Below the pieces are notes generated by a model that was not told the origin of the DNA, made no database searches, and worked only from the letters and a program-made list of their open reading frames with translations. From the NCBI RefSeq assembly GCF_003790525.1, contig NZ_CP033635.1: a stretch of 64,000 nt of DNA; one strand, written 5' to 3'. Positions within the stretch are counted from its first letter, which is position 1. Every line of letters starts with the position of its first letter. Source of the stretch: Escherichia coli (GTDB lineage: Bacteria; Pseudomonadota; Gammaproteobacteria; Enterobacterales; Enterobacteriaceae). Shown one piece after another: positions 1 to 64,000 of this stretch. Made by a program: the position numbers and the translations under genes.

Positions 1-1413
1 TTAATTGACGGCGTGCTGGGAATGAAAGCATACGGCAGCCTGGCAAAACGTGAAAAGGATGACCCGCAAAACTCAACGACCACCGATACCGGAGAAACGC
101 CGCGTATTGAAGGATTCTCCAGCCGCGACGGCAATGTCGAATTTGCCTGGACACCGAATCAAAATCACGATTTTACTGCCGGATACGGTTTCGACCGTCA
201 GGATCGTGATTCCGACTCGCTGGACAAAAACCGCCTGGAACGCCAGAACTACTCCGTCAGCCATAATGGGCGTTGGGATTACGGCACCAGCGAACTGAAA
301 TACTACGGTGAGAAAGTCGAGAACAAAAACCCTGGCTACAGCAGCCCGATAACTTCCGAAAGCAATACGGTCGACGGCAAATACACGTTGCCGCTGACGG
401 CGATTAATCAGTTTCTCACGGTTGGCGGTGAATGGCGTCACGACAAACTTAGCGATGCGGTGAACCTGACCGGGGGAACCAGCTCCAAAACGTCTGCCAG
501 CCAGTACGCGCTGTTTGTGGAAGATGAATGGCGGATCTTCGAGCCGCTGGCGCTGACGACCGGCGTACGTATGGACGATCATGAAACCTACGGTGAACAC
601 TGGAGTCCGCGTGCCTACCTGGTTTATAACGCCACCGACACCGTAACGGTGAAAGGGGGCTGGGCGACGGCATTTAAAGCGCCTTCTCTGTTGCAACTTA
701 GCCCTGACTGGACGAGCAATTCCTGCCGTGGCGCATGTAAGATTGTGGGTAGCCCGGATCTGAAACCAGAAACCAGCGAAAGTTGGGAACTGGGGCTTTA
801 CTACATGGGCGAAGAAGGCTGGCTGGAAGGGGTTGAATCCAGCGTTACCGTTTTCCGTAACGATGTGAAAGATCGTATCAGCATTAGCCGTACGTCTGAC
901 GTCAACGCTGCACCGGGCTACCAAAACTTTGTCGGTTTTGAGACGGGCGCTAACGGACGGCGCATACCGGTATTTAGCTACTACAACGTTAACAAAGCTC
1001 GTATTCAGGGCGTGGAAACCGAACTGAAAATTCCGTTCAACGATGAATGGAAACTGTCGATCAACTACACCTACAACGATGGTCGTGATGTCAGCAACGG
1101 CGAAAACAAACCGCTATCCGATCTGCCGTTCCATACTGCTAACGGTACGCTGGACTGGAAACCGCTGGCGCTGGAAGACTGGTCATTCTATGTTTCTGGT
1201 CACTATACCGGGCAGAAACGCGCCGACAGCGCGACGGCTAAAACACCGGGCGGTTATACCATCTGGAATACCGGTGCGGCCTGGCAGGTGACTAAAGACG
1301 TCAAACTGCGCGCAGGCGTGCTGAACCTTGGCGACAAGGATCTCAGTCGTGACGACTACAGCTATAACGAAGACGGACGTCGTTACTTTATGGCAGTGGA
1401 TTATCGCTTCTGA
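1..1413 (+). CDS. cirA: TonB-dependent outer-membrane receptor, C-terminal part (colicin I receptor-like); 5' end lies outside the window
   Basis: Frame open from position 1; beta-barrel C-terminus ending ...AVDYRF; sits next to yeiG/folE as in K-12 (from memory). Confidence 0.7.
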
Positions 1414-1418
1414 TGAGA

Positions 1419-1441
1419 AGATGCCCGGCGAACCGGGCGGA
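1419..1441. terminator. Hairpin between convergent cirA and yeiG (possible bidirectional terminator)
   Basis: GCCCGGCGAACCGGGC inverted repeat in the 31-bp gap between the two stop codons. Confidence 0.4.
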
Positions 1442-1444
1442 CTT

Positions 1445-2317
<873 letters not shown>

Positions 2318-2537
2318 TCATACCGTTAATTCATTGTGTCGTGAGTAACTTTCACTTCCGTATTTACATAACCGTGTTTTAACATTACACCTTTGTAAGG
2401 CAGCGGCAATTACAACAATTATCGCGGTGAATACTGGATTATGTGTGCCGCCTCACGCACAATAATCAGGCTGCTAATCAGCTTAATAACTTTGCCCCAC
2501 GCAGGGCAGAGGCGTCACACCTGCAGGAGAAAAATAA

Positions 2538-3206
2538 ATGCCATCACTCAGTAAAGAAGCGGCCCTGGTTCATGAAGCGCTGGTTGCGCGAGGACTGGAA
2601 ACACCGCTGCGCCCGCCCGTGCATGAAATGGATAACGAAACGCGCAAAAGCCTTATCGCCGGTCATATGACGGAAATCATGCAGTTGCTGAATCTCGACC
2701 TGGCTGATGACAGTTTGATGGAAACGCCGCATCGTATTGCCAAAATGTATGTCGATGAAATTTTCTCCGGTCTGGATTACGCCAATTTCCCGAAAATTAC
2801 CCTTATTGAAAACAAAATGAAGGTCGATGAGATGGTTACGGTGCGCGATATCACTCTGACCAGTACCTGTGAACACCATTTTGTTACCATTGATGGCAAA
2901 GCGACGGTGGCTTATATCCCGAAAGATTCGGTGATCGGTCTGTCAAAAATTAACCGCATCGTGCAGTTCTTTGCCCAGCGTCCGCAGGTGCAGGAACGTC
3001 TGACCCAGCAAATTCTCATTGCGCTACAAACGCTGCTGGGCACCAATAACGTGGCTGTCTCTATCGACGCGGTGCATTACTGCGTGAAAGCGCGTGGCAT
3101 CCGCGACGCAACCAGTGCCACAACAACGACCTCTCTTGGTGGATTGTTCAAATCCAGTCAGAATACGCGCCACGAGTTTCTGCGCGCTGTGCGTCATCAC
3201 AACTGA
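2538..3206 (+). CDS. folE: GTP cyclohydrolase I
   Basis: 222 aa; conserved CEHH region; ends ...RAVRHHN. Confidence 0.9.
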
Positions 3207-3222
3207 TTAAAAGGCAGGAACC

Positions 3223-4380
3223 ATGGAGCGCAACGTCACGCTCGATTTTGTTCGCGGCGTCGCCATTCTGGGGATCCTGCTATTAAACATCAGCGCCTTT
3301 GGGCTACCAAAGGCGGCTTATCTCAATCCCGCCTGGTACGGCGCTATTACGTCGCAGGATGCATGGACCTGGGCATTTCTCGATCTCATCGGCCAGGTGA
3401 AATTCCTCACGCTTTTTGCTCTGCTGTTTGGTGCGGGCCTGCAAATGTTGCTGCCCCGTGGCAGACGCTGGATCCAGTCGCGGTTAACGCTGTTAGTCTT
3501 GCTGGGCTTTATTCACGGTTTATTGTTCTGGGACGGCGATATTCTGCTGGCTTACGGGCTGGTGGGCTTAATCTGCTGGCGGCTGGTGCGCGATGCGCCA
3601 TCGGTAAAAAGCCTGTTTAATACAGGCGTCATGCTTTATCTGGTGGGGCTTGGCGTTTTGCTGTTATTGGGGCTGATTTCCGACAGCCAGACCAGCCGCG
3701 CCTGGACGCCGGATGCATCGGCTATTTTGTATGAAAAATACTGGAAGCTTCACGGCGGCGTTGAAGCGATCAGTAATCGTGCCGATGGTGTTGGCAACAG
3801 TTTACTGGCACTGGGCGCACAGTATGGCTGGCAACTGGCAGGGATGATGCTCATTGGTGCCGCATTGATGCGCAGCGGCTGGCTGAAAGGGCAGTTCAGC
3901 TTACGTCACTATCGTCGTACTGGTTTTGTGCTGGTGGCGATTGGGGTGACCATTAACCTTCCTGCCATCGCCCTGCAATGGCAGCTGGACTGGGCGTATC
4001 GCTGGTGTGCATTCTTACTTCAAATGCCGCGGGAACTGAGTGCGCCGTTTCAGGCGATTGGCTATGCGTCGCTGTTTTATGGCTTCTGGCCGCAATTAAG
4101 CCGCTTTAAGCTGGTGCTGGCAATCGCCTGTGTCGGACGGATGGCACTGACCAACTATCTATTGCAAACGCTGATTTGTACCACGCTTTTTTACCACCTC
4201 GGTTTGTTTATGCTGTTTGACCGTCTGGAATTGCTGGCGTTTGTTATTCCGGTATGGCTGGCGAATATTCTCTTCTCTGTTATCTGGCTGCGTTACTTCC
4301 GCCAGGGGCCGGTGGAATGGCTCTGGCGTCAGTTAACTTTGCGTGCAGCTGGGCCGGCAAGATCTAAAACATCAAGATAA
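3223..4380 (+). CDS. yeiB: Inner membrane protein (DUF418 family)
   Basis: 385 aa multi-pass hydrophobic ORF; synteny. Confidence 0.8.
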   Translation: MERNVTLDFVRGVAILGILLLNISAFGLPKAAYLNPAWYGAITSQDAWTWAFLDLIGQVKFLTLFALLFGAGLQMLLPRGRRWIQSRLTLLVLLGFIHGLLFWDGDILLAYGLVGLICWRLVRDAPSVKSLFNTGVMLYLVGLGVLLLLGLISDSQTSRAWTPDASAILYEKYWKLHGGVEAISNRADGVGNSLLALGAQYGWQLAGMMLIGAALMRSGWLKGQFSLRHYRRTGFVLVAIGVTINLPAIALQWQLDWAYRWCAFLLQMPRELSAPFQAIGYASLFYGFWPQLSRFKLVLAIACVGRMALTNYLLQTLICTTLFYHLGLFMLFDRLELLAFVIPVWLANILFSVIWLRYFRQGPVEWLWRQLTLRAAGPARSKTSR

Positions 4381-4521
4381 CGATCTGGATCACATTCGTT
4401 AACAAAACGGCTGTAACCGTTTCCATTGCTGTGACTCGATTCACGAAGTCCTGTATTCAGTGCTGACAAAATAGCCGCCAGCAAGCAGTCATTTACTGCA
4501 ATCTCATAACAGGTAGTGAAT

Positions 4522-5562
4522 ATGATCACCATTCGTGATGTAGCGCGTCAGGCTGGCGTCTCTGTGGCAACGGTTTCCCGAGTGCTCAATAACAGCACGC
4601 TGGTCAGTGCCGACACGCGTGAAGCAGTAATGAAAGCCGTGAGTGAGCTGGATTATCGACCAAATGCCAATGCCCAGGCGCTGGCAACTCAGGTTAGCGA
4701 CACCATTGGCGTGGTGGTGATGGACGTTTCTGATGCGTTTTTCGGCGCGCTGGTAAAAGCGGTGGATTTGGTCGCCCAGCAGCATCAGAAATACGTGCTA
4801 ATCGGCAATAGCTATCATGAAGCGGAAAAAGAGCGTCACGCCATTGAGGTGTTAATTCGCCAGCGTTGTAATGCGTTGATTGTTCACTCAAAAGCATTGA
4901 GTGATGATGAACTGGCACAATTTATGGATAACATTCCCGGTATGGTGTTAATCAACCGCGTTGTGCCGGGGTACGCCCATCGTTGCGTTTGCCTGGATAA
5001 TCTCAGCGGTGCCCGAATGGCGACGCGCATGTTGCTGAATAACGGTCATCAACGTATTGGTTATCTTTCTTCCAGCCACGGCATTGAAGATGACGCCATG
5101 CGTAAAGCAGGCTGGATGAGTGCGTTGAAAGAGCAGGATATTATTCCGCCGGAAAGCTGGATTGGCACTGGCACGCCGGACATGCCGGGCGGTGAGGCGG
5201 CGATGGTTGAACTGCTGGGGCGCAATCTACAACTTACCGCTGTATTTGCTTATAACGACAATATGGCTGCTGGCGCACTGACAGCATTAAAAGATAATGG
5301 CATTGCGATTCCGTTACATCTCTCAATCATCGGTTTCGATGATATTCCCATCGCCCGTTACACCGACCCGCAATTAACGACCGTGCGTTATCCCATTGCT
5401 TCAATGGCTAAATTAGCCACCGAACTGGCCTTGCAGGGGGCAGCAGGCAATATTGATCCTCGTGCCAGCCACTGTTTTATGCCAACGTTAGTGCGTCGTC
5501 ATTCTGTCGCAACGCGCCAGAATGCGGCGGCGATCACTAACTCAACAAATCAGGCGATGTAA
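4522..5562 (+). CDS. galS: LacI/GalR-family repressor of the mgl operon
   Basis: N-terminal [27 protein letters not shown]; start set at the second ATG to give the expected length. Confidence 0.85.
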
Positions 5563-5651
5563 CCGCTTTCAATCTGTGAGTGATTTCACAGTATCTTAAC
5601 AATGTGATAGCTATGATTGCACCGTTTTAACGTTGTAACCCGTATGTAACA

Positions 5652-5669
5652 GTGAATAATCACTTTCAC
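5652..5669. promoter_or_regulatory. Possible GalR/GalS-type operator in the galS-mglB intergenic region
   Basis: Imperfect palindrome GTGAATAATCACTTTCAC (GTGAA...TTCAC arms) about 170 bp upstream of mglB. Confidence 0.25.
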
Positions 5670-5841
5670 CGAGGTAATAGCGTCATAACAACAATTAAAG
5701 CCGTTTTCTGGAGCGTTACCGGGCATGGAAGAACGAATTTTAAAAAGTGAGCTTCGGCGTTCAGTAACACTTCATTAACTCTACTGCCCCGCCGAGCATT
5801 TATCTCAAGCACTACCCTGCATAAGAAAAACCGGAGATACC

Positions 5842-6840
5842 ATGAATAAGAAGGTGTTAACCCTGTCTGCTGTGATGGCCAGCATGTTATTCGGTGCCGC
5901 TGCACACGCTGCTGATACTCGCATTGGTGTAACAATCTATAAGTACGACGATAACTTTATGTCTGTGGTGCGCAAGGCTATTGAGCAAGATGCGAAAGCC
6001 GCGCCAGATGTTCAGCTGCTGATGAATGATTCTCAGAATGACCAGTCCAAGCAGAACGATCAGATCGACGTATTGCTGGCGAAAGGGGTGAAGGCACTGG
6101 CAATCAACCTGGTTGACCCGGCAGCTGCGGGTACGGTGATTGAGAAAGCGCGTGGGCAAAACGTGCCGGTGGTTTTCTTCAACAAAGAACCGTCTCGTAA
6201 GGCGCTGGATAGCTACGACAAAGCCTACTACGTTGGCACTGACTCCAAAGAGTCCGGCATTATTCAGGGCGATTTGATTGCTAAACACTGGGCGGCGAAT
6301 CAGGGTTGGGATCTGAACAAAGACGGTCAGATTCAGTTCGTACTGCTGAAAGGTGAGCCGGGCCATCCGGATGCAGAAGCACGTACCACTTACGTGATTA
6401 AAGAATTGAACGACAAAGGCATCAAAACTGAACAGTTACAGTTAGATACCGCTATGTGGGATACCGCTCAGGCGAAAGATAAGATGGACGCCTGGCTATC
6501 TGGCCCGAACGCCAACAAAATCGAAGTGGTTATCGCCAACAACGATGCGATGGCAATGGGCGCGGTAGAAGCACTGAAAGCACACAACAAGTCCAGCATT
6601 CCGGTGTTTGGCGTCGATGCGCTGCCAGAAGCGCTGGCGCTGGTGAAATCCGGTGCACTGGCGGGCACCGTACTGAACGATGCTAACAACCAGGCGAAAG
6701 CGACCTTTGATTTGGCGAAAAACCTGGCCGATGGCAAAGGTGCGGCTGATGGCACCAACTGGAAAATCGACAACAAAGTGGTCCGCGTACCTTATGTTGG
6801 CGTAGATAAAGACAACCTGGCTGAATTCAGCAAGAAATAA
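5842..6840 (+). CDS. mglB: Periplasmic galactose/glucose-binding protein
   Basis: 332 aa with signal peptide ending ...AAAHA; periplasmic binding-protein fold. Confidence 0.95.
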
Positions 6841-6900
6841 GACTGATTGGGCGCAGTCGTTTACTGCGCCCTTATTGTAGGGCCAACAAGGTAAAATTAT

Positions 6901-8421
6901 ATGGTCAGCTCAACGACTCCGTCTTCCGGGGAATACTTGTTGGAAATGAGCGGTATCAACAAGTCTTTTCCTGGTGTTAAGGCACTTGATAACGTTAATT
7001 TAAAAGTCCGGCCACATTCTATCCATGCATTAATGGGGGAAAACGGCGCAGGAAAATCAACATTATTAAAATGCCTGTTTGGTATTTATCAAAAAGACTC
7101 CGGCACCATTTTATTCCAGGGTAAAGAGATCGATTTCCATTCTGCAAAAGAAGCGCTGGAAAATGGTATTTCGATGGTACACCAGGAGTTAAACCTGGTA
7201 TTACAACGTTCGGTGATGGATAACATGTGGCTGGGGCGATATCCCACCAAAGGCATGTTTGTCGATCAGGACAAAATGTACCGCGAAACCAAAGCGATTT
7301 TTGATGAACTGGATATTGATATCGATCCGCGTGCGCGCGTCGGCACATTATCCGTTTCGCAAATGCAGATGATCGAAATCGCCAAAGCGTTTTCCTATAA
7401 CGCGAAAATTGTGATTATGGATGAACCGACTTCTTCGTTAACCGAAAAAGAGGTCAATCATCTGTTCACTATTATTCGTAAATTAAAAGAGCGCGGCTGC
7501 GGTATTGTTTATATCTCACATAAAATGGAAGAAATCTTCCAGTTATGTGATGAAGTTACCGTATTGCGCGACGGTCAGTGGATCGCCACCGAACCGCTGG
7601 CAGGGCTGACGATGGACAAGATCATCGCCATGATGGTTGGGCGTTCTCTTAACCAGCGTTTCCCTGACAAAGAAAACAAGCCGGGCGAAGTGATTCTGGA
7701 AGTGCGTAACCTGACGTCGCTGCGCCAGCCGTCGATCCGTGATGTCTCGTTTGATCTGCATAAAGGGGAGATTCTCGGTATAGCCGGTCTGGTGGGAGCG
7801 AAACGTACCGATATTGTTGAGACGTTATTTGGTATTCGCGAGAAATCGGCTGGCACCATTACGTTGCACGGCAAAAAGATCAATAACCATAATGCCAACG
7901 AAGCCATAAACCACGGATTTGCACTGGTAACTGAAGAGCGCCGCTCAACGGGAATTTATGCCTATCTGGATATTGGCTTTAACTCGTTAATTTCCAATAT
8001 TCGCAATTACAAAAACAAAGTTGGCTTGCTGGATAATTCGCGGATGAAAAGCGATACCCAGTGGGTCATTGATTCGATGCGGGTAAAAACGCCAGGTCAT
8101 CGGACGCAAATAGGTTCGCTCTCCGGTGGTAATCAGCAAAAAGTGATTATTGGTCGCTGGCTGTTAACGCAACCAGAAATATTAATGCTCGATGAACCGA
8201 CGCGCGGTATTGACGTTGGGGCTAAGTTTGAGATTTATCAGTTAATTGCCGAACTGGCGAAGAAAGGCAAGGGGATTATTATTATCTCCTCTGAAATGCC
8301 TGAGTTGTTAGGGATAACAGACCGTATTCTGGTCATGAGCAATGGTCTCGTTTCCGGAATTGTCGATACAAAAACAACAACGCAAAACGAAATTCTGCGT
8401 CTTGCGTCTTTGCACCTTTAA
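6901..8421 (+). CDS. mglA: Galactose/methyl-galactoside ABC transporter ATPase (tandem ABC domains)
   Basis: 506 aa; two Walker A and LSGG signature motifs. Confidence 0.95.
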
Positions 8422-8436
8422 GATTAGGGGCTTCCC

Positions 8437-9447
8437 ATGAGTGCGTTAAATAAGAAAAGTTTTCTTACTTACCTGAAAGAAGGCGGTATTTACGTCGTTC
8501 TTTTAGTTTTGCTGGCAATTATTATTTTCCAGGACCCAACATTTTTAAGTCTGTTGAACTTAAGTAATATTCTCACCCAGTCATCGGTGCGTATTATTAT
8601 CGCGCTCGGTGTGGCAGGGTTAATTGTCACCCAGGGGACCGACCTTTCTGCAGGTCGCCAGGTGGGGCTGGCGGCAGTAGTAGCGGCGACGTTGTTGCAG
8701 TCCATGGATAACGCCAACAAAGTGTTCCCGGAAATGGCGACGATGCCGATTGCGCTGGTTATTCTGATTGTCTGTGCCATTGGTGCGGTGATCGGTTTGA
8801 TTAACGGCCTGATTATCGCTTATCTCAACGTGACGCCATTCATTACCACGCTCGGCACGATGATCATCGTCTATGGCATCAACTCGCTCTATTACGACTT
8901 TGTCGGGGCGTCGCCAATTTCTGGTTTTGACAGTGGCTTCTCTACCTTTGCTCAGGGCTTTGTCGCGCTGGGGAGTTTCCGTCTCTCTTACATCACCTTC
9001 TATGCGTTGATTGCGGTGGTGTTTGTCTGGGTGTTGTGGAACAAAACCCGCTTCGGTAAGAACATTTTTGCCATTGGCGGTAACCCGGAAGCGGCGAAAG
9101 TATCTGGTGTCAACGTCGGCCTGAACCTGCTGATGATCTACGCGTTGTCTGGTGTGTTCTATGCCTTCGGCGGGATGTTAGAAGCCGGACGTATCGGCTC
9201 AGCCACCAATAACCTCGGCTTTATGTATGAGCTGGATGCTATCGCGGCGTGCGTGGTAGGCGGCGTATCGTTCAGCGGCGGTGTGGGGACGGTGATTGGC
9301 GTGGTGACCGGGGTAATTATTTTTACCGTCATCAACTATGGCCTGACGTATATCGGCGTAAACCCATACTGGCAGTACATCATCAAAGGGGCGATTATTA
9401 TCTTCGCCGTAGCGCTGGATTCACTGAAATACGCGCGTAAGAAATGA
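8437..9447 (+). CDS. mglC: Galactose ABC transporter permease
   Basis: 336 aa polytopic membrane protein immediately after mglA. Confidence 0.95.
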   Translation: MSALNKKSFLTYLKEGGIYVVLLVLLAIIIFQDPTFLSLLNLSNILTQSSVRIIIALGVAGLIVTQGTDLSAGRQVGLAAVVAATLLQSMDNANKVFPEMATMPIALVILIVCAIGAVIGLINGLIIAYLNVTPFITTLGTMIIVYGINSLYYDFVGASPISGFDSGFSTFAQGFVALGSFRLSYITFYALIAVVFVWVLWNKTRFGKNIFAIGGNPEAAKVSGVNVGLNLLMIYALSGVFYAFGGMLEAGRIGSATNNLGFMYELDAIAACVVGGVSFSGGVGTVIGVVTGVIIFTVINYGLTYIGVNPYWQYIIKGAIIIFAVALDSLKYARKK

Positions 9448-9462
9448 TGTGAATGTGGGTAT

Positions 9463-9513
9463 TGCCGGATGCGCTGCATCCGGCATTCGGTGCCAAATGC
9501 CGGATGTGACGCG
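9463..9513. repeat. REP/BIME element
   Basis: Two GCCGGATG-type palindromic units (TGCCGGATGCG...CATCCGGCA...) between convergent mglC and preA. Confidence 0.6.
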
Positions 9514-9517
9514 GGTT

Positions 9518-10753
9518 CTACAACGTTACCGGGTGTTCTTTCTCGCCTTTCTTAAACTTCACTTCTCCGAGATCAATACAACCCACCGGGCAGACGTGAC
9601 CACAAAGCAGACAACCCACGCATTTCTCGGTATTACAATGCGGTGTACGGGTTTTCTCGCTCCATTCCATCGCCTGGTGACCGCCGTCGTAACAGGAAAT
9701 ATAACAGCGTCCACAGCCAACACATTTATCGAGATTGATATGGGGATAGACAATATAACTGCGGTCTAAATCTTCCGCCGGGACAATATTATTATTCGCC
9801 AGACCTACCATCTCCTGCAACGAATCAAATCCCTGATCGGTGAGATAATGCGACAACCCGCTCGCCATATCTTCCACTATCCGATACCCGTACTGCATAA
9901 TGCCGGTGGTCACCTGCAACGTCGCTGCACCGAGCAATAAAAACTCCGCCGCATCTTCCCAGGTTTCAATACCGCCGATACCGCTGATCGGGAAATCGCG
10001 CAGCTCTGGATGGGTACGCATTTGCTGAATGAAGCGCAGGGCGATCGGTTTTACCGCTTTACCGGAATATCCGGAAATACTCGATTTACCGTTAACGATC
10101 GGCATACCGATTTTCTGATTAAGATCGATATTGGTGATGGATTTAACGGTGTTAATCGCCGCAATGCCATCTGCGCCGCCGCGCTTCGCCGCCAGCGCCA
10201 CTTCGCACATATCACCGATATTCGGCGTCATCTTCGCCAGCATTGGCAGCGTGGAACCACGTTTTACTGCCCGACAATATTTTTCTACCAGCTCCGGGCT
10301 TTGCCCGACATCGCTACCCATCGCATGAGAAGTCATTTGCGGACAGGAGAAGTTACACTCGATCATATCCGCGCCAGCTTCTTGCACCAGACGCGCCAGC
10401 TCTTCCCATTGCTGCTCATTTTCGCCCATGATTGAAGCGATCAATACTTTGTCCGGGTAATCTTCTTTCAGCCGACGCAGGGCGGCCAGATTCTCTTCCA
10501 ACGGATGTTCAGCAATCTGCTCCATATTTTTGAAGCCGATAAAACCGGTATCTTCTTTCACCAGATGATCAAAACGCGGCGAGACTTCGTTGGCGATAAA
10601 AAAGCCGATCGTTTTAAACACCACGCCGCCCCAGCCAGTGTCGTAGGCTTTGGCACACATCTCATAGCAGTTGCCTACCGGCGAAGAAGAGAGGCAGAAC
10701 GGGTTGGGAAACTTCACGCCGCAAAAAGTAATCGAAAGATCTTTCGTTAACAT
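9518..10753 (-). CDS. preA: NAD-dependent dihydropyrimidine dehydrogenase subunit PreA (4Fe-4S/TIM barrel)
   Basis: DHOD-like fold with C-terminal CxxCxxC ferredoxin motifs; start at MLTKDL. Confidence 0.85.
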
Positions 10754-11985
10754 GAGCAAGCTCCCTCTAAATAGTGATGAATCGCCTCGGCGGCTTCTTT
10801 CCCGGTTTTCACGGCATAGACCACGGTTTTGTCCCCCTCAACAATATCGCCAGCAGCAAAGACTTGCGGATCGCGGGTCTGGTAATTTTGTGTATTGATG
10901 GTGTTACGCTGCGGCTCTAACTCCGCAAAGGCATCCAGTCTGGCATGCTGACCGACGGCGAGAATAATTTTATCTGCCGCCATCGTCAGTTCGCCCGGTA
11001 ACCGTACATGCTTAAACGTGACTTTATTGCCTTCCACGGCTACTGGCGTGAATCCATCAATGATCGAAACGCCCAGCTCCCGGGCGCTGGCAAACTCTTT
11101 TTCGCTTGCCGGAAACTCATCTAACTCTTCACGCGCTACGCAAGTTACTGCCTGACAGCCGAGAACTTTCAGCGTGCTGGCTACGTCCATCGCGACATCA
11201 CCGCCGCCGATAATTAATGCGCTTTGTGGAATGCTGATATCGCCTTGCGCCTGTCGTGCACGTTGCAGGAAGTCGACGGCAATCTCAACGTCGCTATGCT
11301 CAAACAGTGGTAGCCCCGAACCGCTCGATAACCCCACGGTGACCAGTACCGCGCGGTTTTCCGCTTTCAGCTGCTCCAGGGTGAGTGTGTTACCGATTTC
11401 GTTATTGCATTTAATGGTCACGCCCATTTTTTCTATACGGGCGATTTCTGCATCCAGCACCGATTGCGGTAACCGGAATTGCGGAATGCCGTTACGCAAC
11501 CAGCCACCGGGTTGTGCTTCTTTCTCATAGATCGTGACGTCATAACCCTGGTTTGTCAGCGTCACACTGGCCTGCAATCCGGCAGGACCCGCGCCAATAA
11601 TGGCGACTTTGCCGAGCGTTTTAGTACCGGGCTGATAAATTTCCATCCCGGTTTGTTGTTCAAAATCAGTAACAAAACGCTGTAAGCGACCGATATCAAT
11701 GGGAGTATCAACACCAGCACGTGTACAACCGCTTTGGCATAATTTCTCCGTCGGGCACACTCTGGCACAAACGGCACCGAGGGCATTATTTTCACGAATT
11801 GTCTCGGCAGCACCTTTAAAATTACGAAAATAAATTGAGCGGATAAATTTCCCTGGGTCAGTTTGCGCCGGACAAGCCTGACTACAGGGGGCGTCATGGC
11901 ATAATAAACAGCGAGAGGCTTCTTTAATCGCCAGTAAAGGCGTAAAAGCCGGAGTGAGTTCATCCAGATAATTTTGTTGCGGCAT
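10747..11985 (-). CDS. preT: Dihydropyrimidine dehydrogenase subunit PreT (FAD/NAD oxidoreductase)
   Basis: 412 aa; GAGPAG dinucleotide-binding motif; overlaps the preA start. Confidence 0.85.
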
Positions 11986-12178
11986 GTGATCTTCCTTAAT
12001 GCTATGAGTAATTAAGGCGAACGCTAAATAAATATTGCGTGCTGATATTAAGGCTATGCGCGTGGGGAAATTTAAACTGTGAAAGGATTCACAAATAGCT
12101 GCGGTTCAGAATGTTATATCCGCAGCTTATTGAGTGAAGTAATAATTATTCTCAATAATTAACAGAAAAGAGAAAATA

Positions 12179-14174
<1,996 letters not shown>

Positions 14175-14303
14175 GGCGTTGCCTCATAATCATGTAATGG
14201 GATAACAGTTTACGAACCCGTTATGGCTTTATATGTGATCTGAATCTCATTAATTATGCAACGAGTGAAACTTACATCAAAAATGCGCGACGCATCGCAA
14301 ATT

Positions 14304-15430
<1,127 letters not shown>

Positions 15431-15632
15431 TTAATTCGTAAAACGTGCTACCGATCACATTAAGAAATCAGCGCTTATTTTTTCGCTCCCGGGCATTACG
15501 CAATGCGCAGCGAACTCAGGCATACATCAAGCATAGAGAGGGATTGCAGTTTGCAGCAATCCCTCTTTGCAGACCTTTAATCCGTTGACTATAGGCGCTA
15601 ACATAGCGCCTCATTTTTTTGCGGGTGATGAT

Positions 15633-16580
15633 ATGCGTGTGTTACTGGCACCGATGGAGGGTGTACTCGACTCTCTGGTGCGTGAATTGCTGACCGAAGT
15701 TAACGACTACGATCTGTGCATCACCGAGTTTGTCCGCGTGGTGGATCAACTGCTGCCGGTAAAAGTCTTTCATCGCATTTGCCCTGAGCTACAAAACGCC
15801 AGCCGGACACCATCCGGTACGCTGGTGCGCGTGCAGTTGTTAGGTCAGTTCCCACAATGGCTGGCAGAGAATGCCGCCCGTGCGGTCGAGTTAGGTTCCT
15901 GGGGCGTGGATCTCAATTGCGGCTGCCCGTCGAAAACGGTTAACGGTAGCGGCGGTGGGGCGACGTTACTCAAAGATCCTGAACTCATCTATCAGGGTGC
16001 AAAAGCGATGCGCGAAGCTGTACCGGCGCATTTGCCCGTCAGCGTAAAAGTGCGTCTGGGCTGGGACAGCGGTGAGAAGAAATTTGAAATCGCCGATGCG
16101 GTTCAACAGGCTGGTGCTACAGAGCTGGTGGTGCATGGGCGGACGAAAGAGCAGGGTTACCGCGCGGAGCATATTGACTGGCAGGCGATTGGCGAGATTC
16201 GCCAGCGGCTGAATATTCCGGTGATTGCCAACGGTGAAATCTGGAACTGGCAGAGTGCGCAACAATGCATGACGATCAGCGGATGCGACGCAGTGATGAT
16301 TGGTCGCGGGGCGCTCAATATTCCCAACCTGAGCCGGGTGGTAAAATATAACGAACCGCGAATGCCGTGGCCGGAGGTAGTTGCTTTGCTGCAAAAATAT
16401 ACCCGTCTGGAAAAGCAGGGCGATACCGGGTTATATCACGTAGCGCGGATTAAACAGTGGTTGAGTTATTTGCGTAAAGAATACGATGAAGCAACAGAAT
16501 TATTTCAGCATGTTCGGATGTTGAATAATTCCCCTGATATTGCAAGGGCTATTCAGGCAATTGATATCGAGAAACTCTAA
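15633..16580 (+). CDS. dusC: tRNA-dihydrouridine synthase C
   Basis: Dus TIM-barrel motifs (LAPMEG, NCGCP); start at [10 protein letters not shown]. Confidence 0.85.
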
Positions 16581-16810
16581 GAAACATAGTGATGTTTTTT
16601 GACAATGTGTTAGCTCTTTATCAATAGGCCGCACGGTTGTTTGGTGGCGTCAAAATCGCCGAGGCGTTCCCTGAAGGCCGGGGCAGCCCACATGGATGTG
16701 GGCTGAGGGCGCGTTTTACAGGGATAATGAGATGGACGCTCCAGATTTTACGGTATCAAAGTACCAGACTGGATCGTTGCAATACGTCCTGAAAAATTAG
16801 GAGCGTCCAC

Positions 16811-17836
16811 ATGAAAGTATCAACTCTTGGTATCGACCTGGCAAAGAACGTTTTTCAGCTTCATGGTGTCGATCATGAAGGCCATACTATTTTGCGTAAA
16901 AAGCTCACCCGGGCTAAGTTTGTTCAGTTTGTGATTCAACTGGAACCTTGTCTGATTGGCATGGAAGCCTGCTCATCCAGTCATTATTTTGCGCGATTAT
17001 TCACCCGCTATGGTCATGAGGTAAAACTCATACCTCCGCAGTATGTGAAGCCTTATGTGAAAACGAACAAGACGGATGCAACAGATGCTGAAGCAATCTG
17101 CGAAGCGGTAACACGTCCGAATATGCGTTTTGTTCAGATAAAAACCGAAGAGCAGCAGGCCGTTTTAGCGTTACACACTGAACGGGGAATACTTATCCGT
17201 GAGCGGATTGCCTGTGCCAATAGTTTAAGAGCCACACTTGCTGAGTTTGGTATTACGATTGCGGCCGGACAAAACCATTTAACCCGTGAGCTGCCAGCCA
17301 TTCTGGAGGATGGCGAAAATGGTTTATCTCCCTTTGTCAGAACCAGCATCTACAGACAGTCTAAACATATCCGGGAACTTGAAGAACAAGTTAAACAGGT
17401 AGAAGAAGCTCTGGCCTCCTGGTATAGAACGCAGGAAGCCTGCCAGAGAATGGCCAAGATCCCGGGGGTTGGCATGCTAACGGCCACTTATGTGGTAGCA
17501 GCAGTGGGTAATGCCCGACAATTCAGTACCGCAAAGCAGTTCGCTTCATGGCTGGGGCTGACACCAAAGGAACATTCCAGCGGCGGGAAACAGCAACTGG
17601 GAGGGATCAGCAAACGTGGAGATGGATATTTCCGATACCTGCTGGTTCACGGCGCACGCGCACTTACCGCCAGGGTCAACCGAAACGGCGCGGTTGAGAA
17701 GAATTCCTGGCTTCAGGGACTCCTTGAGCGGAAGCACTACAATGTAGCTGTTGTCGCCATGGCGGCAAAAACAGCGAGGATCATGTGGTCAATGTTGTCA
17801 CACAATACTGAATATCAACCTCGGCAGCTCGCCTGA
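16811..17836 (+). CDS. IS110-family DEDD transposase/recombinase
   Basis: 341 aa; N-terminal LGIDLAK...GMEACSSSHYF...TDATDAEAI RuvC-like motifs; C-terminal IPGVG...LGLTPKEHSSGG...ISKRGD Transposase_20-like region. Confidence 0.85.
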   Translation: MKVSTLGIDLAKNVFQLHGVDHEGHTILRKKLTRAKFVQFVIQLEPCLIGMEACSSSHYFARLFTRYGHEVKLIPPQYVKPYVKTNKTDATDAEAICEAVTRPNMRFVQIKTEEQQAVLALHTERGILIRERIACANSLRATLAEFGITIAAGQNHLTRELPAILEDGENGLSPFVRTSIYRQSKHIRELEEQVKQVEEALASWYRTQEACQRMAKIPGVGMLTATYVVAAVGNARQFSTAKQFASWLGLTPKEHSSGGKQQLGGISKRGDGYFRYLLVHGARALTARVNRNGAVEKNSWLQGLLERKHYNVAVVAMAAKTARIMWSMLSHNTEYQPRQLA

Positions 17837-18112
17837 CACAAGGTCAGTCAATCTGACGAGGTGCTGAAAAAAAGTTAACGTCCTGGTAGGTGCAGGTGAC
17901 TTCAGAAGATGGCAAAACAGGTAAGACCGCAGGCAGGATACACCGAGAGGTAACAAGGGCAAGTTAGCCCGTAGAGGATGATTGGTACCTGCCTGGCGGA
18001 TTTCATCATGGTTCGGGATAAAAATCCCATCAGAAACCGGATATATGGCTGCACCTACCCGTTTTATTACATAACTGAAGAAAGCATTGCATTCCGGGAG
18101 CGTCCATATATG
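17837..18112 (+). ncRNA. Candidate guide (bridge/seek-type) RNA region in the IS 3' non-coding tail
   Basis: No credible ORF; by analogy with IS110/IS1111 elements that encode a target/donor-pairing ncRNA in their longer non-coding end. Exact RNA ends not determinable here. Confidence 0.3.
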
Positions 18113-18311
18113 TTACCTCGCGCCCGACCCGGTAGCCGCAAGGGATAAGCCGAGGGTACCGCGCAGCGGCGATTTTGTTCGCCAGAGCCCGGGGGGCAGG
18201 GGGCGGCGGCGATTGGCCGCCCCCTGCGCGCTCCTTGCGTCAGTGGCAATATGTGGCTTAGCTCATGAAAGGAGCGCAACAAGATGATGAATCAACATAT
18301 AACAACATTTT

Positions 18312-18340
18312 AAAAAAAGCCTGACATTGCGCCAGGCCTT
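18312..18340 (-). terminator. Rho-independent terminator of aqpZ
   Basis: On the minus strand GCCTGGCGCAATGTCAGGC followed by a T7 run, just past the aqpZ stop. Confidence 0.5.
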
Positions 18341-18349
18341 CTGCGTTAA

Positions 18350-19045
18350 TTAATTACGCTTTTCCAGCAGGGTCCGGTAAATCAGACCACCGATAATACC
18401 GCCGACAATTGGCACCACCCAGAAGAACCACAGTTGTTCTAACGCCCAGCCGCCCTGGAAGATAGCAACCGCGGTGCTGCGCGCCGGGTTAACAGAAGTG
18501 TTAGTCACCGGAATACTGATTAAGTGAATCAGGGTTAAGGCCAGACCAATAGCTATCGGCGCAAAACCTGCCGGAGCGAATTTGTCGGTTGCGCCGTGGA
18601 TCACTAACAGGAAGCCCGCACTCAATACCAGTTCAACTACCAGCGCGGAAAGCATGGAATAACCGCCTGGCGAATGCTCGCCATAACCGTTAGAAGCAAA
18701 ACCGCTGGCTGCCGCGTCAAAACCTGTTTTACCACTGGCAATTAAATACAGCAGCGCCGCCGCAACAATACCGCCGACAACCTGGGCAATTACGTAGCCA
18801 ACGACTTCTTTTGCCGGGAAACGTCCGCCAGCCCATAAACCAATAGTGACCGCCGGGTTAAAATGACCACCAGAAATATGACCAACAGCAAAGGCCATCG
18901 TCAGAACGGTCAGACCGAATGCAAGCGCCACGCCGGCAAAACCAATGCCTAATTCCGGGAAGCCTGCGGCCAGTACGGCACTACCACAGCCACCAAAAAC
19001 AAGCCAGAAAGTACCAAAACATTCAGCTGCTAATTTTCTGAACAT
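18350..19045 (-). CDS. aqpZ: Aquaporin Z
   Basis: 231 aa with two NPA motifs; start at [11 protein letters not shown]. Confidence 0.9.
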
Positions 19046-19470
19046 ATCCACCTCAATTAAAAATTGACCCTGTGAAAAATATGGTCGTTTTATAGGGTCG
19101 TCGTAAAAAAGTGACGACGGAAATAATGCGCGGCTATTTTAAAAACGAAGGCGAGTCATTCACCAGATAAATAAATCCAGTAAATTTGATTTAGGGCAAC
19201 AGCGGGTTGCCCCATATAGTCATTTGTCTGATTGACAGTGTAGTGCAAGCAAAAGATTTAATCCTTTAGGCGTAATAAAAAATAATTTATCATGCTAATT
19301 ATTTGATTTTGTTGTTTTTGCAGGCTTATCAGCAAGAGGGAGTATAACGCGATTATTCGCTCATTTTTCAGACATTTGCCATGCTTAAATGTGATGTCAT
19401 CACGTATTAGCATGGCCTTTCCCGTTATACTGCCAGCGTAAAGGATAAGTCACATATTTCTGGAGGGGAT

Positions 19471-21129
19471 ATGATTCTTGAGCGCGTTGAAATTGTGGGT
19501 TTTCGCGGTATCAACCGTTTGTCGTTGATGCTGGAACAAAACAACGTCCTGATTGGGGAGAACGCGTGGGGTAAATCCAGCTTGCTGGACGCCTTAACCC
19601 TGCTGCTATCGCCAGAATCAGATCTCTACCATTTTGAGCGCGACGATTTCTGGTTCCCGCCGGGAGATATCAACGGACGGGAACATCATTTGCATATTAT
19701 TTTGACCTTCCGCGAATCGCTGCCAGGCCGACATCGGGTACGCCGCTATCGGCCACTGGAAGCGTGCTGGACGCCATGCACCGATGGCTATCACCGTATT
19801 TTTTATCGTCTGGAAGGGGAGAGTGCGGAAGACGGCAGCGTGATGACACTCCGCAGTTTTCTCGATAAAGACGGACATCCGATTGATGTCGAGGATATTA
19901 ACGATCAGGCACGCCATCTGGTGCGTTTAATGCCGGTGCTGCGCTTGCGTGATGCCCGTTTTATGCGCCGTATTCGTAACGGCACGGTGCCAAATGTCCC
20001 TAATGTGGAAGTCACCGCGCGCCAGCTCGATTTCCTCGCCCGTGAGTTATCCTCACATCCGCAAAATCTCTCTGATGGGCAGATTCGTCAGGGACTTTCC
20101 GCAATGGTACAGCTGCTTGAGCATTATTTCTCTGAGCAGGGGGCCGGACAGGCGCGATATCGTTTAATGCGGCGGCGAGCCAGCAATGAGCAACGAAGCT
20201 GGCGCTATCTGGATATCATCAACCGGATGATTGACCGACCTGGAGGGCGCTCGTATCGGGTTATTTTGCTCGGCCTGTTTGCTACTTTGTTGCAGGCAAA
20301 AGGCACATTGCGACTGGATAAAGACGCCCGTCCATTGTTGCTGATCGAAGATCCAGAAACCCGTTTACACCCCATTATGCTTTCAGTTGCCTGGCATCTG
20401 TTGAATCTTCTGCCATTGCAGCGCATCGCTACTACCAACTCGGGAGAGTTGCTTTCGTTAACGCCGGTAGAGCATGTTTGCCGACTGGTACGTGAGTCCT
20501 CGCGCGTTGCCGCCTGGCGTCTGGGGCCGAGTGGTTTGAGTACCGAAGATAGCCGACGCATCTCTTTCCACATTCGTTTTAATCGTCCATCATCGCTGTT
20601 TGCACGCTGCTGGCTGCTGGTGGAAGGGGAAACAGAAACCTGGGTTATCAACGAACTGGCGCGCCAGTGTGGACACCATTTCGATGCCGAAGGGATTAAG
20701 GTCATTGAATTTGCCCAGTCCGGGCTAAAACCACTGGTGAAATTTGCCCGGCGAATGGGGATTGAATGGCATGTACTGGTCGATGGCGATGAAGCAGGGA
20801 AGAAATATGCCGCTACGGTACGCAGCCTGTTGAATAACGATCGGGAAGCCGAACGAGAACATTTAACGGCGTTACCGGCGCTGGATATGGAACATTTTAT
20901 GTATCGCCAGGGATTTTCCGATGTGTTCCACCGCGTGGCGCAAATCCCGGAAAATGTACCGATGAATCTGCGCAAAATTATCTCGAAAGCGATCCATCGC
21001 TCTTCCAAACCCGATCTTGCCATTGAAGTGGCAATGGAGGCCGGACGTCGTGGTGTGGATTCCGTACCGACGCTGCTGAAAAAAATGTTCTCACGCGTGC
21101 TGTGGCTGGCGCGCGGTCGCGCGGATTAA
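19471..21129 (+). CDS. ybjD: OLD-family-like ATPase/TOPRIM protein (DUF2813)
   Basis: 552 aa; N-terminal P-loop GENAWGKSSLLDAL; K-12 synteny (core gene). Confidence 0.8.
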   Translation: MILERVEIVGFRGINRLSLMLEQNNVLIGENAWGKSSLLDALTLLLSPESDLYHFERDDFWFPPGDINGREHHLHIILTFRESLPGRHRVRRYRPLEACWTPCTDGYHRIFYRLEGESAEDGSVMTLRSFLDKDGHPIDVEDINDQARHLVRLMPVLRLRDARFMRRIRNGTVPNVPNVEVTARQLDFLARELSSHPQNLSDGQIRQGLSAMVQLLEHYFSEQGAGQARYRLMRRRASNEQRSWRYLDIINRMIDRPGGRSYRVILLGLFATLLQAKGTLRLDKDARPLLLIEDPETRLHPIMLSVAWHLLNLLPLQRIATTNSGELLSLTPVEHVCRLVRESSRVAAWRLGPSGLSTEDSRRISFHIRFNRPSSLFARCWLLVEGETETWVINELARQCGHHFDAEGIKVIEFAQSGLKPLVKFARRMGIEWHVLVDGDEAGKKYAATVRSLLNNDREAEREHLTALPALDMEHFMYRQGFSDVFHRVAQIPENVPMNLRKIISKAIHRSSKPDLAIEVAMEAGRRGVDSVPTLLKKMFSRVLWLARGRAD

Positions 21130-22118
21130 CCGCGAAACATCGTGGCCATTTGTGGCTGAATAGCGTCGAGCATCTCATAGCGCCGACGGTATTCAGCCCG
21201 TTTTTTACTGGCGATTTCGGCAATCTCTTTTCGTGCTATCTGTGCTGGAAGGCGGTAATGGCGTTCAGCATCACATACGCCGCCAACCGATTCCCAGAAA
21301 GCGTTGTAATCAGCGTGGATCTTGCCTTCTTTATCGCGATAACGCAGGCTGCGGTAAATATGCGTTTCATTGCTGACGGCAATAATCTGCTCTACCTGCA
21401 AACGTTGGGCAAACAGACAGGCCGCTTCCATCACGAGGCGTTTGGGAAATAGCCCGTGGCAGGCTTTCGTCGCATTCTGGATTTCCTGATGTGGGATTTC
21501 CCATTTTGCGCCTTGCAGTCCGCCAATAAACATTGTTCTTTTCCCCTGATATTCACACAGGGTAAACGTGATCTCTGCCAGAGGAATACCTTCGCTGTTG
21601 CGAAACAGGATTGTGCTGTCACCTTCTTTATCCATTGAGATCATCATGGTCAGCTCAAGTGTGAACTGCTCGCCGTTTTTGCCTTCCAGCTTCGCCAGTT
21701 GCAGCCCGGGGGTATTCAAATATAAGCTGAATTCTTCCGCCGACATACACCCGCGGAGTAACGCATAATGGTAACGTAACGCCTCCAGCAATTGCTTACG
21801 GCTAAGATTCGCCGCAAGGTAAGGGCGATGCAGACGCACAGGCAGTCGCGGCTGGCGCGTTAACAACACATTGAGATTAGGCCAGTGGGAAAGTTCGTTC
21901 ATCCACTCAACGCTTAAACGCGGCATAATCAACGAGCGCAGCAAAAATTTCTGGCGAAAACTACGGCGATGCCAGAATTTACCCGGCCGACACTGTCCAC
22001 GTGCCAGACTAAGAAAAAGTGACAGGCTGCTGAGAGATTCAGATGGCGTAAAGGTCCGTTCAGTTAGCTGCGACATATTCATGAAATCAATGGTTATACA
22101 TGACGTCGATTTCACCAT
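21126..22118 (-). CDS. ybjX: DUF535 (VirK-like) protein
   Basis: 330 aa; synteny between ybjD and macA. Confidence 0.8.
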   Translation of the reverse strand: MVKSTSCITIDFMNMSQLTERTFTPSESLSSLSLFLSLARGQCRPGKFWHRRSFRQKFLLRSLIMPRLSVEWMNELSHWPNLNVLLTRQPRLPVRLHRPYLAANLSRKQLLEALRYHYALLRGCMSAEEFSLYLNTPGLQLAKLEGKNGEQFTLELTMMISMDKEGDSTILFRNSEGIPLAEITFTLCEYQGKRTMFIGGLQGAKWEIPHQEIQNATKACHGLFPKRLVMEAACLFAQRLQVEQIIAVSNETHIYRSLRYRDKEGKIHADYNAFWESVGGVCDAERHYRLPAQIARKEIAEIASKKRAEYRRRYEMLDAIQPQMATMFRG

Positions 22119-22232
22119 TGCGTATCTTAACCAAACATCAATAGTGTGATTACTAACGTAAATTTTAGGGTTTTGTTGATATTTCGTTGAAGTTAATGAC
22201 CCGGATTGGCATATGGAGTATTCAGAATATTT

Positions 22233-23348
22233 ATGAAAAAGCGGAAAACCGTGAAGAAGCGTTACGTTATTGCGCTGGTGATAGTCATCGCCGGACTGAT
22301 TACGTTATGGAGAATTCTTAACGCACCCGTTCCGACTTATCAGACGCTGATTGTGCGCCCCGGTGATTTACAGCAAAGCGTGCTGGCGACCGGAAAGCTG
22401 GACGCGCTGCGTAAGGTTGACGTGGGCGCGCAGGTCAGCGGTCAGTTGAAAACGCTGTCGGTGGCGATTGGCGATAAAGTAAAAAAAGACCAGCTTTTAG
22501 GGGTTATTGATCCTGAACAGGCTGAAAACCAGATCAAGGAGGTGGAAGCAACGCTGATGGAGCTACGCGCGCAGCGGCAGCAGGCGGAAGCGGAGCTGAA
22601 ACTGGCGCGGGTGACGTATTCCCGTCAGCAACGTCTTGCACAAACGCAAGCGGTTTCACAGCAGGATCTCGATACCGCCGCGACGGAGATGGCTGTGAAA
22701 CAGGCGCAAATTGGCACCATTGACGCGCAAATCAAGCGCAATCAGGCCTCACTCGATACGGCTAAAACCAATCTCGATTACACCCGCATCGTTGCCCCGA
22801 TGGCCGGGGAAGTCACGCAAATCACCACTCTGCAAGGCCAGACGGTGATTGCCGCACAACAAGCACCGAACATTCTGACGCTGGCAGATATGAGCACCAT
22901 GCTGGTAAAAGCGCAGGTTTCTGAAGCGGATGTAATCCACCTGAAGCCGGGGCAAAAAGCCTGGTTTACGGTACTAGGCGATCCGCTGACGCGCTATGAG
23001 GGGCAAATCAAGGATGTGCTACCGACGCCGGAAAAGGTTAACGACGCTATTTTCTATTACGCCCGTTTTGAAGTCCCCAACCCCAATGGTTTGCTGCGGC
23101 TGGATATGACCGCGCAAGTGCATATTCAGCTCACCGATGTGAAAAATGTGCTGACGATCCCTCTGTTGGCGTTAGGCGATCCGGTTGGCGATAATCGTTA
23201 TAAAGTCAAATTGTTGCGTAATGGTGAAACACGCGAGCGTGAAGTGACGATTGGCGCACGTAACGATACCGATGTTGAGATTGTCAAAGGGCTGGAAGCG
23301 GGCGATGAAGTGGTGATTGGTGAGGCCAAACCAGGAGCTGCACAATGA
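22233..23348 (+). CDS. macA: Macrolide efflux membrane-fusion protein
   Basis: Coiled-coil/HlyD-like periplasmic adaptor; start at MKKRKTVKK. Confidence 0.9.
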
Positions 23349-25291
23349 CGCCTTTGCTCGAATTAAAGGATATTCGTCGCAGCTATCCTGCCGGTGATGA
23401 GCAGGTTGAGGTGCTGAAGGGCATCAGCCTCGATATTTATGCCGGTGAGATGGTAGCGATTGTTGGCGCTTCGGGTTCCGGCAAATCGACCCTGATGAAT
23501 ATTCTCGGCTGCCTGGATAAGGCCACCAGCGGCACCTATCGCGTCGCCGGTCAGGATGTTGCCACGCTGGACGCCGATGCGCTGGCGCAACTGCGCCGCG
23601 AGCATTTCGGCTTTATTTTCCAGCGTTACCATTTGCTTTCGCATTTAACCGCCGAGCAGAACGTTGAAGTTCCCGCCGTCTATGCTGGTCTTGAGCGGAA
23701 ACAGCGGCTGCTTCGCGCCCAGGAGTTGCTGCAACGACTGGGGCTGGAAGACCGTACAGAGTATTATCCGGCACAGCTTTCGGGTGGTCAGCAACAGCGT
23801 GTCAGCATCGCGCGGGCATTGATGAACGGCGGTCAGGTAATTCTTGCCGATGAACCAACCGGTGCACTGGACAGCCATTCTGGCGAAGAGGTGATGGCGA
23901 TCCTGCATCAGCTGCGCGATCGCGGGCATACGGTGATTATCGTCACCCACGATCCGCAGGTTGCTGCTCAGGCCGAGCGGGTGATCGAAATTCGTGACGG
24001 CGAAATTGTGCACAATCCTCCCGCCGTTGAAAAAGTGAATGCTACTGGCGGGACGGAACCTGTTGTCAACACGGCGTCTGGCTGGCGGCAGTTTGTCAGC
24101 GGTTTTAACGAGGCGCTGACGATGGCATGGCGGGCGCTGGCAGCGAATAAAATGCGTACTTTACTGACCATGCTGGGGATTATTATCGGTATTGCGTCGG
24201 TGGTTTCCATTGTCGTGGTGGGCGACGCCGCCAAACAAATGGTGCTGGCGGATATTCGTTCTATTGGTACGAATACTATTGATGTCTATCCCGGGAAAGA
24301 TTATGGCGATGACGATCCGCAATATCAGCAGGCGCTGAAGTACGACGACTTAATCGCCATCCAAAAACAACCGTGGGTCGCCTCAGCCACACCTGCCGTC
24401 TCGCAAAACCTGCGCCTGCGTTATAACAATGTTGATGTGGCTGCCAGTGCCAATGGCGTGAGCGGCGATTATTTTAATGTCTATGGCATGACCTTCAGTG
24501 AAGGGAACACCTTTAATCAGGAGCAGCTGAACGGTCGTGCGCAGGTGGTGGTTCTCGACAGTAATACTCGCCGCCAGCTTTTCCCCCATAAAGCAGATGT
24601 GGTTGGCGAGGTGATTCTGGTCGGCAATATGCCCGCCAGAGTCATTGGTGTGGCGGAAGAAAAACAGTCGATGTTTGGTAGCAGTAAAGTGCTGCGTGTC
24701 TGGCTACCTTACAGCACGATGTCCGGGCGAGTTATGGGCCAGTCGTGGCTGAACTCCATTACTGTCAGGGTGAAAGAAGGATTTGACAGCGCCGAGGCGG
24801 AACAGCAACTCACGCGTTTACTTTCACTGCGCCACGGTAAGAAGGATTTCTTTACCTGGAACATGGATGGTGTCTTGAAAACCGTTGAAAAGACCACACG
24901 TACTTTACAACTGTTTCTGACGCTGGTGGCGGTGATTTCGCTGGTGGTGGGCGGTATTGGTGTAATGAATATTATGCTGGTGTCAGTGACCGAGCGGACG
25001 CGGGAAATTGGCATTCGCATGGCTGTAGGTGCGCGAGCAAGCGATGTTTTGCAACAGTTCCTGATCGAAGCCGTACTGGTTTGCCTGGTCGGTGGCGCGT
25101 TGGGAATAACACTGTCACTGTTAATTGCTTTCACCTTGCAGCTTTTCTTACCCGGCTGGGAGATTGGTTTTTCACCGTTGGCACTGCTGCTGGCGTTTCT
25201 CTGCTCGACGGTCACCGGGATTTTATTTGGCTGGTTACCCGCACGAAATGCGGCACGACTGGATCCAGTAGATGCTCTGGCACGAGAGTAA
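23345..25291 (+). CDS. macB: Macrolide export ABC transporter ATPase/permease
   Basis: 648 aa; N-terminal ABC ATPase ([17 protein letters not shown]) plus C-terminal FtsX-like permease. Confidence 0.9.
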
Positions 25292-25302
25292 TTTTTGAGA
25301 TA

Positions 25303-25331
25303 AAAATGCCAGCCGATCGGGCTGGCATTTT
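25303..25331. terminator. Bidirectional terminator between macB and cspD
   Basis: AAAAATGCCAGCCGATCGGGCTGGCATTTTG: hairpin with A-run and T-run on either side. Confidence 0.6.
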
Positions 25332-25363
25332 GCCTTTAGGATGTACACAATGAGACAGAAGAG

Positions 25364-25588
25364 CTATGCGACTGCCGCTTCTACTTCGACGGGCACAATA
25401 ACACTGGCGTGATTGCCTTTTGGCCCCTGGTGGACATCAAACTGAACGGATTGTCCAGCTTTTAGCGTTCTGTAACCATCCATCTGAATGGTGGAATAAT
25501 GAGCGAAAATATCTTCGCCGCCGCCTTCAGGGCAGATGAAACCAAACCCTTTGGCATTGTTGAACCACTTAACAGTACCCTTTTCCAT
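25364..25588 (-). CDS. cspD: Stationary-phase cold-shock-domain protein
   Basis: MEKGTVKWFNNAKGFGFI... CSD; start at MEKGTV rather than the upstream ATG. Confidence 0.9.
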   Translation of the reverse strand: MEKGTVKWFNNAKGFGFICPEGGGEDIFAHYSTIQMDGYRTLKAGQSVQFDVHQGPKGNHASVIVPVEVEAAVA

Positions 25589-25945
25589 GCTTCGACATCC
25601 TTCGCAAATCTTATACAAGTAAGATGGAATAAACCGGGGTCAGAGAGGGGGCTGTTCAAAACCTCGCCAACTCTAGAAATACAATTTAGAGAATTAGGGC
25701 GAGCCGTCAAGCATTTGACAGGGGACAGGGGGCAGGTATGAATCAAAAATTTGAAGCAGTTAACGCTATTGACAGGAATGTGACAGATGTCGCTGATGCC
25801 AACGATAGATGATAGTTATTTATCATCTAGTGTTCGCGGGTGTTCGTGGTAGTGTTTTGTGTGCATTCATCGCTATGATTATAAAGGAAAATTTTGTTTT
25901 ACTTGTTCGCTCTTGTTCGTCACGGTTTGCCCTTGTACGATGCAC

Positions 25946-25969
25946 GGTGTAGTCAATGGTGTAGTTAAT
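25946..25969. repeat. Island attL direct repeat
   Basis: GGTGTAGTCAATGGTGTAGTTAAT; an additional GTTCGCGG(G/T)TGTTCG block at 25832-25846 is also repeated at the right end (36264-36278). Confidence 0.65.
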
Positions 25970-25992
25970 TTTGATGACCGGAAACGCGAAAC

Positions 25993-27231
25993 ATGAGCAG
26001 CGCAATTCATAGACTTAGCGACACTCTTTTACGAAAATTAAGCGGATCACCAACCACAAAAAACGCCTTTTTTAATGACGGTGGCAATCTTAGCGTAAGA
26101 CATTCCACCAGCGGCCTGTTAACCTGGTATTTCACTTACAGGGCCGGAACTGGCAGGCAGGTATCACCGGAACGCCTGAGACTGGGCAACTATCCCGATC
26201 TGAGCCTGAAAGCAGCCAGGGAAAAAGCGGCACAGTGTCGCGCCTGGCTGGCGGAGGGGAAAAATCCACGCCATGAGCTTAATCACACAGTGCAGGAAGC
26301 GTTAGCCCCCGTGACGGTTAAGGACGCGCTCACTTACTGGCTTGAGTCGTATGCGAAGGAAAAGCGCACTGACCACGAATCACTGAAAAGCCGTATCAAT
26401 AAGCACATAATCAGCCAGATTGGTGCTATGCCGCTGGATAAATGCGAGCTACGCCACTGGCTGGCCTGTTTTGACCAGCTTGCTAAGCGTAATCCGGTAT
26501 CAGCCGGCTTTTTGTTGCAGGTATGCAAACAGGCGCTTAAGTACTGCCGTAAACGTCGCTACGCCGTCAGTAACGTTCTTGATGATATGGTCGTAGGTGA
26601 TGTGGGAAAAAAAGCAGAAATAAGCGAGCGAGTGCTAACAAACAAGGAGCTTGGCGAGCTACTCCGCGCACTGGATGAAAAAATTTTCCCGCCGTACTAC
26701 AGCGCTTTAATTCGCCTTCTGATTGTCTTCGGATGCCGTACCACTGAGCTAAGACGCTCCGAGGTTCGGGAATGGGATTTTAAAGAAATGCTCTGGACTG
26801 TGCCGAAAGAACACAGCAAAACGAAGGTAGCAATATTCAGGCCAATACCGGAAGCGATCTTGCCGTTCGTCATGAAGCTGGTGGAGCAGAACAGGCACAC
26901 GGGCTTATTGCTTGGAGAACTGAAAGGGCAATCATCCGTAGCAGAGTACGGAAGAACGGCACACAGACGCATTAATCAAGCCCCCTGGTCGTTGCACGAC
27001 ATCCGGCACACATTTACAACCATGCTGAACGATTTAGGCGTGGATCCGCATATTGTCGAACAGCTTACTGCCCACCAGATGCCAGGAATGCAACGCGTCT
27101 ATAACCACTCCCGTTATCTCGATGCAAAGCGTGACGCTCTTAATCTATGGGTAGACCGTCTCGAGCTTCTCCAGAACAATGATGAAAAAATCGTTGTTAT
27201 GACCCCGCGAATTTACCCCCAAAATTCTTGA
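25993..27231 (+). CDS. int: Tyrosine integrase (P4-type)
   Basis: 412 aa; C-terminal catalytic region (...HDIRHTFTTML...YNHSRYLD) adjacent to the att repeat. Confidence 0.85.
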   Translation: MSSAIHRLSDTLLRKLSGSPTTKNAFFNDGGNLSVRHSTSGLLTWYFTYRAGTGRQVSPERLRLGNYPDLSLKAAREKAAQCRAWLAEGKNPRHELNHTVQEALAPVTVKDALTYWLESYAKEKRTDHESLKSRINKHIISQIGAMPLDKCELRHWLACFDQLAKRNPVSAGFLLQVCKQALKYCRKRRYAVSNVLDDMVVGDVGKKAEISERVLTNKELGELLRALDEKIFPPYYSALIRLLIVFGCRTTELRRSEVREWDFKEMLWTVPKEHSKTKVAIFRPIPEAILPFVMKLVEQNRHTGLLLGELKGQSSVAEYGRTAHRRINQAPWSLHDIRHTFTTMLNDLGVDPHIVEQLTAHQMPGMQRVYNHSRYLDAKRDALNLWVDRLELLQNNDEKIVVMTPRIYPQNS

Positions 27232-27650
27232 CAAATTACGGCTGTTTTTTCTTTAAGAGATTACAGCCGTGAATAGATCTTAGAATATCGGGGAATATCT
27301 GCAAATATCTTCTCTTTATATGTGTCAACTATCGAAAAAAATTGAAATGTCTTCTTCTGAGTTCTTATTCTCTGTTTCTTGATTGTTCCAACATCTGATG
27401 GTTTATCTATTTGTTTTTAATGAGGTAATTCAGGTGACATGCCAAATGACGACATTTTTTGTTGCGTCGCTTAAAAACTCGTGACACGATTTTAAACACT
27501 AACGAGCTTCTACGAACCTTAGCGAACAAAGCCTTTAGCATGGTTGTGTTTTTAATTTAAGAGGTGAAAAAGAATCTAAGTAATATCCGATCTCATATAT
27601 CTACAGCTAAGAGAAAAGTTTATATACGTAATTTTTATGTAGGTTTTTGT

Positions 27651-27860
27651 ATGCGTGAAATAAATGAAGATCGCGTAATCCGTGAGGATGAATGTCGTAA
27701 GTTAACTGGAGTGTGTCGCACTACACGCTACGAACTGGAGAAAAAAGGGAGCTTTCCGTCTCGCCGTAATCTTGGTGGGCGTTCTGTAGGTTGGCTGCTG
27801 TCCGAGGTTATGGAATGGGTTAAAAGCCGGGATCGCATTAATTCAGGCAAGGCAGCGTAA
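27651..27860 (+). CDS. alpA: AlpA-family phage transcriptional regulator (excisionase-like HTH)
   Basis: ~69 aa from MREINEDRV...; layout resembles AlpA/Vis-family proteins; position right after int. Confidence 0.65.
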   Translation: MREINEDRVIREDECRKLTGVCRTTRYELEKKGSFPSRRNLGGRSVGWLLSEVMEWVKSRDRINSGKAA

Positions 27861-27998
27861 AGGGGAGTATATGACACATAAAACAAAGGCGACCGGGGGC
27901 GGTCGCCAATGGGAAAACACTAAACATAAGCCCGAACATCATAGCGATTTGCTGGCTGGTGGGCAATGTGTCCAGTGTGGTGGCTTGCTGGTGGATTG

Positions 27999-28199
27999 TC
28001 AGCCAGGTGGGCGGTTTTTGTTTGCTTTTAAGCGCCGAGGGTATTTCTCGACAAAAGGATCAAGGGCGAACTTATCAGGAACTTTAAGATTTTCAGTGCG
28101 GGTTAATGCCTTATTTATTTCCCTGCGGGTTTTCTCACGCTGGCGCATGATAATTGATAATGCTTTATTTTGTAGTTCCTGGTTATTCATAATTATCAC
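27999..28199 (-). CDS. Hypothetical small basic protein
   Basis: 66 aa ORF directly downstream of the RHH gene on the same strand; may be co-transcribed. Confidence 0.35.
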   Translation of the reverse strand: MIIMNNQELQNKALSIIMRQREKTRREINKALTRTENLKVPDKFALDPFVEKYPRRLKANKNRPPG

Positions 28200-28247
28200 C
28201 TTTAAAACAATGCGCCGCAGTACCTCACACCACGGCGCTGATAGTGA

Positions 28248-28427
28248 TTATTCTGATTCTTTGGCCTTGCGGCGCTGGCGGTATTCAACTTCTCGCTTTA
28301 ATGCTGCTGTTACAAACTGCCCTGTACTTTCACCAGGCATTTTTACCGCCTCAACATTGTTCATAACTTCATGCGGAACCCTTGCCGCAACTGTTTGTGA
28401 TTTTGCGTTTACTGCTTTTGTCGCCAT
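28248..28427 (-). CDS. Ribbon-helix-helix (CopG/Arc-like) DNA-binding protein, 59 aa
   Basis: Hand-translated (below the 60-aa track cutoff): MATKAVNAKSQTVAARVPHEVMNNVEAVKMPGESTGQFVTAALKREVEYRQRRKAKESE; palindromic operators lie just upstream. Confidence 0.5.
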   Translation of the reverse strand: MATKAVNAKSQTVAARVPHEVMNNVEAVKMPGESTGQFVTAALKREVEYRQRRKAKESE

Positions 28428-28477
28428 GTTGTGTACCCCTTACAAAAAACAAATGCAGTATGCAGGAAAAAAAATAA

Positions 28478-28530
28478 GTGTTCAACACTTGGCGTGTTTA
28501 ACACCTAGGCTTAAATTGGTGTTCAACACC
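28478..28530. promoter_or_regulatory. Three palindromic operator-like sites
   Basis: GTGTTCAACAC (28478-28488), GTGTTTAACAC (28495-28505), GGTGTTCAACACC (28518-28530) upstream of the RHH gene. Confidence 0.45.
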
Positions 28531-29571
28531 TTGTTGATGAAAGGTGCAGAAACGACGAAACCCCGCACTGTTGGAGCAGTAACGGGGCTTCTAACCACCA
28601 ACGATAGAAAGCGTATCGAGGTAGCTATGTTAAATCATACCACACACCCGCAAGGGCGGGACCCGCACAACCTGAATAAATACATCTGGCGTTTTATCGC
28701 CCTGAGCACAGCACAACCACGCGTTATTACCATCGGGGCCACCAGCGAACAGGAAGCCCGCCAGCAATCCCCGACTGGCTGGGTGATGGTATTGGCCTCC
28801 AGATTTCATCATCGCTGTTTGTTTTTTGTCTGTCTCTCCTCGGGGTATGGGGTTGTGCCGTTCCAGCGTATGCGGGGCCGTTCACTGATGAAGCGCTCAA
28901 GCGGGAAATTATCGGATGGCGCGGGGGGCCGTACCCGTCGTTCCCGCCTCCGCTGGCGTACCACGCTGGCTTCGGTAATTTCCCCTGATTCGTTTATTTT
29001 CATAAAGAGTTACCTCCGTGCTCATCTGCTCTGGCGTTTTCTGTTTCTGATGAAGACTTACAGCGGTAGCGGCGTATCTTATCTTAAGATTTGGTTTAAT
29101 TTCTCGTGTCTGGCTTTAATGACGGCGCGTAATAATATCTGTCGCTGCTTTGTGTTTACGTCCAGAACTGTGGGGGATAATATGGATTTGTTCATGGTGC
29201 TCACCTGTAATGCATTGCGTCGTGATGCCTCATATCACGGCGGCGGTTATCGTTTTGTTCGGATTCGTCCCCTGATGAAATCCTCAAGCGGAAAATGTTC
29301 AGGGCGAGGTAATTCAGGAGGGACAGGGTTATTACTCATGCGCTCACGTTCCCTTGCGGCGCGTGCAGCATTCAGCTTTTGCAGGAGCACATCAAACGGC
29401 ACCCCCTTATCATTCATGGTCCCCCCTGTATATCCGTTGTTAACTGATGGTTACAGGTGCATTTTTCGCACAAACTATTTAATCAACACATCCGACCACA
29501 TTATCAGAGAGCCGGAATATACAGGGGCAATAATCCCGCATTTGCTGGCCTACGCACAGCTTACCGCTGAT

Positions 29572-29859
29572 ATGGCACTGAATGAGGCCAAAGCCATCCT
29601 GATTGCTGATTGTGAATATGGGGTTATGCGTGATGATCGTTTTAATGCCCTGAAACAGGAATTTGATGGCACACCGGAAGATACAGATATTGCGCTGTTA
29701 TGTGTTGCTGACATGGTAAAAGCTGCATGTTTTTTACTGGAAACCGCCGAACATTCAGGAACGGGTAGCGATATTCTCAATATTGCGTCGGACTATGCTG
29801 AATATGTGGCAGAGGCGCGTTACAGAAGAAAATTCCAGGAGGTGGTTAGCCATGAATAA
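29572..29859 (+). CDS. Hypothetical protein (start uncertain; TTG at 29542 is an alternative)
   Basis: Only protein-like portion of the long stop-free frame; ends with an AGGAGG RBS for the next gene. Confidence 0.4.
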   Translation: MALNEAKAILIADCEYGVMRDDRFNALKQEFDGTPEDTDIALLCVADMVKAACFLLETAEHSGTGSDILNIASDYAEYVAEARYRRKFQEVVSHE

Positions 29860-30025
29860 TCATGAAGCGCACTTACCTGTAGTGCTTAATGTGCCATCTG
29901 ATTATACGGGGCGCGTTTTGATATTTCTGGATAAAGGGAAAGTGAAATCGCAATGCCGCCTTAGAAATAATGAGGTTATTGGTTCTCTGGCTTTTTTTCT
30001 GAAGCCTGTATTCGCGCCGGAATAA
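29851..30025 (+). CDS. Hypothetical small protein (57 aa)
   Basis: ATG overlaps the upstream stop (CATGAATAATC) with an AGGAGG SD 8 nt upstream. Confidence 0.4.
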
Positions 30026-30055
30026 AGCCGGAATCACTGACAGGAAAATAAAACC

Positions 30056-30355
30056 ATGAAAAAGAAAAATTCTGGCTTTACTGCCAGCGGCCTCGCTCGG
30101 CCTGAAATCCGTCCCGGCTATATTTTCCGTGATAACTACGGCGGTACGGTAACGATTAAAGGCGTGGCAGAACGGCGCATCACCTACCGCCATGAAGGTT
30201 ACGAATATGATTGCGTGATGCCTGTTTATCAGTTTGTGCGTGATTTTTCTCTTGTGCAGGCCGTACCGCGTAACGTGCCCACCAGCAGGGAGAAAGCACG
30301 CGCCAATATTCAGAAGATGAAAACCATGATTAACGGATTCAGGGGTAAAAAATGA
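30056..30355 (+). CDS. Hypothetical protein
   Basis: 99 aa ORF; 4-bp overlap with the primase start. Confidence 0.5.
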   Translation: MKKKNSGFTASGLARPEIRPGYIFRDNYGGTVTIKGVAERRITYRHEGYEYDCVMPVYQFVRDFSLVQAVPRNVPTSREKARANIQKMKTMINGFRGKK

Positions 30356-32100
30356 AACTGGCACCGAACGTAAAACTGCAGTCACGCGGCATAAAACACA
30401 AAGGAACTGAAGTCATTATTTTTGCGGGTAGTGATGCCTGGGCACACGCGAAACAATGGCAGGAACATGACGCGCGTATGGCCGGAGATAATGAGCCTCC
30501 TGTGTGGCTTGGGGAGCAGCAGTTATCCGAACTGGATAAGCTGCAAATTGTGCCGGAAGGCAGAAAATCCGTGCGTATATTCAGGGCCGGATATCTTGCG
30601 CCAGTAATGATAAAGGCGATTGGTCAGAAGCTGGCGGCGGCTGGCGTACAGGACGCAAATTTTTACCCCGAAGGAATGCACGGTCAGAAGTGTGAAAACT
30701 GGCGGCGTTATCTGAATGCTGAGCGTGAAAATATTGCTGCAGGGCTTACCATGCCGGAGCAGAAAAATACGCAACTGGCACAAATGGCAGACAGTGAGCG
30801 CGCACAGATGCTTGCTGGTCGATTTGATGGCGTTTGTGTGCATCCGGAAAGTGAAATCGTTCACGTATGGCGCGGCGGGGTATGGTGTCCGGTCAGCACA
30901 ATGGAACTGAGCCGCGAAATGGTGGCGATCTATTCAGAGCACAGGGCCACTTTCAGCAAGCGCGTAATCAGTAACGCCGTGGAAGCGTTAAAAGTTATTG
31001 CCGAACCAATGGGCGAGCCGTCCGGCGATTTGCTGCCGTTCGCCAATGGTGCGCTTGACCTGAAAACGGGGGAATTTTCCCCGCACACGCCGGAGAACTG
31101 GATCACCACGCACAACGGCATTGAGTACACGCCACCAGCACCTGGGGAGAACATCCGCGATAACGCGCCAAACTTTCATAAATGGCTTGAGCACGCAGCC
31201 GGAAAAGACCCGCGCAAGATGATGCGTATATGTGCCGCGCTGTACATGATTATGGCGAACCGGTACGACTGGCAGATGTTTATTGAGGCCACCGGAGACG
31301 GCGGGAGCGGTAAAAGTACATTCACACACATAGCCAGCCTTCTGGCAGGGAAACAGAACACGGTAAGTGCTGAGATGACATCGCTTGATGATGCTGGTGG
31401 GCGTGCGCAGGTTGTCGGGAGTCGTCTTATCGTCCTGGCAGACCAGCCGAAATATACAGGCGAAGGAACGGGCATCAAGAAAATCACGGGCGGTGACCCC
31501 GTGGAAATTAACCCGAAATACGAAAAGCGTTTCACGGCTGTAATCAGGGCGGTGGTGCTGGCGACCAACAATAACCCGATGATATTCACCGAACGGGCCG
31601 GAGGTGTGGCACGTCGTCGCGTGATTTTTCGTTTCGACAATATCGTCAGTGAGGCTGAAAAAGACAGGGAGCTACCGGAAAGGATTGCGGCTGAAATCCC
31701 CGTCATTATCCGCCGATTACTGGCGAACTTTGCAGACCCTGAAAAGGCGCGGGCTTTACTACTGGAACAGCGTGACGGTGATGAAGCACTGGCGATAAAG
31801 CAGCAAACGGATCCGGTTATTGAGTTTTGCCAGTTCCTGAATTTTCTGGAGGAAGCACGTGGCCTGATGATGGGTGGCGGTGGCGATTCCGTGAAGTACA
31901 CGACCAGAAACAGCCTGTACCGCGTCTATCTGGCGTTTATGGCATACGCAGGCAGGAGCAAACCGCTGAACGTGGCTGAGTTCAGCAAGGCCATGAAGCC
32001 AGCGGCGAAAGTTTACGGACATGAATATATAACGCGCAGGATTAAAGGGGTTACGCAAACCAACGTGACAACAACAGACGACTGCGACGCGTTTTTATAG
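30352..32100 (+). CDS. P4-family phage/plasmid primase-helicase-like replication protein
   Basis: 582 aa; C-terminal NTPase with Walker A GDGGSGKST and LADQP Walker B-like motif typical of the P4 alpha / D5 family. Confidence 0.8.
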   Translation: MKLAPNVKLQSRGIKHKGTEVIIFAGSDAWAHAKQWQEHDARMAGDNEPPVWLGEQQLSELDKLQIVPEGRKSVRIFRAGYLAPVMIKAIGQKLAAAGVQDANFYPEGMHGQKCENWRRYLNAERENIAAGLTMPEQKNTQLAQMADSERAQMLAGRFDGVCVHPESEIVHVWRGGVWCPVSTMELSREMVAIYSEHRATFSKRVISNAVEALKVIAEPMGEPSGDLLPFANGALDLKTGEFSPHTPENWITTHNGIEYTPPAPGENIRDNAPNFHKWLEHAAGKDPRKMMRICAALYMIMANRYDWQMFIEATGDGGSGKSTFTHIASLLAGKQNTVSAEMTSLDDAGGRAQVVGSRLIVLADQPKYTGEGTGIKKITGGDPVEINPKYEKRFTAVIRAVVLATNNNPMIFTERAGGVARRRVIFRFDNIVSEAEKDRELPERIAAEIPVIIRRLLANFADPEKARALLLEQRDGDEALAIKQQTDPVIEFCQFLNFLEEARGLMMGGGGDSVKYTTRNSLYRVYLAFMAYAGRSKPLNVAEFSKAMKPAAKVYGHEYITRRIKGVTQTNVTTTDDCDAFL

Positions 32101-32109
32101 TTTTAGACA

Positions 32110-32345
32110 AAAGCCCTCTACCCCTTCTACCTTAAGAAAATAATTACATATATTTCATGTTGATAGATTGGGTAGATGGCAGGTAGAAGGTACTTAAAAG
32201 CCCTCTACACCCTCTACCATAATTCAGGGCATTTGTGAGGGGGTGGTAGATGGCAGGTAGAGGGCCAAAAAAGCCCTCTACCCCGCTGAAATCCGCGCCA
32301 TTACTGACCTGAAAGATGATTGTGTAGAGAGGTAGAGGAGGTGCA
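32110..32345. repeat. Iteron cluster (putative island replication origin)
   Basis: About 12 copies of CCCTCTACC / GGTAGAGGG in both orientations (e.g. 32112-32131, 32171-32190, 32199-32218, 32241-32264, 32272-32285, 32328-32342) immediately downstream of the primase gene. Confidence 0.65.
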
Positions 32346-32386
32346 CCACAACACAAAACTTTTTAAACACGAGGGTAAAAATAAAA

Positions 32387-32644
32387 ATGCACACATCAGA
32401 AAAATTTAACAATCAGAAGAAATCACATAACCGCGCCATTGACCTTACAGAGCACTGGCTGAGGGTGGCGATAAAAATCATCGACCGCAACGCGGGAGAA
32501 GGATACGCGAAAGCGCATCCCGAACTGATTAGCGCATTCATGACCACAGCGGCGGCAAACTTTGCCACGCTGACACAACGGGAGATTGCCGAAGCGGAAC
32601 AGGTAACAACCATCAACGTTAAAACCAGTGAGGTGGAATCATGA
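32387..32644 (+). CDS. Hypothetical protein
   Basis: 85 aa ORF; stop overlaps the next start. Confidence 0.45.
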   Translation: MHTSEKFNNQKKSHNRAIDLTEHWLRVAIKIIDRNAGEGYAKAHPELISAFMTTAAANFATLTQREIAEAEQVTTINVKTSEVES

Positions 32645-33051
32645 CAGCACAGATAGCGGCTTACGGGCGGCTGGTGGCTGACCCGCAGTTAAAGACCACC
32701 AGCAAGGGGACACAAATGGCGATGGCGAGTATGGCGGTCCCCCTTCCGTGCAGCCAGGCAGATGACGGAACGGCGACGATGTGGTTATCTGTGCTGGCGT
32801 TTGGCAGACAGGCCGAAGCACTGGCAAAGCACCGCAAGGGTGAACTCCTGAGCGTGGCGGGTAACATGCAGGTCAGCCAGTGGACCGGACAGAACGGGGA
32901 AACGCGGCAGGGCTGGCAGGTTATCGCAGACAGCGTAATCAGTGCGCGGACAGTGCGACCGGGCGGAAAAACACGCAAAACCACAGGCGCACAGGGGAAT
33001 AAGCCACCAGCGGGAGGCGATGGCCCCTACGGAGATGATATACCCTTCTGA
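32641..33051 (+). CDS. Single-stranded-DNA-binding (OB-fold, SSB-like) protein
   Basis: 136 aa; layout resembles the SSB N-terminal OB fold (GRLVADPQL...W..VLAFGRQAE...QW..QNGE.R); C-terminal G/P-rich tail. Confidence 0.55.
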   Translation: MTAQIAAYGRLVADPQLKTTSKGTQMAMASMAVPLPCSQADDGTATMWLSVLAFGRQAEALAKHRKGELLSVAGNMQVSQWTGQNGETRQGWQVIADSVISARTVRPGGKTRKTTGAQGNKPPAGGDGPYGDDIPF

Positions 33052-33068
33052 ATCAGGCGGGGAGCAAC

Positions 33069-33389
33069 ATGAACAACAGCACACCGAAGAACCGGACAAT
33101 AAGCGACGCGACAGCAGAAGAACTCGAGAGCAGGGGACTGTGGCGACGGGCTGCCAGAAGGTGGCAGGATGTGATGATTACTCTTCAGGAAGACAGGCAC
33201 AGAGAACTTGCGGCAATGAGAGCAAGGGAATGTATCAGGAAGGCAAAGCGCCCGATACCTGAAAACCGTTATGATGTTCACGCAGTCAGAAGGGCCGCAG
33301 ACAGGACAATACAACAGATGGGGCTACCGTCGCTTACTGATGAAATATGGCGTGATTACCCTGATAACGTAAATGATGACGGTTATTAA
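33069..33389 (+). CDS. Hypothetical protein
   Basis: 106 aa charged ORF. Confidence 0.45.
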   Translation: MNNSTPKNRTISDATAEELESRGLWRRAARRWQDVMITLQEDRHRELAAMRARECIRKAKRPIPENRYDVHAVRRAADRTIQQMGLPSLTDEIWRDYPDNVNDDGY

Positions 33390-33468
33390 CAGGCGGGGAA
33401 ACACGACACCAGCGGGAGCGACACGGGGTAGCAGATGCCGCTGGTGGAACAGCACAAAGGGGGAGAAC

Positions 33469-34053
33469 ATGACAAAGCTGACCATTAACCGAAAACCAAA
33501 AGGCATATACGGCACACCGCAGAAAAAGACGCAGGAGGCTGAACAGCCGGATAAAACCACACCAGCGCAAAAGCAGAGCCGCGAGCAGAAAACACAACAG
33601 AAGACGGCAGCAAAACGCAAATCAGAAAAGAGCCGGAAAAAAAATATCAGACGCGTTGAACGCCTTGCCGCGCTCTGGCCTGAACTTTTCAGCCAGGAAT
33701 CGCCCAGACCGCTTAAGGTTGGCATATTTGATGACCTGATGGAGGATATTACTGCGAGAGGTATTTCATTAGGTCAGGGAGCGCTTCGCGCAACGCTGGC
33801 GTATTATGTCAGTTCAGTGCGATATTACCGTTCCCTGATGGCTGGTGGCGTGCGTTACGACCTGAAAGGCCATCCGTGCGGGGAGGTGACACAGGAGCAC
33901 CAGTTGAACGCGGGGAAGCGACTGGATGAGATGAAGAAAAAACAGCAGGAGCGCAGAAACATGAAGGCAGAAAATAAGCATAACGGTAAGCCACCAGCAG
34001 GGCATAATATTATTCTGAAAAATGCCAGTTCCTCGGGCGTACGGAAAGCATAA
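33469..34053 (+). CDS. ProQ/FinO-domain RNA-binding protein
   Basis: Lys-rich N-terminus followed by LAALWPELFSQESPRPLKVGIFDDLMEDI...LRATLAYYVSSVRYYRSLMAGGVRYDLKGHPCGEV, close to the ProQ N-terminal FinO domain; start at ATG 33469 with GGGGGAG RBS. Confidence 0.65.
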   Translation: MTKLTINRKPKGIYGTPQKKTQEAEQPDKTTPAQKQSREQKTQQKTAAKRKSEKSRKKNIRRVERLAALWPELFSQESPRPLKVGIFDDLMEDITARGISLGQGALRATLAYYVSSVRYYRSLMAGGVRYDLKGHPCGEVTQEHQLNAGKRLDEMKKKQQERRNMKAENKHNGKPPAGHNIILKNASSSGVRKA

Positions 34054-34075
34054 AACCCTGACCACATGAAGAGAC

Positions 34076-34105
34076 GAAGCCGGAGTAGTCCGGCTTTATT
34101 TTTTA
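34076..34105 (+). terminator. Rho-independent terminator
   Basis: AAGCCGGAGTAGTCCGGCTTT followed by ATTTTTTAT. Confidence 0.55.
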
Positions 34106-34130
34106 TGGGTCCTTTCCGGCATGTGGACCC

Positions 34131-34300
34131 GTTACGGGGCGGCGACCTCGCGCAAAACAACTCCTTATGAAATTTTTACGGGAAATTCAGATCCGTTCTT
34201 CTTTTTTGTAAGTCATTGTGTATATTGAATTTTATTTGTTCTGAGAAAGGATCTGATAAGGCTTCGTTTCGCCTGAAAAGGCAGTTTTAAGATCCTTTCT
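34131..34300 (+). other. Lambda-type cos site (cosN plus cosB-like region)
   Basis: GTTACGGGGCGGCGACCTCGCG matches the lambda cohesive-end region (12-nt GGGCGGCGACCT at 34137-34148); downstream TTATGAAATTTTTACGGG and CCGTTCTTCTTTTTT resemble lambda cosB elements. Confidence 0.65.
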
Positions 34301-34340
34301 TAAAAAAACGGGTCATTTTCTTGCTGGAGGGGATGCTGGT

Positions 34341-34925
34341 GTGAGGGTTAACAAGAAAAAGCTGGCTGAGATTTTTGATGTTGATGTGCGGACTATATCC
34401 ACCTGGCAAAATCAGGGGCTGCCGCTGATATCAGGCGGCGGGAAAGGGAATGAAGCGATTTTTGATACGGGAAAAGCGATTGAGTGGTTCGCTCAGCGTG
34501 AGGCCGACATTGAAAATGAAAAACTTCGTAAGGAAGTCGACGATATGCGCGTGGCTGCTGAGTCGGATCTGCAGCCCGGTACGATTGATTACGAACGCTA
34601 CCGTCTCACAAAAGCACAGGCAGATGCGCAGGAACTTAAAAACGAGCGCGATCGCGGTGACGTGATTGATACAGAGTTTTGCATGTACGCGCTTTCAAAA
34701 CTGGCGAGACAGATTTCATCAATCATGGACAGCCTCCCGCTTACTATGCAAAGGAGCTTCCCACAGATGACCCCCGCCATGCTGGATGGCCTGAAAAAAG
34801 AAGTTGTCAGAGCCTGTAACGCATGCACAAAACTTGATGAAAACATCCCGCGAATGCTGTCCGATTATCTGATGGAAACTACCGGAAATGTGCCTGATAA
34901 GTTTCAGCCGGATAAAGACAAGTAA
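34341..34925 (+). CDS. Nu1-like small terminase subunit homologue (candidate packaging-redirection factor)
   Basis: MRVNKKKLAEIFDVDVRTISTWQNQGLPLISGGGKGNEAIFD...ADIENEKLRKEV...LQPGTIDYERYRLTKAQADAQELKN closely parallels lambda Nu1; GTG start. Confidence 0.75.
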   Translation: MRVNKKKLAEIFDVDVRTISTWQNQGLPLISGGGKGNEAIFDTGKAIEWFAQREADIENEKLRKEVDDMRVAAESDLQPGTIDYERYRLTKAQADAQELKNERDRGDVIDTEFCMYALSKLARQISSIMDSLPLTMQRSFPQMTPAMLDGLKKEVVRACNACTKLDENIPRMLSDYLMETTGNVPDKFQPDKDK

Positions 34926-35086
34926 CGTAGTGCACAATGACCGAAGCCAGTTTACTGACTGGCTTTCAGCGTTGCGCTGGTGGGCGTTATGCGTCAGTGA
35001 TGAACAAAAAACAATCGAAATCGACACCGAAAAATAAAACATCAAGTCATATCAATATATTGCATTGGTGGTGATAACGAATAAAA

Positions 35087-35467
35087 ATGCAAAAACTAGC
35101 CTTTTTCCGCGATGCTCCCGCCCCGTGGCAGGGCACCCCACAAGGAGGACCCGCCATCACTATGGAGGACATGACCATGACCATGACCGAGACCGAAGCG
35201 ATCGGGATAATCCGCAGTATTACCGGAATCAGCCAGCAGGCTGGCGAACAGGAGGCCACGCAGCCGGACAGCGTGATAGCCGAAAATTACGCGTGTGTTG
35301 TTGCTGAGGTGATGCGCCGTGATGGTATTGAGCTTAACGGCGTGGATATGCGCAACATACGAACCAGAGTCCTTGAGTTGCTGGCATACCGTCGCCGTTC
35401 TCAACAACGGAGGGAGAGCGCGAAAAACACTTATCAGTGGAAGAAGCCGGAACGGTTGCGGCGGTAG
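35087..35467 (+). CDS. Hypothetical protein (true start may be the internal MEDMTM...)
   Basis: 126 aa ORF; last protein-like ORF before the right att. Confidence 0.4.
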   Translation: MQKLAFFRDAPAPWQGTPQGGPAITMEDMTMTMTETEAIGIIRSITGISQQAGEQEATQPDSVIAENYACVVAEVMRRDGIELNGVDMRNIRTRVLELLAYRRRSQQRRESAKNTYQWKKPERLRR

Positions 35468-36293
35468 ATTCCTGATATTCAGGAAAACCACGAATCCGGG
35501 GGTTTTACTGGCGCGGTGTACACGGTGGAACGCATAGCGTTACCTGACTTATTGCATTGTAAAAAGTTAGAAAGGCACGGCCTGTAAGATGGGATGTTGT
35601 GAGTAGTTTAAAGCTACCCGCAAATTCTTTCGTTGTGCTGGCACAGGCGGTTAAACCGTCGGTAACTGGATAATCCCCACTGGGGGAAAAGCTGGCTACA
35701 TCCCTCACATCTGAGGACTGATAATGCGACATTGCGCTGGCTGGTGGGTGAGTTGCAGATTTGCAACTCGACCATGAAACTACGGAAACTACCCGTAGTT
35801 TGGGTAGTAAGAGTAACACCCAGATTTTGGGGCTTACTCGCGATACCCAAATAAAGGGTATCGGTGGAAGAAATATCGTTTCTCATATGTAAGTACCGAG
35901 GGCGGAATTCCGCCTTCGGTTACTTATTGTGCTCATTCACAGGGAGGGGCGGGTCAAATCTCTGTACCCTGACGTCTTCAGGACTGCCCGCCCCATCGAT
36001 TTTTTATACCCGCGAAAAATGAAAAACGCTTCACGCTGGTGGGCCTGATGCCGATATGGGGAGCCGCATACCGGAGAATATCCACCAGCACGGCAACAGC
36101 AGAATAGCCCCGACACAGAAAAACCACGAATATGGGGTTTTTGTTATGGCATGGTCATGATGACCGCCCCTGCTCTGAATGGTGGAAATCACCACGCAGA
36201 TCATCCACCAGCTTCATGACGGATAGCCGGAAAATGATAATGATTAAAGCGTGTTGATCTTTGTTCGCGGTTGTTCGATATTGTTCGTGAAGC

Positions 36294-36317
36294 GGTGTAG
36301 TTAATGGTGTAGTTAAT
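36294..36317. repeat. Island attR direct repeat
   Basis: GGTGTAGTTAATGGTGTAGTTAAT, 23/24 identical to attL. Confidence 0.65.
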
Positions 36318-36488
36318 ATCACTGTTTTTGACGGGCTTGTTATTTGCAACATAATGAAAAATAAAGACTAATTAACTAAATGATATAAGATAGTTATCTA
36401 TCATGTGGAGTAGATTGGTCAGGCAAATAAGCTCTTGTCAGCGGCAGGGCGTTCTGCCGATAACCGTAACCGAAGATGATAACTGACA

Positions 36489-36809
36489 ATGGGTAAAACG
36501 AACGACTGGCTGGACTTTGATCAACTGGCGGAAGAAAAAGTTCGCGACGCGCTAAAACCGCCATCTATGTATAAAGTGATATTAGTCAATGATGATTACA
36601 CTCCGATGGAGTTTGTTATTGACGTGTTACAAAAATTCTTTTCTTATGATGTAGAACGTGCAACGCAATTGATGCTCGCTGTTCACTACCAGGGGAAGGC
36701 CATTTGCGGAGTCTTTACCGCCGAGGTTGCAGAAACCAAAGTGGCGATGGTGAACAAGTACGCGAGGGAGAATGAGCATCCATTGCTGTGTACGCTAGAA
36801 AAAGCCTGA
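36489..36809 (+). CDS. clpS: ClpA adaptor protein ClpS
   Basis: 106 aa; [21 protein letters not shown] motif. Confidence 0.95.
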
Positions 36810-36839
36810 ATGCAGGCATAAAAATTGGGGGAGGTGCCT

Positions 36840-39116
36840 ATGCTCAATCAAGAACTGGAACTCAGTTTAAATATGGCTTTCGCCAGAGCGCGCGAGCACC
36901 GTCATGAGTTTATGACCGTCGAGCACTTGTTACTGGCGCTGCTCAGTAACCCATCTGCCCGGGAGGCGCTGGAAGCGTGTTCTGTGGATTTGGTTGCGCT
37001 CCGTCAGGAACTGGAAGCCTTTATTGAACAAACCACACCCGTTCTGCCTGCCAGTGAAGAGGAGCGCGACACACAGCCGACGCTGAGTTTTCAGCGTGTA
37101 CTGCAACGTGCGGTCTTCCATGTCCAGTCCTCCGGTCGCAATGAGGTTACCGGTGCAAACGTTCTGGTCGCTATTTTTAGCGAACAGGAGTCGCAGGCGG
37201 CATATCTGTTGCGTAAACATGAAGTCAGCCGTCTCGATGTGGTGAACTTTATCTCTCATGGCACGCGTAAAGACGAGCCGACACAGTCTTCTGATCCTGG
37301 CAGCCAGCCAAACAGCGAAGAACAAGCTGGTGGGGAGGAACGTATGGAGAATTTCACGACGAACCTGAATCAGCTTGCGCGAGTGGGCGGAATCGACCCA
37401 CTGATTGGTCGTGAGAAGGAGCTGGAGCGTGCTATTCAGGTTCTCTGCCGTCGCCGTAAAAACAACCCGCTGCTGGTGGGGGAATCTGGTGTCGGTAAAA
37501 CCGCGATTGCGGAAGGTCTTGCCTGGCGAATTGTTCAGGGCGATGTGCCGGAAGTGATGGCTGACTGTACGATTTACTCTCTCGATATCGGTTCTCTGTT
37601 AGCGGGCACTAAATATCGCGGCGACTTTGAAAAACGTTTTAAAGCGTTGCTCAAGCAGCTGGAGCAGGACACTAACAGCATCCTGTTTATTGATGAGATC
37701 CACACCATTATCGGTGCGGGTGCAGCGTCTGGTGGTCAGGTCGATGCGGCTAACCTGATCAAACCGTTGCTCTCCAGCGGTAAAATTCGCGTAATTGGTT
37801 CGACAACCTATCAGGAGTTCAGCAACATTTTCGAGAAAGACCGTGCTCTGGCGCGTCGCTTCCAGAAAATTGATATTACTGAACCGTCGATCGAAGAAAC
37901 TGTTCAAATCATCAATGGCCTGAAACCGAAGTACGAAGCGCACCATGACGTGCGTTATACCGCAAAAGCGGTGCGTGCAGCGGTAGAGCTGGCGGTGAAA
38001 TACATTAACGATCGTCATCTGCCGGATAAAGCCATTGACGTTATCGACGAAGCGGGCGCTCGCGCACGCCTGATGCCGGTAAGCAAACGCAAGAAAACCG
38101 TTAATGTGGCGGATATTGAGTCTGTGGTGGCCCGTATTGCGCGCATTCCAGAGAAGAGTGTTTCGCAGAGTGACCGCGATACCCTGAAAAACCTCGGCGA
38201 TCGCCTGAAAATGCTGGTCTTCGGTCAGGATAAAGCCATTGAGGCGCTGACTGAAGCCATTAAGATGGCGCGTGCAGGTTTAGGTCACGAACATAAACCG
38301 GTCGGTTCGTTCCTGTTTGCCGGTCCTACCGGGGTCGGGAAAACAGAGGTGACGGTACAGCTTTCGAAAGCTTTGGGCATTGAGCTTCTGCGCTTTGATA
38401 TGTCCGAGTATATGGAACGCCATACCGTCAGCCGTCTGATTGGTGCGCCTCCGGGATACGTTGGTTTTGATCAGGGGGGGCTGCTGACCGATGCGGTCAT
38501 CAAGCATCCGCACGCGGTACTGCTGCTGGACGAAATCGAGAAAGCGCATCCGGACGTGTTCAATATTCTGTTGCAGGTGATGGACAACGGTACGCTGACC
38601 GATAACAACGGACGCAAAGCGGACTTCCGTAACGTGGTATTGGTGATGACCACCAACGCTGGGGTACGAGAAACTGAGCGTAAATCGATTGGTCTTATCC
38701 ATCAGGACAACAGCACCGATGCGATGGAAGAGATCAAGAAGATCTTTACGCCGGAGTTTCGTAACCGTCTCGACAACATTATCTGGTTCGATCATCTCTC
38801 CACCGACGTGATCCATCAGGTAGTGGATAAATTCATCGTCGAGTTGCAGGTTCAGCTGGATCAGAAAGGTGTTTCTCTGGAAGTGAGCCAGGAAGCGCGT
38901 AACTGGCTGGCCGAGAAAGGTTACGACCGGGCAATGGGCGCACGTCCGATGGCGCGTGTCATCCAGGACAACCTGAAAAAACCGCTCGCCAACGAACTGT
39001 TGTTTGGTTCGCTGGTGGACGGCGGTCAGGTGACGGTTGCGCTGGATAAAGAGAAAAATGAGCTGACTTACGGATTCCAGAGTGCACAAAAGCACAAGGC
39101 GGAAGCAGCGCATTAA
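36840..39116 (+). CDS. clpA: ATP-dependent Clp protease ATP-binding subunit ClpA
   Basis: Two AAA+ modules ([16 protein letters not shown]); start at MLNQELE. Confidence 0.95.
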
Positions 39117-39140
39117 TCTGATTGTCTGGTAGGTTGGTGA

Positions 39141-39178
39141 AGTCCGTAATCTCGAAAGAGGTTACGGACTTTTTGTTT
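39141..39178 (+). terminator. clpA terminator
   Basis: AGTCCGTAATCTCGAAAGAGGTTACGGACT followed by TTTTGTTT. Confidence 0.6.
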
Positions 39179-39399
39179 GTAGGGTGGAGGAGGTTCAGAC
39201 CCTTTTTTTGATGATGATGGTAAGTTGTTGATAATTAGTGCTGCGGGAAGGTAAGGATAAAAAAGGGTGGTAGCAGGAAAATGAGATGGTTTTGCTTTAT
39301 TAATAACGGACTAAACGTGTAGTATTTGAGCTCACTGCCGTACAGGCAGATAAAATGCGAAAAAAAGCCCGTACTTTCGTACGAGCTCTTCTTTAAATA

Positions 39400-39487
39400 T
39401 GGCGGTGAGGGGGGGATTCGAACCCCCGATACGTTGCCGTATACACACTTTCCAGGCGTGCTCCTTCAGCCACTCGGACACCTCACC
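39400..39487 (-). tRNA. serW: tRNA-Ser (anticodon GGA)
   Basis: Reverse complement reads GGTGAGGTGTCCGAGTGG...CCTGGAAAGTG...GGTTCGAATCCCCCCCTCACCGCCA; long variable arm. Confidence 0.9.
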
Positions 39488-39675
39488 AAATTGTTTTGCT
39501 GCCAAACCTCATGGGTGGCAACGGGGCGCTACTATAGGGAGTTGGAGTAAAACGGTCAAGAAGAATTTTAATGATAATTATTGTTTGCTCATACTGTAAA
39601 CAAGTTGTGCAGTATATCTACATCGAGACAAGTTATGGACTTATACTTCCAAAGTACTTCATACATATCACAAAA

Positions 39676-39703
39676 TAAAAAGGTCGGTTAAACCGACCTT
39701 TTA
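39676..39703 (-). terminator. infA terminator
   Basis: AAAAGGTCGGTTAAACCGACCTTTT hairpin flanked by A/T runs. Confidence 0.5.
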
Positions 39704-39740
39704 CTCGTTCTTTCTCTTCGCCCATCAGGCGGTAAAACAA

Positions 39741-39962
<222 letters not shown>

Positions 39963-40243
39963 ATCCTCTGGGGTATCACTACCGTAATTTGAACCGGCAA
40001 GATAATGCCGAAGTTCTGTAAATAAGTAAAGATTTGCGCGCTAAATCGCAACAAACAGGTTCGGCACATTACTCCGAAAACACACGGCTAAGCCGCACCA
40101 AAAGCGCAACGTATAAGGGAGCGGTGAGATAAACGATGGGCGTTACCTGACGCGAAAAATTCCTTATCGGCAGCGGGGTAATGAGCGTAACCAACTCTGC
40201 GACCGCAATTATAACACTCTGGGGAGAAATGTGCCGAAAACAT

Positions 40244-40948
40244 TCATTCTTGTGGTGAAAACAAGCACCGTGGTACCCAGAAATTATTCGGCAATCGTCC
40301 GAGGCGCATTTGATTGAGATAATTTAGATAATCCCGGCGGGGAATTTCGCAGGCACCAAGCGAAGCTGTGTGATCGTTAAGGACCTGGCAGTCGATAAGC
40401 TTACCGCCATGACCAATAAATTCCTCACAGAATACCAGAAGCGCCGTTTTAGACGCATTTTCCATCCGGCTGAACATGGACTCGCCACAAAATAGCGTTC
40501 CCTGGGCCACGCCGTACATACCGCCGACAAGCTCATCTTCACGCCAGACTTCAATAGAGTGGGCATGACCGAGTTCGTGAAGGCGATGGTAGGCTTCGAC
40601 CACGCCACGCGTGATCCAGGTTCCTTCTTCGCGATCGCTGGCACAGCCTTCAATGACCTGACCAAAAGCGTAATTCATCGTGACTCGATAGGGCGAGCGT
40701 TTATGAAATCGCTTCATACTACGGCTGATATGCAGTGATTCTGGCCATAGCACCGCGCGGGGATCGGGCGACCACCAGAGGATGGGGTCGCCTGGAGAAA
40801 ACCACGGAAAAATACCACGCTGGTAAGCCATTAACAGGCGCGCAGGGCTAAGATCGCCCCCCAGTGCCAGCAGGCCGTTAGGCTCACGTAATGCGCCTTC
40901 CGGGGAAGGGAAGGCTATTGAATGGCGAGAAAGCTGAACCAGGCGCAT
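40244..40948 (-). CDS. aat: Leucyl/phenylalanyl-tRNA--protein transferase
   Basis: 234 aa; synteny with infA and cydC. Confidence 0.9.
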
Positions 40949-40989
40949 GACCGCAAAACTCCACGCAAGTCGGATCGTTCAATAATAGC

Positions 40990-42711
40990 TTACAAACCCT
41001 GCTTAAACTGGTAATAACGCCCCTGTCGGGCAAGCAGTTCTGCGTGAGTACCTTGCTCAATAATTTGCCCGTTGTCCATCACTATTATTTGCTGGAAACG
41101 AGAGAGCCCGCGAAGTCGATGGGTGACCATTAACACCGTTTTCTCACGCATCATTTCTGCAAGTAATTCAAGGATCTGACTTTCAGTTGTGGCATCTAAG
41201 CCTTCGGTAGGTTCATCCAGCAATACCAGTGGCGCATCATGTAACAGCGCACGGGCGATAGCCAGACGGCGCAGTTCACCACCGGAGAGCTGGCGTCCGC
41301 CTTCACCCAACCAACTGTTGAGACCTGCATCCTCGAGCAGCTTCTCCAGACCAACGCGACGCAAGATCTCCGCCAGAGCCTCATCACTACTATCAGGCGA
41401 GGCGAGTAACAGATTATCACGCAGCGTGGCGCTAAACAGATGCACTCGCTGTGGCACAACGCTGATGGTCTGTCGTAGAGTCGCTTCATTCAGGCTGGCT
41501 ATGGGGCTATCGTTAAGCAAAATCTCGCCCTGTTGCGGGTCCCATGCGCGGGTCAGCAGTTGTAACAATGTTGATTTGCCGCATCCGGTTCGCCCGAGAA
41601 TCGCTATATGTTCTCCGGCGTTTACCTGAAGAGAAATCCCTTTAAGTGCCTGTTGGGATTGCTCTGGATAAGTGAACTGAACATCCCGTAATGTCAGCGA
41701 AACACGATCGGCAACACGAGTTTGGGTATCAGGGAAGGTGACTTCCGGTTTTTGATCCGTTAAGTCAGTGATCCGTACGGCAGAGGCAATGACTTGCCCC
41801 AGATGCTGAAATGCACCCGTTACTGGTGCCAGTGCTTCAAACGCGGCTAACGCGCAGAAGACAAACAGGGCAATTAACGCGCCGGGTTGAGCATTGCCGC
41901 CAACGCCGCCAGACGCCATCCACAGCATCAGGATCACCGCTAACGCGCCAATGAGCAGCATTATCGCTTGCGACAATGCGGTGAGTTCAGATTGACGACG
42001 TTGCGATTCCAGCCACTGAATTTCGGTATTCTCTAACTGCGTGCGATAACGATCGCTGGCACCAAAAATGGTCAGCTCAGCTTGCCCTTGCAGCCAGGCC
42101 GTCAGTTGTTGGCGATACTGCCCGCGAAGATGAGTCAGATTTTGCCCGGTGCTTTTTCCCGCACGATAAAACAGTGGTGGCATAAGGAAAAGCGTCAGTA
42201 ACATAATGCCGCCCAGCGTAAAGGCGAGGGTGAAATCAAGGAAACTTAACCCGATTGTCACCACCATAATCACCACAAAAGCGCCCACCAGCGGCGAGAT
42301 AACGCGCAGGTAAAGATGATCGAGCGTATCAACATCCGCCACCACGCGGTTGAGCAATTCGCCCTGACGATAGCGCGCCAGTCCGGCAGGGGAGAGGGGC
42401 AGCAATTTGCTGAAGGTATAAATGCGCAGATGCTGCAACACGCGGAAAGTCGCGTCGTGACTTACCAGGCGTTCAAAATAGCGCCCGGCAGTACGGGTGA
42501 TTGCTGCGCCACGCACGCCCGCAGCGGGTAGCATATAGTTGAAGCTGTACAGTCCGGCAACCCCCGCAACCGCTGAGGCGGAGAGGAACCAGCCCGAAAG
42601 TGTCAACAGACCGATGCTGGCGAGCAGCGTGACAATTGCCAGCACAATACCAAGACTTAACATCCATTTATGACGTTTATACAGTGCCAGATAGGGTAGC
42701 AAAGCGCGCAT
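40990..42711 (-). CDS. cydC: Cysteine/glutathione ABC exporter subunit CydC
   Basis: 573 aa TMD plus ABC ATPase (GRTGCGKST, LSGGE). Confidence 0.9.
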   Translation of the reverse strand: MRALLPYLALYKRHKWMLSLGIVLAIVTLLASIGLLTLSGWFLSASAVAGVAGLYSFNYMLPAAGVRGAAITRTAGRYFERLVSHDATFRVLQHLRIYTFSKLLPLSPAGLARYRQGELLNRVVADVDTLDHLYLRVISPLVGAFVVIMVVTIGLSFLDFTLAFTLGGIMLLTLFLMPPLFYRAGKSTGQNLTHLRGQYRQQLTAWLQGQAELTIFGASDRYRTQLENTEIQWLESQRRQSELTALSQAIMLLIGALAVILMLWMASGGVGGNAQPGALIALFVFCALAAFEALAPVTGAFQHLGQVIASAVRITDLTDQKPEVTFPDTQTRVADRVSLTLRDVQFTYPEQSQQALKGISLQVNAGEHIAILGRTGCGKSTLLQLLTRAWDPQQGEILLNDSPIASLNEATLRQTISVVPQRVHLFSATLRDNLLLASPDSSDEALAEILRRVGLEKLLEDAGLNSWLGEGGRQLSGGELRRLAIARALLHDAPLVLLDEPTEGLDATTESQILELLAEMMREKTVLMVTHRLRGLSRFQQIIVMDNGQIIEQGTHAELLARQGRYYQFKQGL

Positions 42712-44478
42712 TTAAATCTCCTCCTGACGATGGGCCAGCAATGTGGCGAAAGGACCACCAGCCACGCTTAATTCCGCGTAACGTCCTTGCTCAATAATCT
42801 GACCATCCTGCATTACCCAAATGACATCCCAGTCAGCAAGATCTTCTAACTGGTGGGTGACCATTAACGTTGTCTGGCGCAGAGAGGCGGCATTAAGCGC
42901 CTCCATTACGCGCTGTTCACTGTGAGCATCAAGGCTGGCAGCGGGTTCATCCAACAGTAATAGCGAACAGGGATTCAGTAATGCTCGGGCCACCGCCACG
43001 CGCTGCGCCTGCCCCACGGAAAGGCGGGCAGCCTGGTCACCAACAGGCGTATCAACGCCTTGTGGCAGGAGCGGTAGAAACTCACTGACCCAGGCGTTAT
43101 CCAGTGCTGCTTGTAACTCGTGTTCGTTGGCATCAGGTCGCGCCAGTAGTACGTTATCCCGTAGTGTTGCTGCCGGTAATTGTGGGTTTTGCCCAACCCA
43201 GGAGAGATGTTTACGCCATGATTCTGGTGATAAATCGCGTAATTCTATCCCGTTGATTCGTAGCGATCCCTGATATGAGAGAAAACCAGAAAGCGCGTTC
43301 AGCAGTGAGCTTTTACCTGAACCGCTGCGACCAACCAACACTGCACGTTGGCCTGCTGGCAAAGTAAAGTTCAGCGGTCCGGCCAGCGTTTTACCTTCTG
43401 GTGATGTAATAAACAGCTCCTCGGCTTCAATGGTCACCGGATCGGTCGATGCTAATTCCGCCTCACCACGCTGCGGATGGGCAAGCGGGGTTTCCATAAA
43501 CGTTTTCAAACTGTCAGCTGCACCAACAGCCTGGGCTTTAGCATGATAAAACGTACCGAGATCGCGTAATGGCTGGAAAAACTCCGGCGCAAGGATCAGG
43601 GCCAGAAAACCCGCAGCCAGCGTCACGCCAGTATCATAGTGACCAAAATCCAGCTCGCCGAGATAGGAAAAACCAAAGTAGACCGCCACCAGAGCAATTG
43701 ACAGCGAGGTAAAAAATTCGAGAATGCCGGAGGATAAAAACGCCAGCCGTAGCACTTCCATTGTCCGTTGGCGGAAATCTTCCGAAGCAGAACGAATACT
43801 TTCAATTTCAGCTTCACCACGACCAAAAATACGCAATGTTTCCATGCCGCGCAGGCGATCGAGAAAATGCCCACTTAAGCGAGCAAGAGCGAGAAAGTTA
43901 CGTCGGTTAGCATCGGCAGCCCCCATTCCAACCAGCGCCATAAACAACGGAATTAACGGAGCAGTGCCCAGCAGAATGAGCGCCGCAGCCCAGTTAGAGG
44001 GGAAGATAGCCACCACAATCAGCAACGGCACCGACACTGCCAGCGCCATTTGCGGCAGGTAGCGTGCATAGTAATCATGCATATCGTCAATTTGCTCGAG
44101 TACCAGCGTCGCCCAGCTCCCCGCCGGTTTACCCTGAATCCACGCTGGCCCTGCTTGTTGCAGACGGTCGAGAACCTGACGGCGGATGGCAAAGCGGATA
44201 TGCTGCCCGGCGTGATAACCCACCCGTTCGCGTAACCAGACCACCCATGCGCGCAGTACAAAGGTCAGAACCAGTAACGTAAAGGGAAGCAGCAGGGCTT
44301 CACGGGGAATATTCTCCATAATCATATGTTGCAGAATTCGCGCCATGAACCAGGCCTGGGCAATGATCAATATGCCGCTCACAAAGCCCAGCAGACGAGA
44401 AATATTCAGCCAACGTTGGGAGATGACGCTTTGCTGTTTTAACCAGCGGGTTAACTCTTTTTGACGGGATTTATTCAT
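42712..44478 (-). CDS. cydD: Cysteine/glutathione ABC exporter subunit CydD
   Basis: 588 aa TMD plus ABC ATPase (GRSGSGKSS). Confidence 0.9.
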   Translation of the reverse strand: MNKSRQKELTRWLKQQSVISQRWLNISRLLGFVSGILIIAQAWFMARILQHMIMENIPREALLLPFTLLVLTFVLRAWVVWLRERVGYHAGQHIRFAIRRQVLDRLQQAGPAWIQGKPAGSWATLVLEQIDDMHDYYARYLPQMALAVSVPLLIVVAIFPSNWAAALILLGTAPLIPLFMALVGMGAADANRRNFLALARLSGHFLDRLRGMETLRIFGRGEAEIESIRSASEDFRQRTMEVLRLAFLSSGILEFFTSLSIALVAVYFGFSYLGELDFGHYDTGVTLAAGFLALILAPEFFQPLRDLGTFYHAKAQAVGAADSLKTFMETPLAHPQRGEAELASTDPVTIEAEELFITSPEGKTLAGPLNFTLPAGQRAVLVGRSGSGKSSLLNALSGFLSYQGSLRINGIELRDLSPESWRKHLSWVGQNPQLPAATLRDNVLLARPDANEHELQAALDNAWVSEFLPLLPQGVDTPVGDQAARLSVGQAQRVAVARALLNPCSLLLLDEPAASLDAHSEQRVMEALNAASLRQTTLMVTHQLEDLADWDVIWVMQDGQIIEQGRYAELSVAGGPFATLLAHRQEEI

Positions 44479-44600
44479 TGCACGCTTAGCAGGTGAGTTA
44501 TCAGAATTATTTGCAGAGCAATGTTACAACGAGGAAAAAATAAAGGCGACCCATAGTCGCATGGTGTCGCCTTCTTTACTTTTGTTACTGATTTGTAAAA

Positions 44601-45683
<1,083 letters not shown>

Positions 45684-46110
45684 TCAAATTCTCCCGTCAT
45701 TATCACCTCTGCTACTTAAATTTCCCGCTTTATAAGCCGATTAAATGATGAATAAACGCCCCTGTTAATGAATATCTGGCATGTTGTACTAAAAATCGAT
45801 GTTTTGCTTTGACAATCCCCTGGTGTTTTGCGAAAACATTCTAGGAAGAAAAAAAACAGTATTCTTATATGCGCATAATCATGCATGTAAATACCATGTT
45901 TACCGTGCTAGTGAAATCTACGTATGGCGTGGACAGACGCCATTCGTGATGTCGATAGCTGCCACAAGGCAACGGTCTTCTCACCGTAGACCCAGGCATT
46001 GCGCGCCGTGAATCTTCATGATTTCGGTCTATCGTGACGGGTAGCGACTCTGAACAGTGATGTTTCAGGGTCAGACAGGAGTAGGGAAGGAATACAGAGA
46101 GACAATAATA

Positions 46111-46605
46111 ATGGTAGATAGCAAGAAGCGCCCTGGCAAAGATCTCGACCGTATCGATCGTAACATTCTTAATGAGTTGCAAAAGGATGGGCGTATTTCT
46201 AACGTCGAGCTTTCTAAACGTGTGGGACTTTCCCCAACGCCGTGCCTTGAGCGTGTGCGTCGGCTGGAAAGACAAGGGTTTATTCAGGGCTATACGGCGC
46301 TGCTGAACCCCCATTATCTGGATGCATCACTTCTGGTATTCGTTGAGATTACTCTGAATCGTGGCGCACCGGATGTGTTTGAACAATTCAATACCGCTGT
46401 ACAAAAACTTGAAGAAATTCAGGAGTGTCATTTAGTGTCCGGTGATTTCGACTACCTGTTGAAAACACGCGTGCCGGATATGTCAGCTTACCGTAAGTTG
46501 CTGGGGGAAACCCTGCTGCGTCTGCCTGGCGTCAATGACACACGGACATACGTTGTTATGGAAGAAGTCAAGCAGAGTAATCGTCTGGTTATTAAGACGC
46601 GCTAA
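46111..46605 (+). CDS. lrp: Leucine-responsive regulatory protein
   Basis: 164 aa from MVDSKKRPGKDLDRIDRNIL...; AsnC-family HTH. Confidence 0.95.
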   Translation: MVDSKKRPGKDLDRIDRNILNELQKDGRISNVELSKRVGLSPTPCLERVRRLERQGFIQGYTALLNPHYLDASLLVFVEITLNRGAPDVFEQFNTAVQKLEEIQECHLVSGDFDYLLKTRVPDMSAYRKLLGETLLRLPGVNDTRTYVVMEEVKQSNRLVIKTR

Positions 46606-46739
46606 CACGGAACAGGTGCAAAATCGGCGTATTTTGATTACACTCCTGTTAATCCATACAGCAACAGTACTGGGGTAACCTGGTACTGTTGTCCGTTTTA
46701 GCATCGGGCAGGAAAAGCCTGTAACCTGGAGAGCCTTTC

Positions 46740-49700
46740 TTGAGCCAGGAATACACTGAAGACAAAGAAGTCACATTGACAAAGTTAAGTAGCGGCCGCC
46801 GCCTTCTGGAGGCGTTGCTGATCCTTATTGTCCTGTTTGCCGTCTGGTTGATGGCTGCCTTACTAAGCTTTAACCCTTCGGACCCCAGCTGGTCGCAAAC
46901 GGCCTGGCATGAACCTATCCATAATTTAGGTGGGATGCCCGGTGCATGGCTGGCAGATACGCTGTTCTTTATTTTTGGAGTGATGGCTTACACCATTCCC
47001 GTCATTATTGTCGGCGGTTGTTGGTTTGCCTGGCGTCATCAGTCCAGCGACGAATACATTGATTATTTTGCCGTTTCGCTACGCATCATTGGCGTTTTGG
47101 CGCTCATCCTTACCTCCTGTGGTCTGGCGGCAATCAACGCTGACGATATCTGGTATTTTGCCTCCGGTGGCGTCATTGGCAGCTTACTGAGCACTACGCT
47201 ACAACCACTGCTACACAGTAGCGGGGGAACTATTGCACTGCTCTGCGTTTGGGCAGCGGGCCTGACGCTGTTCACCGGTTGGTCATGGGTGACCATTGCT
47301 GAAAAACTCGGCGGCTGGATTTTAAATATTCTTACCTTCGCCAGTAATCGTACCCGTCGCGATGATACCTGGGTCGATGAAGATGAGTATGAAGACGACG
47401 AAGAATATGAAGAAGATGAAAGTCACGGCAAACAGCATGAATCACGCCGTGCCCGTATTCTTCGCGGCGCGCTAGCGCGTCGTAAACGGTTGGCGGAAAA
47501 ATTCATTAATCCGATGGGGCGGCAAACAGACGCTGCGTTGTTCTCCGGTAAGCGGATGGATGATGACGAAGAGATTACCTACACTGCACGCGGTGTGGCT
47601 GCCGACCCTGACGACGTCCTCTTTTCGGGCAATCGTGCAACGCAGCCAGAATATGACGAGTACGATCCATTATTAAACGGTGCGCCAATTACCGAACCTG
47701 TTGCTGTAGCAGCTGCTGCTACCACGGCGACACAAAGCTGGGCTGCGCCGGTTGAACCTGTGACTCAGACGCCGCCTGTTGCCTCTGTTGATGTTCCACC
47801 TGCACAACCTACAGTAGCCTGGCAGCCTGTACCGGGGCCACAAACGGGAGAGCCGGTTATTGCTCCTGCACCGGAAGGTTACCCACAGCAGCCACAATAT
47901 GCGCAGCCTGCAGTGCAATATAATGAGCCGCTGCAACAACCAGTACAGCCACAGCAGCCGTATTATGCACCTGCAGCTGAACAATCTGCGCAACAACCTT
48001 ACTACGCTCCTGCGCCGGAACAGTCTGCGCAACAGCCGTATTACGCCCCTGCGCCAGAACAATCGGTGGCAGGTAACGCCTGGCAAGCCGAAGAGCAGCA
48101 ATCCACTTTTGCTCCACAGTCTACATACCAGACGGAGCAAACTTATCAGCAGCCAGCCGCTCAGGAGCCGTTGTACCAACAGCCGCAACCCGTTGAACAG
48201 CAGCCTGTTGTGGAGCCTGAACCCGTTGTAGAAGAGACAAAACCCGCGCGTCCGCCGCTTTACTATTTTGAAGAAGTGGAAGAGAAGCGTGCCCGTGAAC
48301 GTGAACAACTTGCGGCCTGGTATCAACCGATTCCAGAACCTGTTAAAGAACCAGAACCGATCAAATCTTCGCTAAAAGCACCTTCTGTTGCAGCAGTACC
48401 TCCAGTGGAAGCCGCTGCCGCCGTTTCTCCGCTGGCATCTGGCGTGAAAAAAGCGACACTGGCGACGGGGGCTGCCGCAACCGTTGCCGCGCCAGTCTTC
48501 AGTCTGGCAAATAGCGGTGGACCGCGTCCACAGGTCAAAGAGGGGATTGGCCCCCAGTTGCCACGACCGAAACGCATCCGCGTGCCAACTCGTCGTGAAC
48601 TGGCGTCTTACGGTATTAAGCTGCCCTCACAGCGTGCGGCAGAAGAAAAAGCCCGTGAAGCCCAGCGCAATCAGTATGATTCTGGCGATCAGTATAACGA
48701 TGATGAAATCGATGCGATGCAGCAGGATGAACTGGCGCGTCAATTCGCCCAGACACAGCAGCAACGCTACGGCGAACAGTATCAACATGATGTGCCCGTG
48801 AACGCAGAAGATGCAGATGCTGCGGCAGAGGCTGAACTGGCTCGTCAGTTTGCTCAAACTCAACAACAACGTTATTCCGGCGAACAACCGGCTGGGGCGA
48901 ATCCGTTCACTCTGGATGATTTTGAATTTTCGCCAATGAAAGCGTTGCTGGATGATGGTCCACACGAACCGCTGTTTACGCCAATTGTTGAACCTGTACA
49001 GCAGCCGCAACAACCGATTGCACCGCAGCAACAGTATCAGCAGCCGCAGCAACCAGTTGCGCCGCAGCCGCAGTATCAGCAGCCGCAACAGCCGGTTGCA
49101 CCGCAGCAGCAATATCAGCAGCCGCAACAGCCGGTTGCACCACAGCCGCAATATCAGCAGCCGCAACAGCCAGTTGCGCCGCAGCCGCAGTATCAGCAGC
49201 CACAACAACCGGTTGCGCCGCAGCAGCAATATCAGCAGCCACAACAGCCAGTTGCGCCGCAGCCGCAGTATCAGCAGCCACAACAGCCAGTTGCGCCACA
49301 GCCGCAGGATACCCTGCTTCATCCGCTGTTGATGCGTAATGGCGACAGCCGTCCGTTGCATAAACCGACGACGCCGCTGCCTTCTCTGGATTTGTTGACG
49401 CCGCCGCCGAGCGAAGTGGAGCCGGTAGATACCTTTGCGCTTGAACAAATGGCGCGTCTGGTGGAAGCGCGTCTGGCTGATTTCCGTATTAAAGCCGATG
49501 TCGTCAATTACTCTCCGGGGCCAGTTATCACTCGCTTTGAACTTAACCTGGCACCTGGCGTAAAAGCGGCGCGCATTTCTAACTTGTCACGGGACCTTGC
49601 CCGTTCACTTTCGACGGTGGCGGTGCGTGTCGTTGAAGTTATTCCTGGCAAACCCTATGTAGGTCTGGAGTTACCGAATAAAAAACGACAAACCGTTTAT

Positions 49701-50849
49701 CTGCGCGAAGTTTTGGATAACGCCAAATTCCGCGATAATCCGTCGCCATTAACCGTGGTGCTGGGTAAAGATATCGCCGGTGAGCCGGTGGTTGCCGATC
49801 TGGCAAAAATGCCGCACTTGTTGGTTGCGGGGACTACCGGTTCCGGTAAGTCTGTCGGGGTGAACGCGATGATCCTGAGCATGCTTTATAAAGCACAGCC
49901 AGAAGATGTGCGTTTCATCATGATCGACCCGAAAATGCTGGAGCTTTCGGTTTATGAAGGCATTCCGCATCTGTTAACGGAAGTTGTTACTGATATGAAA
50001 GATGCCGCCAACGCGCTGCGCTGGTGTGTTAACGAGATGGAGCGTCGTTATAAACTGATGTCTGCGCTGGGTGTGCGTAATCTGGCGGGTTATAACGAAA
50101 AAATTGCTGAAGCCGATCGCATGATGCGTCCGATTCCAGACCCGTACTGGAAGCCGGGTGACAGTATGGATGCCCAGCATCCGGTGCTGAAAAAAGAACC
50201 GTACATTGTGGTGTTGGTGGACGAATTTGCCGACCTGATGATGACGGTAGGTAAAAAAGTGGAAGAGCTTATAGCACGTCTGGCGCAAAAAGCCCGTGCC
50301 GCGGGTATCCACCTCGTACTGGCAACGCAGCGTCCATCGGTTGATGTTATTACTGGTCTGATTAAAGCGAATATTCCGACCCGTATCGCCTTTACCGTAT
50401 CCAGTAAGATTGACTCACGTACCATTCTTGATCAGGCTGGCGCGGAATCACTGCTGGGTATGGGGGATATGCTTTACTCTGGGCCGAACTCCACGTTGCC
50501 GGTACGTGTTCATGGTGCTTTTGTTCGCGATCAGGAAGTTCATGCCGTGGTGCAGGACTGGAAAGCGCGTGGTCGCCCACAGTATGTTGATGGCATCACC
50601 TCCGACAGTGAAAGCGAAGGTGGCGCGGGCGGTTTCGATGGCGCTGAAGAACTGGATCCGTTGTTCGATCAGGCGGTGCAGTTTGTCACTGAAAAACGCA
50701 AAGCATCAATTTCTGGCGTACAGCGTCAGTTCCGCATTGGTTATAACCGTGCAGCGCGTATTATCGAACAGATGGAAGCGCAGGGGATTGTCAGCGAACA
50801 GGGGCACAACGGTAATCGTGAAGTGCTGGCCCCACCGCCGTTTGACTAA
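46740..50849 (+). CDS. ftsK: DNA translocase FtsK
   Basis: N-terminal TM domain, long Pro/Gln-rich linker, C-terminal motor (GTTGSGKS) and gamma domain; apparent TTG start. Confidence 0.9.
48993..49308 (+). repeat. In-frame 39-bp tandem repeats in the ftsK linker
   Basis: About 8 tandem copies encoding PQQPVAPQ(Q/P)QYQQ. Confidence 0.7.
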
Positions 50850-50854
50850 TTAAT

Positions 50855-50897
50855 GCATCGTATGCCGGAAAAGGCGCGGTAGCGTCGCATCCGGCAC
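50855..50897. repeat. REP element
   Basis: ATGCCGGA...GCATCCGGCA palindromic unit after ftsK. Confidence 0.45.
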
Positions 50898-51007
50898 TCT
50901 ATCAACTGAAAATTCAGTATTTTCTTCTTTCCTCAAGCTGATTATTAGCCTGGAATAGAGAGTAGAGGGAGCTCCCGGTCGGGAGTGACGTAATTTGAGG
51001 AATAATG

Positions 51008-51619
51008 ATGAAAAAAATTGCTATCACCTGTGCATTACTCTCAAGCTTAGTAGCAAGCAGCGTTTGGGCTGATGCCGCAAGCGATCTGAAAAGCCGCCTG
51101 GATAAAGTCAGCAGCTTCCACGCCAGCTTCACACAAAAAGTGACTGACGGTAGCGGCGCGGCGGTGCAGGAAGGTCAGGGCGATCTGTGGGTGAAACGTC
51201 CAAACTTATTCAACTGGCATATGACTCAACCTGACGAAAGCATTCTGGTTTCTGACGGTAAAACACTGTGGTTCTATAACCCGTTCGTTGAGCAAGCTAC
51301 GGCAACCTGGCTGAAAGATGCCACCGGTAATACGCCGTTTATGCTGATTGCCCGCAACCAGTCCAGCGACTGGCAGCAGTACAATATCAAACAGAATGGC
51401 GATGACTTTGTCCTGACGCCGAAAGCCAGCAATGGCAATCTGAAGCAGTTCACCATTAACGTGGGACGTGATGGCACAATCCATCAGTTTAGCGCGGTGG
51501 AGCAGGACGATCAGCGCAGCAGTTATCAGCTGAAATCCCAGCAAAATGGGGCTGTGGATGCAGCGAAATTTACCTTCACCCCGCCGCAAGGCGTCACGGT
51601 AGATGATCAACGTAAGTAG
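51008..51619 (+). CDS. lolA: Outer-membrane lipoprotein carrier protein
   Basis: Signal peptide [21 protein letters not shown] then LolA fold. Confidence 0.9.
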
Positions 51620-51629
51620 AGGCACCTGA

Positions 51630-52973
51630 GTGAGCAATCTGTCGCTCGATTTTTCGGATAATACTTTTCAACCTCTGGCCGCGCGTATGCGGCCAGAAAA
51701 TTTAGCACAGTATATCGGCCAGCAACATTTGCTGGCTGCGGGGAAGCCGTTGCCGCGCGCTATCGAAGCCGGGCATTTGCATTCTATGATCCTCTGGGGG
51801 CCGCCGGGTACCGGCAAAACAACCCTCGCTGAAGTGATTGCCCGCTATGCGAACGCTGATGTGGAACGTATTTCTGCCGTCACCTCTGGTGTGAAAGAGA
51901 TTCGCGAGGCGATCGAGCGCGCTCGGCAAAACCGCAATGCAGGTCGCCGCACTATTCTTTTTGTTGACGAAGTTCACCGTTTCAACAAAAGCCAGCAGGA
52001 TGCATTTCTGCCACATATTGAAGACGGCACCATCACTTTTATTGGCGCAACCACTGAAAACCCGTCGTTTGAGCTTAATTCGGCACTGCTTTCCCGTGCC
52101 CGTGTCTATCTGTTGAAATCCCTGAGTACAGAGGATATTGAGCAAGTACTGACTCAGGCGATGGAAGACAAAACCCGTGGCTATGGTGGTCAGGATATTG
52201 TTCTGCCAGATGAAACACGACGCGCCATTGCTGAACTGGTGAATGGCGACGCGCGCCGGGCGTTAAATACGCTGGAAATGATGGCGGATATGGCCGAAGT
52301 CGATGATAGCGGTAAGCGGGTCCTGAAACCTGAATTACTGACCGAAATCGCCGGTGAACGTAGCGCCCGCTTTGATAACAAAGGCGATCGCTTTTACGAT
52401 CTGATTTCCGCATTGCATAAGTCGGTACGTGGTAGCGCACCCGATGCGGCGCTGTACTGGTATGCGCGAATTATTACCGCCGGTGGCGATCCGTTATATG
52501 TTGCGCGTCGTTGCCTGGCAATTGCTTCCGAAGATGTCGGCAATGCCGACCCACGGGCGATGCAGGTGGCAATTGCGGCCTGGGATTGCTTTACTCGCGT
52601 TGGCCCGGCGGAAGGTGAACGCGCCATTGCTCAGGCGATTGTTTACCTGGCCTGCGCGCCAAAAAGCAACGCTGTCTACACCGCGTTTAAAGCCGCGCTG
52701 GCCGATGCTCGCGAACGTCCCGATTATGACGTGCCGGTTCATTTGCGTAATGCGCCGACGAAATTAATGAAGGAAATGGGCTACGGGCAGGAATATCGTT
52801 ACGCTCATGATGAAGCAAACGCTTATGCTGCCGGTGAGGTTTATTTCCCGCCGGAAATAGCACAAACACGCTATTATTTCCCGACAAACAGGGGCCTTGA
52901 AGGCAAGATTGGCGAAAAGCTCGCCTGGCTGGCTGAACAGGATCAAAATAGCCCCATAAAACGCTACCGTTAA
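51630..52973 (+). CDS. rarA: Replication-associated recombination protein A (AAA+ ATPase)
   Basis: 447 aa; GPPGTGKTT Walker A; GTG start. Confidence 0.9.
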
Positions 52974-53042
52974 TGTTATCGTTGCGGTAATGTTGTTACT
53001 GTATCCCTGTGGTCGCAGGCTGTGGCCACATCTCCCATTTAA

Positions 53043-54356
<1,314 letters not shown>

Positions 54357-54376
54357 TACCCAATTTTTCTGAATCT

Positions 54377-54399
54377 AAAAAGCGCCTGCGGGCGCTTTT
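54377..54399 (+). terminator. serS terminator
   Basis: AAAAAGCGCCTGCGGGCGCTTTT. Confidence 0.65.
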
Positions 54400-54554
54400 G
54401 CATGGTACTTAACTATATGAAAATAAATGGATTTTATTTTCATGTGTCCAGATAATGTCCATCTTTGAAGAAAAAAGTCCACAATACTGACGTTGTGGGC
54501 TTTTCTTTTTCCTGATGGTGTCGTGCCGTCAGTGCAACGAACCAAAGGGAGGGG

Positions 54555-54782
54555 ATGTTGATGTTGTTTTCCCTTCGCACCAGCTTTAAAGCCACTCTTG
54601 TTAACGATGATGGTACGCCACGGATCACGGCCGAGGTGAGGAATGTGACACCTGATGATATCGGGAAGGTGGCGGAACTTGTCAGGGATGTTTTTGGTAC
54701 TCCTTCCGGTACCTGCCGTTCAGACTCTGCGGCCAGGGTTGACAGGCAGGATGTTAACGCCGGGTGGCTTACGCGCCTCTGA
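54555..54782 (+). CDS. Hypothetical small protein (75 aa), possible distant paralogue of the 71-aa array protein
   Basis: Strong SD AGGGAGGGG before ATG; convergent with hok-like copy 1; shares the M.LF..R...GTP pattern with the 57756 ORF. Confidence 0.4.
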   Translation: MLMLFSLRTSFKATLVNDDGTPRITAEVRNVTPDDIGKVAELVRDVFGTPSGTCRSDSAARVDRQDVNAGWLTRL

Positions 54783-54932
54783 ATGATGATGCCCTCACTG
54801 GTGAGGGTGACAAAAAAGCCCTCTCAATGGCGGGCAAATCTGGTTTTTTGTTTTGTCTCTACAGGGAAAGGGCGCCATATCGGCCCACCCCAACAACCGG
54901 ATAGCGGGGAATTTCTCCCCCGCTGCGGTTTC

Positions 54933-55073
54933 TTACGGTTTACACTGCAAGAACGCCGCAAAACGCGCTCCCCAGATATCAAAGCTGAATTCACATAACG
55001 AATCGTGGACCATCCAGATGACCAGGGTTATTGTCAGGCATAAAATGCCAACAATAATCGTTTTTTGCGGTAT
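54933..55073 (-). pseudogene. Hok/Gef-family toxin homologue, copy 1, start codon ATG->ATA
   Basis: Hand-translated ...LCLTITLVIWMVHDSLCEFSFDIWGARFAAFLQCKP; the position aligned to the ATG of copy 2 is ATA (TAT at 55071-55073 on the + strand); overlapping mok-like frame 54991..55173. Confidence 0.45.
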
Positions 55074-55314
55074 AGCGCTTGCTCCTTTTACAAAGAGGCG
55101 CTAACCTTCCACTTGTCACGGTAGGAAGGGTCAGGCCTCGGTTAAACACAGATGTTTTCCGGGGCCTTTCCACATCCGGCCTTCAGGTTTTCCCTCCGGC
55201 CATCAGCCGAAAGGCACCCGTTTCTTTTTGTTGCGGCAATATTTCAGGTGTCAGTTGGGGTGGGCTGTATCTTGTCTGATGCATAAAAAAATGCCCGCGC
55301 TTTGGCGGGCAAAA

Positions 55315-55496
55315 GACAAGACTTTTCGTTTGTATATCATGGATAATGGACACCCCTTCCTGTTGTCAGGTGGCAGGCACCCGTGGTTAATCTACTGTTT
55401 TTGTGCTTTTGTCTCAACCCTGAAGTTTTCATGGAAAATCAGGGTTGCTTCATATGTGCCAGGAAGGTGCGGCTATGATAACTGCCAAAAAAAGCC
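55315..55496 (-). ncRNA. Structured repeat element X1 (candidate sRNA, subtype a)
   Basis: ~170 bp bounded by hairpins; internal perfect stems (CAACCCTGA...TCAGGGTTG, CCTTCC...GGAAGG); no SD-led ORF. Confidence 0.3.
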
Positions 55497-55525
55497 CGCT
55501 TTCCGGCGGGCAAAACAGCAATGTG

Positions 55526-55683
55526 AGTTGTCTGTCATTGATACTGGACAGCCTTCCTGTTGTCAGGTGGAAGGTACCCGTGGTTAATCTACTGTCTTTG
55601 TGCTTTTGTCTCAACCCTGAAGTTTTCATGGAAAATCAGGGTTGCTTCATGTGAACCAGGAAGGTGAGGCGATGGTAACCGCC
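55526..55683 (-). ncRNA. Structured repeat element X2 (candidate sRNA, subtype b)
   Basis: Near-identical core to X1 with a different distal end (CAGCAATGTGAGTTGTCTGTCATTGATACTGG). Confidence 0.3.
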
Positions 55684-55930
55684 AAAAAAATGCCCGCTTT
55701 CCGGCGGGCAAAACAAGGAAGTACGGATCATGTATTATTGATTACGAGGCATTCCACCATGCCCACGTTTAATTTAGCTAGTTTTCATTTTATTCACAAT
55801 ATAGTTACTTATCATATTTATGAACAAAACTGTAATTTCATCTATAGGTATAAGTGATTTGCATTAACATGTTTCTTCTGTATTGCTGTTGGTTTTCCGA
55901 TGCTGATATTTATGATACATTCAGGGGCAA

Positions 55931-56135
55931 ATGAGGTTGTTCCACAGAAACGATGTTGAGATATTTCTGCTCCAGAAAGGACAAGCTAAAAAAATAAAGT
56001 GAAATTATGATATGTCAGGGATGTTCAGGCATGTCAGTGTCTTATTAATAAACTCGTTGCTGCTGTAATAACACCAAAAAAATCAAAGCATAATCTGCAT
56101 GTTGTTCCTGATGACCCAATAACCACAAAAGAATA
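55931..56135 (+). pseudogene. Degenerate copy of the small array protein gene (frameshift/early stop)
   Basis: Begins MRLFHRNDVEI... then stops after 23 aa; the downstream DNA still aligns with the intact copy through ...CTGATGACCC(A/C)ATAACCACAAAAGAATAA. Confidence 0.4.
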
Positions 56136-56164
56136 AAAAAATGCCCGCTTTCCGGCGGGCAAAA

Positions 56165-56333
56165 CAGCAATGTGAGTTGTCTGTCATTGATACTGGACAC
56201 CCTTCCTGTTGTCAGGTGGAAGGCACCCGTGGTTAATCTACTGTCTTTGTGCTTTTGGCTCAACCCTGAAGTTTTCATGGAAAATCAGGGCTGCTTTGTG
56301 TGCGCCAGGGAAGGCGCCTCGATGGCAGGCGCA
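56165..56333 (-). ncRNA. Structured repeat element X3 (subtype b)
   Basis: Copy of X2 between hairpins at 56134 and 56333. Confidence 0.3.
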
Positions 56334-56586
56334 AAAAAAATGCCCGTGCTTCGGCGGGCAAAATAAGGAAGTACAGGTTACATGTTATTGATAAAGTAGC
56401 ATTGCTCTGTCCGTCTTTAATCTAACGAGTTTTGAGTTTTTTCACAATATTGTTACCTGTCATGTTATAGATGAAACTGCAATTTCATCTATAGGTATAA
56501 ATGATTTGTATTAATGTGTGTCCACTGTTTGTCTGCTTTCTGGTTTTCAGTTGACTGTGTTTCTGATGAATTCAGGAGGTTGTCTT

Positions 56587-56685
56587 ATGAGGCTGTTCCA
56601 CAGAAACGATATTGAGATTGAACTGCATTTCTCCTCCGGTGAGGATAAGGTTAAATCATTGTTGATGAAAAAAACAAAGATTTAA
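56587..56685 (+). pseudogene. 3'-truncated copy of the small array protein gene
   Basis: MRLFHRNDIEIELHFSSGEDKVKSLLMKKTKI*; AGGAGG SD; identical to the intact copy for 23 codons, then diverges. Confidence 0.35.
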
Positions 56686-56937
56686 TTTATTGATATAAAG
56701 GATTTGTATCAGCGTATGTCCACGCAGTGACCACATTTTCGAGAGGTAGAGTAAGCCCGCAACATTGCGGGCTTTGTCTTATAGTCTGATCACTGTTTCA
56801 AGTCGGTGAGGACACCAAAAAGAAAACCCGCAGTTTTTATGCTGCGGGTTTGTTGTTCATGTCTGTGAGATAGGGTGCCTTATCGACCTTACCCTGGCAA
56901 CCGATTGACGGGGGATTGCTCCCCCGTCGCGGTTTCC

Positions 56938-57078
56938 TTACTTCTTACATTGTAAGAACGCCGCAAACTCCGCTCCCCAGAAGCTCATCCGTATTTCGCA
57001 CAGCGAACCGTGCAATATCCAGATGATGAGGATTGCCGTCACGCAGAACGTGATGGCCGTAAGCGATTTTTGCGACAT
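56938..57078 (-). CDS. Hok/Gef-family type I toxin homologue (46 aa), copy 2, intact
   Basis: Hand-translated MSQKSLTAITFCVTAILIIWILHGSLCEIRMSFWGAEFAAFLQCKK: TM helix plus SLCE(I/L)R and AAFLxC signature of Hok proteins; fully overlapped by a mok-like frame (56945..57178). Confidence 0.65.
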   Translation of the reverse strand: MSQKSLTAITFCVTAILIIWILHGSLCEIRMSFWGAEFAAFLQCKK

Positions 57079-57335
57079 AGCACTTGCTCCTTTTCCGGAG
57101 AGGCGCTAACCTTTCACTTGTCAAGGTAATGCGGTTAGGGCCTCGGTTAAACAGAAATGTTTTCCGGGGCCTTTCCACATCCGGCCTTCAGGTTTTCCCT
57201 CCGGCCATCAGCCGAAAGGCACCCGCGCGTAATTTAACTGTTTCTTTTTGTTGCGGCAATATTTCAGGTGTCAGTTGGGGTGGGCTGTATCTTGTCTGAT
57301 GCATAAAAAAATGCCCGCGCTTCGGCGGGCAAAAA

Positions 57336-57504
57336 ACAAGACTTTTCGTTTGTATATCATGGATAATGGACACCCTTCCTGTTGTCAGGGGGAGGTACCC
57401 GTAGCTAATCTACTCACTTTGTGCCCGCAGCTCAACCCTGAAGTTTTCATGGAAAATCAGGGCTGCTTTGTGTGCGCCAGGGAAGGCGCCTCGATGGCAG
57501 GCGC
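57336..57504 (-). ncRNA. Structured repeat element X4 (subtype a)
   Basis: Copy of X1 between hairpins at 57305 and 57505. Confidence 0.3.
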
Positions 57505-57755
57505 AAAAAAAATGCCCGCTCTCCGGCGGGCAAAACAATGATCTACGTCACATTATATTGATAACCGGGCATTCCTCCATGCCCATTTTTAATTTAGCCA
57601 TTTTTCATTTTGTTCACAATATAGTTATCTATCATATTCATGAATGAAATTATAATTTCATCTATAGGTATAAATGATTTGTGTTAATATGTTTCTCCTG
57701 TCTAACTGTTTTCTCATTTTTCGATACTAGTATTTCTGATATATTCAGGGGGCGT

Positions 57756-57971
57756 ATGAGATTGTTCCGAAGAAACGATATTGAGATTGAACTGCATTTC
57801 TCCTCCGGTGAGGATAAGGTTAAATCAATAAAGGTGAAACTAAGACATGCCCGGGATGTTCAGGCGTGTCAGTGTCTTATTGATGAACTCGTTGCTGCCG
57901 GAGGAACGCCAAAAAAACAAAAATATAATCTGCACGTGGTTCCTGATGACCCCATAACCACAAAAGAATAA
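57756..57971 (+). CDS. Small basic protein (71 aa), intact copy of the array family
   Basis: MRLFRRNDIEIELHFSSGEDKVKSIKVKLRHARDVQACQCLIDELVAAGGTPKKQKYNLHVVPDDPITTKE; GGGGG SD; AT-rich promoter-like region upstream; two degenerate paralogues nearby. Confidence 0.5.
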   Translation: MRLFRRNDIEIELHFSSGEDKVKSIKVKLRHARDVQACQCLIDELVAAGGTPKKQKYNLHVVPDDPITTKE

Positions 57972-58113
57972 AAAAATGCCCGCTTTCCGGCGGGCAAAAA
58001 ACAATTTAGGTCATATTTCATCATGGATAATTAAATACTTGCCCGTGGTTGCGGGAAAGTATCTGCCGTTAATCTACTTGCCTTATGATGTCCTCTCAAC
58101 CTGATTATTGTTC

Positions 58114-58365
58114 TTAAATATCAAGATTAATCTGAGTATTCCCCCTGTGAGATCCCGGAAAATCTTCCCACGGTATCCGCTCTGTACCCTGCGGCGACGG
58201 GGCGCGTTTTGATGTGAATTTGTTAAAACCCTCCAGTGTGGTAAAGCCGATCCCGCATTCGAGGTTATTGCACTGGTAGTACTTCAGGCGAACTGTGCCT
58301 GAATCATTTTCATTGCGACTGGTGCGGATACGTGCGGATGCACCGCATAGGGGACAACGGAACAT
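58114..58365 (-). CDS. ogr: Ogr/Delta-family zinc-finger late transcription activator
   Basis: MFRCPLCG...YYQCNNLECG: CxxC...CxxxxC spacing as in P2 Ogr. Confidence 0.8.
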   Translation of the reverse strand: MFRCPLCGASARIRTSRNENDSGTVRLKYYQCNNLECGIGFTTLEGFNKFTSKRAPSPQGTERIPWEDFPGSHRGNTQINLDI

Positions 58366-58408
58366 GGCTTCTCCTTATCTGGCTGAGTGGAGATGGCTCA
58401 TTTTAATT

Positions 58409-59500
58409 TTATCCGCCTGAATCTGCTATCCATTCGGGGATTTTCGCTTCCAGCTCCAGTTGTGTGGTGAAGCCGCTTTCATCTATGATGTGCTCCACCC
58501 TGGCAATAATCCAGTCCTGATTGTCCACCTCGCTTTTAAAACCTGTTACCCTGCCGTGCATTTCGGGATACAGGTCGGCACGACCCCGTGCCAGAGTGAT
58601 GGAGAATGCCGCTGCTCCCCGCTGTAACTCCTGCCACTTTGCCGCAGCTGCACGTCGTGCGGTTTCTTCATTCTGGTAAGTCCTGCGCAGAACGTAGACG
58701 TTCCCTTCCGCGCCTTCCATGTAATCACCCTCCCGGCTGCTGCTCTTCTCCTGTTTCTGTTTCCCGGCTTCCCTGCGTCGCTTCACGTTCACTTTTTTCT
58801 TGTGCCCGAACTTCAGATCGAGCCAGTGCGCCCGGACCCCCGTATACGCATCACGGTCAGCAATGCGAAAGCGGTGACTGTCGCCGCTGCTGCGGGTAAT
58901 GGCGAACGAAGGCAGGGCTCTTCCGTCCGGCCCGGTTCCGCCACCCGGCAGAATGAATAACAGGCTGCCGTTTTTTACGGTGGCAATCGCACCCAGCATT
59001 TCAGCCATGCGGGTCAGGAAGGATATATCGCTCTCTTCGGTCTGGTCAGCGTGGTCAATTTCGATATCCATGAGGATTTCGCTTATCTGTGTCTTCAGGC
59101 CGTAGCGGTGAGCGATGGCTGACACAACCTGTTTTACGGTCACGTCGTGCCAGGATACCTCCCGCCTCACGTTGAACTCTTCCCGAAAATCTGCGCTGCT
59201 GGCGGTGATGATCAGTTTATCTGGAGGTCCTTCCCACGCAACCTCATCAACGACGTAGGTGCCCTTGTTAACCAGTGATTCTCCTCGCCAGCCAATCATC
59301 ACTCTCAGGCGTGCGCCACGTGGTGGCAACTGTAACTGCCCGTCCGTATCGTCAAGGGTGAGGGTGACGCGGTCTGCCTCAAAGGCCCGGTTATCCGTCA
59401 GGGTCAGCGTCATGAGTCGCTCTGTGAGGTTTGCCAGTGTGTTGTTGTTGATGGTGATGTCGATATCCGGTGACGGAACGGTAACTGACAGCTCTTTCAT
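58409..59500 (-). CDS. P2 gpD-like tail protein (late control D)
   Basis: ...LTLTDNRAFEADRVTLTLDD...DISFLTRMAE...SGDSHRFRIADRDAYTGVRAHW... parallels P2 D; start at MKELSV with AGGAGAG SD. Confidence 0.8.
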   Translation of the reverse strand: MKELSVTVPSPDIDITINNNTLANLTERLMTLTLTDNRAFEADRVTLTLDDTDGQLQLPPRGARLRVMIGWRGESLVNKGTYVVDEVAWEGPPDKLIITASSADFREEFNVRREVSWHDVTVKQVVSAIAHRYGLKTQISEILMDIEIDHADQTEESDISFLTRMAEMLGAIATVKNGSLLFILPGGGTGPDGRALPSFAITRSSGDSHRFRIADRDAYTGVRAHWLDLKFGHKKKVNVKRRREAGKQKQEKSSSREGDYMEGAEGNVYVLRRTYQNEETARRAAAAKWQELQRGAAAFSITLARGRADLYPEMHGRVTGFKSEVDNQDWIIARVEHIIDESGFTTQLELEAKIPEWIADSGG

Positions 59501-59661
59501 GGTGTTCTCTCCTGGTGCGTTCTGTAATGGTTTCATGCACCGCAGCGGCGTTGAATGGCTGTTTTGTTGTCGCTGTCAGGAGACAACATCAAAGGGGTGA
59601 GATTACCGCGTGTGTGGGTAATGATTACGCAAAATCAACCAGCCAGACAAGGGTGAAACAT

Positions 59662-60945
59662 ATGAGTGAAACACGCTTTCATGGTGCGCGCGTAAGGGAA
59701 AGTACCGGCCTTGCCACCGCCATTAATGATGTGGATTCCAGTGTTATTGGTATTGTGGCTACGGCAGATGACGCGGATGAAACTCTGTTCCCGCTGAACA
59801 AACCCACACTGCTGACCCGCGTCAGTGATGTGCTGGGTAAGGCCGGCACAAAGGGGACGCTTTACAAATCGCTTAAGGCTGTCGCCGACCAGGTGAGCAC
59901 GAAGGTGATTGTGGTGCGCGTTCCTGATGCCAGTTCTCAGGGCGCCCCGGATACAGGAGTTACATCATTCGGTCATCTGGATCCTGAAGACAGGGCATTT
60001 TTTGGTATTGATGAGTCTGAAGATGCACATCCTGTATACCCACACAAAACGCAGGACCAGTATGTCATTGGTGGCACGGATGGCGACGGTAATTATACCG
60101 GTATGTATGCACTTCTGATAGCTGAACAGGATGATGCCATCGGTTACCGTCCGCGCATCATCGCAGCTCCCGGACTGGATACTGAAGCTGTCACAAAATC
60201 CCTGTGTGTAATTGCAGAAAAACTTCGCGCATTTGTCTACGCGGGCTGTCACAACTGCAAGAAGCCCGCCGATGCAATCAGCTACCGCGCCAGATTTAAC
60301 GAGCGCGAACTTATGCTGGTCTGGCCGGACTTCATCGCCCATAACCCGAAATCCGGCGCTAATGAGGTCTTCCCGGCTGTGGCGTACGCCTGCGGTTTAC
60401 GTGCACGTATTGACCACGAACAGGGCTGGCATAAATCGCTGTCCAACGTGCCGGTAAGAAATGTGCTGGGTATTTCCAGCCCGGTGTTCTGGTCCCTTCA
60501 GTCCGAAGACAGCGATGCCAACAATCTCAACAACAAGGAAATCACTACCATCATTTGCCGTAACGGTTTCCGCTTCTGGGGCAACCGTACGCCGGAAACG
60601 AAGGCGTATATCTTTGAGGTGTACACGCGAACCGCTCAGGTGCTGGCTGATTCCATTGCGGAAGCGCAGTTTGAAACGATTGATGCCCCGCTGACCCCTG
60701 CTAATGTGAAAGACGTGTTAAGCGCAATTCGCGCAAAACTGGATGCGCTGGTTACGTCAGGACGTCTCATTGGTGCGGAGTGCTGGTATGACGTGGTGGA
60801 TAACAGCACCACGGAACTTCGTCAGGGACGCGTGCGTATCCGCTACAAGTACACGCCCGTTCCGCCGCTTGAGGATATGGAACTTTACCAGGCGTTTACT
60901 GATGAATTCTTTGGTCCTGCATTTGCGACGCTTGGAGGTGCTTAA
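59662..60945 (+). CDS. Contractile tail sheath protein (P2 FI-like)
   Basis: ...ETLFPLNKP...KLRAF...RELMLVWPDF...RIDHEQGWHKSLSNV...GFRFWGNRT...YTRTAQVLAD...YTPVPPLE collinear with P2 FI. Confidence 0.85.
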   Translation: MSETRFHGARVRESTGLATAINDVDSSVIGIVATADDADETLFPLNKPTLLTRVSDVLGKAGTKGTLYKSLKAVADQVSTKVIVVRVPDASSQGAPDTGVTSFGHLDPEDRAFFGIDESEDAHPVYPHKTQDQYVIGGTDGDGNYTGMYALLIAEQDDAIGYRPRIIAAPGLDTEAVTKSLCVIAEKLRAFVYAGCHNCKKPADAISYRARFNERELMLVWPDFIAHNPKSGANEVFPAVAYACGLRARIDHEQGWHKSLSNVPVRNVLGISSPVFWSLQSEDSDANNLNNKEITTIICRNGFRFWGNRTPETKAYIFEVYTRTAQVLADSIAEAQFETIDAPLTPANVKDVLSAIRAKLDALVTSGRLIGAECWYDVVDNSTTELRQGRVRIRYKYTPVPPLEDMELYQAFTDEFFGPAFATLGGA

Positions 60946-61463
60946 TGGCCGTACCAAAAAATCTCAGGGTGTTCACGCTGTTTACTGACGGGGTGAACCA
61001 GATTGGCAGGGTGACCGGCTTCACGCCCCCCAAACTGACCCGTAAAACGGAAGCCTATCGCGGTGGTGGTATGGCCGGCGCGGTGAATATCGACCTTGGT
61101 CTGGATGACGGCGCGCTGGATGCGAGTTTCACCATGGGCGGGCCGACCCGCGAACTGTTCCTTAAGTACGGCGGCACGATCGACGGTACGCTGCTGCGCT
61201 TTGTCGGTGAGTACTACAACGATGAAGAGCAGAGCGACCTGTATGAAATTGAGCTTCGCGGCCGCGTGACGGAAATTGATACGGGGGAGGCAAAACAGGG
61301 TGAGGTCACGTCTCACACCTATGCGGTCAGGAGTACCTACTACAAACTCAGCATTAACGACCGTCCGGTGCTGGAGATTGATTTACTGAACCACATCGAA
61401 CGCAAGGACGGCAAAAACGTCTTCCCGGACCGCGTGCGCTCGGCGATTGGTCTTGGTGGTTAA
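60945..61463 (+). CDS. Tail tube protein (P2 FII-like)
   Basis: ...PPKLTRKTEAYRGGGMAGAVNIDLGLDDGALD...EIDTGEAKQGE...; ATG overlaps the FI stop (TAATG). Confidence 0.85.
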   Translation: MAVPKNLRVFTLFTDGVNQIGRVTGFTPPKLTRKTEAYRGGGMAGAVNIDLGLDDGALDASFTMGGPTRELFLKYGGTIDGTLLRFVGEYYNDEEQSDLYEIELRGRVTEIDTGEAKQGEVTSHTYAVRSTYYKLSINDRPVLEIDLLNHIERKDGKNVFPDRVRSAIGLGG

Positions 61464-61513
61464 TGTTTCCCACGGCGGCGCGCGGCGTCGCCCCCTGATT
61501 TGAGGTTTTATGC

Positions 61514-61876
61514 ATGAAAGAAAATCCGGTTGTTGCCCCTGTTACTGACGGTGCTGATGCGGCGGACGTGACCAGTGAGCGCGGCGTGACGCTGAAAACG
61601 CCCCTTGTGCTCGGTAACAAAAAAATCACGTATGTGGAAATCACGCCTGCTGTACAGCAGGCCGGTTCACTGCGCGGGCTGTCACTGCTTGACGTGCTGA
61701 ACATGAAAACGGACGCGATGTTTGAGTTACTCCCGCGCGTCACTTCGCCGCGACTGGACGAGGTTCTGCTTAAGCGCATGGGGTCCGCTGATTTTATTCA
61801 GCTGTGCGGGGTGGCGGTTAATTTTTTGGCCGGTCAGGACTCTGGCGGGAAGAGCGGGGCGGCGACGGCAGGCTGA
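61514..61876 (+). CDS. Tail assembly chaperone (P2 E-like); a -1 frameshift at TTTTTTG would give an E'-like product ending at 62040
   Basis: Position between tube and tape-measure genes; slippery TTTTTTG at 61823-61829; -1 frame open to 62040 (...ITVVPFEHIEDFVADIAVIFNWSPAEIF...). Confidence 0.65.
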   Translation: MKENPVVAPVTDGADAADVTSERGVTLKTPLVLGNKKITYVEITPAVQQAGSLRGLSLLDVLNMKTDAMFELLPRVTSPRLDEVLLKRMGSADFIQLCGVAVNFLAGQDSGGKSGAATAG

Positions 61877-62026
61877 TAACCGTCGTGCCCTTTGAGCACA
61901 TTGAAGACTTTGTGGCGGATATCGCCGTTATTTTCAACTGGTCTCCCGCTGAAATCTTCCTGATGGATCCCGGCGAGGTGGTCGCCTGGCGTGAGCGGGC
62001 GGCCCTTCGCAGCGGGAACGCAGAGC

Positions 62027-64000
62027 ATGAAAACGCTTGATATACGGGTCGCCTTCAGCGCTGTTGACAGGCTGACCCGTCCCACCGAAAACGCCCGTCG
62101 CATGATGGGCCAGCTTGGCGACTCCATACAGAGAACGCAGGGTGCGATCAAAAACCTGGAACGCTACGCCCGTTCATTTGATCGCGCCCGCGAGGCTGCA
62201 AACAAGGCCGGAAACGGCATTGTCAGGGCGCAACGCCAGTTAAGCGCACTTCAGCAAATTCAGCGCGCCGGAACCGTGCTGTCTGACAAACAGAAAAAGC
62301 TGATGAACGATTTGAGCCTCAAACTTGAGCGTCTCAATGAGGTCCGTGCGCGTGAAGTTCAGCGAATGCGCGAACTGGGTGGTGAGCTGCGGCGCCACGG
62401 TATTGCGCTTTCCGGCAGTGACAACACCATTCAACAGGCCATACGGCGAACACAGCAATACAACGACCAGCTGGAACGCGAACGGCAGGCGCTGGCACGT
62501 GTCACGCAGGCACGCCAGCAATATTCCCGTGCTCAGGAGACGGCGGGAAAACTTAAAACGGTCGGACTTACGGCGGTTGGTACGGCGGCGGCAGGCGGCT
62601 ATGCGGCCGGACGTTTCCTGCAACCGGCGGTCAGTTTTGGTAAGGAGATGTCACGCGTCCAGGCGCTGACCCGTATTGACAAAAACAGTCCGCAGTTTAA
62701 GGCGCTGCGCGAACAGGCCATTAAGCTGGGCTCTGAAACGCAGTTTACCGCCGGTGATGCTGCCAGCGGTCAGGCGTTCCTTGCCATGGCCGGCTTCACA
62801 CCACAGGCCATACAGGCGGCGCTACCCGGCGTGCTTGATCTGGCAATGGCTGCAGGGATGGACCTGGGACAGACTGCCGATATCAGTTCGAATATCCTCA
62901 CACAGTTTGGTCTGTCCGCTGACCAGATGGATCGCGTGGGTGACACGCTGGCCGCCACCTTCACACGAACCAATACGGATCTCCGTTCACTGGGTGAAAC
63001 CATGAAGTACACGGGTCCGGTTGCAGCTTCACTTGGCCTGTCCCTTGAACAGGCGGCAGCCATGACGGGTGTCCTTGGCAGTGTGGGGATCCGTGGAAGT
63101 GATGCAGGTACGGCGCTGCGTGCCAGTCTGTCACGTCTGGTTGATCCGCCGAAGGCCGCTGCAATGGCACTGAAAGAGCTTGGCGTGGAGACGCAGAATG
63201 CTTACGGGAACATGCGCCGGATGGAAAATATCCTGAATGAGCTGTACCAGGCCACCCGAAAATACGGTAATGCCGCGCAGGTCTCCTTTTTCAGGGCTAT
63301 TGCCGGGCAGGAGTCCTATGTTTCCCTGATGAATCTTGTCACTGCGGCGGGGGAAAATAATCTTCCCCGTCTTACGCAGGAGATTGAACTGGCCACCGGG
63401 GAACTTAATCACACTGCCCGTGTTATGGCTGATAACCTGGACGGTGACCTGAAATCACTGAACAGCGCATGGGAAGGACTGCGTATCCGTGTCGCTGACC
63501 TCGTTGACGGGCCGCTGCGTTCTGTCACGCAGTCGTTCACCCGGGTTATTGCGAAAGTCACCGCGCTGGCTCAGGCGCACCCTGAACTGACAAAACAACT
63601 GCTGATTGCCGGTGGTGTACTGCTGGCTGCGGTTGCGGCCATGGGGGCGCTGTCACTTGCCACTGGTGTGTTGATGGGGCCGCTGGCAAAACTGCGTCTT
63701 GGGTTTGCCCTGCTGACCGGCACATCCGGCCTCGGTCGTGCGCTGCCGTTACTGACGCAGCTGCGCGGCGTACTCGGTGGTCCGCTGGGCGGTATCGGTG
63801 GCTGGCGCGTGCTGTTTGTCGGTATCACCTCCGGTGCCGGACGGTTTGCTGCACTGCTGGGCGTAGTTGCGGGGCGGCTTCGTGGTGTGCAGGCGGGACT
63901 TGGCGCGCTGCGTGGTGGTCTGCTGGCTGCGTTCACTTCACCTGGCGGCGCACTGATTTCACTGGGGCGCGGTATCGGAATACTGGCGCTCAGACTGTCA
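62027..64000 (+). CDS. Tail tape-measure protein (P2 T-like); 3' end lies outside the window
   Basis: Hand-translated frame open from ATG 62027 to the window end (MKTLDIRVAFSAVDRL...); coiled-coil N-terminus and Gly/Ala-rich hydrophobic segments; absent from the ORF track because no stop lies in the window. Confidence 0.7.
   Translation, partial: MKTLDIRVAFSAVDRLTRPTENARRMMGQLGDSIQRTQGAIKNLERYARSFDRAREAANKAGNGIVRAQRQLSALQQIQRAGTVLSDKQKKLMNDLSLKLERLNEVRAREVQRMRELGGELRRHGIALSGSDNTIQQAIRRTQQYNDQLERERQALARVTQARQQYSRAQETAGKLKTVGLTAVGTAAAGGYAAGRFLQPAVSFGKEMSRVQALTRIDKNSPQFKALREQAIKLGSETQFTAGDAASGQAFLAMAGFTPQAIQAALPGVLDLAMAAGMDLGQTADISSNILTQFGLSADQMDRVGDTLAATFTRTNTDLRSLGETMKYTGPVAASLGLSLEQAAAMTGVLGSVGIRGSDAGTALRASLSRLVDPPKAAAMALKELGVETQNAYGNMRRMENILNELYQATRKYGNAAQVSFFRAIAGQESYVSLMNLVTAAGENNLPRLTQEIELATGELNHTARVMADNLDGDLKSLNSAWEGLRIRVADLVDGPLRSVTQSFTRVIAKVTALAQAHPELTKQLLIAGGVLLAAVAAMGALSLATGVLMGPLAKLRLGFALLTGTSGLGRALPLLTQLRGVLGGPLGGIGGWRVLFVGITSGAGRFAALLGVVAGRLRGVQAGLGALRGGLLAAFTSPGGALISLGRGIGILALRLS

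Follow-up and report, generated by a model that had tools for sequence, protein, structure and literature searches.

A 662-codon open frame beside alpA in an Escherichia coli phage-inducible island appears to correspond to the eta frame of P4 and runs antisense to small leftward genes

The 64-kb stretch of E. coli DNA analysed here (the window) holds a phage-inducible chromosomal island of about 10.5 kb, with int, alpA, a regulatory zone, primase, SSB, PerC and the small terminase subunit. The region of interest is the second half of the regulatory zone, and its features are collected in Table 1. On the plus strand it is crossed by a single open frame, which the ORF list gives as 662 codons and which a preliminary description of the sequence had already recognized. 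This frame starts 10 nt after the alpA stop, runs antisense to the leftward genes, passes through an operator region, an icd/kil-like domain and a mosaic module, and finally closes at the stop codon of a phrog_2512-like gene. Its translation is rich in Arg, Cys and Ser and is mostly not protein-like, as had been remarked. A Pfam search with all 662 residues gave no match, even at E <= 10, and the same search found neither an Ash (PF10554) nor a Bro-N domain in the long frame. A related island (L013) does match Phage_ASH, over a stretch that also holds a C4 RNA. PGAP calls part of the window frame as a 477-aa 'Icd-like protein'.

Table 1. Features of the alpA-proximal regulatory zone, in window coordinates.
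Feature	Position	Strand	Basis or remark
alpA, AlpA-type HTH regulator	27651-27860	+	PGAP annotation of identical island; ORF and sequence
eta-like read-through frame, 662 codons	27871-29859	+	SD AGGGGAG and ATG directly after alpA
Intrinsic terminator of leftward operon	27888-27907	-	T-run on minus strand only, hence one-directional
63-aa small protein, motif FALDPFV, second gene of leftward operon	27999-28190	-	PGAP CDS; independent family HMM E = 4.9e-20
Second leftward intrinsic-terminator-like hairpin	28212-28238	-	Between RHH gene and 63-aa gene
YlcI/YnfO-family ribbon-helix-helix (RHH) protein, presumed repressor	28248-28427	-	NCBIfam NF041551 59.7 bits (cut-off 30); phrog_949 E = 6.5e-22
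A8 tract inside open frame	28467-28474		Related island with A7 has a stop here
Three operator-like palindromes, GTGTTYAACAC	28478-28529		Overlap two promoter-like sites
icd/kil-like domain	28627-28809	+	Own SD (GAGG) and ATG 28627; NF033153 54.6 bits; phrog_6196 E = 4e-36
m64, 64-aa ORF, FPLERFI	28809-29003	-	GGAGG SD; independent HMM E = 2.3e-3
Rare mosaic module	28810-29487		Replaces 181 bp of the usual junction between icd end and next gene start
m41, pseudogene	29022-29195	-	Homologous to 67-aa member of related island; two in-frame stops
58-nt element	29204-29261		84.5% identical to stretch just upstream of first leftward gene in another island
m56, 56-aa ORF, FPLEDFI	29247-29417	-	G-rich SD; independent HMM E = 1.4e-4
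phrog_2512-family gene, C-terminal ~124 codons	29488-29859	+	Profile positions 31-153 of 154; same frame

Two parts of the long frame resemble known coding sequence. The Icd-like model NF033153 scores 50-55 bits on the window frame, against a cut-off of 25, over profile positions 1-46 of 48; the match to the icd/kil-like domain stops near 28809, and substitutions within this domain fall at third positions. The last eight or so residues of the icd-like protein and its stop are replaced in the window (alignment A6; left junction), and because the stop found in relatives is missing, the frame runs on; in relatives it ends at the icd stop. The phrog_2512-like part has a candidate internal start (ATG 29407), and its stop overlaps the ATG of the next gene (29852-29859, ATGAATAA); an ATGA at 30352 is a further signal of downstream translational coupling. 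Programmed frameshifting at a T6 run near 28823 was rejected, as the run does not fit a slippery heptamer. An alternative frame with protein-like stretches and no start codon had also been proposed. Such a frame does exist, as the plus-strand frame 0 in which the repeats described below read xDExLKR, but with 11 stops in 28809-29487 it is unsupported as coding sequence.

The divergent RHH gene, on the opposite strand, and the three palindromes of the preliminary description are both real. The only exact matches to GTGTTYAACAC in the 64 kb are GTGTTCAACAC at 28478, GTGTTTAACAC at 28494 and GTGTTCAACAC again at 28519; with one mismatch allowed, there are seven matches on the two strands against 1.98 expected, a count reached in none of 100 shuffles. 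The palindromes sit between divergent promoter-like hexamers, beside the YlcI/YnfO RHH gene. The rightward promoter-like site (TTGGCG-17-TAAATT, 28489-28517) matches at 8 of 12 positions and is below the threshold of a standard scan, and relatives carry TTGACG at the -35 position; the leftward promoter-like site is TTGAAC-17-CATACT (28485-28457). Relaxed promoter scans returned only 8/12 sites with weak hexamers. In an island with a different RHH type, the palindromes are different as well. Both of the hairpin and T-run sites behind the leftward genes have their T-run on the minus strand only.

The three direct repeats that had been reported are present (28885, 29047 and 29272), with a spacer of three nucleotides and not the six first described. 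The motif is CTGATGAA-N3-CTCAAGCGG, and in copy 2 it becomes CTGATGAA-GAC-TTACAGCGG; with at most three mismatches it has three matches against 0.21 expected (three were reached in 0/100 shuffles), and neither strand of the window has any further copy. Translated in the minus frame, the repeats read FPLERFI, PLPL*VFI and FPLEDFI. Sequence comparison shows that they are the conserved, C-terminal F-[A/P]-L-E-x-F-[I/L/V] motif of m64, of a decayed middle copy and of m56, which are paralogous to the 63-aa gene that follows the RHH gene. Copy 1 (28885-28904) lies within m64 and copy 3 (29272-29291) within m56, and copy 2 (29047-29066), encoding PLPL*VFI, lies in m41, which aligns without gaps to the 67-aa member of a related island over 55 aa (42% identity, E = 1e-13).

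Members of this small-protein family were defined as leftward ORFs of 55-85 aa with P-x-x-F-[A/P]-L-[E/D]-x-F-[I/L/V] close to the C-terminus that also match, significantly, a family HMM from which the ORF in question had been left out (alignments A4 and A7), and by this F-A-L-E-x-F definition both m56 and m64 belong to it. When a family HMM built without m56 and m64 was used to rank 1865 six-frame segments, the top three were the 63-aa gene, m56 and m64, and the next best segment had E = 1.2. The motif is also found, with different codons, in nine leftward ORFs from five islands. The 75 database homologues, from E. coli, Shigella and E. albertii, are all annotated as 'hypothetical', and in a set of 1.84 billion representative proteins the family forms only 24 clusters (50% identity); comparison of the small proteins with NCBIfam, PHROGs, PADLOC, Pfam and PDB sequences gave no named family. 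Structure prediction for the 63-aa protein (pLDDT 84) gives one long helix and a short one with the motif, an arrangement too simple for fold comparison to be informative. The m56 product is on record as a called protein (P0025), and a variant of m56 with a frameshift has been recorded too. Neither m56 nor m64 yielded a convincing promoter or terminator, so their expression is uncertain.

This reading of the repeats bears directly on an earlier suggestion, that the region is a long structured RNA leader in which the three repeats (CUGAUGAA-N3-CUCAAGCGG) pair with a small RNA of the island, as seqA/seqC pair with the CI RNA in P4 immunity. C4/CI and isrK/seqA RNAs are indeed present in the equivalent zone of P4 and of related islands. 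However, neither C4/CI nor isrK/seqA was detected in the 64-kb window (Rfam, gathering score) or around the island (E <= 1), and the same search found C4 and isrK in P4 and in two related islands, L003 and L013, which served as positive controls; in the window, these Rfam searches yielded only a cspA-like match outside the island and a tRNA. Furthermore, plus-strand RNA from 28810-29490 folds no more strongly than its shuffles (z = -1.13), and a structured cis-regulatory leader was seen neither as an Rfam match nor as an excess of folding. The confinement of the repeat to its three copies, its full explanation as a protein motif that other islands conserve with different codons, and the way that copy 2 diverges exactly as a pseudogene would, also argue against an RNA target, and we consider the leader hypothesis extremely improbable. 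The motif of the small leftward genes remains our reading of the repeats.

The rare module that carries m64, m41 and m56 has, as its junctions show, replaced the 3' end of icd/kil and the 5' end of the next gene, and the gene after icd has lost about its first 30 codons. The proposal of a frameshifted pseudogene was therefore partly right: it holds for the decayed middle small gene, for the lost icd-like stop and for the missing codons of the next gene, and fails for the rest of the region. The module occurs in 9 of 5426 E. coli genomes, at an identity of at least 99.7%, and in two different island backbones. Its 58-nt element holds a hairpin, CGTGAT-N7-ATCACG, and a phage collection contained no DNA match to the module. 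Insertion of a mobile element, or an inversion, between the arms of a 15-nt inverted repeat (28785-28799 and 29584-29598) was rejected, as the right arm falls within coding sequence of the phrog_2512-like gene that is collinear.

Could the module be inert recombination debris, with m56 and m64 unexpressed and its open frame left over from a donor island? Its rarity and near-identity everywhere would fit, as would the dead middle gene, the lack of any promoter or terminator found for the module genes, and two frameshifted copies. In one IMG/VR copy a single nucleotide is inserted at 29319, and another copy (L004) has a frameshift in icd; together with the m56 variant on record, these frame-breaking copies may be sequencing errors or may mean that the frame is dispensable. 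Moreover, selection may have acted on the open frame of the module in a donor island, and this island would then simply have inherited it. However, the ORFs of m56 and m64 are still intact and retain their SDs and the motif. The module also shares its phase with the gene on either side (in simulations, the probability of finding no stop in the module was 0.009), and it has spread to two island backbones. On balance, debris seems unlikely to us.

The evidence that the frame as a whole is kept open comes from related islands. Most of 80 loci keep the icd frame open upstream of that gene, over 130-412 codons antisense to real leftward genes, and in at least six alpA types the first ATG of the frame lies 8-57 nt after the alpA stop. 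The register of the leftward genes is in phase with icd in 119 of 129 instances. Over 24 leftward gene clusters (at most 85% nucleotide identity), there is not one stop in the icd register, against 94 and 93 in the other two antisense registers; synonymous permutation within genes (3000 runs) gave a mean of 21.1 stops and a minimum of 10, a test that overstates independence, as the clusters share ancestry. The pattern can be traced to individual codons. In a subset of 12 genes, drawn from five islands, a codon that precedes CAN ends in T in 0 of 60 cases, and one that precedes TAN ends in T or C in 0 of 14. Simulation of the segment upstream of icd in the window itself (27871-28626) put the probability of no stops below 5e-5. 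Counting against this reading, the frame over the leftward genes stops 20-150 nt short of the icd ATG in about five loci, and in about 12 loci the open stretch upstream of icd spans only 45 codons, with no leftward genes recognized.

A long frame opposite real genes may of course be a shadow ORF, which has no function and arises by accident from the amino acids and codons that the leftward genes use. Third codon positions on the two strands coincide in this antisense register, stops need only Tyr, or His/Gln, after particular codon endings, and for single short genes the probability of finding no stop is 0.2-0.7. What this account does not explain is the pooled result, with no stops in 24 diverged clusters where 21 were expected and where no permutation of the 3000 fell below 10. 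Nor do ordinary genes behave in this way, as thirty of them from the window show no avoidance (480 stops observed against 448 permuted). In addition, the open frame extends over intergenic stretches, again in the phase of icd, and the start after alpA is conserved. The sequence data already disfavour an accidental frame, and we regard it as very unlikely.

If the frame is selected, is its product? A real multi-domain protein whose sequence is important, either Icd-like or a 'Bro network' fusion, would agree with PGAP, which calls 'Icd-like proteins' of 477 to 595 aa here, and with the treatment of P4 eta as a Bro-network gene in the relevant part of one study of such islands (PMC10111431). The icd-like and phrog_2512-like segments are, indeed, true coding sequence in this frame. 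Against this, the 662 residues drew no Pfam match, and the middle 226 aa, compared with 5.8 billion proteins, matched only copies from the same module, which means that the plus frame has no diverged relatives there. Replacements in the plus frame are radical (mean BLOSUM62 -0.99) and those in the minus frame are conservative (+0.04), and it is the opposite-strand products that are conserved and fall into recognized families. The Arg/Cys/Ser-rich composition is, furthermore, that expected of the antisense of Lys/Arg/Glu-rich genes. We think it most improbable that the 662-codon frame encodes such a protein. Rather, these comparisons show that related islands keep the frame free of stops antisense to real leftward genes while leaving its amino-acid sequence free to drift. 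The preliminary description had looked to homologous islands for a conserved, intact ORF of normal codon bias across this region; they do keep an open frame, and not a conserved or protein-like sequence.

By analogy with P4, we think that the frame is probably translated, unconstrained in sequence, and protects read-through driven by alpA from Rho. This anti-termination role is based on homology to P4 and on the statistics of stop avoidance; as with eta/kil, being translated would matter and the encoded product would not. In such a scheme, a helper phage would switch alpA on and transcription would carry on rightward, ribosomes loading at the SD after alpA would trail the polymerase over 2 kb and keep Rho away from the RNA, and read-through would reach the replication genes, which are translationally coupled, regardless of whether the RHH protein holds the internal promoter shut. 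The mosaic module may be tolerated in mid-operon because its frame was kept open and in phase on both sides. More tentatively, this family of islands might carry alpA-coupled frames of 200-660 codons that are translated, unconstrained in sequence and selected while lying antisense to the island's own repressor operon, such that ribosome-protected read-through bypasses the repressor-controlled promoter and also collides with, and silences, the convergent repressor genes.

If true, this would be a protein-repressor counterpart of the RNA immunity of P4, achieved through large-scale antisense dual use of DNA, and if confirmed it would indicate how induction by AlpA overcomes the repressor that the island itself encodes in Gram-negative PICIs. 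It would extend the eta/kil principle, that an ORF can matter through its translation and not its product, to islands with a protein repressor instead of the CI RNA. The statistics also give an unusually clean signal of selection for an open frame that, for hundreds of codons opposite functional genes, is not constrained in sequence. Finally, our reading accounts for a recurrent annotation artefact of these islands, in which PGAP calls 'Icd-like' proteins of 477 to 595 aa and truncated 'ash family' pseudogenes while the real small leftward genes go unannotated.

The comparison with P4, which the preliminary description had invoked, proved apt at the level of eta and kil. In P4 these are nested genes, and translation of the ORF, not its product, reportedly prevents Rho-dependent termination of transcription from an upstream late promoter. 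The P4 eta ORF ends in Kil and overlaps ORF88, an alpA homologue. NF033153 scores 73-76 bits on P4 Kil/Eta, and the homology to P4 Kil is based on this shared NCBIfam model; hhalign of P4 Kil against a five-sequence Icd alignment gave a weak match (E = 0.018), and tblastn with Icd on the phage collection matched one phage, with P4 itself unmatched at that sensitivity. By its start 10 nt after alpA and the Kil/Icd-like domain that it contains, the window frame appears to correspond to P4 eta. In both cases, a much longer ORF encloses the Kil/Icd-like domain in frame and begins beside an alpA homologue; the P4 ORF also spans an internal promoter, for which the window has a weak candidate in the rightward promoter-like site. 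However, the window has no CI (C4) RNA or seqA (isrK) site and has instead a protein repressor module, the RHH gene with its palindromes. Its frame is antisense to functional leftward genes, is 662 codons long against about 198 in P4 and, with the Kil/Icd stop lost, crosses the mosaic module into the next gene.

A second relative is the immI region of phage P1 (c4 RNA, icd, ant), where a small Icd-family protein is the first translated gene and is translationally coupled to what lies downstream. The island resembles it in having a small Icd-family protein first in a regulated operon. P1, unlike the window, is controlled by the C4 antisense RNA, and we know of no long upstream open frame or antisense genes in immI.

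In position, between int-alpA and the replication genes, the zone studied here matches the 'Bro zone' of Gram-negative PICIs, as outlined in the relevant part of Tommasini, Mageeney and Williams (2023; PMC10111431). It shares with that zone its dynamism, its mosaicism and its link to P4 eta. In that part of the paper, eta is described as coupled to the alpA homologue, its translation preventing termination and thereby allowing read-through from the late promoter, and the zone as one of unidirectional genes for Bro-network proteins, with immunity RNAs. By contrast, Pfam finds no Bro-N or Ash domain in the window, and its zone consists largely of opposite-strand genes, a feature that goes unmentioned in the portion of the paper on which we draw (PMC10111431).

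Finally, the frame has much in common with long antisense 'shadow' ORFs, which likewise lie open opposite real genes, have translations unlike protein and are miscalled by pipelines. It differs from them in that its openness departs significantly from the expectation of synonymous shuffling, and openness of this type is conserved across diverged gene families and crosses intergenic DNA. Furthermore, the window frame has a conserved start and shares its phase with a real gene.

The segment at 28440-29570 forms the distal half of a read-through frame of the eta type. It bears a rare mosaic module made up of three small-protein genes in antisense orientation, of which one is dead. The preliminary description had observed an implausible open frame of 662 codons, and the plus strand is indeed uninterrupted from 27871 to 29859; what it observed was confirmed, and its interpretation is supported in part. 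The frame starts 10 nt past the alpA stop, preceded by AGGGGAG, and across at least six different alpA types its first ATG lies 8-57 nt past that stop. A first reading as a shadow ORF was dropped, as the same frame is open in every related island fetched. In those islands it terminates at the icd stop, and in most of 80 IMG/VR loci, collected by icd homology alone, the icd frame extends upstream of the icd ATG, without a stop, for 130-412 codons. In about a dozen loci just 45 codons upstream of icd are open, and leftward genes were not recognized there. A few islands have a frame that ends 20-150 nt before reaching the icd ATG; an A7/A8 tract difference (window 28467-28474) accounts for one of them. 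The icd gene is frameshifted in one island copy, and one IMG/VR copy has a 1-nt insertion at 29319. In the window the tract is A8, inside the open frame and immediately left of the first palindrome, whereas island locus L087 (about 4340-4351) has A7; the resulting TAA closes the frame 150 nt before icd. Either a slippage-prone switch or an artefact of sequencing could explain this difference. PGAP and RefSeq name the open frame variously as 'Icd-like proteins' of 477 and 595 aa or as truncated 'ash family' pseudogenes, and leave leftward small genes, such as that at L002 2810-2998, without annotation.

The comparison of homologous islands that had been proposed gives a divided answer: the frame stays open, but its sequence is not conserved as that of an ordinary ORF. 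Judged by mean BLOSUM62 score, homologues differ by conservative replacements in the minus frame (+0.04) and by radical ones in the plus frame (-0.99); the leftward genes are therefore real proteins, and the plus frame is kept open with its sequence unconstrained. The RHH gene and the leftward small-protein genes are nested in the long frame, and 119 of 129 instances lie in the antisense register in phase with icd, where third codon positions of both strands coincide. Over 24 leftward-gene clusters (defined at ≤ 85% nucleotide identity) this register contains no stop, against 94 and 93 in the other two antisense registers; synonymous-codon shuffling within each gene gave a mean of 21.1 and a minimum of 10 stops in 3000 trials. 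Since the clusters share descent, the P-value from permutation should not be read as a strict probability; the contrast between this register and the other two, and with control genes, is unaffected by that descent. Among 12 of these genes, drawn from five islands, no codon preceding CAN ends in T (0/60), and none preceding TAN in T or C (0/14). Avoidance is absent from 30 ordinary genes of the window (480 stops, 448 expected), and in simulations for the window the probability of meeting no stop is 0.009 across the module and < 5e-5 across 27871-28626.

The icd-like gene of related islands, 63-68 aa long, ends at a stop of its own, and the following gene begins 11 nt before that stop. Differences between copies in the icd part fall at third codon positions of the plus frame, so icd is real coding sequence to about 28782. 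Window positions 28801-29556 stand where a related island has 181 bp. Of 5426 complete E. coli genomes, only 9 contain the core of this module, each time at ≥ 99.7% identity. Two different island backbones carry it, with icd genes that are 10-15% apart. This pattern marks it as a recently spread mosaic.

Coordinates of genes, frame segments and annotated loci
Feature	Sequence	Coordinates	Strand	Remarks
63-aa gene	window	27999-28190	-	behind RHH gene; motif FALDPFV
Icd-like segment of long frame	window	28555-28809	+	phrog_6196 profile; NF033153 at 54.6 bits
m64 ORF	window	28809-29003	-	Shine-Dalgarno; repeat reads FPLERFI
m41 ORF	window	29079-29204	-	Shine-Dalgarno; repeat reads PLPL*VFI
m56 ORF	window	29247-29417	-	Shine-Dalgarno; repeat reads FPLEDFI
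phrog_2512-like segment of long frame	window	29488-29853	+	profile positions 31-153 of 154 only
PGAP-called open frame	L001 (copy of window island)	4227-5660		window 28426-29859
PGAP-called open frame	L005	1886-3673
PGAP-called open frame	L003	3224-3742
PGAP-called open frame	L013	2416-2967

Three direct repeats had been described at 28885, 29047 and 29272; they are present (three matches in the window, 0.21 expected; 0/100 shuffles reach three), but with a spacer of N3 rather than N6. One minus-strand frame of the module holds three ORFs, m64, m41 and m56, and the repeats are a protein motif encoded on that strand. The leftward ORFs of related islands carry versions of it in different codons (FALEDFV, FALEDFL, FALDNFL, PPLEVFL, FALEKFL and FALEQFL). 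Profile search recovered 75 homologues of this F-A-L-E-x-F family, 41-131 aa long and all 'hypothetical'. They come from E. coli, Shigella or E. albertii and lack any Pfam domain; the family forms only 24 clusters among 1.84 billion representative proteins. Searches of NCBIfam, PHROGs, PADLOC and the PDB gave no named family for these small proteins. With an HMM from which m56 and m64 had been left out, the top three of 1865 six-frame window segments were the 63-aa gene (4.9e-20), m56 (1.4e-4) and m64 (2.3e-3), the fourth having E = 1.2. The third ORF, m41, gives a gap-free alignment with a family member of 67 aa (42% identity, E = 1e-13), yet carries two in-frame stops, one replacing the motif's invariant Glu, and is thus a pseudogene. 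The suggestion of a frameshifted pseudogene holds only for parts of the region, such as m41; as a whole the region is more than a pseudogene. A frameshifted m56 variant is on record, and no convincing promoter or terminator was found for m56 or m64. Tandem arrays of two to four paralogues in one register (L013 1503-2492; L090 3627-4064) are precedents for the three-gene array. A 58-nt element directly upstream of the first leftward gene (window 29204-29261) is 84.5% identical to L013 2501-2558, the flanking genes being far more diverged; it contains the hairpin CGTGAT-N7-ATCACG and may be an operator or 5'-UTR element. The predicted family fold is a long N-terminal helix with a short helix made by the motif (pLDDT 84). 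In the family alignment (A7) this motif helix, F-A-L-E-x-F-L-K, loosely resembles the conserved C-terminal peptide of FtsZ, IPAFLRK, a lead only. The 63-aa gene, m64 and m56 neighbour a cell-division-inhibitor homologue.

The three palindromes reported earlier are exactly as claimed (GTGTTCAACAC at 28478, GTGTTTAACAC at 28494 and GTGTTCAACAC at 28519), with no other exact match in 64 kb; one mismatch allowed, there are seven matches against 1.98 expected (0/100 shuffles reach seven). They overlap two divergent promoter-like sites, each an 8/12 match, beside the RHH gene, and relatives have a better -35 hexamer, TTGACG. At L031 3538-3675, equivalent to window 28478-28529, a different RHH subtype is accompanied by other palindromes, GTGCAAGTCACC and GGTGACTTGCAC, which suggests that operator sequence and repressor type co-vary.

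The element, of ~10.5 kb, is a phage-inducible chromosomal island of the Gram-negative type. It lies in an E. coli chromosome at about 25993-36500, bounded by cspD/yljB and clpS with no adjoining tRNA gene, and an identical sequence is present in strain TUM1886. There the PGAP order is cspD, yljB, int, AlpA-type regulator, leftward hypothetical, leftward YlcI/YnfO, 477-aa 'Icd-like protein', frameshifted small ORF, DUF4222, primase, SSB, PerC, ProQ/FinO, small terminase subunit and clpS. To the right, within 39403-41021, a tRNA gene (39403-39487, minus strand) with a second tyrosine recombinase gene alongside suggests a further integrated element. The cspD leader region (25500-25693, minus strand) gave a weak, sub-threshold Rfam match to the cspA thermoregulator (22.9 bits; gathering score 78).

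In the quiescent island, RHH protein bound at the palindromes would repress both a rightward internal promoter and its own. Once a helper phage switched on alpA, rightward transcription would carry on past that gene, and ribosomes starting at 27871 would trail the polymerase for 2 kb, meeting no stop and keeping Rho off the RNA. The stop statistics and homology support such ribosome-shielded read-through after alpA induction. The T-runs of the two leftward terminator hairpins lie on the minus strand only, so these hairpins should not halt the rightward transcript. The long frame ends at 29859 within ATGAATAA, which is also the start of the next gene (29852-30051, flagged 'frameshifted' by PGAP), and DUF4222 and the primase gene are linked by ATGA; translation could thus be handed to the replication genes. 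A 680-bp insertion with opposite-strand genes amid an operon would normally be expected to be polar, but the module keeps the frame open and in phase with both neighbours, icd to its left and the phrog_2512-like gene to its right, and in our reading persists for that reason.

The long frame corresponds to the eta/kil arrangement of P4 (X51522), where an ORF of 214 codons comes after the alpA homologue ORF88 and overlaps it. Its C-terminal part is the 65-aa Kil (MATTLTPSHPEF...VEVSRA), which scores 76 bits with the NCBIfam Icd-like model that also matches the window domain. According to the passages of PMC10111431 summarising Forti et al. (1999), Kil is a truncated form of Eta, and translating Eta blocks termination, with the result that transcription from the late promoter passes through eta and the genes downstream. 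A structured leader with repeated RNA target sites, as in the P4 immunity region, had been offered as one possibility for this region. P4 and two related islands do have C4 (CI) and isrK (seqA) RNAs in the equivalent zone, but the window has neither, and its repeats are a protein motif; the leader reading does not hold. The RHH gene and three palindromes stand in place of P4's CI RNA. In one related island, L013, Pfam Phage_ASH matches the frame over a stretch that also contains a C4 RNA, whereas the window frame has no Pfam match. P4 eta/kil already represents this kind of element, and we found no description of the present variant in the parts of the literature that we examined; it differs from eta/kil in the real genes nested antisense within the frame and in stop avoidance across hundreds of codons.

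Follow-up and report, generated by a model that had tools for sequence, protein, structure and literature searches.

A TCTACC iteron cluster downstream of Pri-Rep as the probable replication origin of an Escherichia coli phage-inducible chromosomal island

The island and its replicase

The window (the whole 64-kb stretch of Escherichia coli DNA that was analysed) contains a mobile element inserted between cspD/yljB and clpS. The element is bounded by two 11-bp att cores, ATGATAGTTAT at 25809-25819 and AAGATAGTTAT at 36387-36397, which are one mismatch apart. The same att core and the same cspD-clpS site are listed for the phage-inducible chromosomal islands (PICIs) EcCIIHE3034 and EcCI18098 (Table S1 of PMC6092414), and the element is therefore identified as a 10.6-kb PICI. 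It shows the hallmarks of these islands: int, alpA, genes that all point rightward, a dedicated att site and a size of ~10 kb. Unidirectional transcription of the island is also described for the Gram-negative PICI lineage (PMC6092414). The region occurs at ≥98.6% identity in eight complete E. coli genomes. The features of the island and of the cluster described below are collected in Table 1.

Table 1. Positions in the window of the island, its genes and the elements of the iteron cluster
Feature	Position	Strand	Basis or remark
PICI, 10.6 kb, between cspD/yljB and clpS	25809-36397	+	att cores and gene content
Tyrosine integrase	25993-27231	+	
AlpA	27564-27860	+	
DUF4222 gene	30056-30355	+	Pfam; overlaps the replicase start
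Replicase Pri-Rep, 582 aa	30352-32100	+	N-terminal ~140 aa, D5_N/DUF5906 SF3 helicase, C-terminal origin-binding domain
Presumed iteron-recognition domain (residues 486-577)	31807-32082	+	homologous to the P4 alpha origin-binding domain
Putative ori, whole gap from replicase to 85-aa ORF	32101-32386	.	aligned with EcCICFT073, EcCIIHE3034 and EcCIRM13514
Tandem unit 1	32109-32190	.	AAAAG and two forward iterons, AT-rich spacer, two reverse iterons
Iteron pair A (CCCTCTACC, CCTTCTACC)	32114-32131	+	9-bp period; cores near-invariant in 68 orthologous sequences
AT-rich spacer of unit 1	32132-32170	.	39 bp, 18% GC; candidate DNA-unwinding element
Iteron pair B (GGTAGATGG, GGTAGAAGG on the + strand)	32171-32190	-	11-bp period
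Tandem unit 2	32196-32264		AAAAG and pair C (32201, 32210, forward), 26-bp spacer, pair D (32245, 32256, reverse)
Tandem unit 3, degenerate	32269-32339		AAAAG and one forward iteron E (32274-32282), GC-rich block, reverse pair F
Reverse pair F	32323-32331 and 32331-32339	-	8-bp period
Forward iteron copies	32114 CCCTCTACC; 32123 CCTTCTACC; 32201 CCCTCTACA; 32210 CCCTCTACC; 32274 CCCTCTACC	+	
Reverse iteron copies	32171 GGTAGATGG; 32182 GGTAGAAGG; 32245 GGTAGATGG; 32256 GGTAGAGGG; 32323 TGTAGAGAG; 32331 GGTAGAGGA	-	+ strand spelling
22-bp block CTGAAAtCCGCGCCATTACTG, non-iteron	32286-32307	.	mean column identity 0.96 over 68 distinct sequences
Near-invariant block with AAAACTTTTTAAAC, then the ribosome-binding site of the 85-aa ORF	32348-32386	+	column identity 0.95
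85-aa ORF, phrog_1231	32387-32644	+	common to islands with other iteron types
Island SSB	32641-33051	+	Pfam SSB, E 6.5e-16
PerC-family regulator, 106 aa	33069-33389	+	
ProQ/FinO-family RNA-binding protein, 226 aa	33373-34053	+	absent from EcCICFT073 and EcCIIHE3034
cosN-like sequence GGGCGGCGACCTCGCGCA	34137-34154	+	upstream of terS; 2 mismatches to the lambda-type probe
Nu1-family small terminase, terS	34341-34925	+	Pfam

The 662-aa ORF called mechanically at 27871-29859 is likely an over-call. The near-identical TUM1886 record has two small minus-strand genes beneath the 5' part of this ORF, one of them from the YlcI/YnfO family; the plus-strand gene at this place encodes a 477-aa Icd-like protein and is followed by a frameshifted fragment. 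The island also lacks capsid genes, unlike EcCICFT073 and most of the relatives fetched. The cosN-like match is the only one in the window, and the gene content suggests a cos-type island that would rely on terS and cos for packaging.

The replicase matches the Pfam families D5_N, DUF5906 and Pox_D5, and falls just below the model cut-off of NCBIfam TIGR01613 (P4-family 'primase C-terminal'). Its helicase core matches PDB entry 7OLA (E 4.5e-15) and its residues 486-577 match PDB entry 1KA8 (phmmer, E 9.4e-7), the C-terminal domain of P4 alpha, known as its winged-helix origin-binding domain. The BLASTP alignment with P4 alpha covers alpha residues 326-762 only (39% identity, E 3e-111), and no BLASTP alignment was found to alpha residues 1-325, the primase part. 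Residues 1-150 of the replicase had no Pfam hit, not even with the cut-off relaxed to E ≤ 10. Since the N-terminal ~140 residues show no alignment with the alpha primase part, 'primase' is an inherited label for this protein. The initial annotation had named the gene a P4-family primase, which is borne out for the helicase and origin-binding regions and fails for the primase domain. From its sequence the protein is best described as an SF3 helicase that would load itself and that carries an origin-binding domain.

The N-terminus of the replicase (residues 1-140; 30352-30771) is 59% identical to that of a replicase with a RepA-family helicase from another PICI (L092, 1852-2250). This N-terminal module corresponds to phrog_2850; it is portable and is common to unrelated PICI helicases, and it may serve in priming, in recruiting DnaG or as a partner of DUF4222.

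The iteron cluster

The cluster starts 13 nt past the replicase stop codon, which ends at 32100. By sequence reading and pattern searches, 11 copies of a 9-mer with a TCTACC core were found in 32114-32339, five in forward and six in reverse orientation. Four of the 11 copies are exact (CCCTCTACC or GGTAGAGGG) and the other seven differ at 1-2 positions, with TCTAC(C) as the invariant portion. The earlier count of about twelve 9-bp copies in both orientations within 240 bp was thus essentially right and the coordinates given for them (32110-32345) were accurate, with the full conserved intergenic region extending over 32101-32386. The repeats are real, but they are short inverted pairs rather than the tandem iterons of plasmids.

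The sites are strongly concentrated. When CCCTCTACC is searched at ≤1 mismatch, 10 of the 13 matches in the 64-kb window fall inside the 226 bp of 32114-32339, against an expectation from shuffles of ~6.7 per 64 kb, or ~0.02 per 226-bp interval. The TCTACC/GGTAGA hexamer occurs 25 times in the window, nine of them within the same interval, and a scan of the 64-kb window found no 300-bp stretch outside the cluster with more than one such hexamer. No second TCTACC cluster was found in the island, where the only further hexamers are isolated ones at 27150 and 35463, and neither the window's replicase gene nor the EcCICFT073 fragment tested for plasmid maintenance (see below) contains TCTACC sites.

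The repeat-family search revealed a higher-order layout of three tandem units, each opening with AAAAGCCCTCTAC (at 32109, 32196 and 32269). In the plan of a unit, a spacer separates two leading forward sites from the two reverse sites that follow, an arrangement that the initial annotation had not noted. The ~80-bp units were defined by this search and by eye; they are too diverged for Tandem Repeats Finder, which returned 11-bp and 8-bp sub-arrays only. In unit 3 the conserved GC-rich block takes the place of the second forward site and the spacer. The DNA fold of the cluster has a z score of -4.4 (single-strand hairpin or cruciform); this value follows automatically from the inverted iterons and so provides no independent evidence.

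Several smaller features of the intergenic region were also recorded. The bases after the 32286-32307 block form a hairpin with TTACTGGC in some relatives, though not in the window. The A-tract/T-tract that follows the last reverse pair also occurs in the PICI origin of L090 (~3440-3460), which is of the TGTTCACC type described below, and a tract in the same place is found in both 120-bp crr units of P4 (P4 record L094, 4448-4462 and 4287-4300). Just past this tract, relatives differ in the length of the G-run in the 85-aa ORF's ribosome-binding site, which has from 5 to ~10 G. The exact 10-mer CCGCGCCATT is present both in the conserved block (32293-32302) and in the coding sequence of the 85-aa ORF (32431-32440), 138 bp apart; the recurrence of a 10-mer within 900 bp is compatible with chance.

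Conservation, the tested counterpart and natural module swaps

Pri-Rep of EcCICFT073 and the replicase of the window share 94% identity, and the intergenic regions of the two islands align. Both regions sit downstream of pri-rep and ahead of the 85-aa ORF and ssb, and they are nearly equal in length (286 bp in the window and 288 bp in EcCICFT073). They share the TCTACC core, 11 sites in nearly the same order and orientation and an AT-rich spacer between the first inverted sets. Counted from the stop codon, the core offsets are 17>,26>,72<,83<,104>,113>,146<,157<,177>,224<,232< in the window and 17>,26>,73<,94>,105>,114>,146<,157<,178>,225<,234< in EcCICFT073 (> forward, < reverse), so that the two layouts differ by one site, which is reverse at offset 83 in the window and forward at offset 94 in EcCICFT073. 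The bases 5' of the core also differ, the sites reading CCN-TCTACC in the window and YTR-TCTACC in EcCICFT073, as do three residues of the origin-binding domain (AEFS in the window, NDFG in EcCICFT073). The islands further differ in their integration site (cspD-clpS versus ycfD-phoQ) and in their downstream cargo, which comprises ProQ/FinO and Nu1-like terS genes in the window and capsid and decoration genes in EcCICFT073.

The EcCICFT073 region has been studied experimentally. When its pri and ori were placed on a thermosensitive plasmid, colonies were obtained at the restrictive temperature, 44 °C (Fillol-Salom 2018, ISME J, PMC6092414 Fig. 2b), and fewer were obtained once pri or ori had been deleted; for Δori the colony numbers are described as 'significantly reduced' and not as abolished (PMC6092414). 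Mapping of the published primers on the CFT073 locus places the end of the Δori construct (primer rep-3c) at L088 6251, 4 nt past the pri stop, and the end of the full construct (primer rep-2c) ~20 nt into the 85-aa ORF. The primers therefore map to the pri stop and to the start of the 85-aa ORF, and the ori that was tested is the counterpart of 32101-32386 in the window.

To describe conservation more broadly, 87 loci with close replicase relatives (L001-L087) were assembled, which gave 68 distinct downstream sequences. All 68 retain 9-12 cores. The column identity is 0.90 in the cores, 0.75 in the other columns and 0.61 in the three bases beside each core (Mann-Whitney p = 5e-9), which indicates that the sites are under selective constraint. 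Conservation of the sites among such closely related islands partly reflects shared ancestry. The AT spacer, which is 38-50 bp long in 65 orthologues with a mean GC content of 0.23 (range 0.13-0.34), drifts in sequence (column identity 0.80) while its composition is kept. Across the 87 loci, AEFS at residues 542-545 of the replicase goes with CCN-TCTACC and NDFG with YTR-TCTACC, with one exception (L014). This link between the three variable residues and the flavour of the iterons is suggestive, and it is confounded by the physical linkage of the two.

The same comparison bears on the possibility that the cluster is a chance or decaying repeat without function. The degeneracy of unit 3 is the one feature that points this way. 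Against it, the enrichment lies far above that of shuffled sequence, and the number, order and orientation of the sites are kept both in the 68 distinct sequences and in a family with a different recognition sequence, which makes a functionless repeat extremely improbable.

That family is part of a series of natural module swaps. Many E. coli islands have the same 85-aa ORF and SSB but another replicase 3' end and another intergenic region, and four of these were examined. In three of the four (L090, L091 and L093) the replicase has 606-608 residues and is 48% identical to that of the window (measured for L090); the C-terminus of the 608-aa replicase of L090 matches 1KA8 at E 2e-24. The L090-type intergenic regions, 287 bp in length, carry CTGTTCACC sites that contain the P4 type-1 octamer TGTTCACC, at offsets that nearly coincide with those of the window: 17>,27>,69<,91>,103>,110>,143<,153<,164<,177<,186>,229<,237<. 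The fourth island encodes a RepA-family helicase and has AAGTGAGG repeats; its DUF4222 protein is 74% identical to that of the window island. The 22-bp CTGAAAtCCGCGCCATTACTG block is absent from both the TGTTCACC-type and the AAGTGAGG-type origins. The DUF4222 protein, the N-terminal domain of the replicase (59% identity), the 85-aa ORF and SSB are all kept across iteron types, and only the segment encoding the helicase and origin-binding region changes with the repeats, which is the pattern that would be expected of sites bound by the initiator. The DUF4222 protein, the replicase N-terminal domain and the 85-aa protein were each considered as the iteron binder and rejected, as all three are common to islands with different iterons.

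The swaps also argue against a regulatory role in which the repeats would be the operator or promoter of the 85-aa ORF, ssb, perC, the proQ-like gene and terS, bound by a regulator of the island instead of the replicase. The cluster does lie directly upstream of this operon-like row of genes, no terminator was found after the replicase gene or between it and the cluster, and there is one weak sigma-70-like match at 32194-32223. However, a change of the helicase and origin-binding module brings other iterons but leaves the 85-aa ORF and SSB in place, and neither the DUF4222 protein nor the 85-aa protein tracks the iteron type. The -10 element of the weak promoter is not conserved in the orthologues, and promoter-like matches are at the level of shuffled sequence (one found versus 0.8 expected). 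A purely regulatory cluster is accordingly judged very unlikely. A dual role, for example autoregulation through binding of the replicase, may exist. A scan of 31800-32700 against Rfam at E ≤ 1 found no RNA family.

A further alternative is a packaging signal, with the repeats acting as cosB-like or pac-like sites for the small terminase. The cosB site of lambda consists of repeated Nu1 binding sites, and the island encodes a small terminase of the Nu1 family. The cosN-like GGGCGGCGACCTCGCGCA, however, lies directly upstream of terS and 1.8 kb from the cluster, and islands whose packaging genes differ widely carry orthologous origins; we give this explanation almost no credence.

Origin function and relationship to P4

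Taken together, the analyses indicate that the cluster is very probably the replication origin of this E. coli PICI. The initial annotation had proposed a likely replication origin, and the proposal is supported by the orthology with EcCICFT073, by the conserved cores and by the co-variation of iterons and helicase. As in a PICI origin, the cluster lies directly 3' of pri-rep and pairs A and B flank a 39-bp spacer of 18% GC. Several observations count against this reading: the replicase has no recognisable primase domain for priming, loss of ori in EcCICFT073 is described as lowering colony numbers and not as abolishing them, and the cluster in the same place in P4, whose replicase is the closest characterised relative, is crr. 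An origin of this kind, with this layout and function, is already known from work published in 2018, so that the assignment is correct but ordinary.

A plausible course of initiation can be drawn up from these features. After induction by a helper phage and excision of the island, the replicase would bind the 11 TCTACC sites through its C-terminal winged-helix domain, a step based on the homology of this domain and on the co-variation of the iterons with it. Because the inverted pairs are arranged in three tandem units, protomers would lie opposite one another on the two sides of a spacer. The replicase would then oligomerize at the sites and melt the 39-bp spacer of unit 1, by analogy with P4 alpha, SaPI Rep and the SF3 helicases of SV40 and papillomavirus, and would load itself as the replicative helicase. 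Single strands would be covered by the island's own SSB, whose gene is the second one downstream, and synthesis would fall to host polymerase III.

The region gives no indication that DnaA or IHF takes part. Two matches to the DnaA box with one mismatch (32101 and 32361) compare with ~0.6 expected from the window-wide rate, and the match at 32361 is not kept in EcCICFT073. The origin region contains no IHF consensus at ≤1 mismatch, no GATC and no conserved DnaA box. Such an absence fits an initiator that would bring its own helicase.

The comparison with P4 draws on its GenBank annotation and on established knowledge. P4 has its iteron cluster directly behind alpha; the annotation names this cluster crr, a region required in cis, and puts the origin at 9086-9809, 4.5 kb away. 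The initiators of P4 and of the window island share homologous helicase and origin-binding domains (39% identity). Both elements have short sites in both orientations directly 3' of the initiator gene, arranged in units of forward sites, an AT-rich stretch, a reverse pair and an A/T tract. The differences are equally clear. The recognition octamer is TGTTCACC in P4, as in the sister PICIs L090, L091 and L093, whereas the window has TCTACC. P4 has a bipartite system of ori1 and crr, whereas the window island has a single cluster; the P4 repeats are two of 120 bp, whereas the window has three units of ~75-87 bp. In the window there is no terminator between gene and cluster, and the replicase lacks the N-terminal primase domain of alpha. 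The origin is thus P4-like in its predicted mode of action and falls outside the P4 group in its recognition octamer, in the absence of a bipartite layout and in its lack of the primase domain. The 'usual rep-ori layout of satellites' that had been invoked for this locus holds for the placement of the cluster 3' of the replicase gene, whereas by position the P4 counterpart is crr and not ori1.

The position of crr raises the question of whether the cluster might instead be a cis-acting enhancer, to which the replicase binds while synthesis starts elsewhere, as at P4 ori1, 4.5 kb from crr. The P4 annotation, with crr directly 3' of alpha and the origin at 9086-9809, speaks for such an arrangement, as does the resemblance of the P4 crr unit (forward sites, AT-rich stretch, reverse pair, A/T tract) to the units of the window. 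However, there is no second TCTACC group in the island, and none in the replicase gene or in the tested EcCICFT073 fragment, and pri with the intergenic region of EcCICFT073 alone supported plasmid maintenance (PMC6092414). The single cluster and the sufficiency of EcCICFT073 pri and ori make a role solely as an enhancer improbable, and an origin remains the preferred assignment.

Other classes of origin resemble the cluster less closely. The classical iteron origins of plasmids (pSC101, F, P1, R6K and RK2) are alike in that repeated sites adjoin an AT-rich region and the initiator gene. They have tandem direct repeats of 17-22 bp, an initiator of the RepA or pi type, DnaA boxes and the host DnaB/DnaC, whereas the window has 9-bp sites in both orientations, with periods of 8-11 bp within pairs, and an initiator that is itself a predicted helicase. 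In the system of PDB entry 7OLA a self-loading helicase likewise serves as the initiator, whereas the sequences are unrelated. The origins of SV40 (large T antigen) and papillomavirus (E1) combine inverted short sites next to AT-rich DNA with an initiator that joins an origin-binding domain to an SF3 helicase and assembles on the origin. The likeness to these viruses is one of analogy only, as their origin-binding domains belong to another fold family and their hosts are different.

In the collections searched, no phage record contained the 286-bp region and the plasmid records gave one partial match only; within these collections, this type of origin is confined to chromosomal islands. Its relatives are common there. 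A place covering ≥80% of a 1.1-kb query, made up of the replicase 3' end, the origin and the 85-aa ORF, was found in 559 of 5,426 complete E. coli genomes, with up to six related places per genome.

The stretch can now be annotated as a putative replication element, acting in cis, of a mobile island through which PerC and ProQ/FinO-like genes spread with helper phages. The analysis makes two modest additions to what was known: the natural swap series ties the specificity of the iterons to the segment for helicase and origin binding, and the position of the cluster provides a link to P4 crr. A wider interpretation, which we offer tentatively and regard as possible rather than probable when its parts are taken jointly, is that in evolutionary terms the PICI origin corresponds to P4 crr and not to ori1, with re-specified recognition sites and a site for a second factor in the 22-bp block. 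The ancestral origin of the P4-alpha family would then have been located directly after the initiator gene, and the distant ori1 of P4 would be a later addition. A scaffold of ~11 sites would have remained fixed while recognition was re-specified along with the helicase module, from CTGTTCACC to CTGTCTACC to CCCTCTACC, and to AAGTGAGG with the RepA-type helicase. The block at 32286-32307, present in the TCTACC group only, would be the candidate site of the second factor. If this interpretation is true, the islands would fall into replication-specificity groups that would let several of them share one cell.

Follow-up and report, generated by a model that had tools for sequence, protein, structure and literature searches.

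How can a genomic island that carries a phage packaging site and a small terminase gene, and neither a large terminase nor a capsid gene, enter phage particles? This question is raised by a 10.35-kb Escherichia coli island that lies between cspD and clpS in the 64-kb window (the whole stretch of DNA that we analysed). E. coli cos-type PICIs have so far been understood by one mechanism, in which Rpp reprograms the TerS of the helper. For the PICI EcCICFT073, packaging by lambda, phi80 and a resident prophage has been shown experimentally; packaging by lambda and phi80 goes through its cos1, and transfer depends on the helper TerS (PMC6092414, PMC6739421). In the RppA-TerS complex of this island, RppA forms N-terminal heterodimers with the phage TerS (PMC6739421). 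The PICIs of IHE3034 and 18098 were listed in 2018 as 'encoding TerS' and were not transferred when resident prophages were induced with mitomycin C (PMC6092414). Our literature searches, whose coverage leaves most subscription journals outside, returned no study on the mechanism of a Nu1-type PICI TerS. Here we establish the sequence anatomy, homologies and mosaic structure of the island together with the co-variation and purifying selection in its packaging module. We propose that positions 34107-34925 form the packaging module of a PICI-type satellite of the EcCICFT073 family, whose TerS most likely binds its own cosB and brings the TerL of a helper to cosN. This reading, including its mechanism, is in our view the best explanation of the locus, with a probability of about 0.55.

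Judged from its gene content, the island is a PICI-type satellite and a sibling of EcCICFT073 (Table 1). It is delimited by direct repeats of 24 bp with a spacing of 10,348 bp, a unit length that lies within the range of PICIs (about 10-15 kb). The integrase gene is located at one end of the island, and lysis genes, tail genes and a full set of head genes are all absent, as in the Gram-negative PICIs defined by Fillol-Salom 2018. An earlier note on this DNA had described a cos-packaging satellite that lacks large terminase and capsid genes. Our analysis leads to the same description: next to the att repeats we found an integrase, an AlpA-family regulator and a primase with iterons (family D2 with three copies of 27 nt, family D5 with two copies of 20 nt), and neither phrog profiles nor the RefSeq annotation revealed terL, capsid, portal or lysis genes between the att repeats. 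A search with Rfam at gathering thresholds gave no match in positions 25000-37000. Furthermore, we ruled out that the island is a cf-PICI, as it has no capsid, portal, protease or TerL genes of its own.

Table 1. Features of the island and their positions in the 64-kb window.
Feature	Position	Strand	Basis or remark
attL core (GGTGTAGTCAATGGTGTAGTTAAT)	25946..25969	.	direct repeat with 36294-36317
Tyrosine integrase, 412 aa	25993..27231	+	phrog_1 integrase, E 1e-67; RefSeq annotation, identical locus of strain TUM1886
AlpA-family regulator, 69 aa	27651..27860	+	Pfam Phage_AlpA, E 4.5e-16
Primase/replicase, 582 aa	30352..32100	+	phrog_864 DNA primase, E 1e-168
Iterons, probable replication origin	32109..32295	.	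families D2 and D5, directly after the primase gene
PerC-family gene	33069-33389		RefSeq annotation
ProQ/FinO-domain protein, last gene before cos	33469..34053	+	NCBIfam ProQ and FinO matches, both under the curated cut-off; RefSeq annotation
Intrinsic-terminator-like hairpin and T run	34076..34097	+	immediately upstream of cosQ
cosQ, GGGTCCT	34107..34113	+	identical to lambda 48473-48479
cosN	34131..34152	+	exact lambda junction match; predicted 12-nt cohesive end GGGCGGCGACCT at 34137-34148
Putative specificity cassette: cosB and terS codons 1-98 (winged-helix DNA-binding domain and dimerisation helix)	34153..34635	+	identity to phage contig; LH50-c swap
cosB R3 box (AGATCCGTTCT)	34189..34199	+	1 bp nearer cosN than lambda R3; same box in Gifsy-1
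Candidate IHF site (I1 position), between R3 and R2	34209..34221	-	read from sequence; weak
cosB R2 box (AGATCCTTTCT, inverted)	34244..34254	-	AGATCCKTTCT match
cosB R1 box (AGATCCTTTCT)	34290..34300	+	AGATCCKTTCT match
terS, Nu1-type small terminase, 194 aa, GTG start, GGAGG 8 nt upstream	34341..34925	+	Pfam, PDB matches, alignment
Satellite-lineage C-terminal module of terS, including 13-aa tail	34636..34925	+	one mismatch to satellite P0002
Degenerate relic of inverted second cos (cos2): GGGTCC ... ACG, GGGCGGGAGCAT, CGCG	35112..35152	-	alignment with intact siblings
Conserved ORF, 94 aa	35183..35467	+	phrog_1561, E 1e-49; 69% identical to the ORF after rppA/cos2 in CFT073
attR core	36294..36317	.	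direct repeat with attL, spacing 10,348 bp

By comparison with phage sequences, the packaging module consists of two kinds of parts, a lambda-type cosQ and cosN on the one hand and a specificity unit on the other. The 22-mer GTTACGGGGCGGCGACCTCGCG that forms cosN occurs once in the window, without mismatches, and none of 100 dinucleotide-preserving shuffles contained a match with three or fewer mismatches. All 22 bases agree with the lambda junction (the right end of NC_001416, ...CAGGTTACG, joined to the left end, GGGCGGCGACCTCGCG). Identity to lambda extends beyond the cosN that the earlier note had named, as cosQ with its flank (GGGTCCTTTCCGG, 34107-34119) is also identical, and the start of cosQ is 30 nt from the top-strand nick in both. 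The TerL of the helper would handle these two sites. The hairpin upstream of cosQ has similar counterparts in the sibling satellites, and a sigma-70 scan detected no promoter-like site between the hairpin and terS.

The specificity unit probably comprises three R boxes, a possible IHF site and the winged-helix N-terminal domain of the island TerS. We observed exactly three matches to AGATCCKTTCT in the whole window, where 0.01 are expected, and their order is that of lambda (R3, inverted R2, R1). The suggestion of cosB-like elements that diverge from lambda next to a conserved cosN thus holds, with AGATCC boxes in place of the GTTTCC boxes of lambda. Between R3 and R2, no site matches the IHF consensus with at most one mismatch; the candidate site has two (reverse complement ACACAATGACTTA compared to WATCAANNNNTTR), and lambda I1 equally has two. 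Packaging-specificity classes of lambda-like phages include lambda/N15, phage 21, phi80 and Gifsy-1 (Murialdo and Feiss 2022, PMC9026076). Its boxes place the island cosB in the Gifsy-1 class, and it also occurs outside the satellite. The island resembles Gifsy-1 in both R boxes and recognition helix, whereas the cosN of Gifsy-1 departs from the lambda-type cosN of the island at three of 12 positions. An altered packaging specificity, which the earlier note had also suggested, is therefore supported relative to lambda, phi80 and phage 21 and does not extend to every possible helper, because a lambda-like prophage lineage has a cosB with about 99.6% identity to that of the island.

The gene that follows encodes a Nu1 homologue, again as proposed before. 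Its product matches Pfam Phage_Nu1 (PF07471) with residues 1-161 (E 3.1e-75) and lambda TerS 1-98 (PDB 6hn7_B, E 1.7e-40); further PDB matches are 1j9i and 7lxs (7lxs-like, Gifsy-1 class, E 3.6e-23). It is collinear with lambda Nu1 at 54% identity, and the AF2 model (mean pLDDT 82) contains a strand-helix-helix-wing arrangement followed by a long helix. In phages, terL (gpA) adjoins and overlaps this gene; here it is absent, and no gpA-like sequence occurs downstream.

When comparing the module to other elements, we found that it is a mosaic. From cosN to position 34635, only two mismatches in about 505 nt separate the island from a lambda-like phage contig (about 99.6% identity). The lambda-like prophage lineage with the matching cassette (P0051-type) has a phage 21-type TerL. 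In strain LH50-c, an otherwise identical island has this segment precisely replaced by a different one, with junctions within cosN and within 34627-34635, and in these isogenic islands cosB and the DNA-binding domain have moved together. We propose that the two act as a cassette exchanged by recombination among phages and satellites, with likely crossovers in cosN and in the stretch that encodes the conserved AQADAQELKN. The present cassette appears either to have been acquired very recently from the P0051-type lineage or to be common to both.

Since a real prophage carries the identical cassette, the TerS of that phage could package the island without the island protein. In this alternative, the complete TerS and TerL of a P0051-type prophage with the same cosB would recognise the island as if it were phage DNA, and the island TerS would be dispensable or would act mainly against the helper. 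Titration of cosB is one way in which it could interfere; another is mixed dimers formed via its N-terminal 98 residues, a segment in which island and helper TerS do not differ. Cos-type SaPIs use the cos of their helper in such a passive manner. That only two mismatches occur between cosN and codon 98 speaks for this alternative, and strain GF60 contains both the island and a P0051-type prophage; however, the tail genes of this prophage are disrupted by IS elements. In TUM9803, which has the island, the cassette is present only once, and a P0051-type prophage is therefore lacking; in TUM1886, a P0051-type prophage was not found, and the second cassette match in this strain, which could not be placed, is not a P0051-type prophage. 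The second cos of the sibling satellites, which has helper-type R boxes and no matching DNA-binding domain of the satellite, also favours passive packaging, and the N-terminal heterodimers of Rpp with phage TerS offer a precedent for interference in this island family (PMC6739421). Yet passive packaging leaves unexplained why cosB and the DNA-binding domain constantly travel together, and why a C-terminal domain found only in satellites is under purifying selection across cassette types. We consider passive packaging possible but doubtful.

That cosB and the DNA-binding domain are coupled is also seen in their sequences. Residues 20, 21 and 24 of the recognition helix co-vary with the core of the R boxes without exception among the 12 elements that possess a Nu1-like DNA-binding domain. 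S/T with T/A/G in the helix occurs with AGATCC (the island, the P0051 phage, Gifsy-1, P0008), E/D with R occurs with ATGTC (phage 21, PhiR5_1, P0002, P0009, P0026), and Q with N occurs with TTTCC (lambda, phi80, P0045). This co-variation holds although the satellites have one common C-terminal lineage. P0008 is a metagenome contig of low coverage, may be chimeric at cos and was used for this comparison only; its R-box class was predicted from the helix beforehand and then confirmed. In this contig, a satellite-type terS and cos2 are preceded by phage lysis genes. The natural swaps of the cassette provide a ready-made experiment on the reading of cosB by lambda-like terminases, in which helix residues 20, 21 and 24 can be compared with the core of the boxes.

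The second part of terS has a different history. By sequence comparison, its 3' half belongs to a lineage found only in satellites: it differs at one position from satellite P0002, though the 5' halves are unrelated, and it ends with a 13-aa tail that is absent from phage TerS. Identity of the encoded domain to phage proteins is in the range of about 35-54%. This module is under purifying selection (dN/dS 0.11-0.25 at pS 0.27-0.69) and was found in 791 of 5,426 complete E. coli genomes (about 14%), including O157:H7 strains and a Nissle-derived strain. Among 40 sampled rows, no terL was annotated next to the module, and terS was the only gene annotated under the match. These results bear on the possibility that the locus is a functionless cos-nu1 fragment left by deletion in a decaying lambda-like prophage. 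A segment derived from a phage that has no adjoining terL could have such an origin. Nonetheless, the terS reading frame is intact, its 3' half belongs to the selected satellite lineage, no trace of gpA is left downstream, and PICIs that differ in integrase, replicase and insertion site carry the same module with fixed synteny. A prophage remnant is disfavoured by the intact frame, the purifying selection and the fixed synteny, and we regard it as very improbable.

Comparing the island to EcCICFT073, we find that the segment from cosQ through the spacer to cosN differs at one base (CATATGG vs CATGTGG). Both islands have a hairpin before cosQ, a conserved cosN and cosQ with a cosB unlike that of lambda, and the same order of PerC, cos1, packaging gene, inverted cos2 and an ORF of 93 or 94 aa. 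In this island family, the latter ORF always follows the packaging gene; in the present island it has no PDB or NCBIfam match and a single weak phage match. The two islands differ in the insertion site (icd/phoQ in EcCICFT073, cspD/clpS here) and in the replicase. Furthermore, the island has no gpE/gpD homologues, and its cos2 is degenerate: the relic aligns with the intact inverted cos2 of IHE3034, P0008, P0009 and EcCICFT073 and has lost the R boxes. In EcCICFT073 no phage cosB element was found by its authors (PMC6092414, PMC6739421), whereas the island cosB has canonical phage R3, R2 and R1 boxes.

The two islands also differ in the packaging gene. The island terS occupies the position of rppA but encodes a full-length Nu1 homologue of 194 aa instead of the 144-aa RppA, and the 94-aa ORF has no Rpp match in the PDB; we therefore rejected the classification of the element as an Rpp-encoding island. 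The shared position may still point to a shared function, in which the island TerS would form a hetero-oligomer with the helper TerS, the latter supplying the contact to TerL as in the RppA-TerS complex of EcCICFT073. RppA is homologous to the island TerS in the DNA-binding domain only (30% identity over 47 residues, E 2e-7; 6hlk match), and phage TerS proteins share 75-100% identity with the island TerS in the central helix region (residues 61-100), which would suit mixed oligomers. Such an adaptor, however, would not need a full-length TerS with a conserved domain homologous to the TerL-binding region of Nu1 (within Pfam residues 1-161), and the TerS of IHE3034-type satellites has a divergent central region (35% identity) together with the same C-terminal domain. 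We consider this function quite unlikely.

The IHE3034 island shares the cspD/clpS site, has a closely related integrase and aligns over 65% of the query at 91% identity. The C-terminal half of its terS is 79% identical and ends in the same type of extra tail. Unlike the present island, it has gpE/gpD-like genes and an inverted cos2 that is intact; its cosB is of the GGTGGTGG type, and the N-terminal domain of its TerS is divergent. A PDB search with the IHE3034-type N-terminal domain gave no match, so that no link to Rpp was found by sequence, and RppA has no significant similarity to the IHE3034 TerS. Sister islands at the same genomic position thus appear to have arrived at another solution than Rpp, namely a complete small terminase of their own. 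As a tentative generalisation, which we consider less likely than not, the Nu1-type TerS of this PICI family may be a two-part adaptor, in which the satellite-only C-terminal domain and the 13-aa tail capture the TerL of lambda-like helpers and Rpp is an extreme cassette of the same system. If so, a satellite could change the DNA that is packaged without changing the motor that it steals and, with a second inverted cos of helper type, would have several alternative routes into lambda-like capsids.

Other packaging systems offer parallels to this logic. SaPI-encoded TerS pairs with the helper TerL and redirects packaging to satellite DNA (PMC6092414, PMC6739421). The pac-type SaPIs (SaPI1, SaPIbov1) resemble the island, as we interpret it, in combining their own small terminase with the large terminase of the helper. 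Unlike the island, which is cos-type and has defined R boxes and a TerS with the Nu1 fold, they package by the headful (pac) mode, their TerS belongs to an unrelated family, and interference is the task of a separate protein, Ppi. In cos-type SaPIs (SaPIbov5) and P4, the satellite cos is cut by the helper terminase, a passive route that the cassette identity would permit for the island too; these satellites encode no TerS, and the cos of P4 is P2-type instead of lambda-type. Compared to the phage specificity classes, the island has no adjoining terL and a TerS with a 13-aa tail. Hybrids of lambda and phage 21 have shown that TerS can be functionally split at mid-gene (PMC9026076), where the two halves of the island terS are joined.

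For the packaging module, we propose the following steps, which involve DNA binding, recruitment of TerL, dependence on a helper and packaging of multimers. Upon induction by a lambda-like helper, the island would excise and replicate, a dimer of the island TerS would bind its own R boxes, and the satellite-lineage C-terminal domain would recruit the helper TerL. TerL would then nick cosN and load island concatemers into helper proheads, probably with 4-5 island units per lambda-sized head, and a later cosQ/cosN would serve as the end point. Two observations speak against these steps: the one earlier test of TerS-encoding E. coli PICIs (IHE3034 and 18098) gave no transfer, and terS is preceded by a terminator-like hairpin and by no promoter-like site. 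We infer the hijacking of a helper and the function of TerS in packaging from these sequence comparisons. If the C-terminal domain binds the TerL of several helper classes, it could serve as a small tool to redirect packaging of the lambda type; if not, the locus would be an ordinary packaging module, as expected for a known satellite family. Swaps of the cassette could explain the helper range of islands with virulence or defence cargo.

Lastly, we asked which helper class the satellite parts resemble. In a hand count over the last 35 aligned residues, the island TerS is about 40% identical to PhiR5_1, about 38% to lambda and about 29% to phage 21 TerS, values from which no helper class can be assigned. 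The capsid gene of the sibling satellites, at 47% identity to the nearest phage capsids, likewise names no helper. The spacer between cosQ and cosN provides a lead: among 50,697 records, PhiR5_1 is the sole phage in which it is near-identical to that of the island.

The island lies in an ordinary stretch of chromosome, with macAB and cspD on one side and clpS, clpA, serW and infA on the opposite side, and the locus is 100% identical to that of E. coli TUM1886. Between the att repeats (see table), we found genes for an integrase, an AlpA regulator (Pfam 4.5e-16), Icd-like and DUF4222 proteins, a primase followed by iterons, SSB, PerC and a ProQ/FinO-domain protein. The remaining content is a cos site, terS and a 94-aa ORF. 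No terL, capsid, tail or lysis gene is present between the repeats, in line with the earlier note, which had claimed that large terminase and capsid genes are absent. This gene content and the lack of terL, capsid, tail and lysis genes are the published hallmarks of Gram-negative PICIs (PMC6092414). The iterons are the probable island origin. RefSeq annotates 478 aa of the very long ORF as 'Icd-like', a model match that is limited to residues 86-127. Several small ORFs (YlcI/YnfO family and others) lie opposite on the minus strand and have the common motif ...(E/D)(R/D)FI.(E/G)R.RI(R/T)...; the region may hold several short genes or antisense elements, not one protein.

Features of the island (window coordinates)
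Feature	Position	Strand	Remarks
att direct repeats, 24 bp	25946 and 36294		spacing 10,348 bp
Very long ORF	27871-29859	+	
Iterons, two interleaved families	32109-32295		just past primase gene; 27-nt AAAAGCCCTCTACC... x3, 20-nt GGTAGATGGCAGGTAGARGG x2
PerC-family regulator and ProQ/FinO-domain RNA-chaperone-like protein	33069-34053		gpE-like capsid and gpD-like decoration genes here in siblings
Strong terminator-like hairpin	34076-34097	+	immediately 5' of cosQ; similar in sibling satellites
cosN	34131-34152		
R boxes AGATCCKTTCT	34189, 34244, 34290	+, -, +	motif search of window
terS, Nu1 homologue	34341-34925	+	GTG start, GGAGG 8 nt upstream
Second cos, inverted, degenerate	35112-35152	-	3' of terS; GGGTCC ... 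ACG/GGGCGGGAGCAT/CGCG; R boxes gone
94-aa ORF (phrog_1561)	35183-35467	+	
27-nt direct repeat CAGGAAAACCACGAATCCGGGGGTTTT	35480-35506 and 36116-36142		copies 85% identical
Strong hairpin	35895-35920		

The cosN 22-mer GTTACGGGGCGGCGACCTCGCG occurs once in the 64-kb window, and 100 shuffles yielded no match, also when three mismatches were allowed. The lambda genome (NC_001416) ends with ...GGGTCCTTTCCGGTGATCCGACAGGTTACG at its right terminus and begins with GGGCGGCGACCTCGCGGG at its left terminus; the 22-mer is therefore the exact lambda cosN junction, and the claimed identity holds at 22/22 positions. The likeness is longer than had been claimed, as cosQ and its flank (GGGTCCTTTCCGG) are also identical to lambda and start, as in lambda, 30 nt ahead of the nick. 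The 11 nt that separate cosQ from cosN differ from lambda. So does the DNA to the right of cosN, which agrees with the proposal of a conserved cosN beside a diverged cosB. The cosB-like elements that had been noticed are the three copies of AGATCCKTTCT (0.01 expected in 64 kb), all in the cosB position. Their R3, inverted R2 and R1 layout is that of lambda, whereas the island R3 lies 1 bp nearer to cosN. No promoter-like site was found between the hairpin 5' of cosQ and terS. Among relatives (L009, L010 and L015), position 6 of cosN, in the cohesive end, is polymorphic for G and T (GGGCGGCGACCT vs GGGCGTCGACCT), and further satellites have GGGCGGCAGCTG, GGGCGGCAGACG or GGGCGGCAGCGG. Thus, the cohesive-end sequence varies within the island family. 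In sibling islands, the inverted cos2 is intact, and its R boxes are unlike those of the cos1 on the same island; they are phage 21-type in IHE3034, EcCICFT073 and the satellite with TerS P0008 and AGATCC-type in that with P0009.

The TerS protein matches Pfam Phage_Nu1 over residues 1-161 (E 3.1e-75) and lambda TerS 1-98 (PDB 6hn7, E 1.7e-40); the ORF is thus Nu1-like, as claimed. Its identity is 54% to lambda TerS, 58% to phage 21, 56% to phi80, 61% to Gifsy-1 and 70% to phage PhiR5_1. An AF2 model (mean pLDDT 82) has a winged helix, long helices and a helical C-terminal domain, followed by a 13-aa tail of low confidence (about 52) that is probably flexible according to this model.

When comparing the island to EcCICFT073, the studied cos PICI of E. 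coli CFT073, we find a close relationship. The right end of EcCICFT073 contains PerC, a 68-aa ORF, gpE-like capsid, gpD-like decoration, a 137-aa ORF, cos1, a 144-aa gene taken as rppA (c1503), an inverted cos2, a 93-aa ORF and phoQ. Its cos1 (GGGTCCTTTCCGGCATATGGACCCGTTACGGGGCGGCGACCTCGCG) differs by 1 base from the window cos, the 93-aa ORF is 69% identical to the 94-aa ORF, and the alignment of RppA to the window TerS is confined to residues 1-49 of the latter (30% identity, E 2e-7). By these comparisons, the best-studied cos PICI of E. coli is a sibling of the window island, in which, by sequence, a complete small terminase takes the place of Rpp. The island thus belongs to the EcCICFT073-family cos PICIs and has its own Nu1-type TerS. 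Islands of IHE3034 and 18098 were previously described to 'encode TerS', and no transfer was observed after mitomycin C (PMC6092414); the IHE3034 island shares the cspD/clpS insertion site with the window. We found no later study of these PICI TerS proteins in the literature. In the island family, the 94-aa ORF always lies 3' of terS or the rpp gene; it has no known domain or PDB match, is essentially missing from phage genomes and is a candidate for a partner or interference role. Between this ORF and attR, the DNA is apparently non-coding, matches no Rfam family and holds the 27-nt repeat and a strong hairpin.

TerS homologues fall into two length classes. Those of 181-182 aa are phage proteins with terL as the next gene downstream, whereas those of 193-194 aa end in ...DYLMETTGNVP(D/E)K... 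and, wherever the context examined was reliable, lie in PICI-like islands that lack terL. Among the homologues compared, the long class has one C-terminal lineage (69-99% identical across residues 101-181) and N-terminal domains of several phage types: satellite protein P0045 equals lambda over the residues compared, P0002, P0009 and P0026 are phage 21-like, and the window has its own type. In 12 elements with a Nu1-like DNA-binding domain, recognition-helix residues 20, 21 and 24 sort perfectly by R-box core (12/12). RTI(S/T)(T/A/G)WQ(N/S) at residues 17-24 goes with AGATCC (window, P0051 phage, Gifsy-1, P0008), RTI(E/D)RWQx with ATGTC(G/A) (phage 21, PhiR5_1, P0002, P0009, P0026) and RTIQNWQ(E/D) with TTTCC (lambda, phi80, P0045). 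For P0008, the box class was predicted from the helix and then confirmed in the sequence. The base pairs that vary are the counterparts of lambda bp 54-56, which residue 24 contacts according to genetic data (PMC9026076).

Helix and boxes also move jointly in natural recombinants. The island and a metagenomic phage contig differ by 2 mismatches over the roughly 505 nt that run from cosN to codon 98. The TerS of this contig (P0051, 182 aa) carries a C-terminus of the phage 21 type, and the TerL encoded after it shares 87% identity with its phage 21 counterpart. The 3' half of terS (from about 34636) has 1 mismatch to satellite P0002, whereas differences between the 5' halves have reached saturation. 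Furthermore, the LH50-c island matches the window fully on either side of the interval from cosN to 34627, which there holds an IHE3034-type cosB and N-terminal domain. We thus conclude that the exchanged unit is cosB plus TerS residues 1-98, with its edges at cosN and at the coding sequence of the invariant AQADAQELKN motif. As the C-terminal lineage is common yet helix and boxes are always matched, the satellite TerS is very likely required for reading the satellite's own cosB. In the metagenome contig L017, which carries P0008, a satellite-type terS and an inverted cos2 lie directly 3' of phage lysis genes; this could reflect a satellite inserted beside a prophage late region, recombination between phage and satellite, or an assembly chimera at the shared cos.

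Prophages of the P0051 lineage are lambda-like and occur in 15/5,426 complete genomes. In E. coli GF60, one spans 2039192-2080850 at mlrA, with full lambda-like gene order and the island's cosB/DNA-binding-domain cassette; head and terminase genes are intact, and tail genes are broken by IS3 and IS21 insertions and an internal stop. A plausible rival reading, in view of the cassette identity to this prophage lineage and the presence of both elements in GF60, is that the island is packaged passively by a helper whose cosB it shares; the island TerS might then interfere via mixed dimers. The satellite-only C-terminal module occurs in 791/5,426 complete genomes and is under purifying selection (dN/dS 0.11-0.25 at pS 0.27-0.69); in 40 rows taken at even intervals along the ranking, no terL is annotated beside it. 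The selection, synteny and distribution speak strongly against a dead prophage remnant.

The best-supported reading is active packaging in three steps, each of which is an inferred step beyond the DNA anatomy. The island TerS would bind its own R boxes, its C-terminal domain would recruit a helper TerL, and TerL would cut the lambda-type cosN, with termination at cosQ/cosN. In another rival reading, TerS would act as an Rpp-like adaptor and a helper TerS would supply the TerL contact. Overall, the earlier observation holds, and its interpretation is supported in this refined form. Of the earlier proposal that a cos satellite hijacks a lambdoid helper, the PICI anatomy, lambda-type cos and Nu1-type TerS stand, and the hijacking itself is kept as part of the three-step model. 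A lambda-sized head would presumably be filled by 4 (41 kb) or 5 (52 kb) units of 10.35 kb, assuming the length dependence of lambda packaging. In the searchable literature, we found no description of the modular cassette or of the satellite-only C-terminal domain; both extend known satellite strategies and lambda-like phage mosaicism in a natural way. Similarity of the TerS C-terminus does not discriminate between candidate helpers. Among 50,697 phage records, only PhiR5_1 has a cosQ-cosN spacer near-identical to that of the island. In the prophage adjoining EcCICFT073, cos and TerS are of the phage 21 type; together with the phage 21-type and AGATCC-type cos2 of siblings, this places phages with a phage 21-like terminase in the orbit of the family.

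Follow-up and report, generated by a model that had tools for sequence, protein, structure and literature searches.

Within the window, a 64-kb stretch of Escherichia coli DNA (contig NZ_CP033635.1), an island is inserted beside clpS and is closed on both sides by a direct repeat of its attachment core (Table 1). Its gene content comprises an integrase, a primase with iterons, an SSB and a Nu1-type small terminase (TerS), with no structural, capsid, tail or lysis genes. This is the composition of a phage-inducible chromosomal island (PICI): an integrase with direct att repeats, a size within the range of about 10–15 kb, a replication gene of its own next to an iteron origin, and packaging features consisting of the Nu1-type TerS, a lambda cosN (in cos1) and an SfV-type cohesive-end site (cos2). 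HNH, P27-type TerS and TerL genes are absent from the island gene list, and the island would therefore be wholly helper-dependent for the use of cos2. No candidate helper prophage was found within the 64-kb window.

The segment of interest is the last part of the island, between the phrog_1561 gene and attR. Strains TUM1886, GF60 and TUM9803, which carry the island too, match a 761-bp query from around this segment at 100% identity. An earlier sequence-only reading had described 35470–36150 as a hairpin-dense, ORF-free region at the right end of a satellite. Its position is confirmed by the attR core, which closes the island, and all of the hairpins named in that reading are present where it placed them. 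The description as ORF-free is valid in a useful sense, since only short ORFs occur and a PHROG scan of six short ORFs and two translated stretches gave no meaningful match for any of the eight (best E = 0.29). The structure also exceeds chance. Folded as RNA, 35716–36010 reaches −123 kcal/mol, compared with −85 ± 5 for 200 dinucleotide shuffles (z = −7.4), and the minus strand of the same segment gives z = −7.8 against its shuffles. The stretch is nevertheless a mosaic and not one element. Two of the functions proposed for it, a packaging site and degraded cargo, are right, each for a different sub-segment, and a structured RNA is possible only for the conserved block at 35716–35941.

Table 1. 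Features of the island and of its right end (positions in the window)
Feature	Position	Strand	Remarks
Island	attL core 25946-25969 to attR core 36294-36317		10,348 bp; between yljB/cspD and clpS
int	25993-27231		integrase at one end of island
Primase gene	30352-32100		adjoins iteron repeats 32109-32295
ProQ/FinO-domain gene	33373-34053		
cos1	34137-34148	+	exact lambda-type cosN GGGCGGCGACCT; lambda-like flanks (GTTACGGGGCGGCGACCTCGCG); 193 bp upstream of nu1-like gene
Small terminase gene	34341-34925	+	lambda Nu1 family; Pfam Phage_Nu1 E = 3e-75
phrog_1561 gene	35183-35467	+	94 aa, no Pfam domain; in related satellites invariably found ahead of the conserved non-coding block
Decayed-cargo insertion	35481-35715		235 bp, variable; missing from most related islands; holds bracket hairpin 1
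Bracket hairpin 1	35484-35506		AAAACCACGAATCCGGGGGTTTT; decayed copy of palindrome AAAAACCAC-GAATCT-GTGGTTTTT
Conserved block	35716-35941		non-coding; five or six hairpins; ends in terminator-like palindrome
Hairpin H0	35724-35737	+	first hairpin of block; not listed in the sequence-only reading
Chi	35740-35747	top	GCTGGTGG; 247 bp left of cos2 cut; at boundary of conserved block and variable insertion
Near-invariant core of block	35750-35863	+	four hairpins, H1-H4
H1	35750-35769		(G)AGTTGCAGATTTGCAACT(C)
H2	35777-35801		alternative pairing ACTACCC/GGGTAGT; not listed in the sequence-only reading
H3	about 35807-35839		
H4	35841-35863		GATACCCAAATAAAGGGTATC at 35842-35862
Palindrome centred on GAATTC	35889-35928	+	strong stem, then UACUUAUUGU; in satellites, absent from phages
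cos2	35942-36024	+	copy of entire HNH-terS intergenic cos region of SfV/SfI/SfII/ST64B/P27-type phages; -53 to +30 around cut
cos2 hairpin	35946-35953 and 35987-35994		GGGGCGGG and CCCGCCCC; inner repeat CCTGA...TCAGG; T-run 36000-36005
cos2 cohesive-end decamer	35985-35994	+	TGCCCGCCCC; identified by SfI virion ends and alignment with annotated phiP27 cos-site
Candidate helper small-terminase site	36009-36023	+	CCCGCGAAAAATGAA; positions +15 to +29; by analogy with HK97
Inverted Chi pair	36035-36042 and 36082-36089		GCTGGTGG and CCACCAGC; right of cos2
Bracket hairpin 2	36120-36142		AAAACCACGAATATGGGGTTTTT; 26-nt second copy of same KilA-N segment; inside minus-strand ORF 36031-36204
Further Chi	36205-36212		CCACCAGC
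attR	36261-36317	+	core GGTGTAGTTAATGGTGTAGTTAAT 36294-36317, repeated at attL; TTGTTCG repeats left of core

Two cohesive-end sites

The 83 bp of cos2 share 92–95% identity with the genome ends of SfII, SfV/SfIV, SfI and ST64B and 83% with phiP27, with whose annotated cos-site they align. Sequencing of the virion DNA ends of SfI revealed a 10-nt gap identical to the cos2 decamer (PMC3636060), and the SfI sequence record terminates at the cos2 decamer base. Comparison of the phage and satellite consensus sequences showed that their agreement is confined to −53..+30, which is the intergenic cos region, and excludes the flanking HNH and terS coding sequences; homology to the phages ends at +30. 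These comparisons support the reading of the GGGGCGGG...CCCGCCCC hairpin as a homologue of the cos site found in the SfV/SfI/SfII/ST64B/P27 phages. The suggestion of an accessory packaging site therefore stands for this hairpin, although "accessory" has to be dropped, as a whole cos region is present.

The genomic context of the motif was also informative. It adjoins an HNH and/or P27-family terminase gene in all but 2 of 120 viral contigs, and those two are satellites. The order HNH-cos-TerS(P27 family)-TerL was found in every phage contig with both flanks present. In the island, cos2 does not lie between an HNH gene and a P27-family terS-terL pair, and this is what is expected of a satellite-borne copy and not of a phage. 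In HK97, the minimal site of TerS spans +15..+29 (bioRxiv 10.1101/2023.07.17.549218), and the corresponding segment of cos2 is kept between phages and satellites in the consensus comparison. A search of SfV TerS against solved structures, HK97 TerS included, gave no sequence similarity, and the candidate binding site is therefore proposed by analogy and not by homology.

Among satellites of three lineages cos2 is 94–100% conserved at a fixed spacing, while identity of the nearby TerS falls to 49–60%. The distance from block to cos2 is 196 bp, or 187 bp where a 9-bp deletion occurs. The unit formed by the 3' end of the phrog_1561 gene, the conserved block and cos2 was found in at least 337 of 5426 complete E. 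coli genomes (at least 6%). Most related satellites carry the decamer variant TGCCAGCCCC, a one-base change from the phage decamer, which was found in no phage contig and could mean relaxed constraint or a different specificity. The sequences that take the place of cos2 in other satellite types gave no match when searched against phages. From sequence homology, decamer identity, conservation and genomic context, we infer that cos2 would be cut and used as a second cohesive-end site. In our joint reading, to which we assign a probability of about 0.75, cos2 is the functional heart of the stretch, and the stretch itself forms the packaging-proximal right end of a 10.35-kb PICI between yljB and clpS.

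The first site, cos1, is of a different type. Its cosN is the sole exact match to GGGCGGCGACCT in the 64 kb, and the 12-nt sequence with lambda-like flanks is followed by a nu1 homologue, as in lambda-type cos regions. The encoded TerS shares 53–70% identity with the Nu1 proteins of phages 21, phi80 and lambda-like phages and matches the lambda TerS structure 6hn7_B at 1.7e-40. It has no similarity to SfV TerS, and no relationship to the P27-family TerS encoded by phages with a cos2-type site. Redirection of the Rpp type was considered and rejected, as the island TerS is a full Nu1 homologue (RppC matches only at E = 0.008) and nothing resembling RppC was seen in the phrog_1561 protein. An exact lambda cosN lies upstream of nu1 in 18 of 20 Nu1-type satellite loci, 10 of which also carry cos2, and 6 of 16 capsid-forming PICIs have cos2 in addition to a diverged cos of their own. 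With cos2, a lambda-type cos1 and its own Nu1-type TerS next to the latter, the island appears to be prepared for packaging by two unrelated systems.

The conserved hairpin block

The non-coding block follows the phrog_1561 gene in four E. coli satellite architectures. Its core (35750–35863) has a mean identity of 96% among 36 distinct copies from these four architectures. Block identity of 96% compares with about 88% for the adjacent coding gene and 67–69% for the block's own flanks. Better conservation of a non-coding block than of the neighbouring gene across four architectures is an observation in its own right. The phrog_1561 protein has a very basic C-terminus, gave no Pfam, NCBIfam, solved-structure or meaningful PADLOC match, and its AlphaFold model is of low confidence (pLDDT 64). 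Protein-pattern and DNA-pattern scans of 100,044 species-representative genomes found no distant relatives of the module, which seems to be confined to the E. coli/Shigella pangenome. The invariant hairpins therefore stay uninformative for covariation.

The block has no coding signature: its variable columns lack 3-nt periodicity and one copy carries a 1-nt deletion. The wider segment 35716–36024 likewise did not qualify as coding. Since the block also occurs in satellites without cos2, it is not a cos accessory. The palindrome at its end has core arms (35895–35907 and 35908–35920) that are 92% complementary, and its strong stem followed by UACUUAUUGU makes it terminator-like for a plus-strand transcript of the late operon. 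A scan with a terminator consensus flagged 35895–35920 with TACTTATTGT on the plus strand; three such sites were found in the region against 1.6 expected from shuffles, which is no enrichment. Most likely, the late operon of the island would end in this block, which would supply a structured 3' end and the terminator.

Two other roles were rejected. Integrase or excisionase arm sites do not fit a block that accompanies at least four different attachment sites (upstream of clpS, thiM, ydgV/mdtJ and prophage gpA). A replication origin was also dismissed, as the iterons sit by the primase gene and the block has neither iterons nor an AT-rich segment.

A further possibility, which we consider unlikely though not negligible, is that the block or even the entire stretch acts as a structured non-coding RNA, for example a 3'UTR-derived sRNA of the late operon directed at the helper or host, perhaps together with the island's ProQ/FinO-domain protein. 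The strong and significant fold, the conservation of the block above that of its surroundings, its co-orientation with the upstream operon and the terminator-like hairpin at its end all point in this direction, as does the presence of the ProQ/FinO-domain gene. Pairing in H0 is maintained while its sequence varies among islands (CGCA/TGCG, CCCA/TGGG, GTGCA/TGCAC), with both-sided changes at three of five pairs, and other hairpin sequences (GGCG/CGCC, GAAATT/AATTTC) occupy the H0 position out of register. Covariation is limited to the flanking hairpins, with H4 contributing one pair; H1–H3 never vary and are therefore silent on pairing. Eight stem positions vary only by G-U wobbles that would be workable on the plus strand, compared with one on the minus strand, but pyrimidine transitions on the plus strand dominate the unpaired columns too, so that this asymmetry may be mutational. 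As DNA palindromes, moreover, the hairpins fold equally well on either strand. A search for a promoter of the block's own found none, and the comparison with Rfam suggested in the sequence-only reading identified no family in the region: the covariance models of Rfam 15, run on both strands of 24000–40000 at E <= 1, gave no match inside 35470–36330. The block is also present in satellites without the ProQ/FinO gene, and an RNA would leave unexplained the cos segment, for which phage homology accounts.

It is less probable still that the block is a DNA-level array of binding sites for the phrog_1561 protein, a terminase or a regulator, with heptamers and palindromes as the recognition sequences. 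Four heptamers are arranged with 9-bp spacing and dyad symmetry (AAACTAC-GG-AAACTAC-CC-GTAGTTT-GG-GTAGTAA), and near-invariance at the level of sequence is typical of protein-binding sites. The block always lies beside the phrog_1561 gene with its basic product, and the motif GGCGGAATTCCGCC recurs as H0 or as the large palindrome, depending on the island. However, neither Pfam nor solved structures nor the low-confidence model revealed a DNA-binding domain in the phrog_1561 protein, the maintained pairing of a varying H0 argues for structure and not sequence readout at that hairpin, and the variety of attachment sites shows that the block is not integrase-specific.

Antirepressor fragments and Chi sites

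The two similar hairpins that were thought to bracket the region exist. As copies of a 27-nt direct repeat, they share 85% identity at a distance of 636 bp. The palindrome from which the first is decayed encodes ...EKNHESVVF... in KilA-N genes such as HK620 hkbK, and the second is deleted in several related islands. As fragments of antirepressor genes, the hairpins are relics and not the boundaries of a functional unit. Coding similarity was found only for 35481–35539 (about 86% identity to an internal KilA-N gene segment, frameshifted), 35587–35630 (about 95% identity to ORF6N/KilAC antirepressor genes) and 36116–36142 (KilA-N). The proposal of degraded cargo consequently holds for 35481–35715 and the second bracket hairpin and fails for 35716–36024.

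An intact gene at this place in related islands would have marked the stretch as a decayed gene, but none was found in the relatives compared. In 38 of the 73 loci examined, those in which both landmarks could be located, the upstream gene and the conserved block are 45 bp (without the insertion) to 424 bp apart, a distance that cannot hold a whole antirepressor gene. PGAP annotates a single 61-aa hypothetical protein in the matching stretch of one relative, in a frame that is not kept among islands. The minus-strand ORF 36031–36204, with 57 aa the longest candidate, was not accepted as a gene, since related islands carry it in frameshifted form or have it deleted.

It is very unlikely that decay of a gene or of cargo accounts for the whole stretch, leaving it without present function, and that recombination with an SfV-like prophage left the cos-like segment behind as a dead relic: the antirepressor fragments, the variable segment right of +65 with its ORF broken in relatives, and the one-base decamer change of many satellites would fit, but the phage homology covers exactly the intergenic cos with zero flanking HNH or terS coding sequence, cos2 is conserved at fixed spacing while TerS diverges, the decamer here is the functional SfI end, and the block is without coding signature.

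The island contains 19 Chi octamers against 0.3–1.0 expected, of which four lie in this stretch. Relative to the flanking host DNA, Chi is eight-fold in excess in the island. By the published orientation rule (PMC12315714), the Chi at 35740–35747 would be active for RecBCD that enters at the cos2 cut and moves left, and the Chi sites flanking the cut would halt RecBCD degradation of the cut ends. A similar situation has been described for the Chi-rich lambdoid phage LLS, in which Chi is likewise over-represented and clustered near the cos end and a RecBCD inhibitor/recombinase module is absent (PMC12315714). In LLS, 20 of 23 Chi sites share one orientation, whereas the island, a satellite, has no orientation bias (10 top, 9 bottom).

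Possible packaging by two types of helper

Mobilization through cos2 would begin with an SfV/SfI-type phage that is induced or infecting, at a time when the island has already been excised and replicated to concatemers. The phage small terminase would bind to the right of the cut at approximately +15 to +29, and the large terminase with HNH would cut at the decamer. Packaging would then run rightwards via attP and int to a later cos2 reached when the head is nearly full. Four island copies amount to 41.4 kb, near the 37–42.6 kb genomes of these phages, and both the direction and the copy number are predictions.

Several known systems resemble parts of this arrangement. As summarized in bioRxiv 10.1101/2022.09.08.507074, citing Quiles-Puchalt et al. 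2014, SaPIbov5 and other cos-type staphylococcal islands are also small integrated satellites without TerL or HNH genes, and carry a copy of the cos of helpers with an HNH-needing terminase; unmodified helper machinery would package them. They belong to a different phylum and their sequences are unrelated. The present island adds a lambda-type cos and its own Nu1-like TerS; no capsid-size gene was seen in it. EcCICFT073, the prototype E. coli cos PICI, shares the integrase, the primase-type replication, the lack of structural genes and the possession of two cos sites, and its lambdoid helpers transfer multimers in full-size capsids (PMC6092414, PMC6739421). In EcCICFT073, a lambda-like cosN is present at both sites, and Rpp redirects packaging by pairing with the phage TerS (PMC6092414, PMC6739421). 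The present island instead combines a lambda-type site with one of the SfV/P27 type, and a full Nu1 homologue takes the place of Rpp.

The cos of SfI, SfV, SfII, ST64B and phiP27 is homologous to cos2 over 83 bp, including the inverted repeat, the decamer and the T/A tracts to +30. In SfI/SfV-type phages it lies between the HNH gene and terS, whereas in the island it is found between the satellite-specific hairpin block and attR, in the same orientation as cos1. Capsid-forming PICIs such as EcCIEDL933 (bioRxiv 10.1101/2022.09.08.507074) also have the phrog_1561 gene and hairpin block at their right end, and the same cos2 in the 6 of 16 sampled loci. They possess their own hnh-terS-terL, capsid genes and a diverged cos between hnh and terS, all of which the present island lacks.

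Taken further, the island may carry working signals of two terminase systems, one lambda-type (12-nt ends, with its own Nu1) and one HK97/SfV-type (10-nt ends, HNH-dependent, with helper subunits only), and would then be mobilisable by two unrelated temperate phage families. The same cos cassette would also have spread into capsid-forming PICIs with a private cos, and the hairpin block, shared by at least four architectures of E. coli satellites, would represent a new element that acts in cis as RNA or DNA. We regard this combined proposal as tentative, slightly short of an even chance. A satellite-borne helper cos site is of an already known kind, and the apparent pairing of two packaging families is new; a full-text literature search found no description of a satellite that joins cos sites of two packaging families.

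Satellites with a helper cos are known, as is one E. coli PICI with two lambda-like cos sites. If both cos sites of the present island work, the helper range of such islands would be wider than their gene content suggests. Satellite–helper pairings, and with them the spread of island cargo, would then be unpredictable from terminase genes alone. One island with two cos sites for two types of helper would also offer a simple test bed for the choice that terminases make among the cos sites on a concatemer.

A mosaic at the right end of a phage satellite

The hairpin-rich, gene-free stretch at 35470-36150 is real, and most of it can be explained: a helper cos site carried by a satellite, beside which lie a conserved hairpin/terminator block, Chi sites and the debris of genes. 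All of the inverted repeats listed in the sequence-only reading were found at their positions. No tested ORF or translated fragment had a meaningful match to a phage protein family (one at E = 0.29), in line with its description as ORF-free. Set beside related islands in E. coli genomes and viral contigs, the stretch proved to be a mosaic of five parts (a to e in the table).

The host of this mosaic is a 10,348-bp island in the E. coli chromosome between yljB/cspD and clpS, flanked by a 24-bp direct repeat, GGTGTAGT(C/T)AATGGTGTAGTTAAT. The stretch sits between the last gene and attR, and its earlier placement at the right end of a satellite is therefore correct. TUM1886 carries an identical island, annotated with genes for an integrase, an HTH regulator, an Icd-like protein, DUF4222, a primase, SSB, a PerC-like regulator, a ProQ/FinO-domain protein, a small terminase and one small hypothetical protein; capsid, tail and lysis genes are absent from this annotation. 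The gene content is that of a Gram-negative phage-inducible chromosomal island (PICI) (PMC6092414). Iteron-like repeats immediately after the primase gene form two interleaved direct-repeat families (AAAAGCCCTCTACCCC... three times and GGTAGATGGCAGGTAGA(A/G)GG twice) and are probably the island replication origin.

Further features were observed in and around the island. A 662-aa ORF, which has a later start in the RefSeq annotation of the identical island (477 aa), has a 46-aa Icd-like cell-division-inhibitor motif (residues 271-312) as its sole recognised part. TTGTTCG/GTGTTCG heptamers are repeated left of both att cores (36261-36293 and 25820-25945), in island DNA at attR and in host DNA at attL, and may be integrase arm-type sites mimicking host sequence. 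Just left of attL, a sub-threshold Rfam match to the cspA thermoregulator (25300-25693, minus strand; 41.6 bits vs a gathering score of 78) spans cspD and its leader. A second integrative element follows tRNA-Ser(GGA) at 39400-39487 and beyond (16374-24761 in the compared locus L001), and contains an integrase, a YfjI-family protein, an inovirus Gp2-type protein, a frameshifted TOTE conflict-system primase domain and a large AAA protein.

Features of the island and its right end (window coordinates)
Feature	Coordinates	Remarks
Island	25946-36317
attL repeat	25946-25969
Icd-like ORF	27871-29859
Iteron-like repeats	32109-32295
ProQ/FinO-domain gene	33373-34053
cos1	34137-34148	lambda-type cosN
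phrog_1561 gene	35183-35467	plus strand, 94 aa
(a) Variable insertion	35481-35715	235 bp, decayed gene pieces
First bracket hairpin	35484-35506
(b) Conserved non-coding block	35716-35941
H0	35724-35737
H1	35750-35769
H2	35777-35801	alternative pairing exists
H3	~35807-35839
H4	35841-35863
GAATTC palindrome	35889-35928	terminator-like on the plus strand in a consensus scan
(c) cos2	35942-36024	hairpin GGGGCGGG...CCCGCCCC with T-run
(d) Segment right of cos2	36025-36260	first 35-40 bp conserved among satellites, remainder variable
Second bracket hairpin	36120-36142
(e) attR	36261-36317
attR repeat	36294-36317

The two cos sites

The segment cos2 shares 92-95% identity with the ends of the SfII, ST64B, SfI, SfV and SfIV genomes, and 83% with the phiP27 region annotated as 'cos-site'. 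The terminal base of the SfI record is exactly 35994, and the phiP27 cos feature aligns with 35985-35994. When the ends of SfI virion DNA were sequenced directly, the cohesive end proved to be 5'-TGCCCGCCCC-3' (PMC3636060), which is the sequence of 35985-35994. In viral contigs, the motif adjoins an HNH and/or P27-family terminase gene in all but two of the 120 fetched, these two being satellites, and the gene order was HNH, cos, P27-family terS, terL wherever both flanks were present. The phage consensus (68 distinct copies) and the satellite consensus (18) match between -53 and +30 relative to the cut and not beyond: what the satellites have acquired is the intergenic cos region alone. In HK97, which is also HNH-dependent with a 10-nt cos, the small terminase requires +15 to +29. 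The equivalent CCCGCGAAAAATGAA (36009-36023) falls inside the shared segment, where homology stops one base further, and may by analogy be the counterpart of the HK97 small-terminase site; this assignment goes no further than analogy, since no solved structure, not even that of HK97 TerS, shows detectable similarity in sequence to SfV TerS.

The present island has the phage version of the cohesive-end decamer. In 17 of 26 satellite copies it is replaced by TGCCAGCCCC, which differs from TGCCCGCCCC by one base and was found at the cos2 position in loci L136, L137, L144-L147, L149, L156, L158, L163, L165, L168, L172, L178 and L195. No phage contig has this variant, all 15 viral contigs with it being satellites. 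The change may be adaptive, or else neutral, given that the two ends of a molecule would still be complementary.

Outside the hairpin-rich stretch, the only exact copy of lambda cosN in the window, GGGCGGCGACCT, follows the ProQ/FinO-domain gene and precedes the nu1-like terS by 193 bp; its flanks, too, are lambda-like. cos2 lies 1.85 kb downstream in the same orientation. As its small terminase the island encodes a homologue of Nu1 (Pfam Phage_Nu1, E = 3e-75; 53-70% identity to the Nu1 proteins of 21, phi80 and lambda-like phages; 1.7e-40 against the lambda TerS structure), which shows no resemblance to the P27-family TerS of SfV. The island thus combines a lambda-type cos, accompanied by a specificity subunit of its own, and a complete SfV-type cos. 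The pairing recurs: lambda cosN was found in 18 of 20 Nu1-type loci, 10 of which also have cos2. Moreover, cos2 is present in 6 of 16 capsid-forming PICIs, besides their own diverged cos between hnh and terS. In two loci (L131:270-400 and L132:280-400) this cos-like element, GAGGGGGTGGGGG...CCGCCCCCTCAAATTTTT, has phage-cos architecture and diverged sequence.

The conserved block, gene debris and Chi sites

The conserved block always follows the same 94-aa gene, which lacks a Pfam domain. It was found in four satellite architectures: islands with Nu1-type TerS like the present one, islands that combine Nu1 with capsid and decoration genes of lambda-like type, capsid-forming PICIs with hnh-terS(P27)-terL, and helper-embedded PICIs inserted in a prophage gpA gene. 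The gene end, block and cos2 are contiguous in at least 337 of 5426 complete E. coli genomes, and a search for copies outside the E. coli/Shigella pangenome found none. Mean identity in the core (35750-35863) is 96% over 36 distinct copies, a figure to be read with the caveat that these were retrieved by an exact 27-nt pattern lying inside the core; the adjacent gene is ~88% and the block flanks are 67-69% identical.

RNA folding of 35716-36010 gave -123 kcal/mol vs -85 +/- 5 in shuffles (z = -7.4), and the minus strand gave z = -7.8. Because the hairpins are DNA palindromes, fold energy is silent on which strand, or whether RNA, matters. Two-sided changes that keep pairing were found at three of five pairs in H0, one pair in H4 and one, the outer pair, in H1; H1-H3 are otherwise invariant and so uninformative on pairing. 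One-sided stem changes are G-U compatible at eight positions on the plus strand vs one on the minus, which hints at a plus-strand RNA but is not decisive, since plus-strand pyrimidine transitions dominate unpaired columns too. From position and orientation, the simplest reading is that the block provides the late operon with a structured 3' end and its terminator; the alternatives are a small RNA or a protein-binding array. Of the structured RNA, packaging site or degraded cargo proposed from the sequence, a packaging site was borne out for cos2 and gene debris for the variable insertion and second bracket hairpin, while the suggested Rfam scan gave no match to the block.

The ProQ/FinO-domain protein (NCBIfam ProQ and FinO models, E ~5e-21, below model cut-offs) may be a satellite-borne RNA chaperone and could then have a partner RNA, the downstream hairpin block being one candidate. 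Some capsid-forming PICIs (L137, L148, L175, L177) carry the block twice, 434-436 bp apart, and the interval contains a diverged cos-like element (GGAGGGGGAGCAAAATCCC...GTGCCCGCCTCTTCGAATTTT) as well as iterons (TTGCGGGTTA three times plus inverted copies flanking AT-rich sequence).

Only 34 of 5426 genomes have 80% or more of the length of the variable insertion. The commonest distance from the upstream gene to the block is 45 bp (13 loci; the gene end was locatable in 38 of 73 related loci), and other islands have different insertions at the same point, with gaps of 212 to 424 bp. Its segment 35481-35539 has ~86% identity to an internal, here frameshifted, segment of KilA-N antirepressor genes (e.g., HK620 hkbK codons 53-72), and 35587-35630 has ~95% identity to ORF6N/KilAC antirepressor genes. 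The first bracket hairpin is a decayed palindrome, AAAAACCAC-GAATCT-GTGGTTTTT, which codes for EKNHESVVF in KilA-N genes, and the second copies 26 nt of that gene segment. Both are therefore gene debris rather than the borders of a unit. In relatives, the minus-strand ORF within part (d) is either disrupted by a frameshift or lost by deletion.

The inverted repeat GCTGGTGG/CCACCAGC at 36035-36089 is a pair of Chi octamers. Four Chi were found in the 850-bp non-coding end vs 0.03 expected, and 19 in the whole 10.4-kb island vs 0.3-1.0 expected from composition (1.8 per kb vs 0.24 per kb in flanking host DNA). Their orientation is balanced (10 GCTGGTGG, 9 CCACCAGC), unlike the biased orientation in Chi-rich lambdoid phages. 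The Chi at 35740-35747 is oriented so as to be active on RecBCD that enters at the cos2 cut and travels leftwards (rule as in PMC12315714); it lies exactly at the boundary of the conserved block and variable insertion, which would fit Chi-stimulated recombination there. Those at 36082 and 36205 have the orientation that would be active for entry from the opposite end. A role in protecting cut ends is plausible only.

Proposed packaging and known satellites

It is proposed that the island excises and replicates, and that either of two helper families would then package its DNA. A lambdoid helper would provide gpA, directed to cos1 by the island Nu1, and an SfV/SfI/P27-type helper would provide TerS, TerL and HNH acting on cos2. 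No SfV-type prophage was found within the window. Four island copies measure 41.4 kb, a length within the lambda packaging range that also fits SfV/SfI/P27-type genomes (37.1-42.6 kb by record length). Multimer packaging, a parallel to this tetramer scheme, was proposed for EcCICFT073 (PMC6092414).

The closest analogues are SaPIbov5, which is cited as carrying the cos of an HNH-dependent helper, and EcCICFT073, with Rpp and a pair of lambda-like cos sites. In contrast to both, the present island joins cos sites of two packaging families, and it uses a full Nu1 homologue where EcCICFT073 uses Rpp. The literature searched, of incomplete coverage, contained no description of a satellite with such a combination. 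Satellite-borne helper cos sites were already known; what appears to be new is the combination of cos sites from two packaging families.

Follow-up and report, generated by a model that had tools for sequence, protein, structure and literature searches.

We analyzed a 64,000-nucleotide stretch of Escherichia coli DNA (the window), which is 100% identical to the genome of E. coli SMS-3-5 (NC_010498.1). The window contains a long open reading frame on the plus strand at positions 46740–50849, with a TTG start, 1369 aa and a stop codon in the ORF listing. In SMS-3-5, RefSeq annotates this frame as the 4110-bp ftsK gene (WP_000077118.1), encoding the DNA translocase FtsK. A Pfam search of the protein returned, each above its gathering score, FtsK_4TM (PF13491, 143.8 bits) at aa 20–191, FtsK_alpha (PF17854, 103.1 bits) at aa 880–980, the FtsK_SpoIIIE motor with its P-loop (PF01580, 293.9 bits) at aa 988–1201, and FtsK_gamma (PF09397, 98.0 bits) at aa 1304–1364; it gave no Pfam match for aa 192–879. 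The C-terminal 512 aa matched PDB 2IUS with E = 0, and this match and the Pfam hits together place the C-terminal motor (alpha, beta and gamma) at 49308–50846 on the plus strand. The gene order lrp-ftsK-lolA-rarA is present in the ORFs of the window and in the RefSeq annotations of both SMS-3-5 and K-12. By reading frame, Pfam architecture and RefSeq annotation, the frame is ftsK. With its 4TM, alpha, motor and gamma domains and the same gene context, its product is an FtsK/SpoIIIE translocase of the enterobacterial type.

Between the membrane domain and the motor, the gene carries a 39-bp in-frame tandem array at 48999–49307 (plus strand), delimited by Tandem Repeats Finder, unit decomposition and primer mapping. 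Tandem Repeats Finder reported a period of 39 bp, 7.9 copies, 89% matches, no indels and a score of 450; the same interval was also scored as a higher-order repeat of 2.6 copies with a 117-bp period. The array codes for aa 754–856, that is, seven full 13-aa units ending in [Q/P]QY followed by a last unit of 12 aa, and its peptide consists of 50% Q and 28% P, compared with 16% Q and 15% P for the linker as a whole. It is the last segment of the FtsK linker and lies directly before the motor: the first residue of the crystallised E. coli motor construct 2IUS corresponds to aa 858, two residues past the end of the array. The initial annotation of this DNA had described about eight tandem 13-aa units in the ftsK linker, and repeat finding, reading frame and Pfam layout all bear this out. 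The 13-aa unit given there is a circular permutation of the one defined here, and the interval it proposed (48993–49308) was about right, with the start off by 6 nt and the end by 1 nt.

The eight units of the SMS-3-5 array are all mutually distinct in DNA, and 7 of the 10 columns that vary among them are synonymous third positions. Between units, pS was ∼0.47 and pN ∼0.03 (pN/pS ∼0.06); K-12 and O157 gave the same figures. The peptide has thus been kept despite the divergence of the DNA, which argues that the units are old copies and not a fresh expansion. Judged from its sequence, the SMS-3-5 array is a set of old, diverged units with a conserved peptide and has undergone no recent expansion. 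An antisense ORF that covers the array (48627–49448, 273 aa, Leu/Arg-rich) was rejected as a gene candidate: it is the mirror of the CAG/CCG-rich repeat, with no evidence of gene status.

The array corresponds to a typing locus that has been described under two names. In the generic E. coli MLVA scheme of Lindstedt et al. (2007), CVN001 is a 39-bp repeat with a 250-bp offset, amplified with primers AACCGGCTGGGGCGAATCC and GGCGGCGGTGTCAGCAAATC (PMC8143711), and it is used in the GECM-7 and GECM-10 versions of that scheme. The Shigella/E. coli scheme of Gorge et al. (2008) has its own primers for a locus labeled “ms07(CVN001)” (PMC4644529). Both published primer pairs mapped uniquely to the flanks of the array. 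The CVN001 forward primer matched exactly at 48886–48904 on the plus strand (0 matches expected by chance), and the reverse primer site lies at 49389–49408 on the minus strand. The predicted amplicon of 523 bp corresponds to allele (523−250)/39 = 7. For ms07, the forward and reverse primers fall at 48739–48758 and 49384–49403, and the predicted amplicon (48739–49403, plus strand, 665 bp) corresponds to allele (665−353)/39 = 8. SMS-3-5 differs from the published primers by two internal mismatches in each reverse primer and one mismatch in the ms07 forward primer. The array and CVN001/ms07 share locus, 39-bp unit, integer alleles and a matching allele spectrum, and nothing of substance sets them apart: the array is the known VNTR locus CVN001/ms07. 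The suggestion that its length might serve as a strain marker was right, but the marker is already in use, since the published primers flank this very array. Both the array and its use as a marker are already known and have been part of routine typing since 2007–2008.

We determined array lengths in E. coli with a query in which the 400 bp to the left of the array were joined to the 400 bp to the right, with the repeats removed. This construct was compared by BLAST with 5,426 complete E. coli genomes, and the span of the joined-flank match was taken as the array length. It replaced a direct megablast search with the array and short flanks, which gave ambiguous spans and left the repeat alignments unjoined for about half of the genomes. 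A clean span was obtained for 59 of 60 systematically sampled records. Among these 59, arrays of 231 bp (6 units, 24 records) and 270 bp (7 units, 23 records) were the most frequent, followed by 309 bp (8 units, 6 records), 348 bp (9 units, 2 records) and 426 bp (11 units, 1 record); the remaining three records had irregular arrays of the B2 type (246, 246 and 222 bp). This spectrum closely mirrors the published CVN001 frequencies, in which one unit fewer is counted (5 units, 40%; 6, 40%; 7, 13%; 8, 5%; 4, 1%; PMC5217547). Comparison across strains, which had been proposed as a check, thus shows a variable copy number: besides the irregular alleles, regular arrays of 6, 7, 8, 9 and 11 units occur (n = 59). 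Eight units is an ordinary minority allele, present in ∼10% of the E. coli sample.

The repeat number itself could have been an artefact, a mis-expanded repeat in the assembly of this genome: at 309 bp, the array exceeds the typical short-read length. In one sampled RefSeq “complete” genome, that of CRE10 (NZ_CP034404.1), the array is garbled: ftsK is annotated as a frameshifted pseudogene, the left flank recurs in degenerate form within the array region, and 1-bp indels are scattered there in the manner of sequencing errors. Such a combination marks a faulty consensus or assembly and not biology; CRE10 carries the only frameshifted copy among the alleles examined. The CVN001/ms07 array can thus be mis-assembled. 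For the window, an artefact is contradicted by several observations. The 60 best matches among the 5,426 genomes had flanks 100% identical to those of the window, and the array measured exactly 309 bp in all 60 of these independent complete assemblies. A 601-bp stretch spanning the array matched 76 records with at least 99% identity. The reading frame is intact, and because all eight units differ in DNA, the array can be ordered unambiguously. The repeat number for which confirmation had been advised therefore stands, and an assembly artefact is effectively refuted for this genome. The warning of an assembly hazard is plausible in general, as the garbled CRE10 array illustrates, but does not apply here.

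The 60 genomes with identical flanks came from humans, poultry, cattle, pets and water in several countries. Their uniform array length indicates that the 8-unit allele is characteristic of the lineage and stable within it.

To describe how the alleles differ, we split into their units ten E. coli alleles built regularly of 39-bp repeats, together with two irregular alleles of the B2 type and a garbled copy. Sequence bore out the variation in copy number for the ten regular alleles, which contained 39 distinct unit types. Some bear traces of internal duplication: the 11-unit allele of E66 contains an exact internal repeat of 227 bp, corresponding to a duplication of five units, and the 9-unit allele of MB49 contains an exact repeat of 92 bp, corresponding to a duplication of two units. 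The B2 strains EcN and 85.0412 carry truncated 15-bp units encoding QQPQY, so that array length in these strains is not a multiple of 39 bp. Overall, alleles differ by whole-unit indels, by multi-unit indels (78 bp, 195 bp) and occasionally by intra-unit indels (24 bp). All natural alleles examined (231, 246, 222, 270, 309, 348 and 426 bp) are in frame, and since a unit is 13 codons, the frame survives whenever whole units are added or removed. A phase-variable contingency locus was rejected on these grounds.

Four 8-unit alleles compared with one another had almost no unit types in common and differed by 23–34 mismatches per 309 bp. The scarcity of common unit types indicates that equal length arose on different backbones, that is, by size homoplasy. 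Length-based MLVA at CVN001/ms07 is subject to this homoplasy, and amplicon length conceals much sequence diversity.

These differences also bear on how SMS-3-5 came by its allele. E. coli core genes undergo recombination, and the 8-unit allele might have been imported whole from another E. coli lineage by homologous recombination instead of arising by slippage in situ; the many substitutions that separate alleles of different lineages, seen both in the mismatch counts and in the number of unit types, would fit such an import. The unit strings point the other way. The SMS-3-5 array reads A B C D E F G H, and that of E686, the nearest sampled 6-unit allele (flanks 98.3% identical), reads A B C F e f, in which the last two units are 2 bases and 1 base away from D and E. 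Because the first three units and F are common to both, the length change must lie in the interior of the array, and the near-matches to D and E fit a local rearrangement on a common backbone. No donor allele was found among the alleles examined. We consider import very improbable. A single duplication separating the 8-unit allele of SMS-3-5 from the 6-unit allele of E686 could not be reconstructed from the unit strings. Whether the allele was imported or not concerns its history only and leaves the nature of the array unaffected.

We compared the window protein with FtsK of K-12. The ftsK gene of MG1655 is 3990 bp long and encodes 1329 aa, exactly the length that the initial annotation had given for K-12. 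A pairwise alignment over their whole length showed only 3 indels and 8 substitutions between the two proteins, and the window protein was longer by 40 aa. The excess that had been attributed to the eight units is thus real, but the array supplies only 26 of the 40 residues, with 8 units versus 6 in K-12; the repeat count does differ from that of the reference. A second 39-bp array farther upstream supplies 13 residues (3 units versus 2 in K-12), and an acidic D/E tract (47376–47423, plus strand) supplies the last one, a Glu codon more than K-12 at aa 224. Three in-frame length polymorphisms, each independent of the others, add up to the 40-aa excess (+26, +13 and +1).

The upstream array lies at 47958–48064 on the plus strand (aa 407–441; Tandem Repeats Finder, 2.7 copies; K-12 alignment) and is the VNTR ms06 of the Gorge et al. 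scheme. The ms06 primers matched exactly at 47842–47861 and 48162–48181, and the resulting 340-bp amplicon corresponds to allele 3. Among 60 sampled genomes, this array had 2 units in 18, 3 units in 17 and 4 units in 23. Like CVN001/ms07, ms06 is an in-frame 39-bp minisatellite of the same linker, polymorphic and established as a typing marker. It differs in that its unit peptide (PYYAPAxEQSAQQ) is unrelated and its copies are fewer (2–4).

The linker of the window protein is the same domain of the same protein as K-12 FtsK-L, a P/Q-rich segment of about 650 aa, and the CVN001/ms07 array forms its end. K-12 carries the shortest common alleles, with 6 units in this array and 2 in the upstream one, and its linker is 40 aa shorter because both arrays are at that minimum. 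The array had been called expanded, which holds only relative to K-12; K-12, however, has the shortest common allele, and 8 units fall within the sampled range of 6–11. The annotated FtsK lengths that we encountered ran from 1329 to 1407 aa. The 1329-aa FtsK of K-12 is therefore at the low end of the natural range, and exceeding its length is the norm, not unusual.

We also searched a single genome of each species for the degenerate unit with the beginning of another unit behind it. In S. enterica subsp. arizonae, E. whittamii, a divergent Escherichia and several Citrobacter genomes, an array of 4–9 units lies at the same place, flanked by ...HEPLFTP... on one side and ...L(L/I)... on the other. 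The 39-bp array in Salmonella ftsK has been described as the VNTR STTR7/SENTR2 (“39 bp, ftsK”; PMC2430564). It is orthologous to the E. coli array: the gene, the 39-bp period, the 13-aa unit and the position before the motor are the same, and it is polymorphic among isolates. The differences are the species, a reference copy number of 9.3 in S. Enteritidis and a diverged flanking linker. A Salmonella Enteritidis strain has an 84-bp deletion in the ftsK linker that affects 2 of 9 repeats, and a reciprocal swap of this indel between two Salmonella Enteritidis strains left survival in egg white, the one assay reported, unchanged (PMC6137255).

In the literature, FtsK-L is described as an unstructured, P/Q-rich tether of ∼650 aa that connects a septal membrane anchor to a hexameric DNA pump (PMC5357621, PMC5345879, PMC3870252), and its length differs between species (PMC5357621, PMC5345879). 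The FtsK motor is active in vitro without the linker (PMC5345879). The array segment resembles this class of disordered P/Q-rich linkers in being of low complexity, rich in Q and P and devoid of a recognised domain. An AlphaFold2 model of aa 721–1021 had a mean pLDDT of 36.9, a value that was obtained with a shallow alignment of 7 sequences and that must be read knowing that the alpha domain, which is folded in 2IUS, also scored below 50. The fact that solved constructs begin past the array, and the descriptions of the linker in the literature, lend indirect support to a lack of stable structure. The linker as a whole is not dispensable, since its complete deletion causes additional, dimer-independent filamentation, as stated in a passage of PMC2680272 that cites Bigot (2004).

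Taken together, these results suggest that the array, which occupies the end of the P/Q-rich linker just before the FtsK motor, is an in-frame minisatellite whose length polymorphism is tolerated; SMS-3-5 carries its 8-unit allele. We assign this reading a probability of roughly 0.88. Slippage during replication, or unequal recombination from one 13-codon unit to another, would produce the whole-unit indels; the exact duplications of several units in E66 and MB49 speak for such an origin. The two extra units would lengthen a tether of ∼690 aa by 26 aa (about 4%). Such a change in tether length is probably tolerated and near-neutral, given that healthy natural isolates carry 6–11 regular units or irregular B2 alleles and that relatives carry 4–9. 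In the literature, we found no comparison of unit numbers in E. coli for fitness or for chromosome dimer resolution. As a long-established marker and a common minority variant, the polymorphism matters little beyond bookkeeping.

The unit peptide is strongly conserved within arrays and across genera, which a spacer defined by length only would not obviously require. A purely flexible tether does not explain this conservation, and the motif may have a sequence-specific role. The 13-aa unit could be a functional multivalent motif whose number of copies would adjust how FtsK works, or the reach and timing of its motor; alleles particular to a lineage would then be adaptive, not neutral. It may, for example, be a binding site for a divisome partner, or act as a Tyr “sticker” within a Q/P “spacer”, promoting self-association at the septum. 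We regard such a motif as unlikely. It would account for the preservation of the peptide against near-saturated synonymous divergence, for the retention of motif and array position in Escherichia, Salmonella and Citrobacter, and for the perfect stability of the allele in the SMS-3-5 lineage (60/60 among the best matches, those with identical flanks). Parts of the linker are moreover reported to contact FtsQ, FtsL, FtsI and FtsZ, according to the portion of PMC5357621 that summarises Dubarry (2010). However, neither the spread of E. coli alleles, regular and irregular, nor the 4–9 units of the relatives reveals a single optimum, and equal length arises on unrelated unit strings. The Salmonella allele swap had no phenotype in its one assay (PMC6137255), and motor activity in vitro does not depend on the linker. 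The most specific form of this idea, in which the unit would be a partner-binding or self-associating “sticker-spacer” motif beside the motor and a lineage-stable copy number would tune the engagement of the pump with the chromosome at the closing septum, seems to us, if anything, a little more doubtful still. The low pN/pS may only reflect selection for a soluble, non-aggregating Q/P composition.

The ftsK linker array at window 48999-49307 is one of four 8-unit alleles in our set, the others (L016, L017 and L018) having been extracted from other E. coli genomes. The four occur in different flank backgrounds and differ from one another at 15-34 of 309 bases. They have almost no DNA unit types in common; across 10 alleles, we counted 39 distinct unit types. 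Thus, equal amplicon length masks unrelated alleles (size homoplasy). The B2-type alleles L004 (EcN_Sk) and L005 (85.0412) carry truncated units of 15 bp (QQPQY), corresponding to a 24-bp internal deletion. Because of these truncated units, the arrays measure 246 bp in L004 and 222 bp in L005, neither a multiple of 39, and MLVA calls would come out non-integer.

One copy was aberrant. The ftsK gene of E. coli CRE10 (L007, NZ_CP034404.1), a RefSeq "complete genome", is annotated as a frameshifted pseudogene. In its array region (about 2860-3330 of L007), the left flank is copied again in degenerate form and several 1-bp indels are present. The pattern suggests that assembly or consensus calling went wrong at this repeat. 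In searches of 5,426 complete E. coli genomes with ftsK flanks, 8 of the matching places were on plasmid-labelled records, and one genome gave no match.

A Leu/Arg-rich antisense ORF of 273 aa (window 48627-49448, minus strand) spans the whole array. This ORF mirrors the CAG/CCG repeat on the opposite strand, and there is no sign of its being a gene.

The linker contains a second 39-bp in-frame tandem array, at window 47958-48064 (unit PYYAPAxEQSAQQ, 2.7 copies), which is MLVA locus ms06. It has 3 units, versus 2 in K-12, and is itself polymorphic: among 60 sampled genomes, 18 carried 2 units, 17 carried 3 and 23 carried 4. Immediately upstream of the 48999-49307 array, a 14-aa peptide is present twice (window 48729-48770 and 48834-48875, spacing 105 bp). 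Since the DNA of the two copies has diverged at synonymous sites, the pair points to an old internal duplication in the linker. The segment carrying the duplicated peptide is conserved in Salmonella and Citrobacter too. Finally, the acidic D/E tract of ftsK (window 47376-47423) differs from K-12 by a 3-bp indel, giving an extra Glu224; within this tract, Tandem Repeats Finder reported a weak 9-bp periodicity at window 47389-47420.
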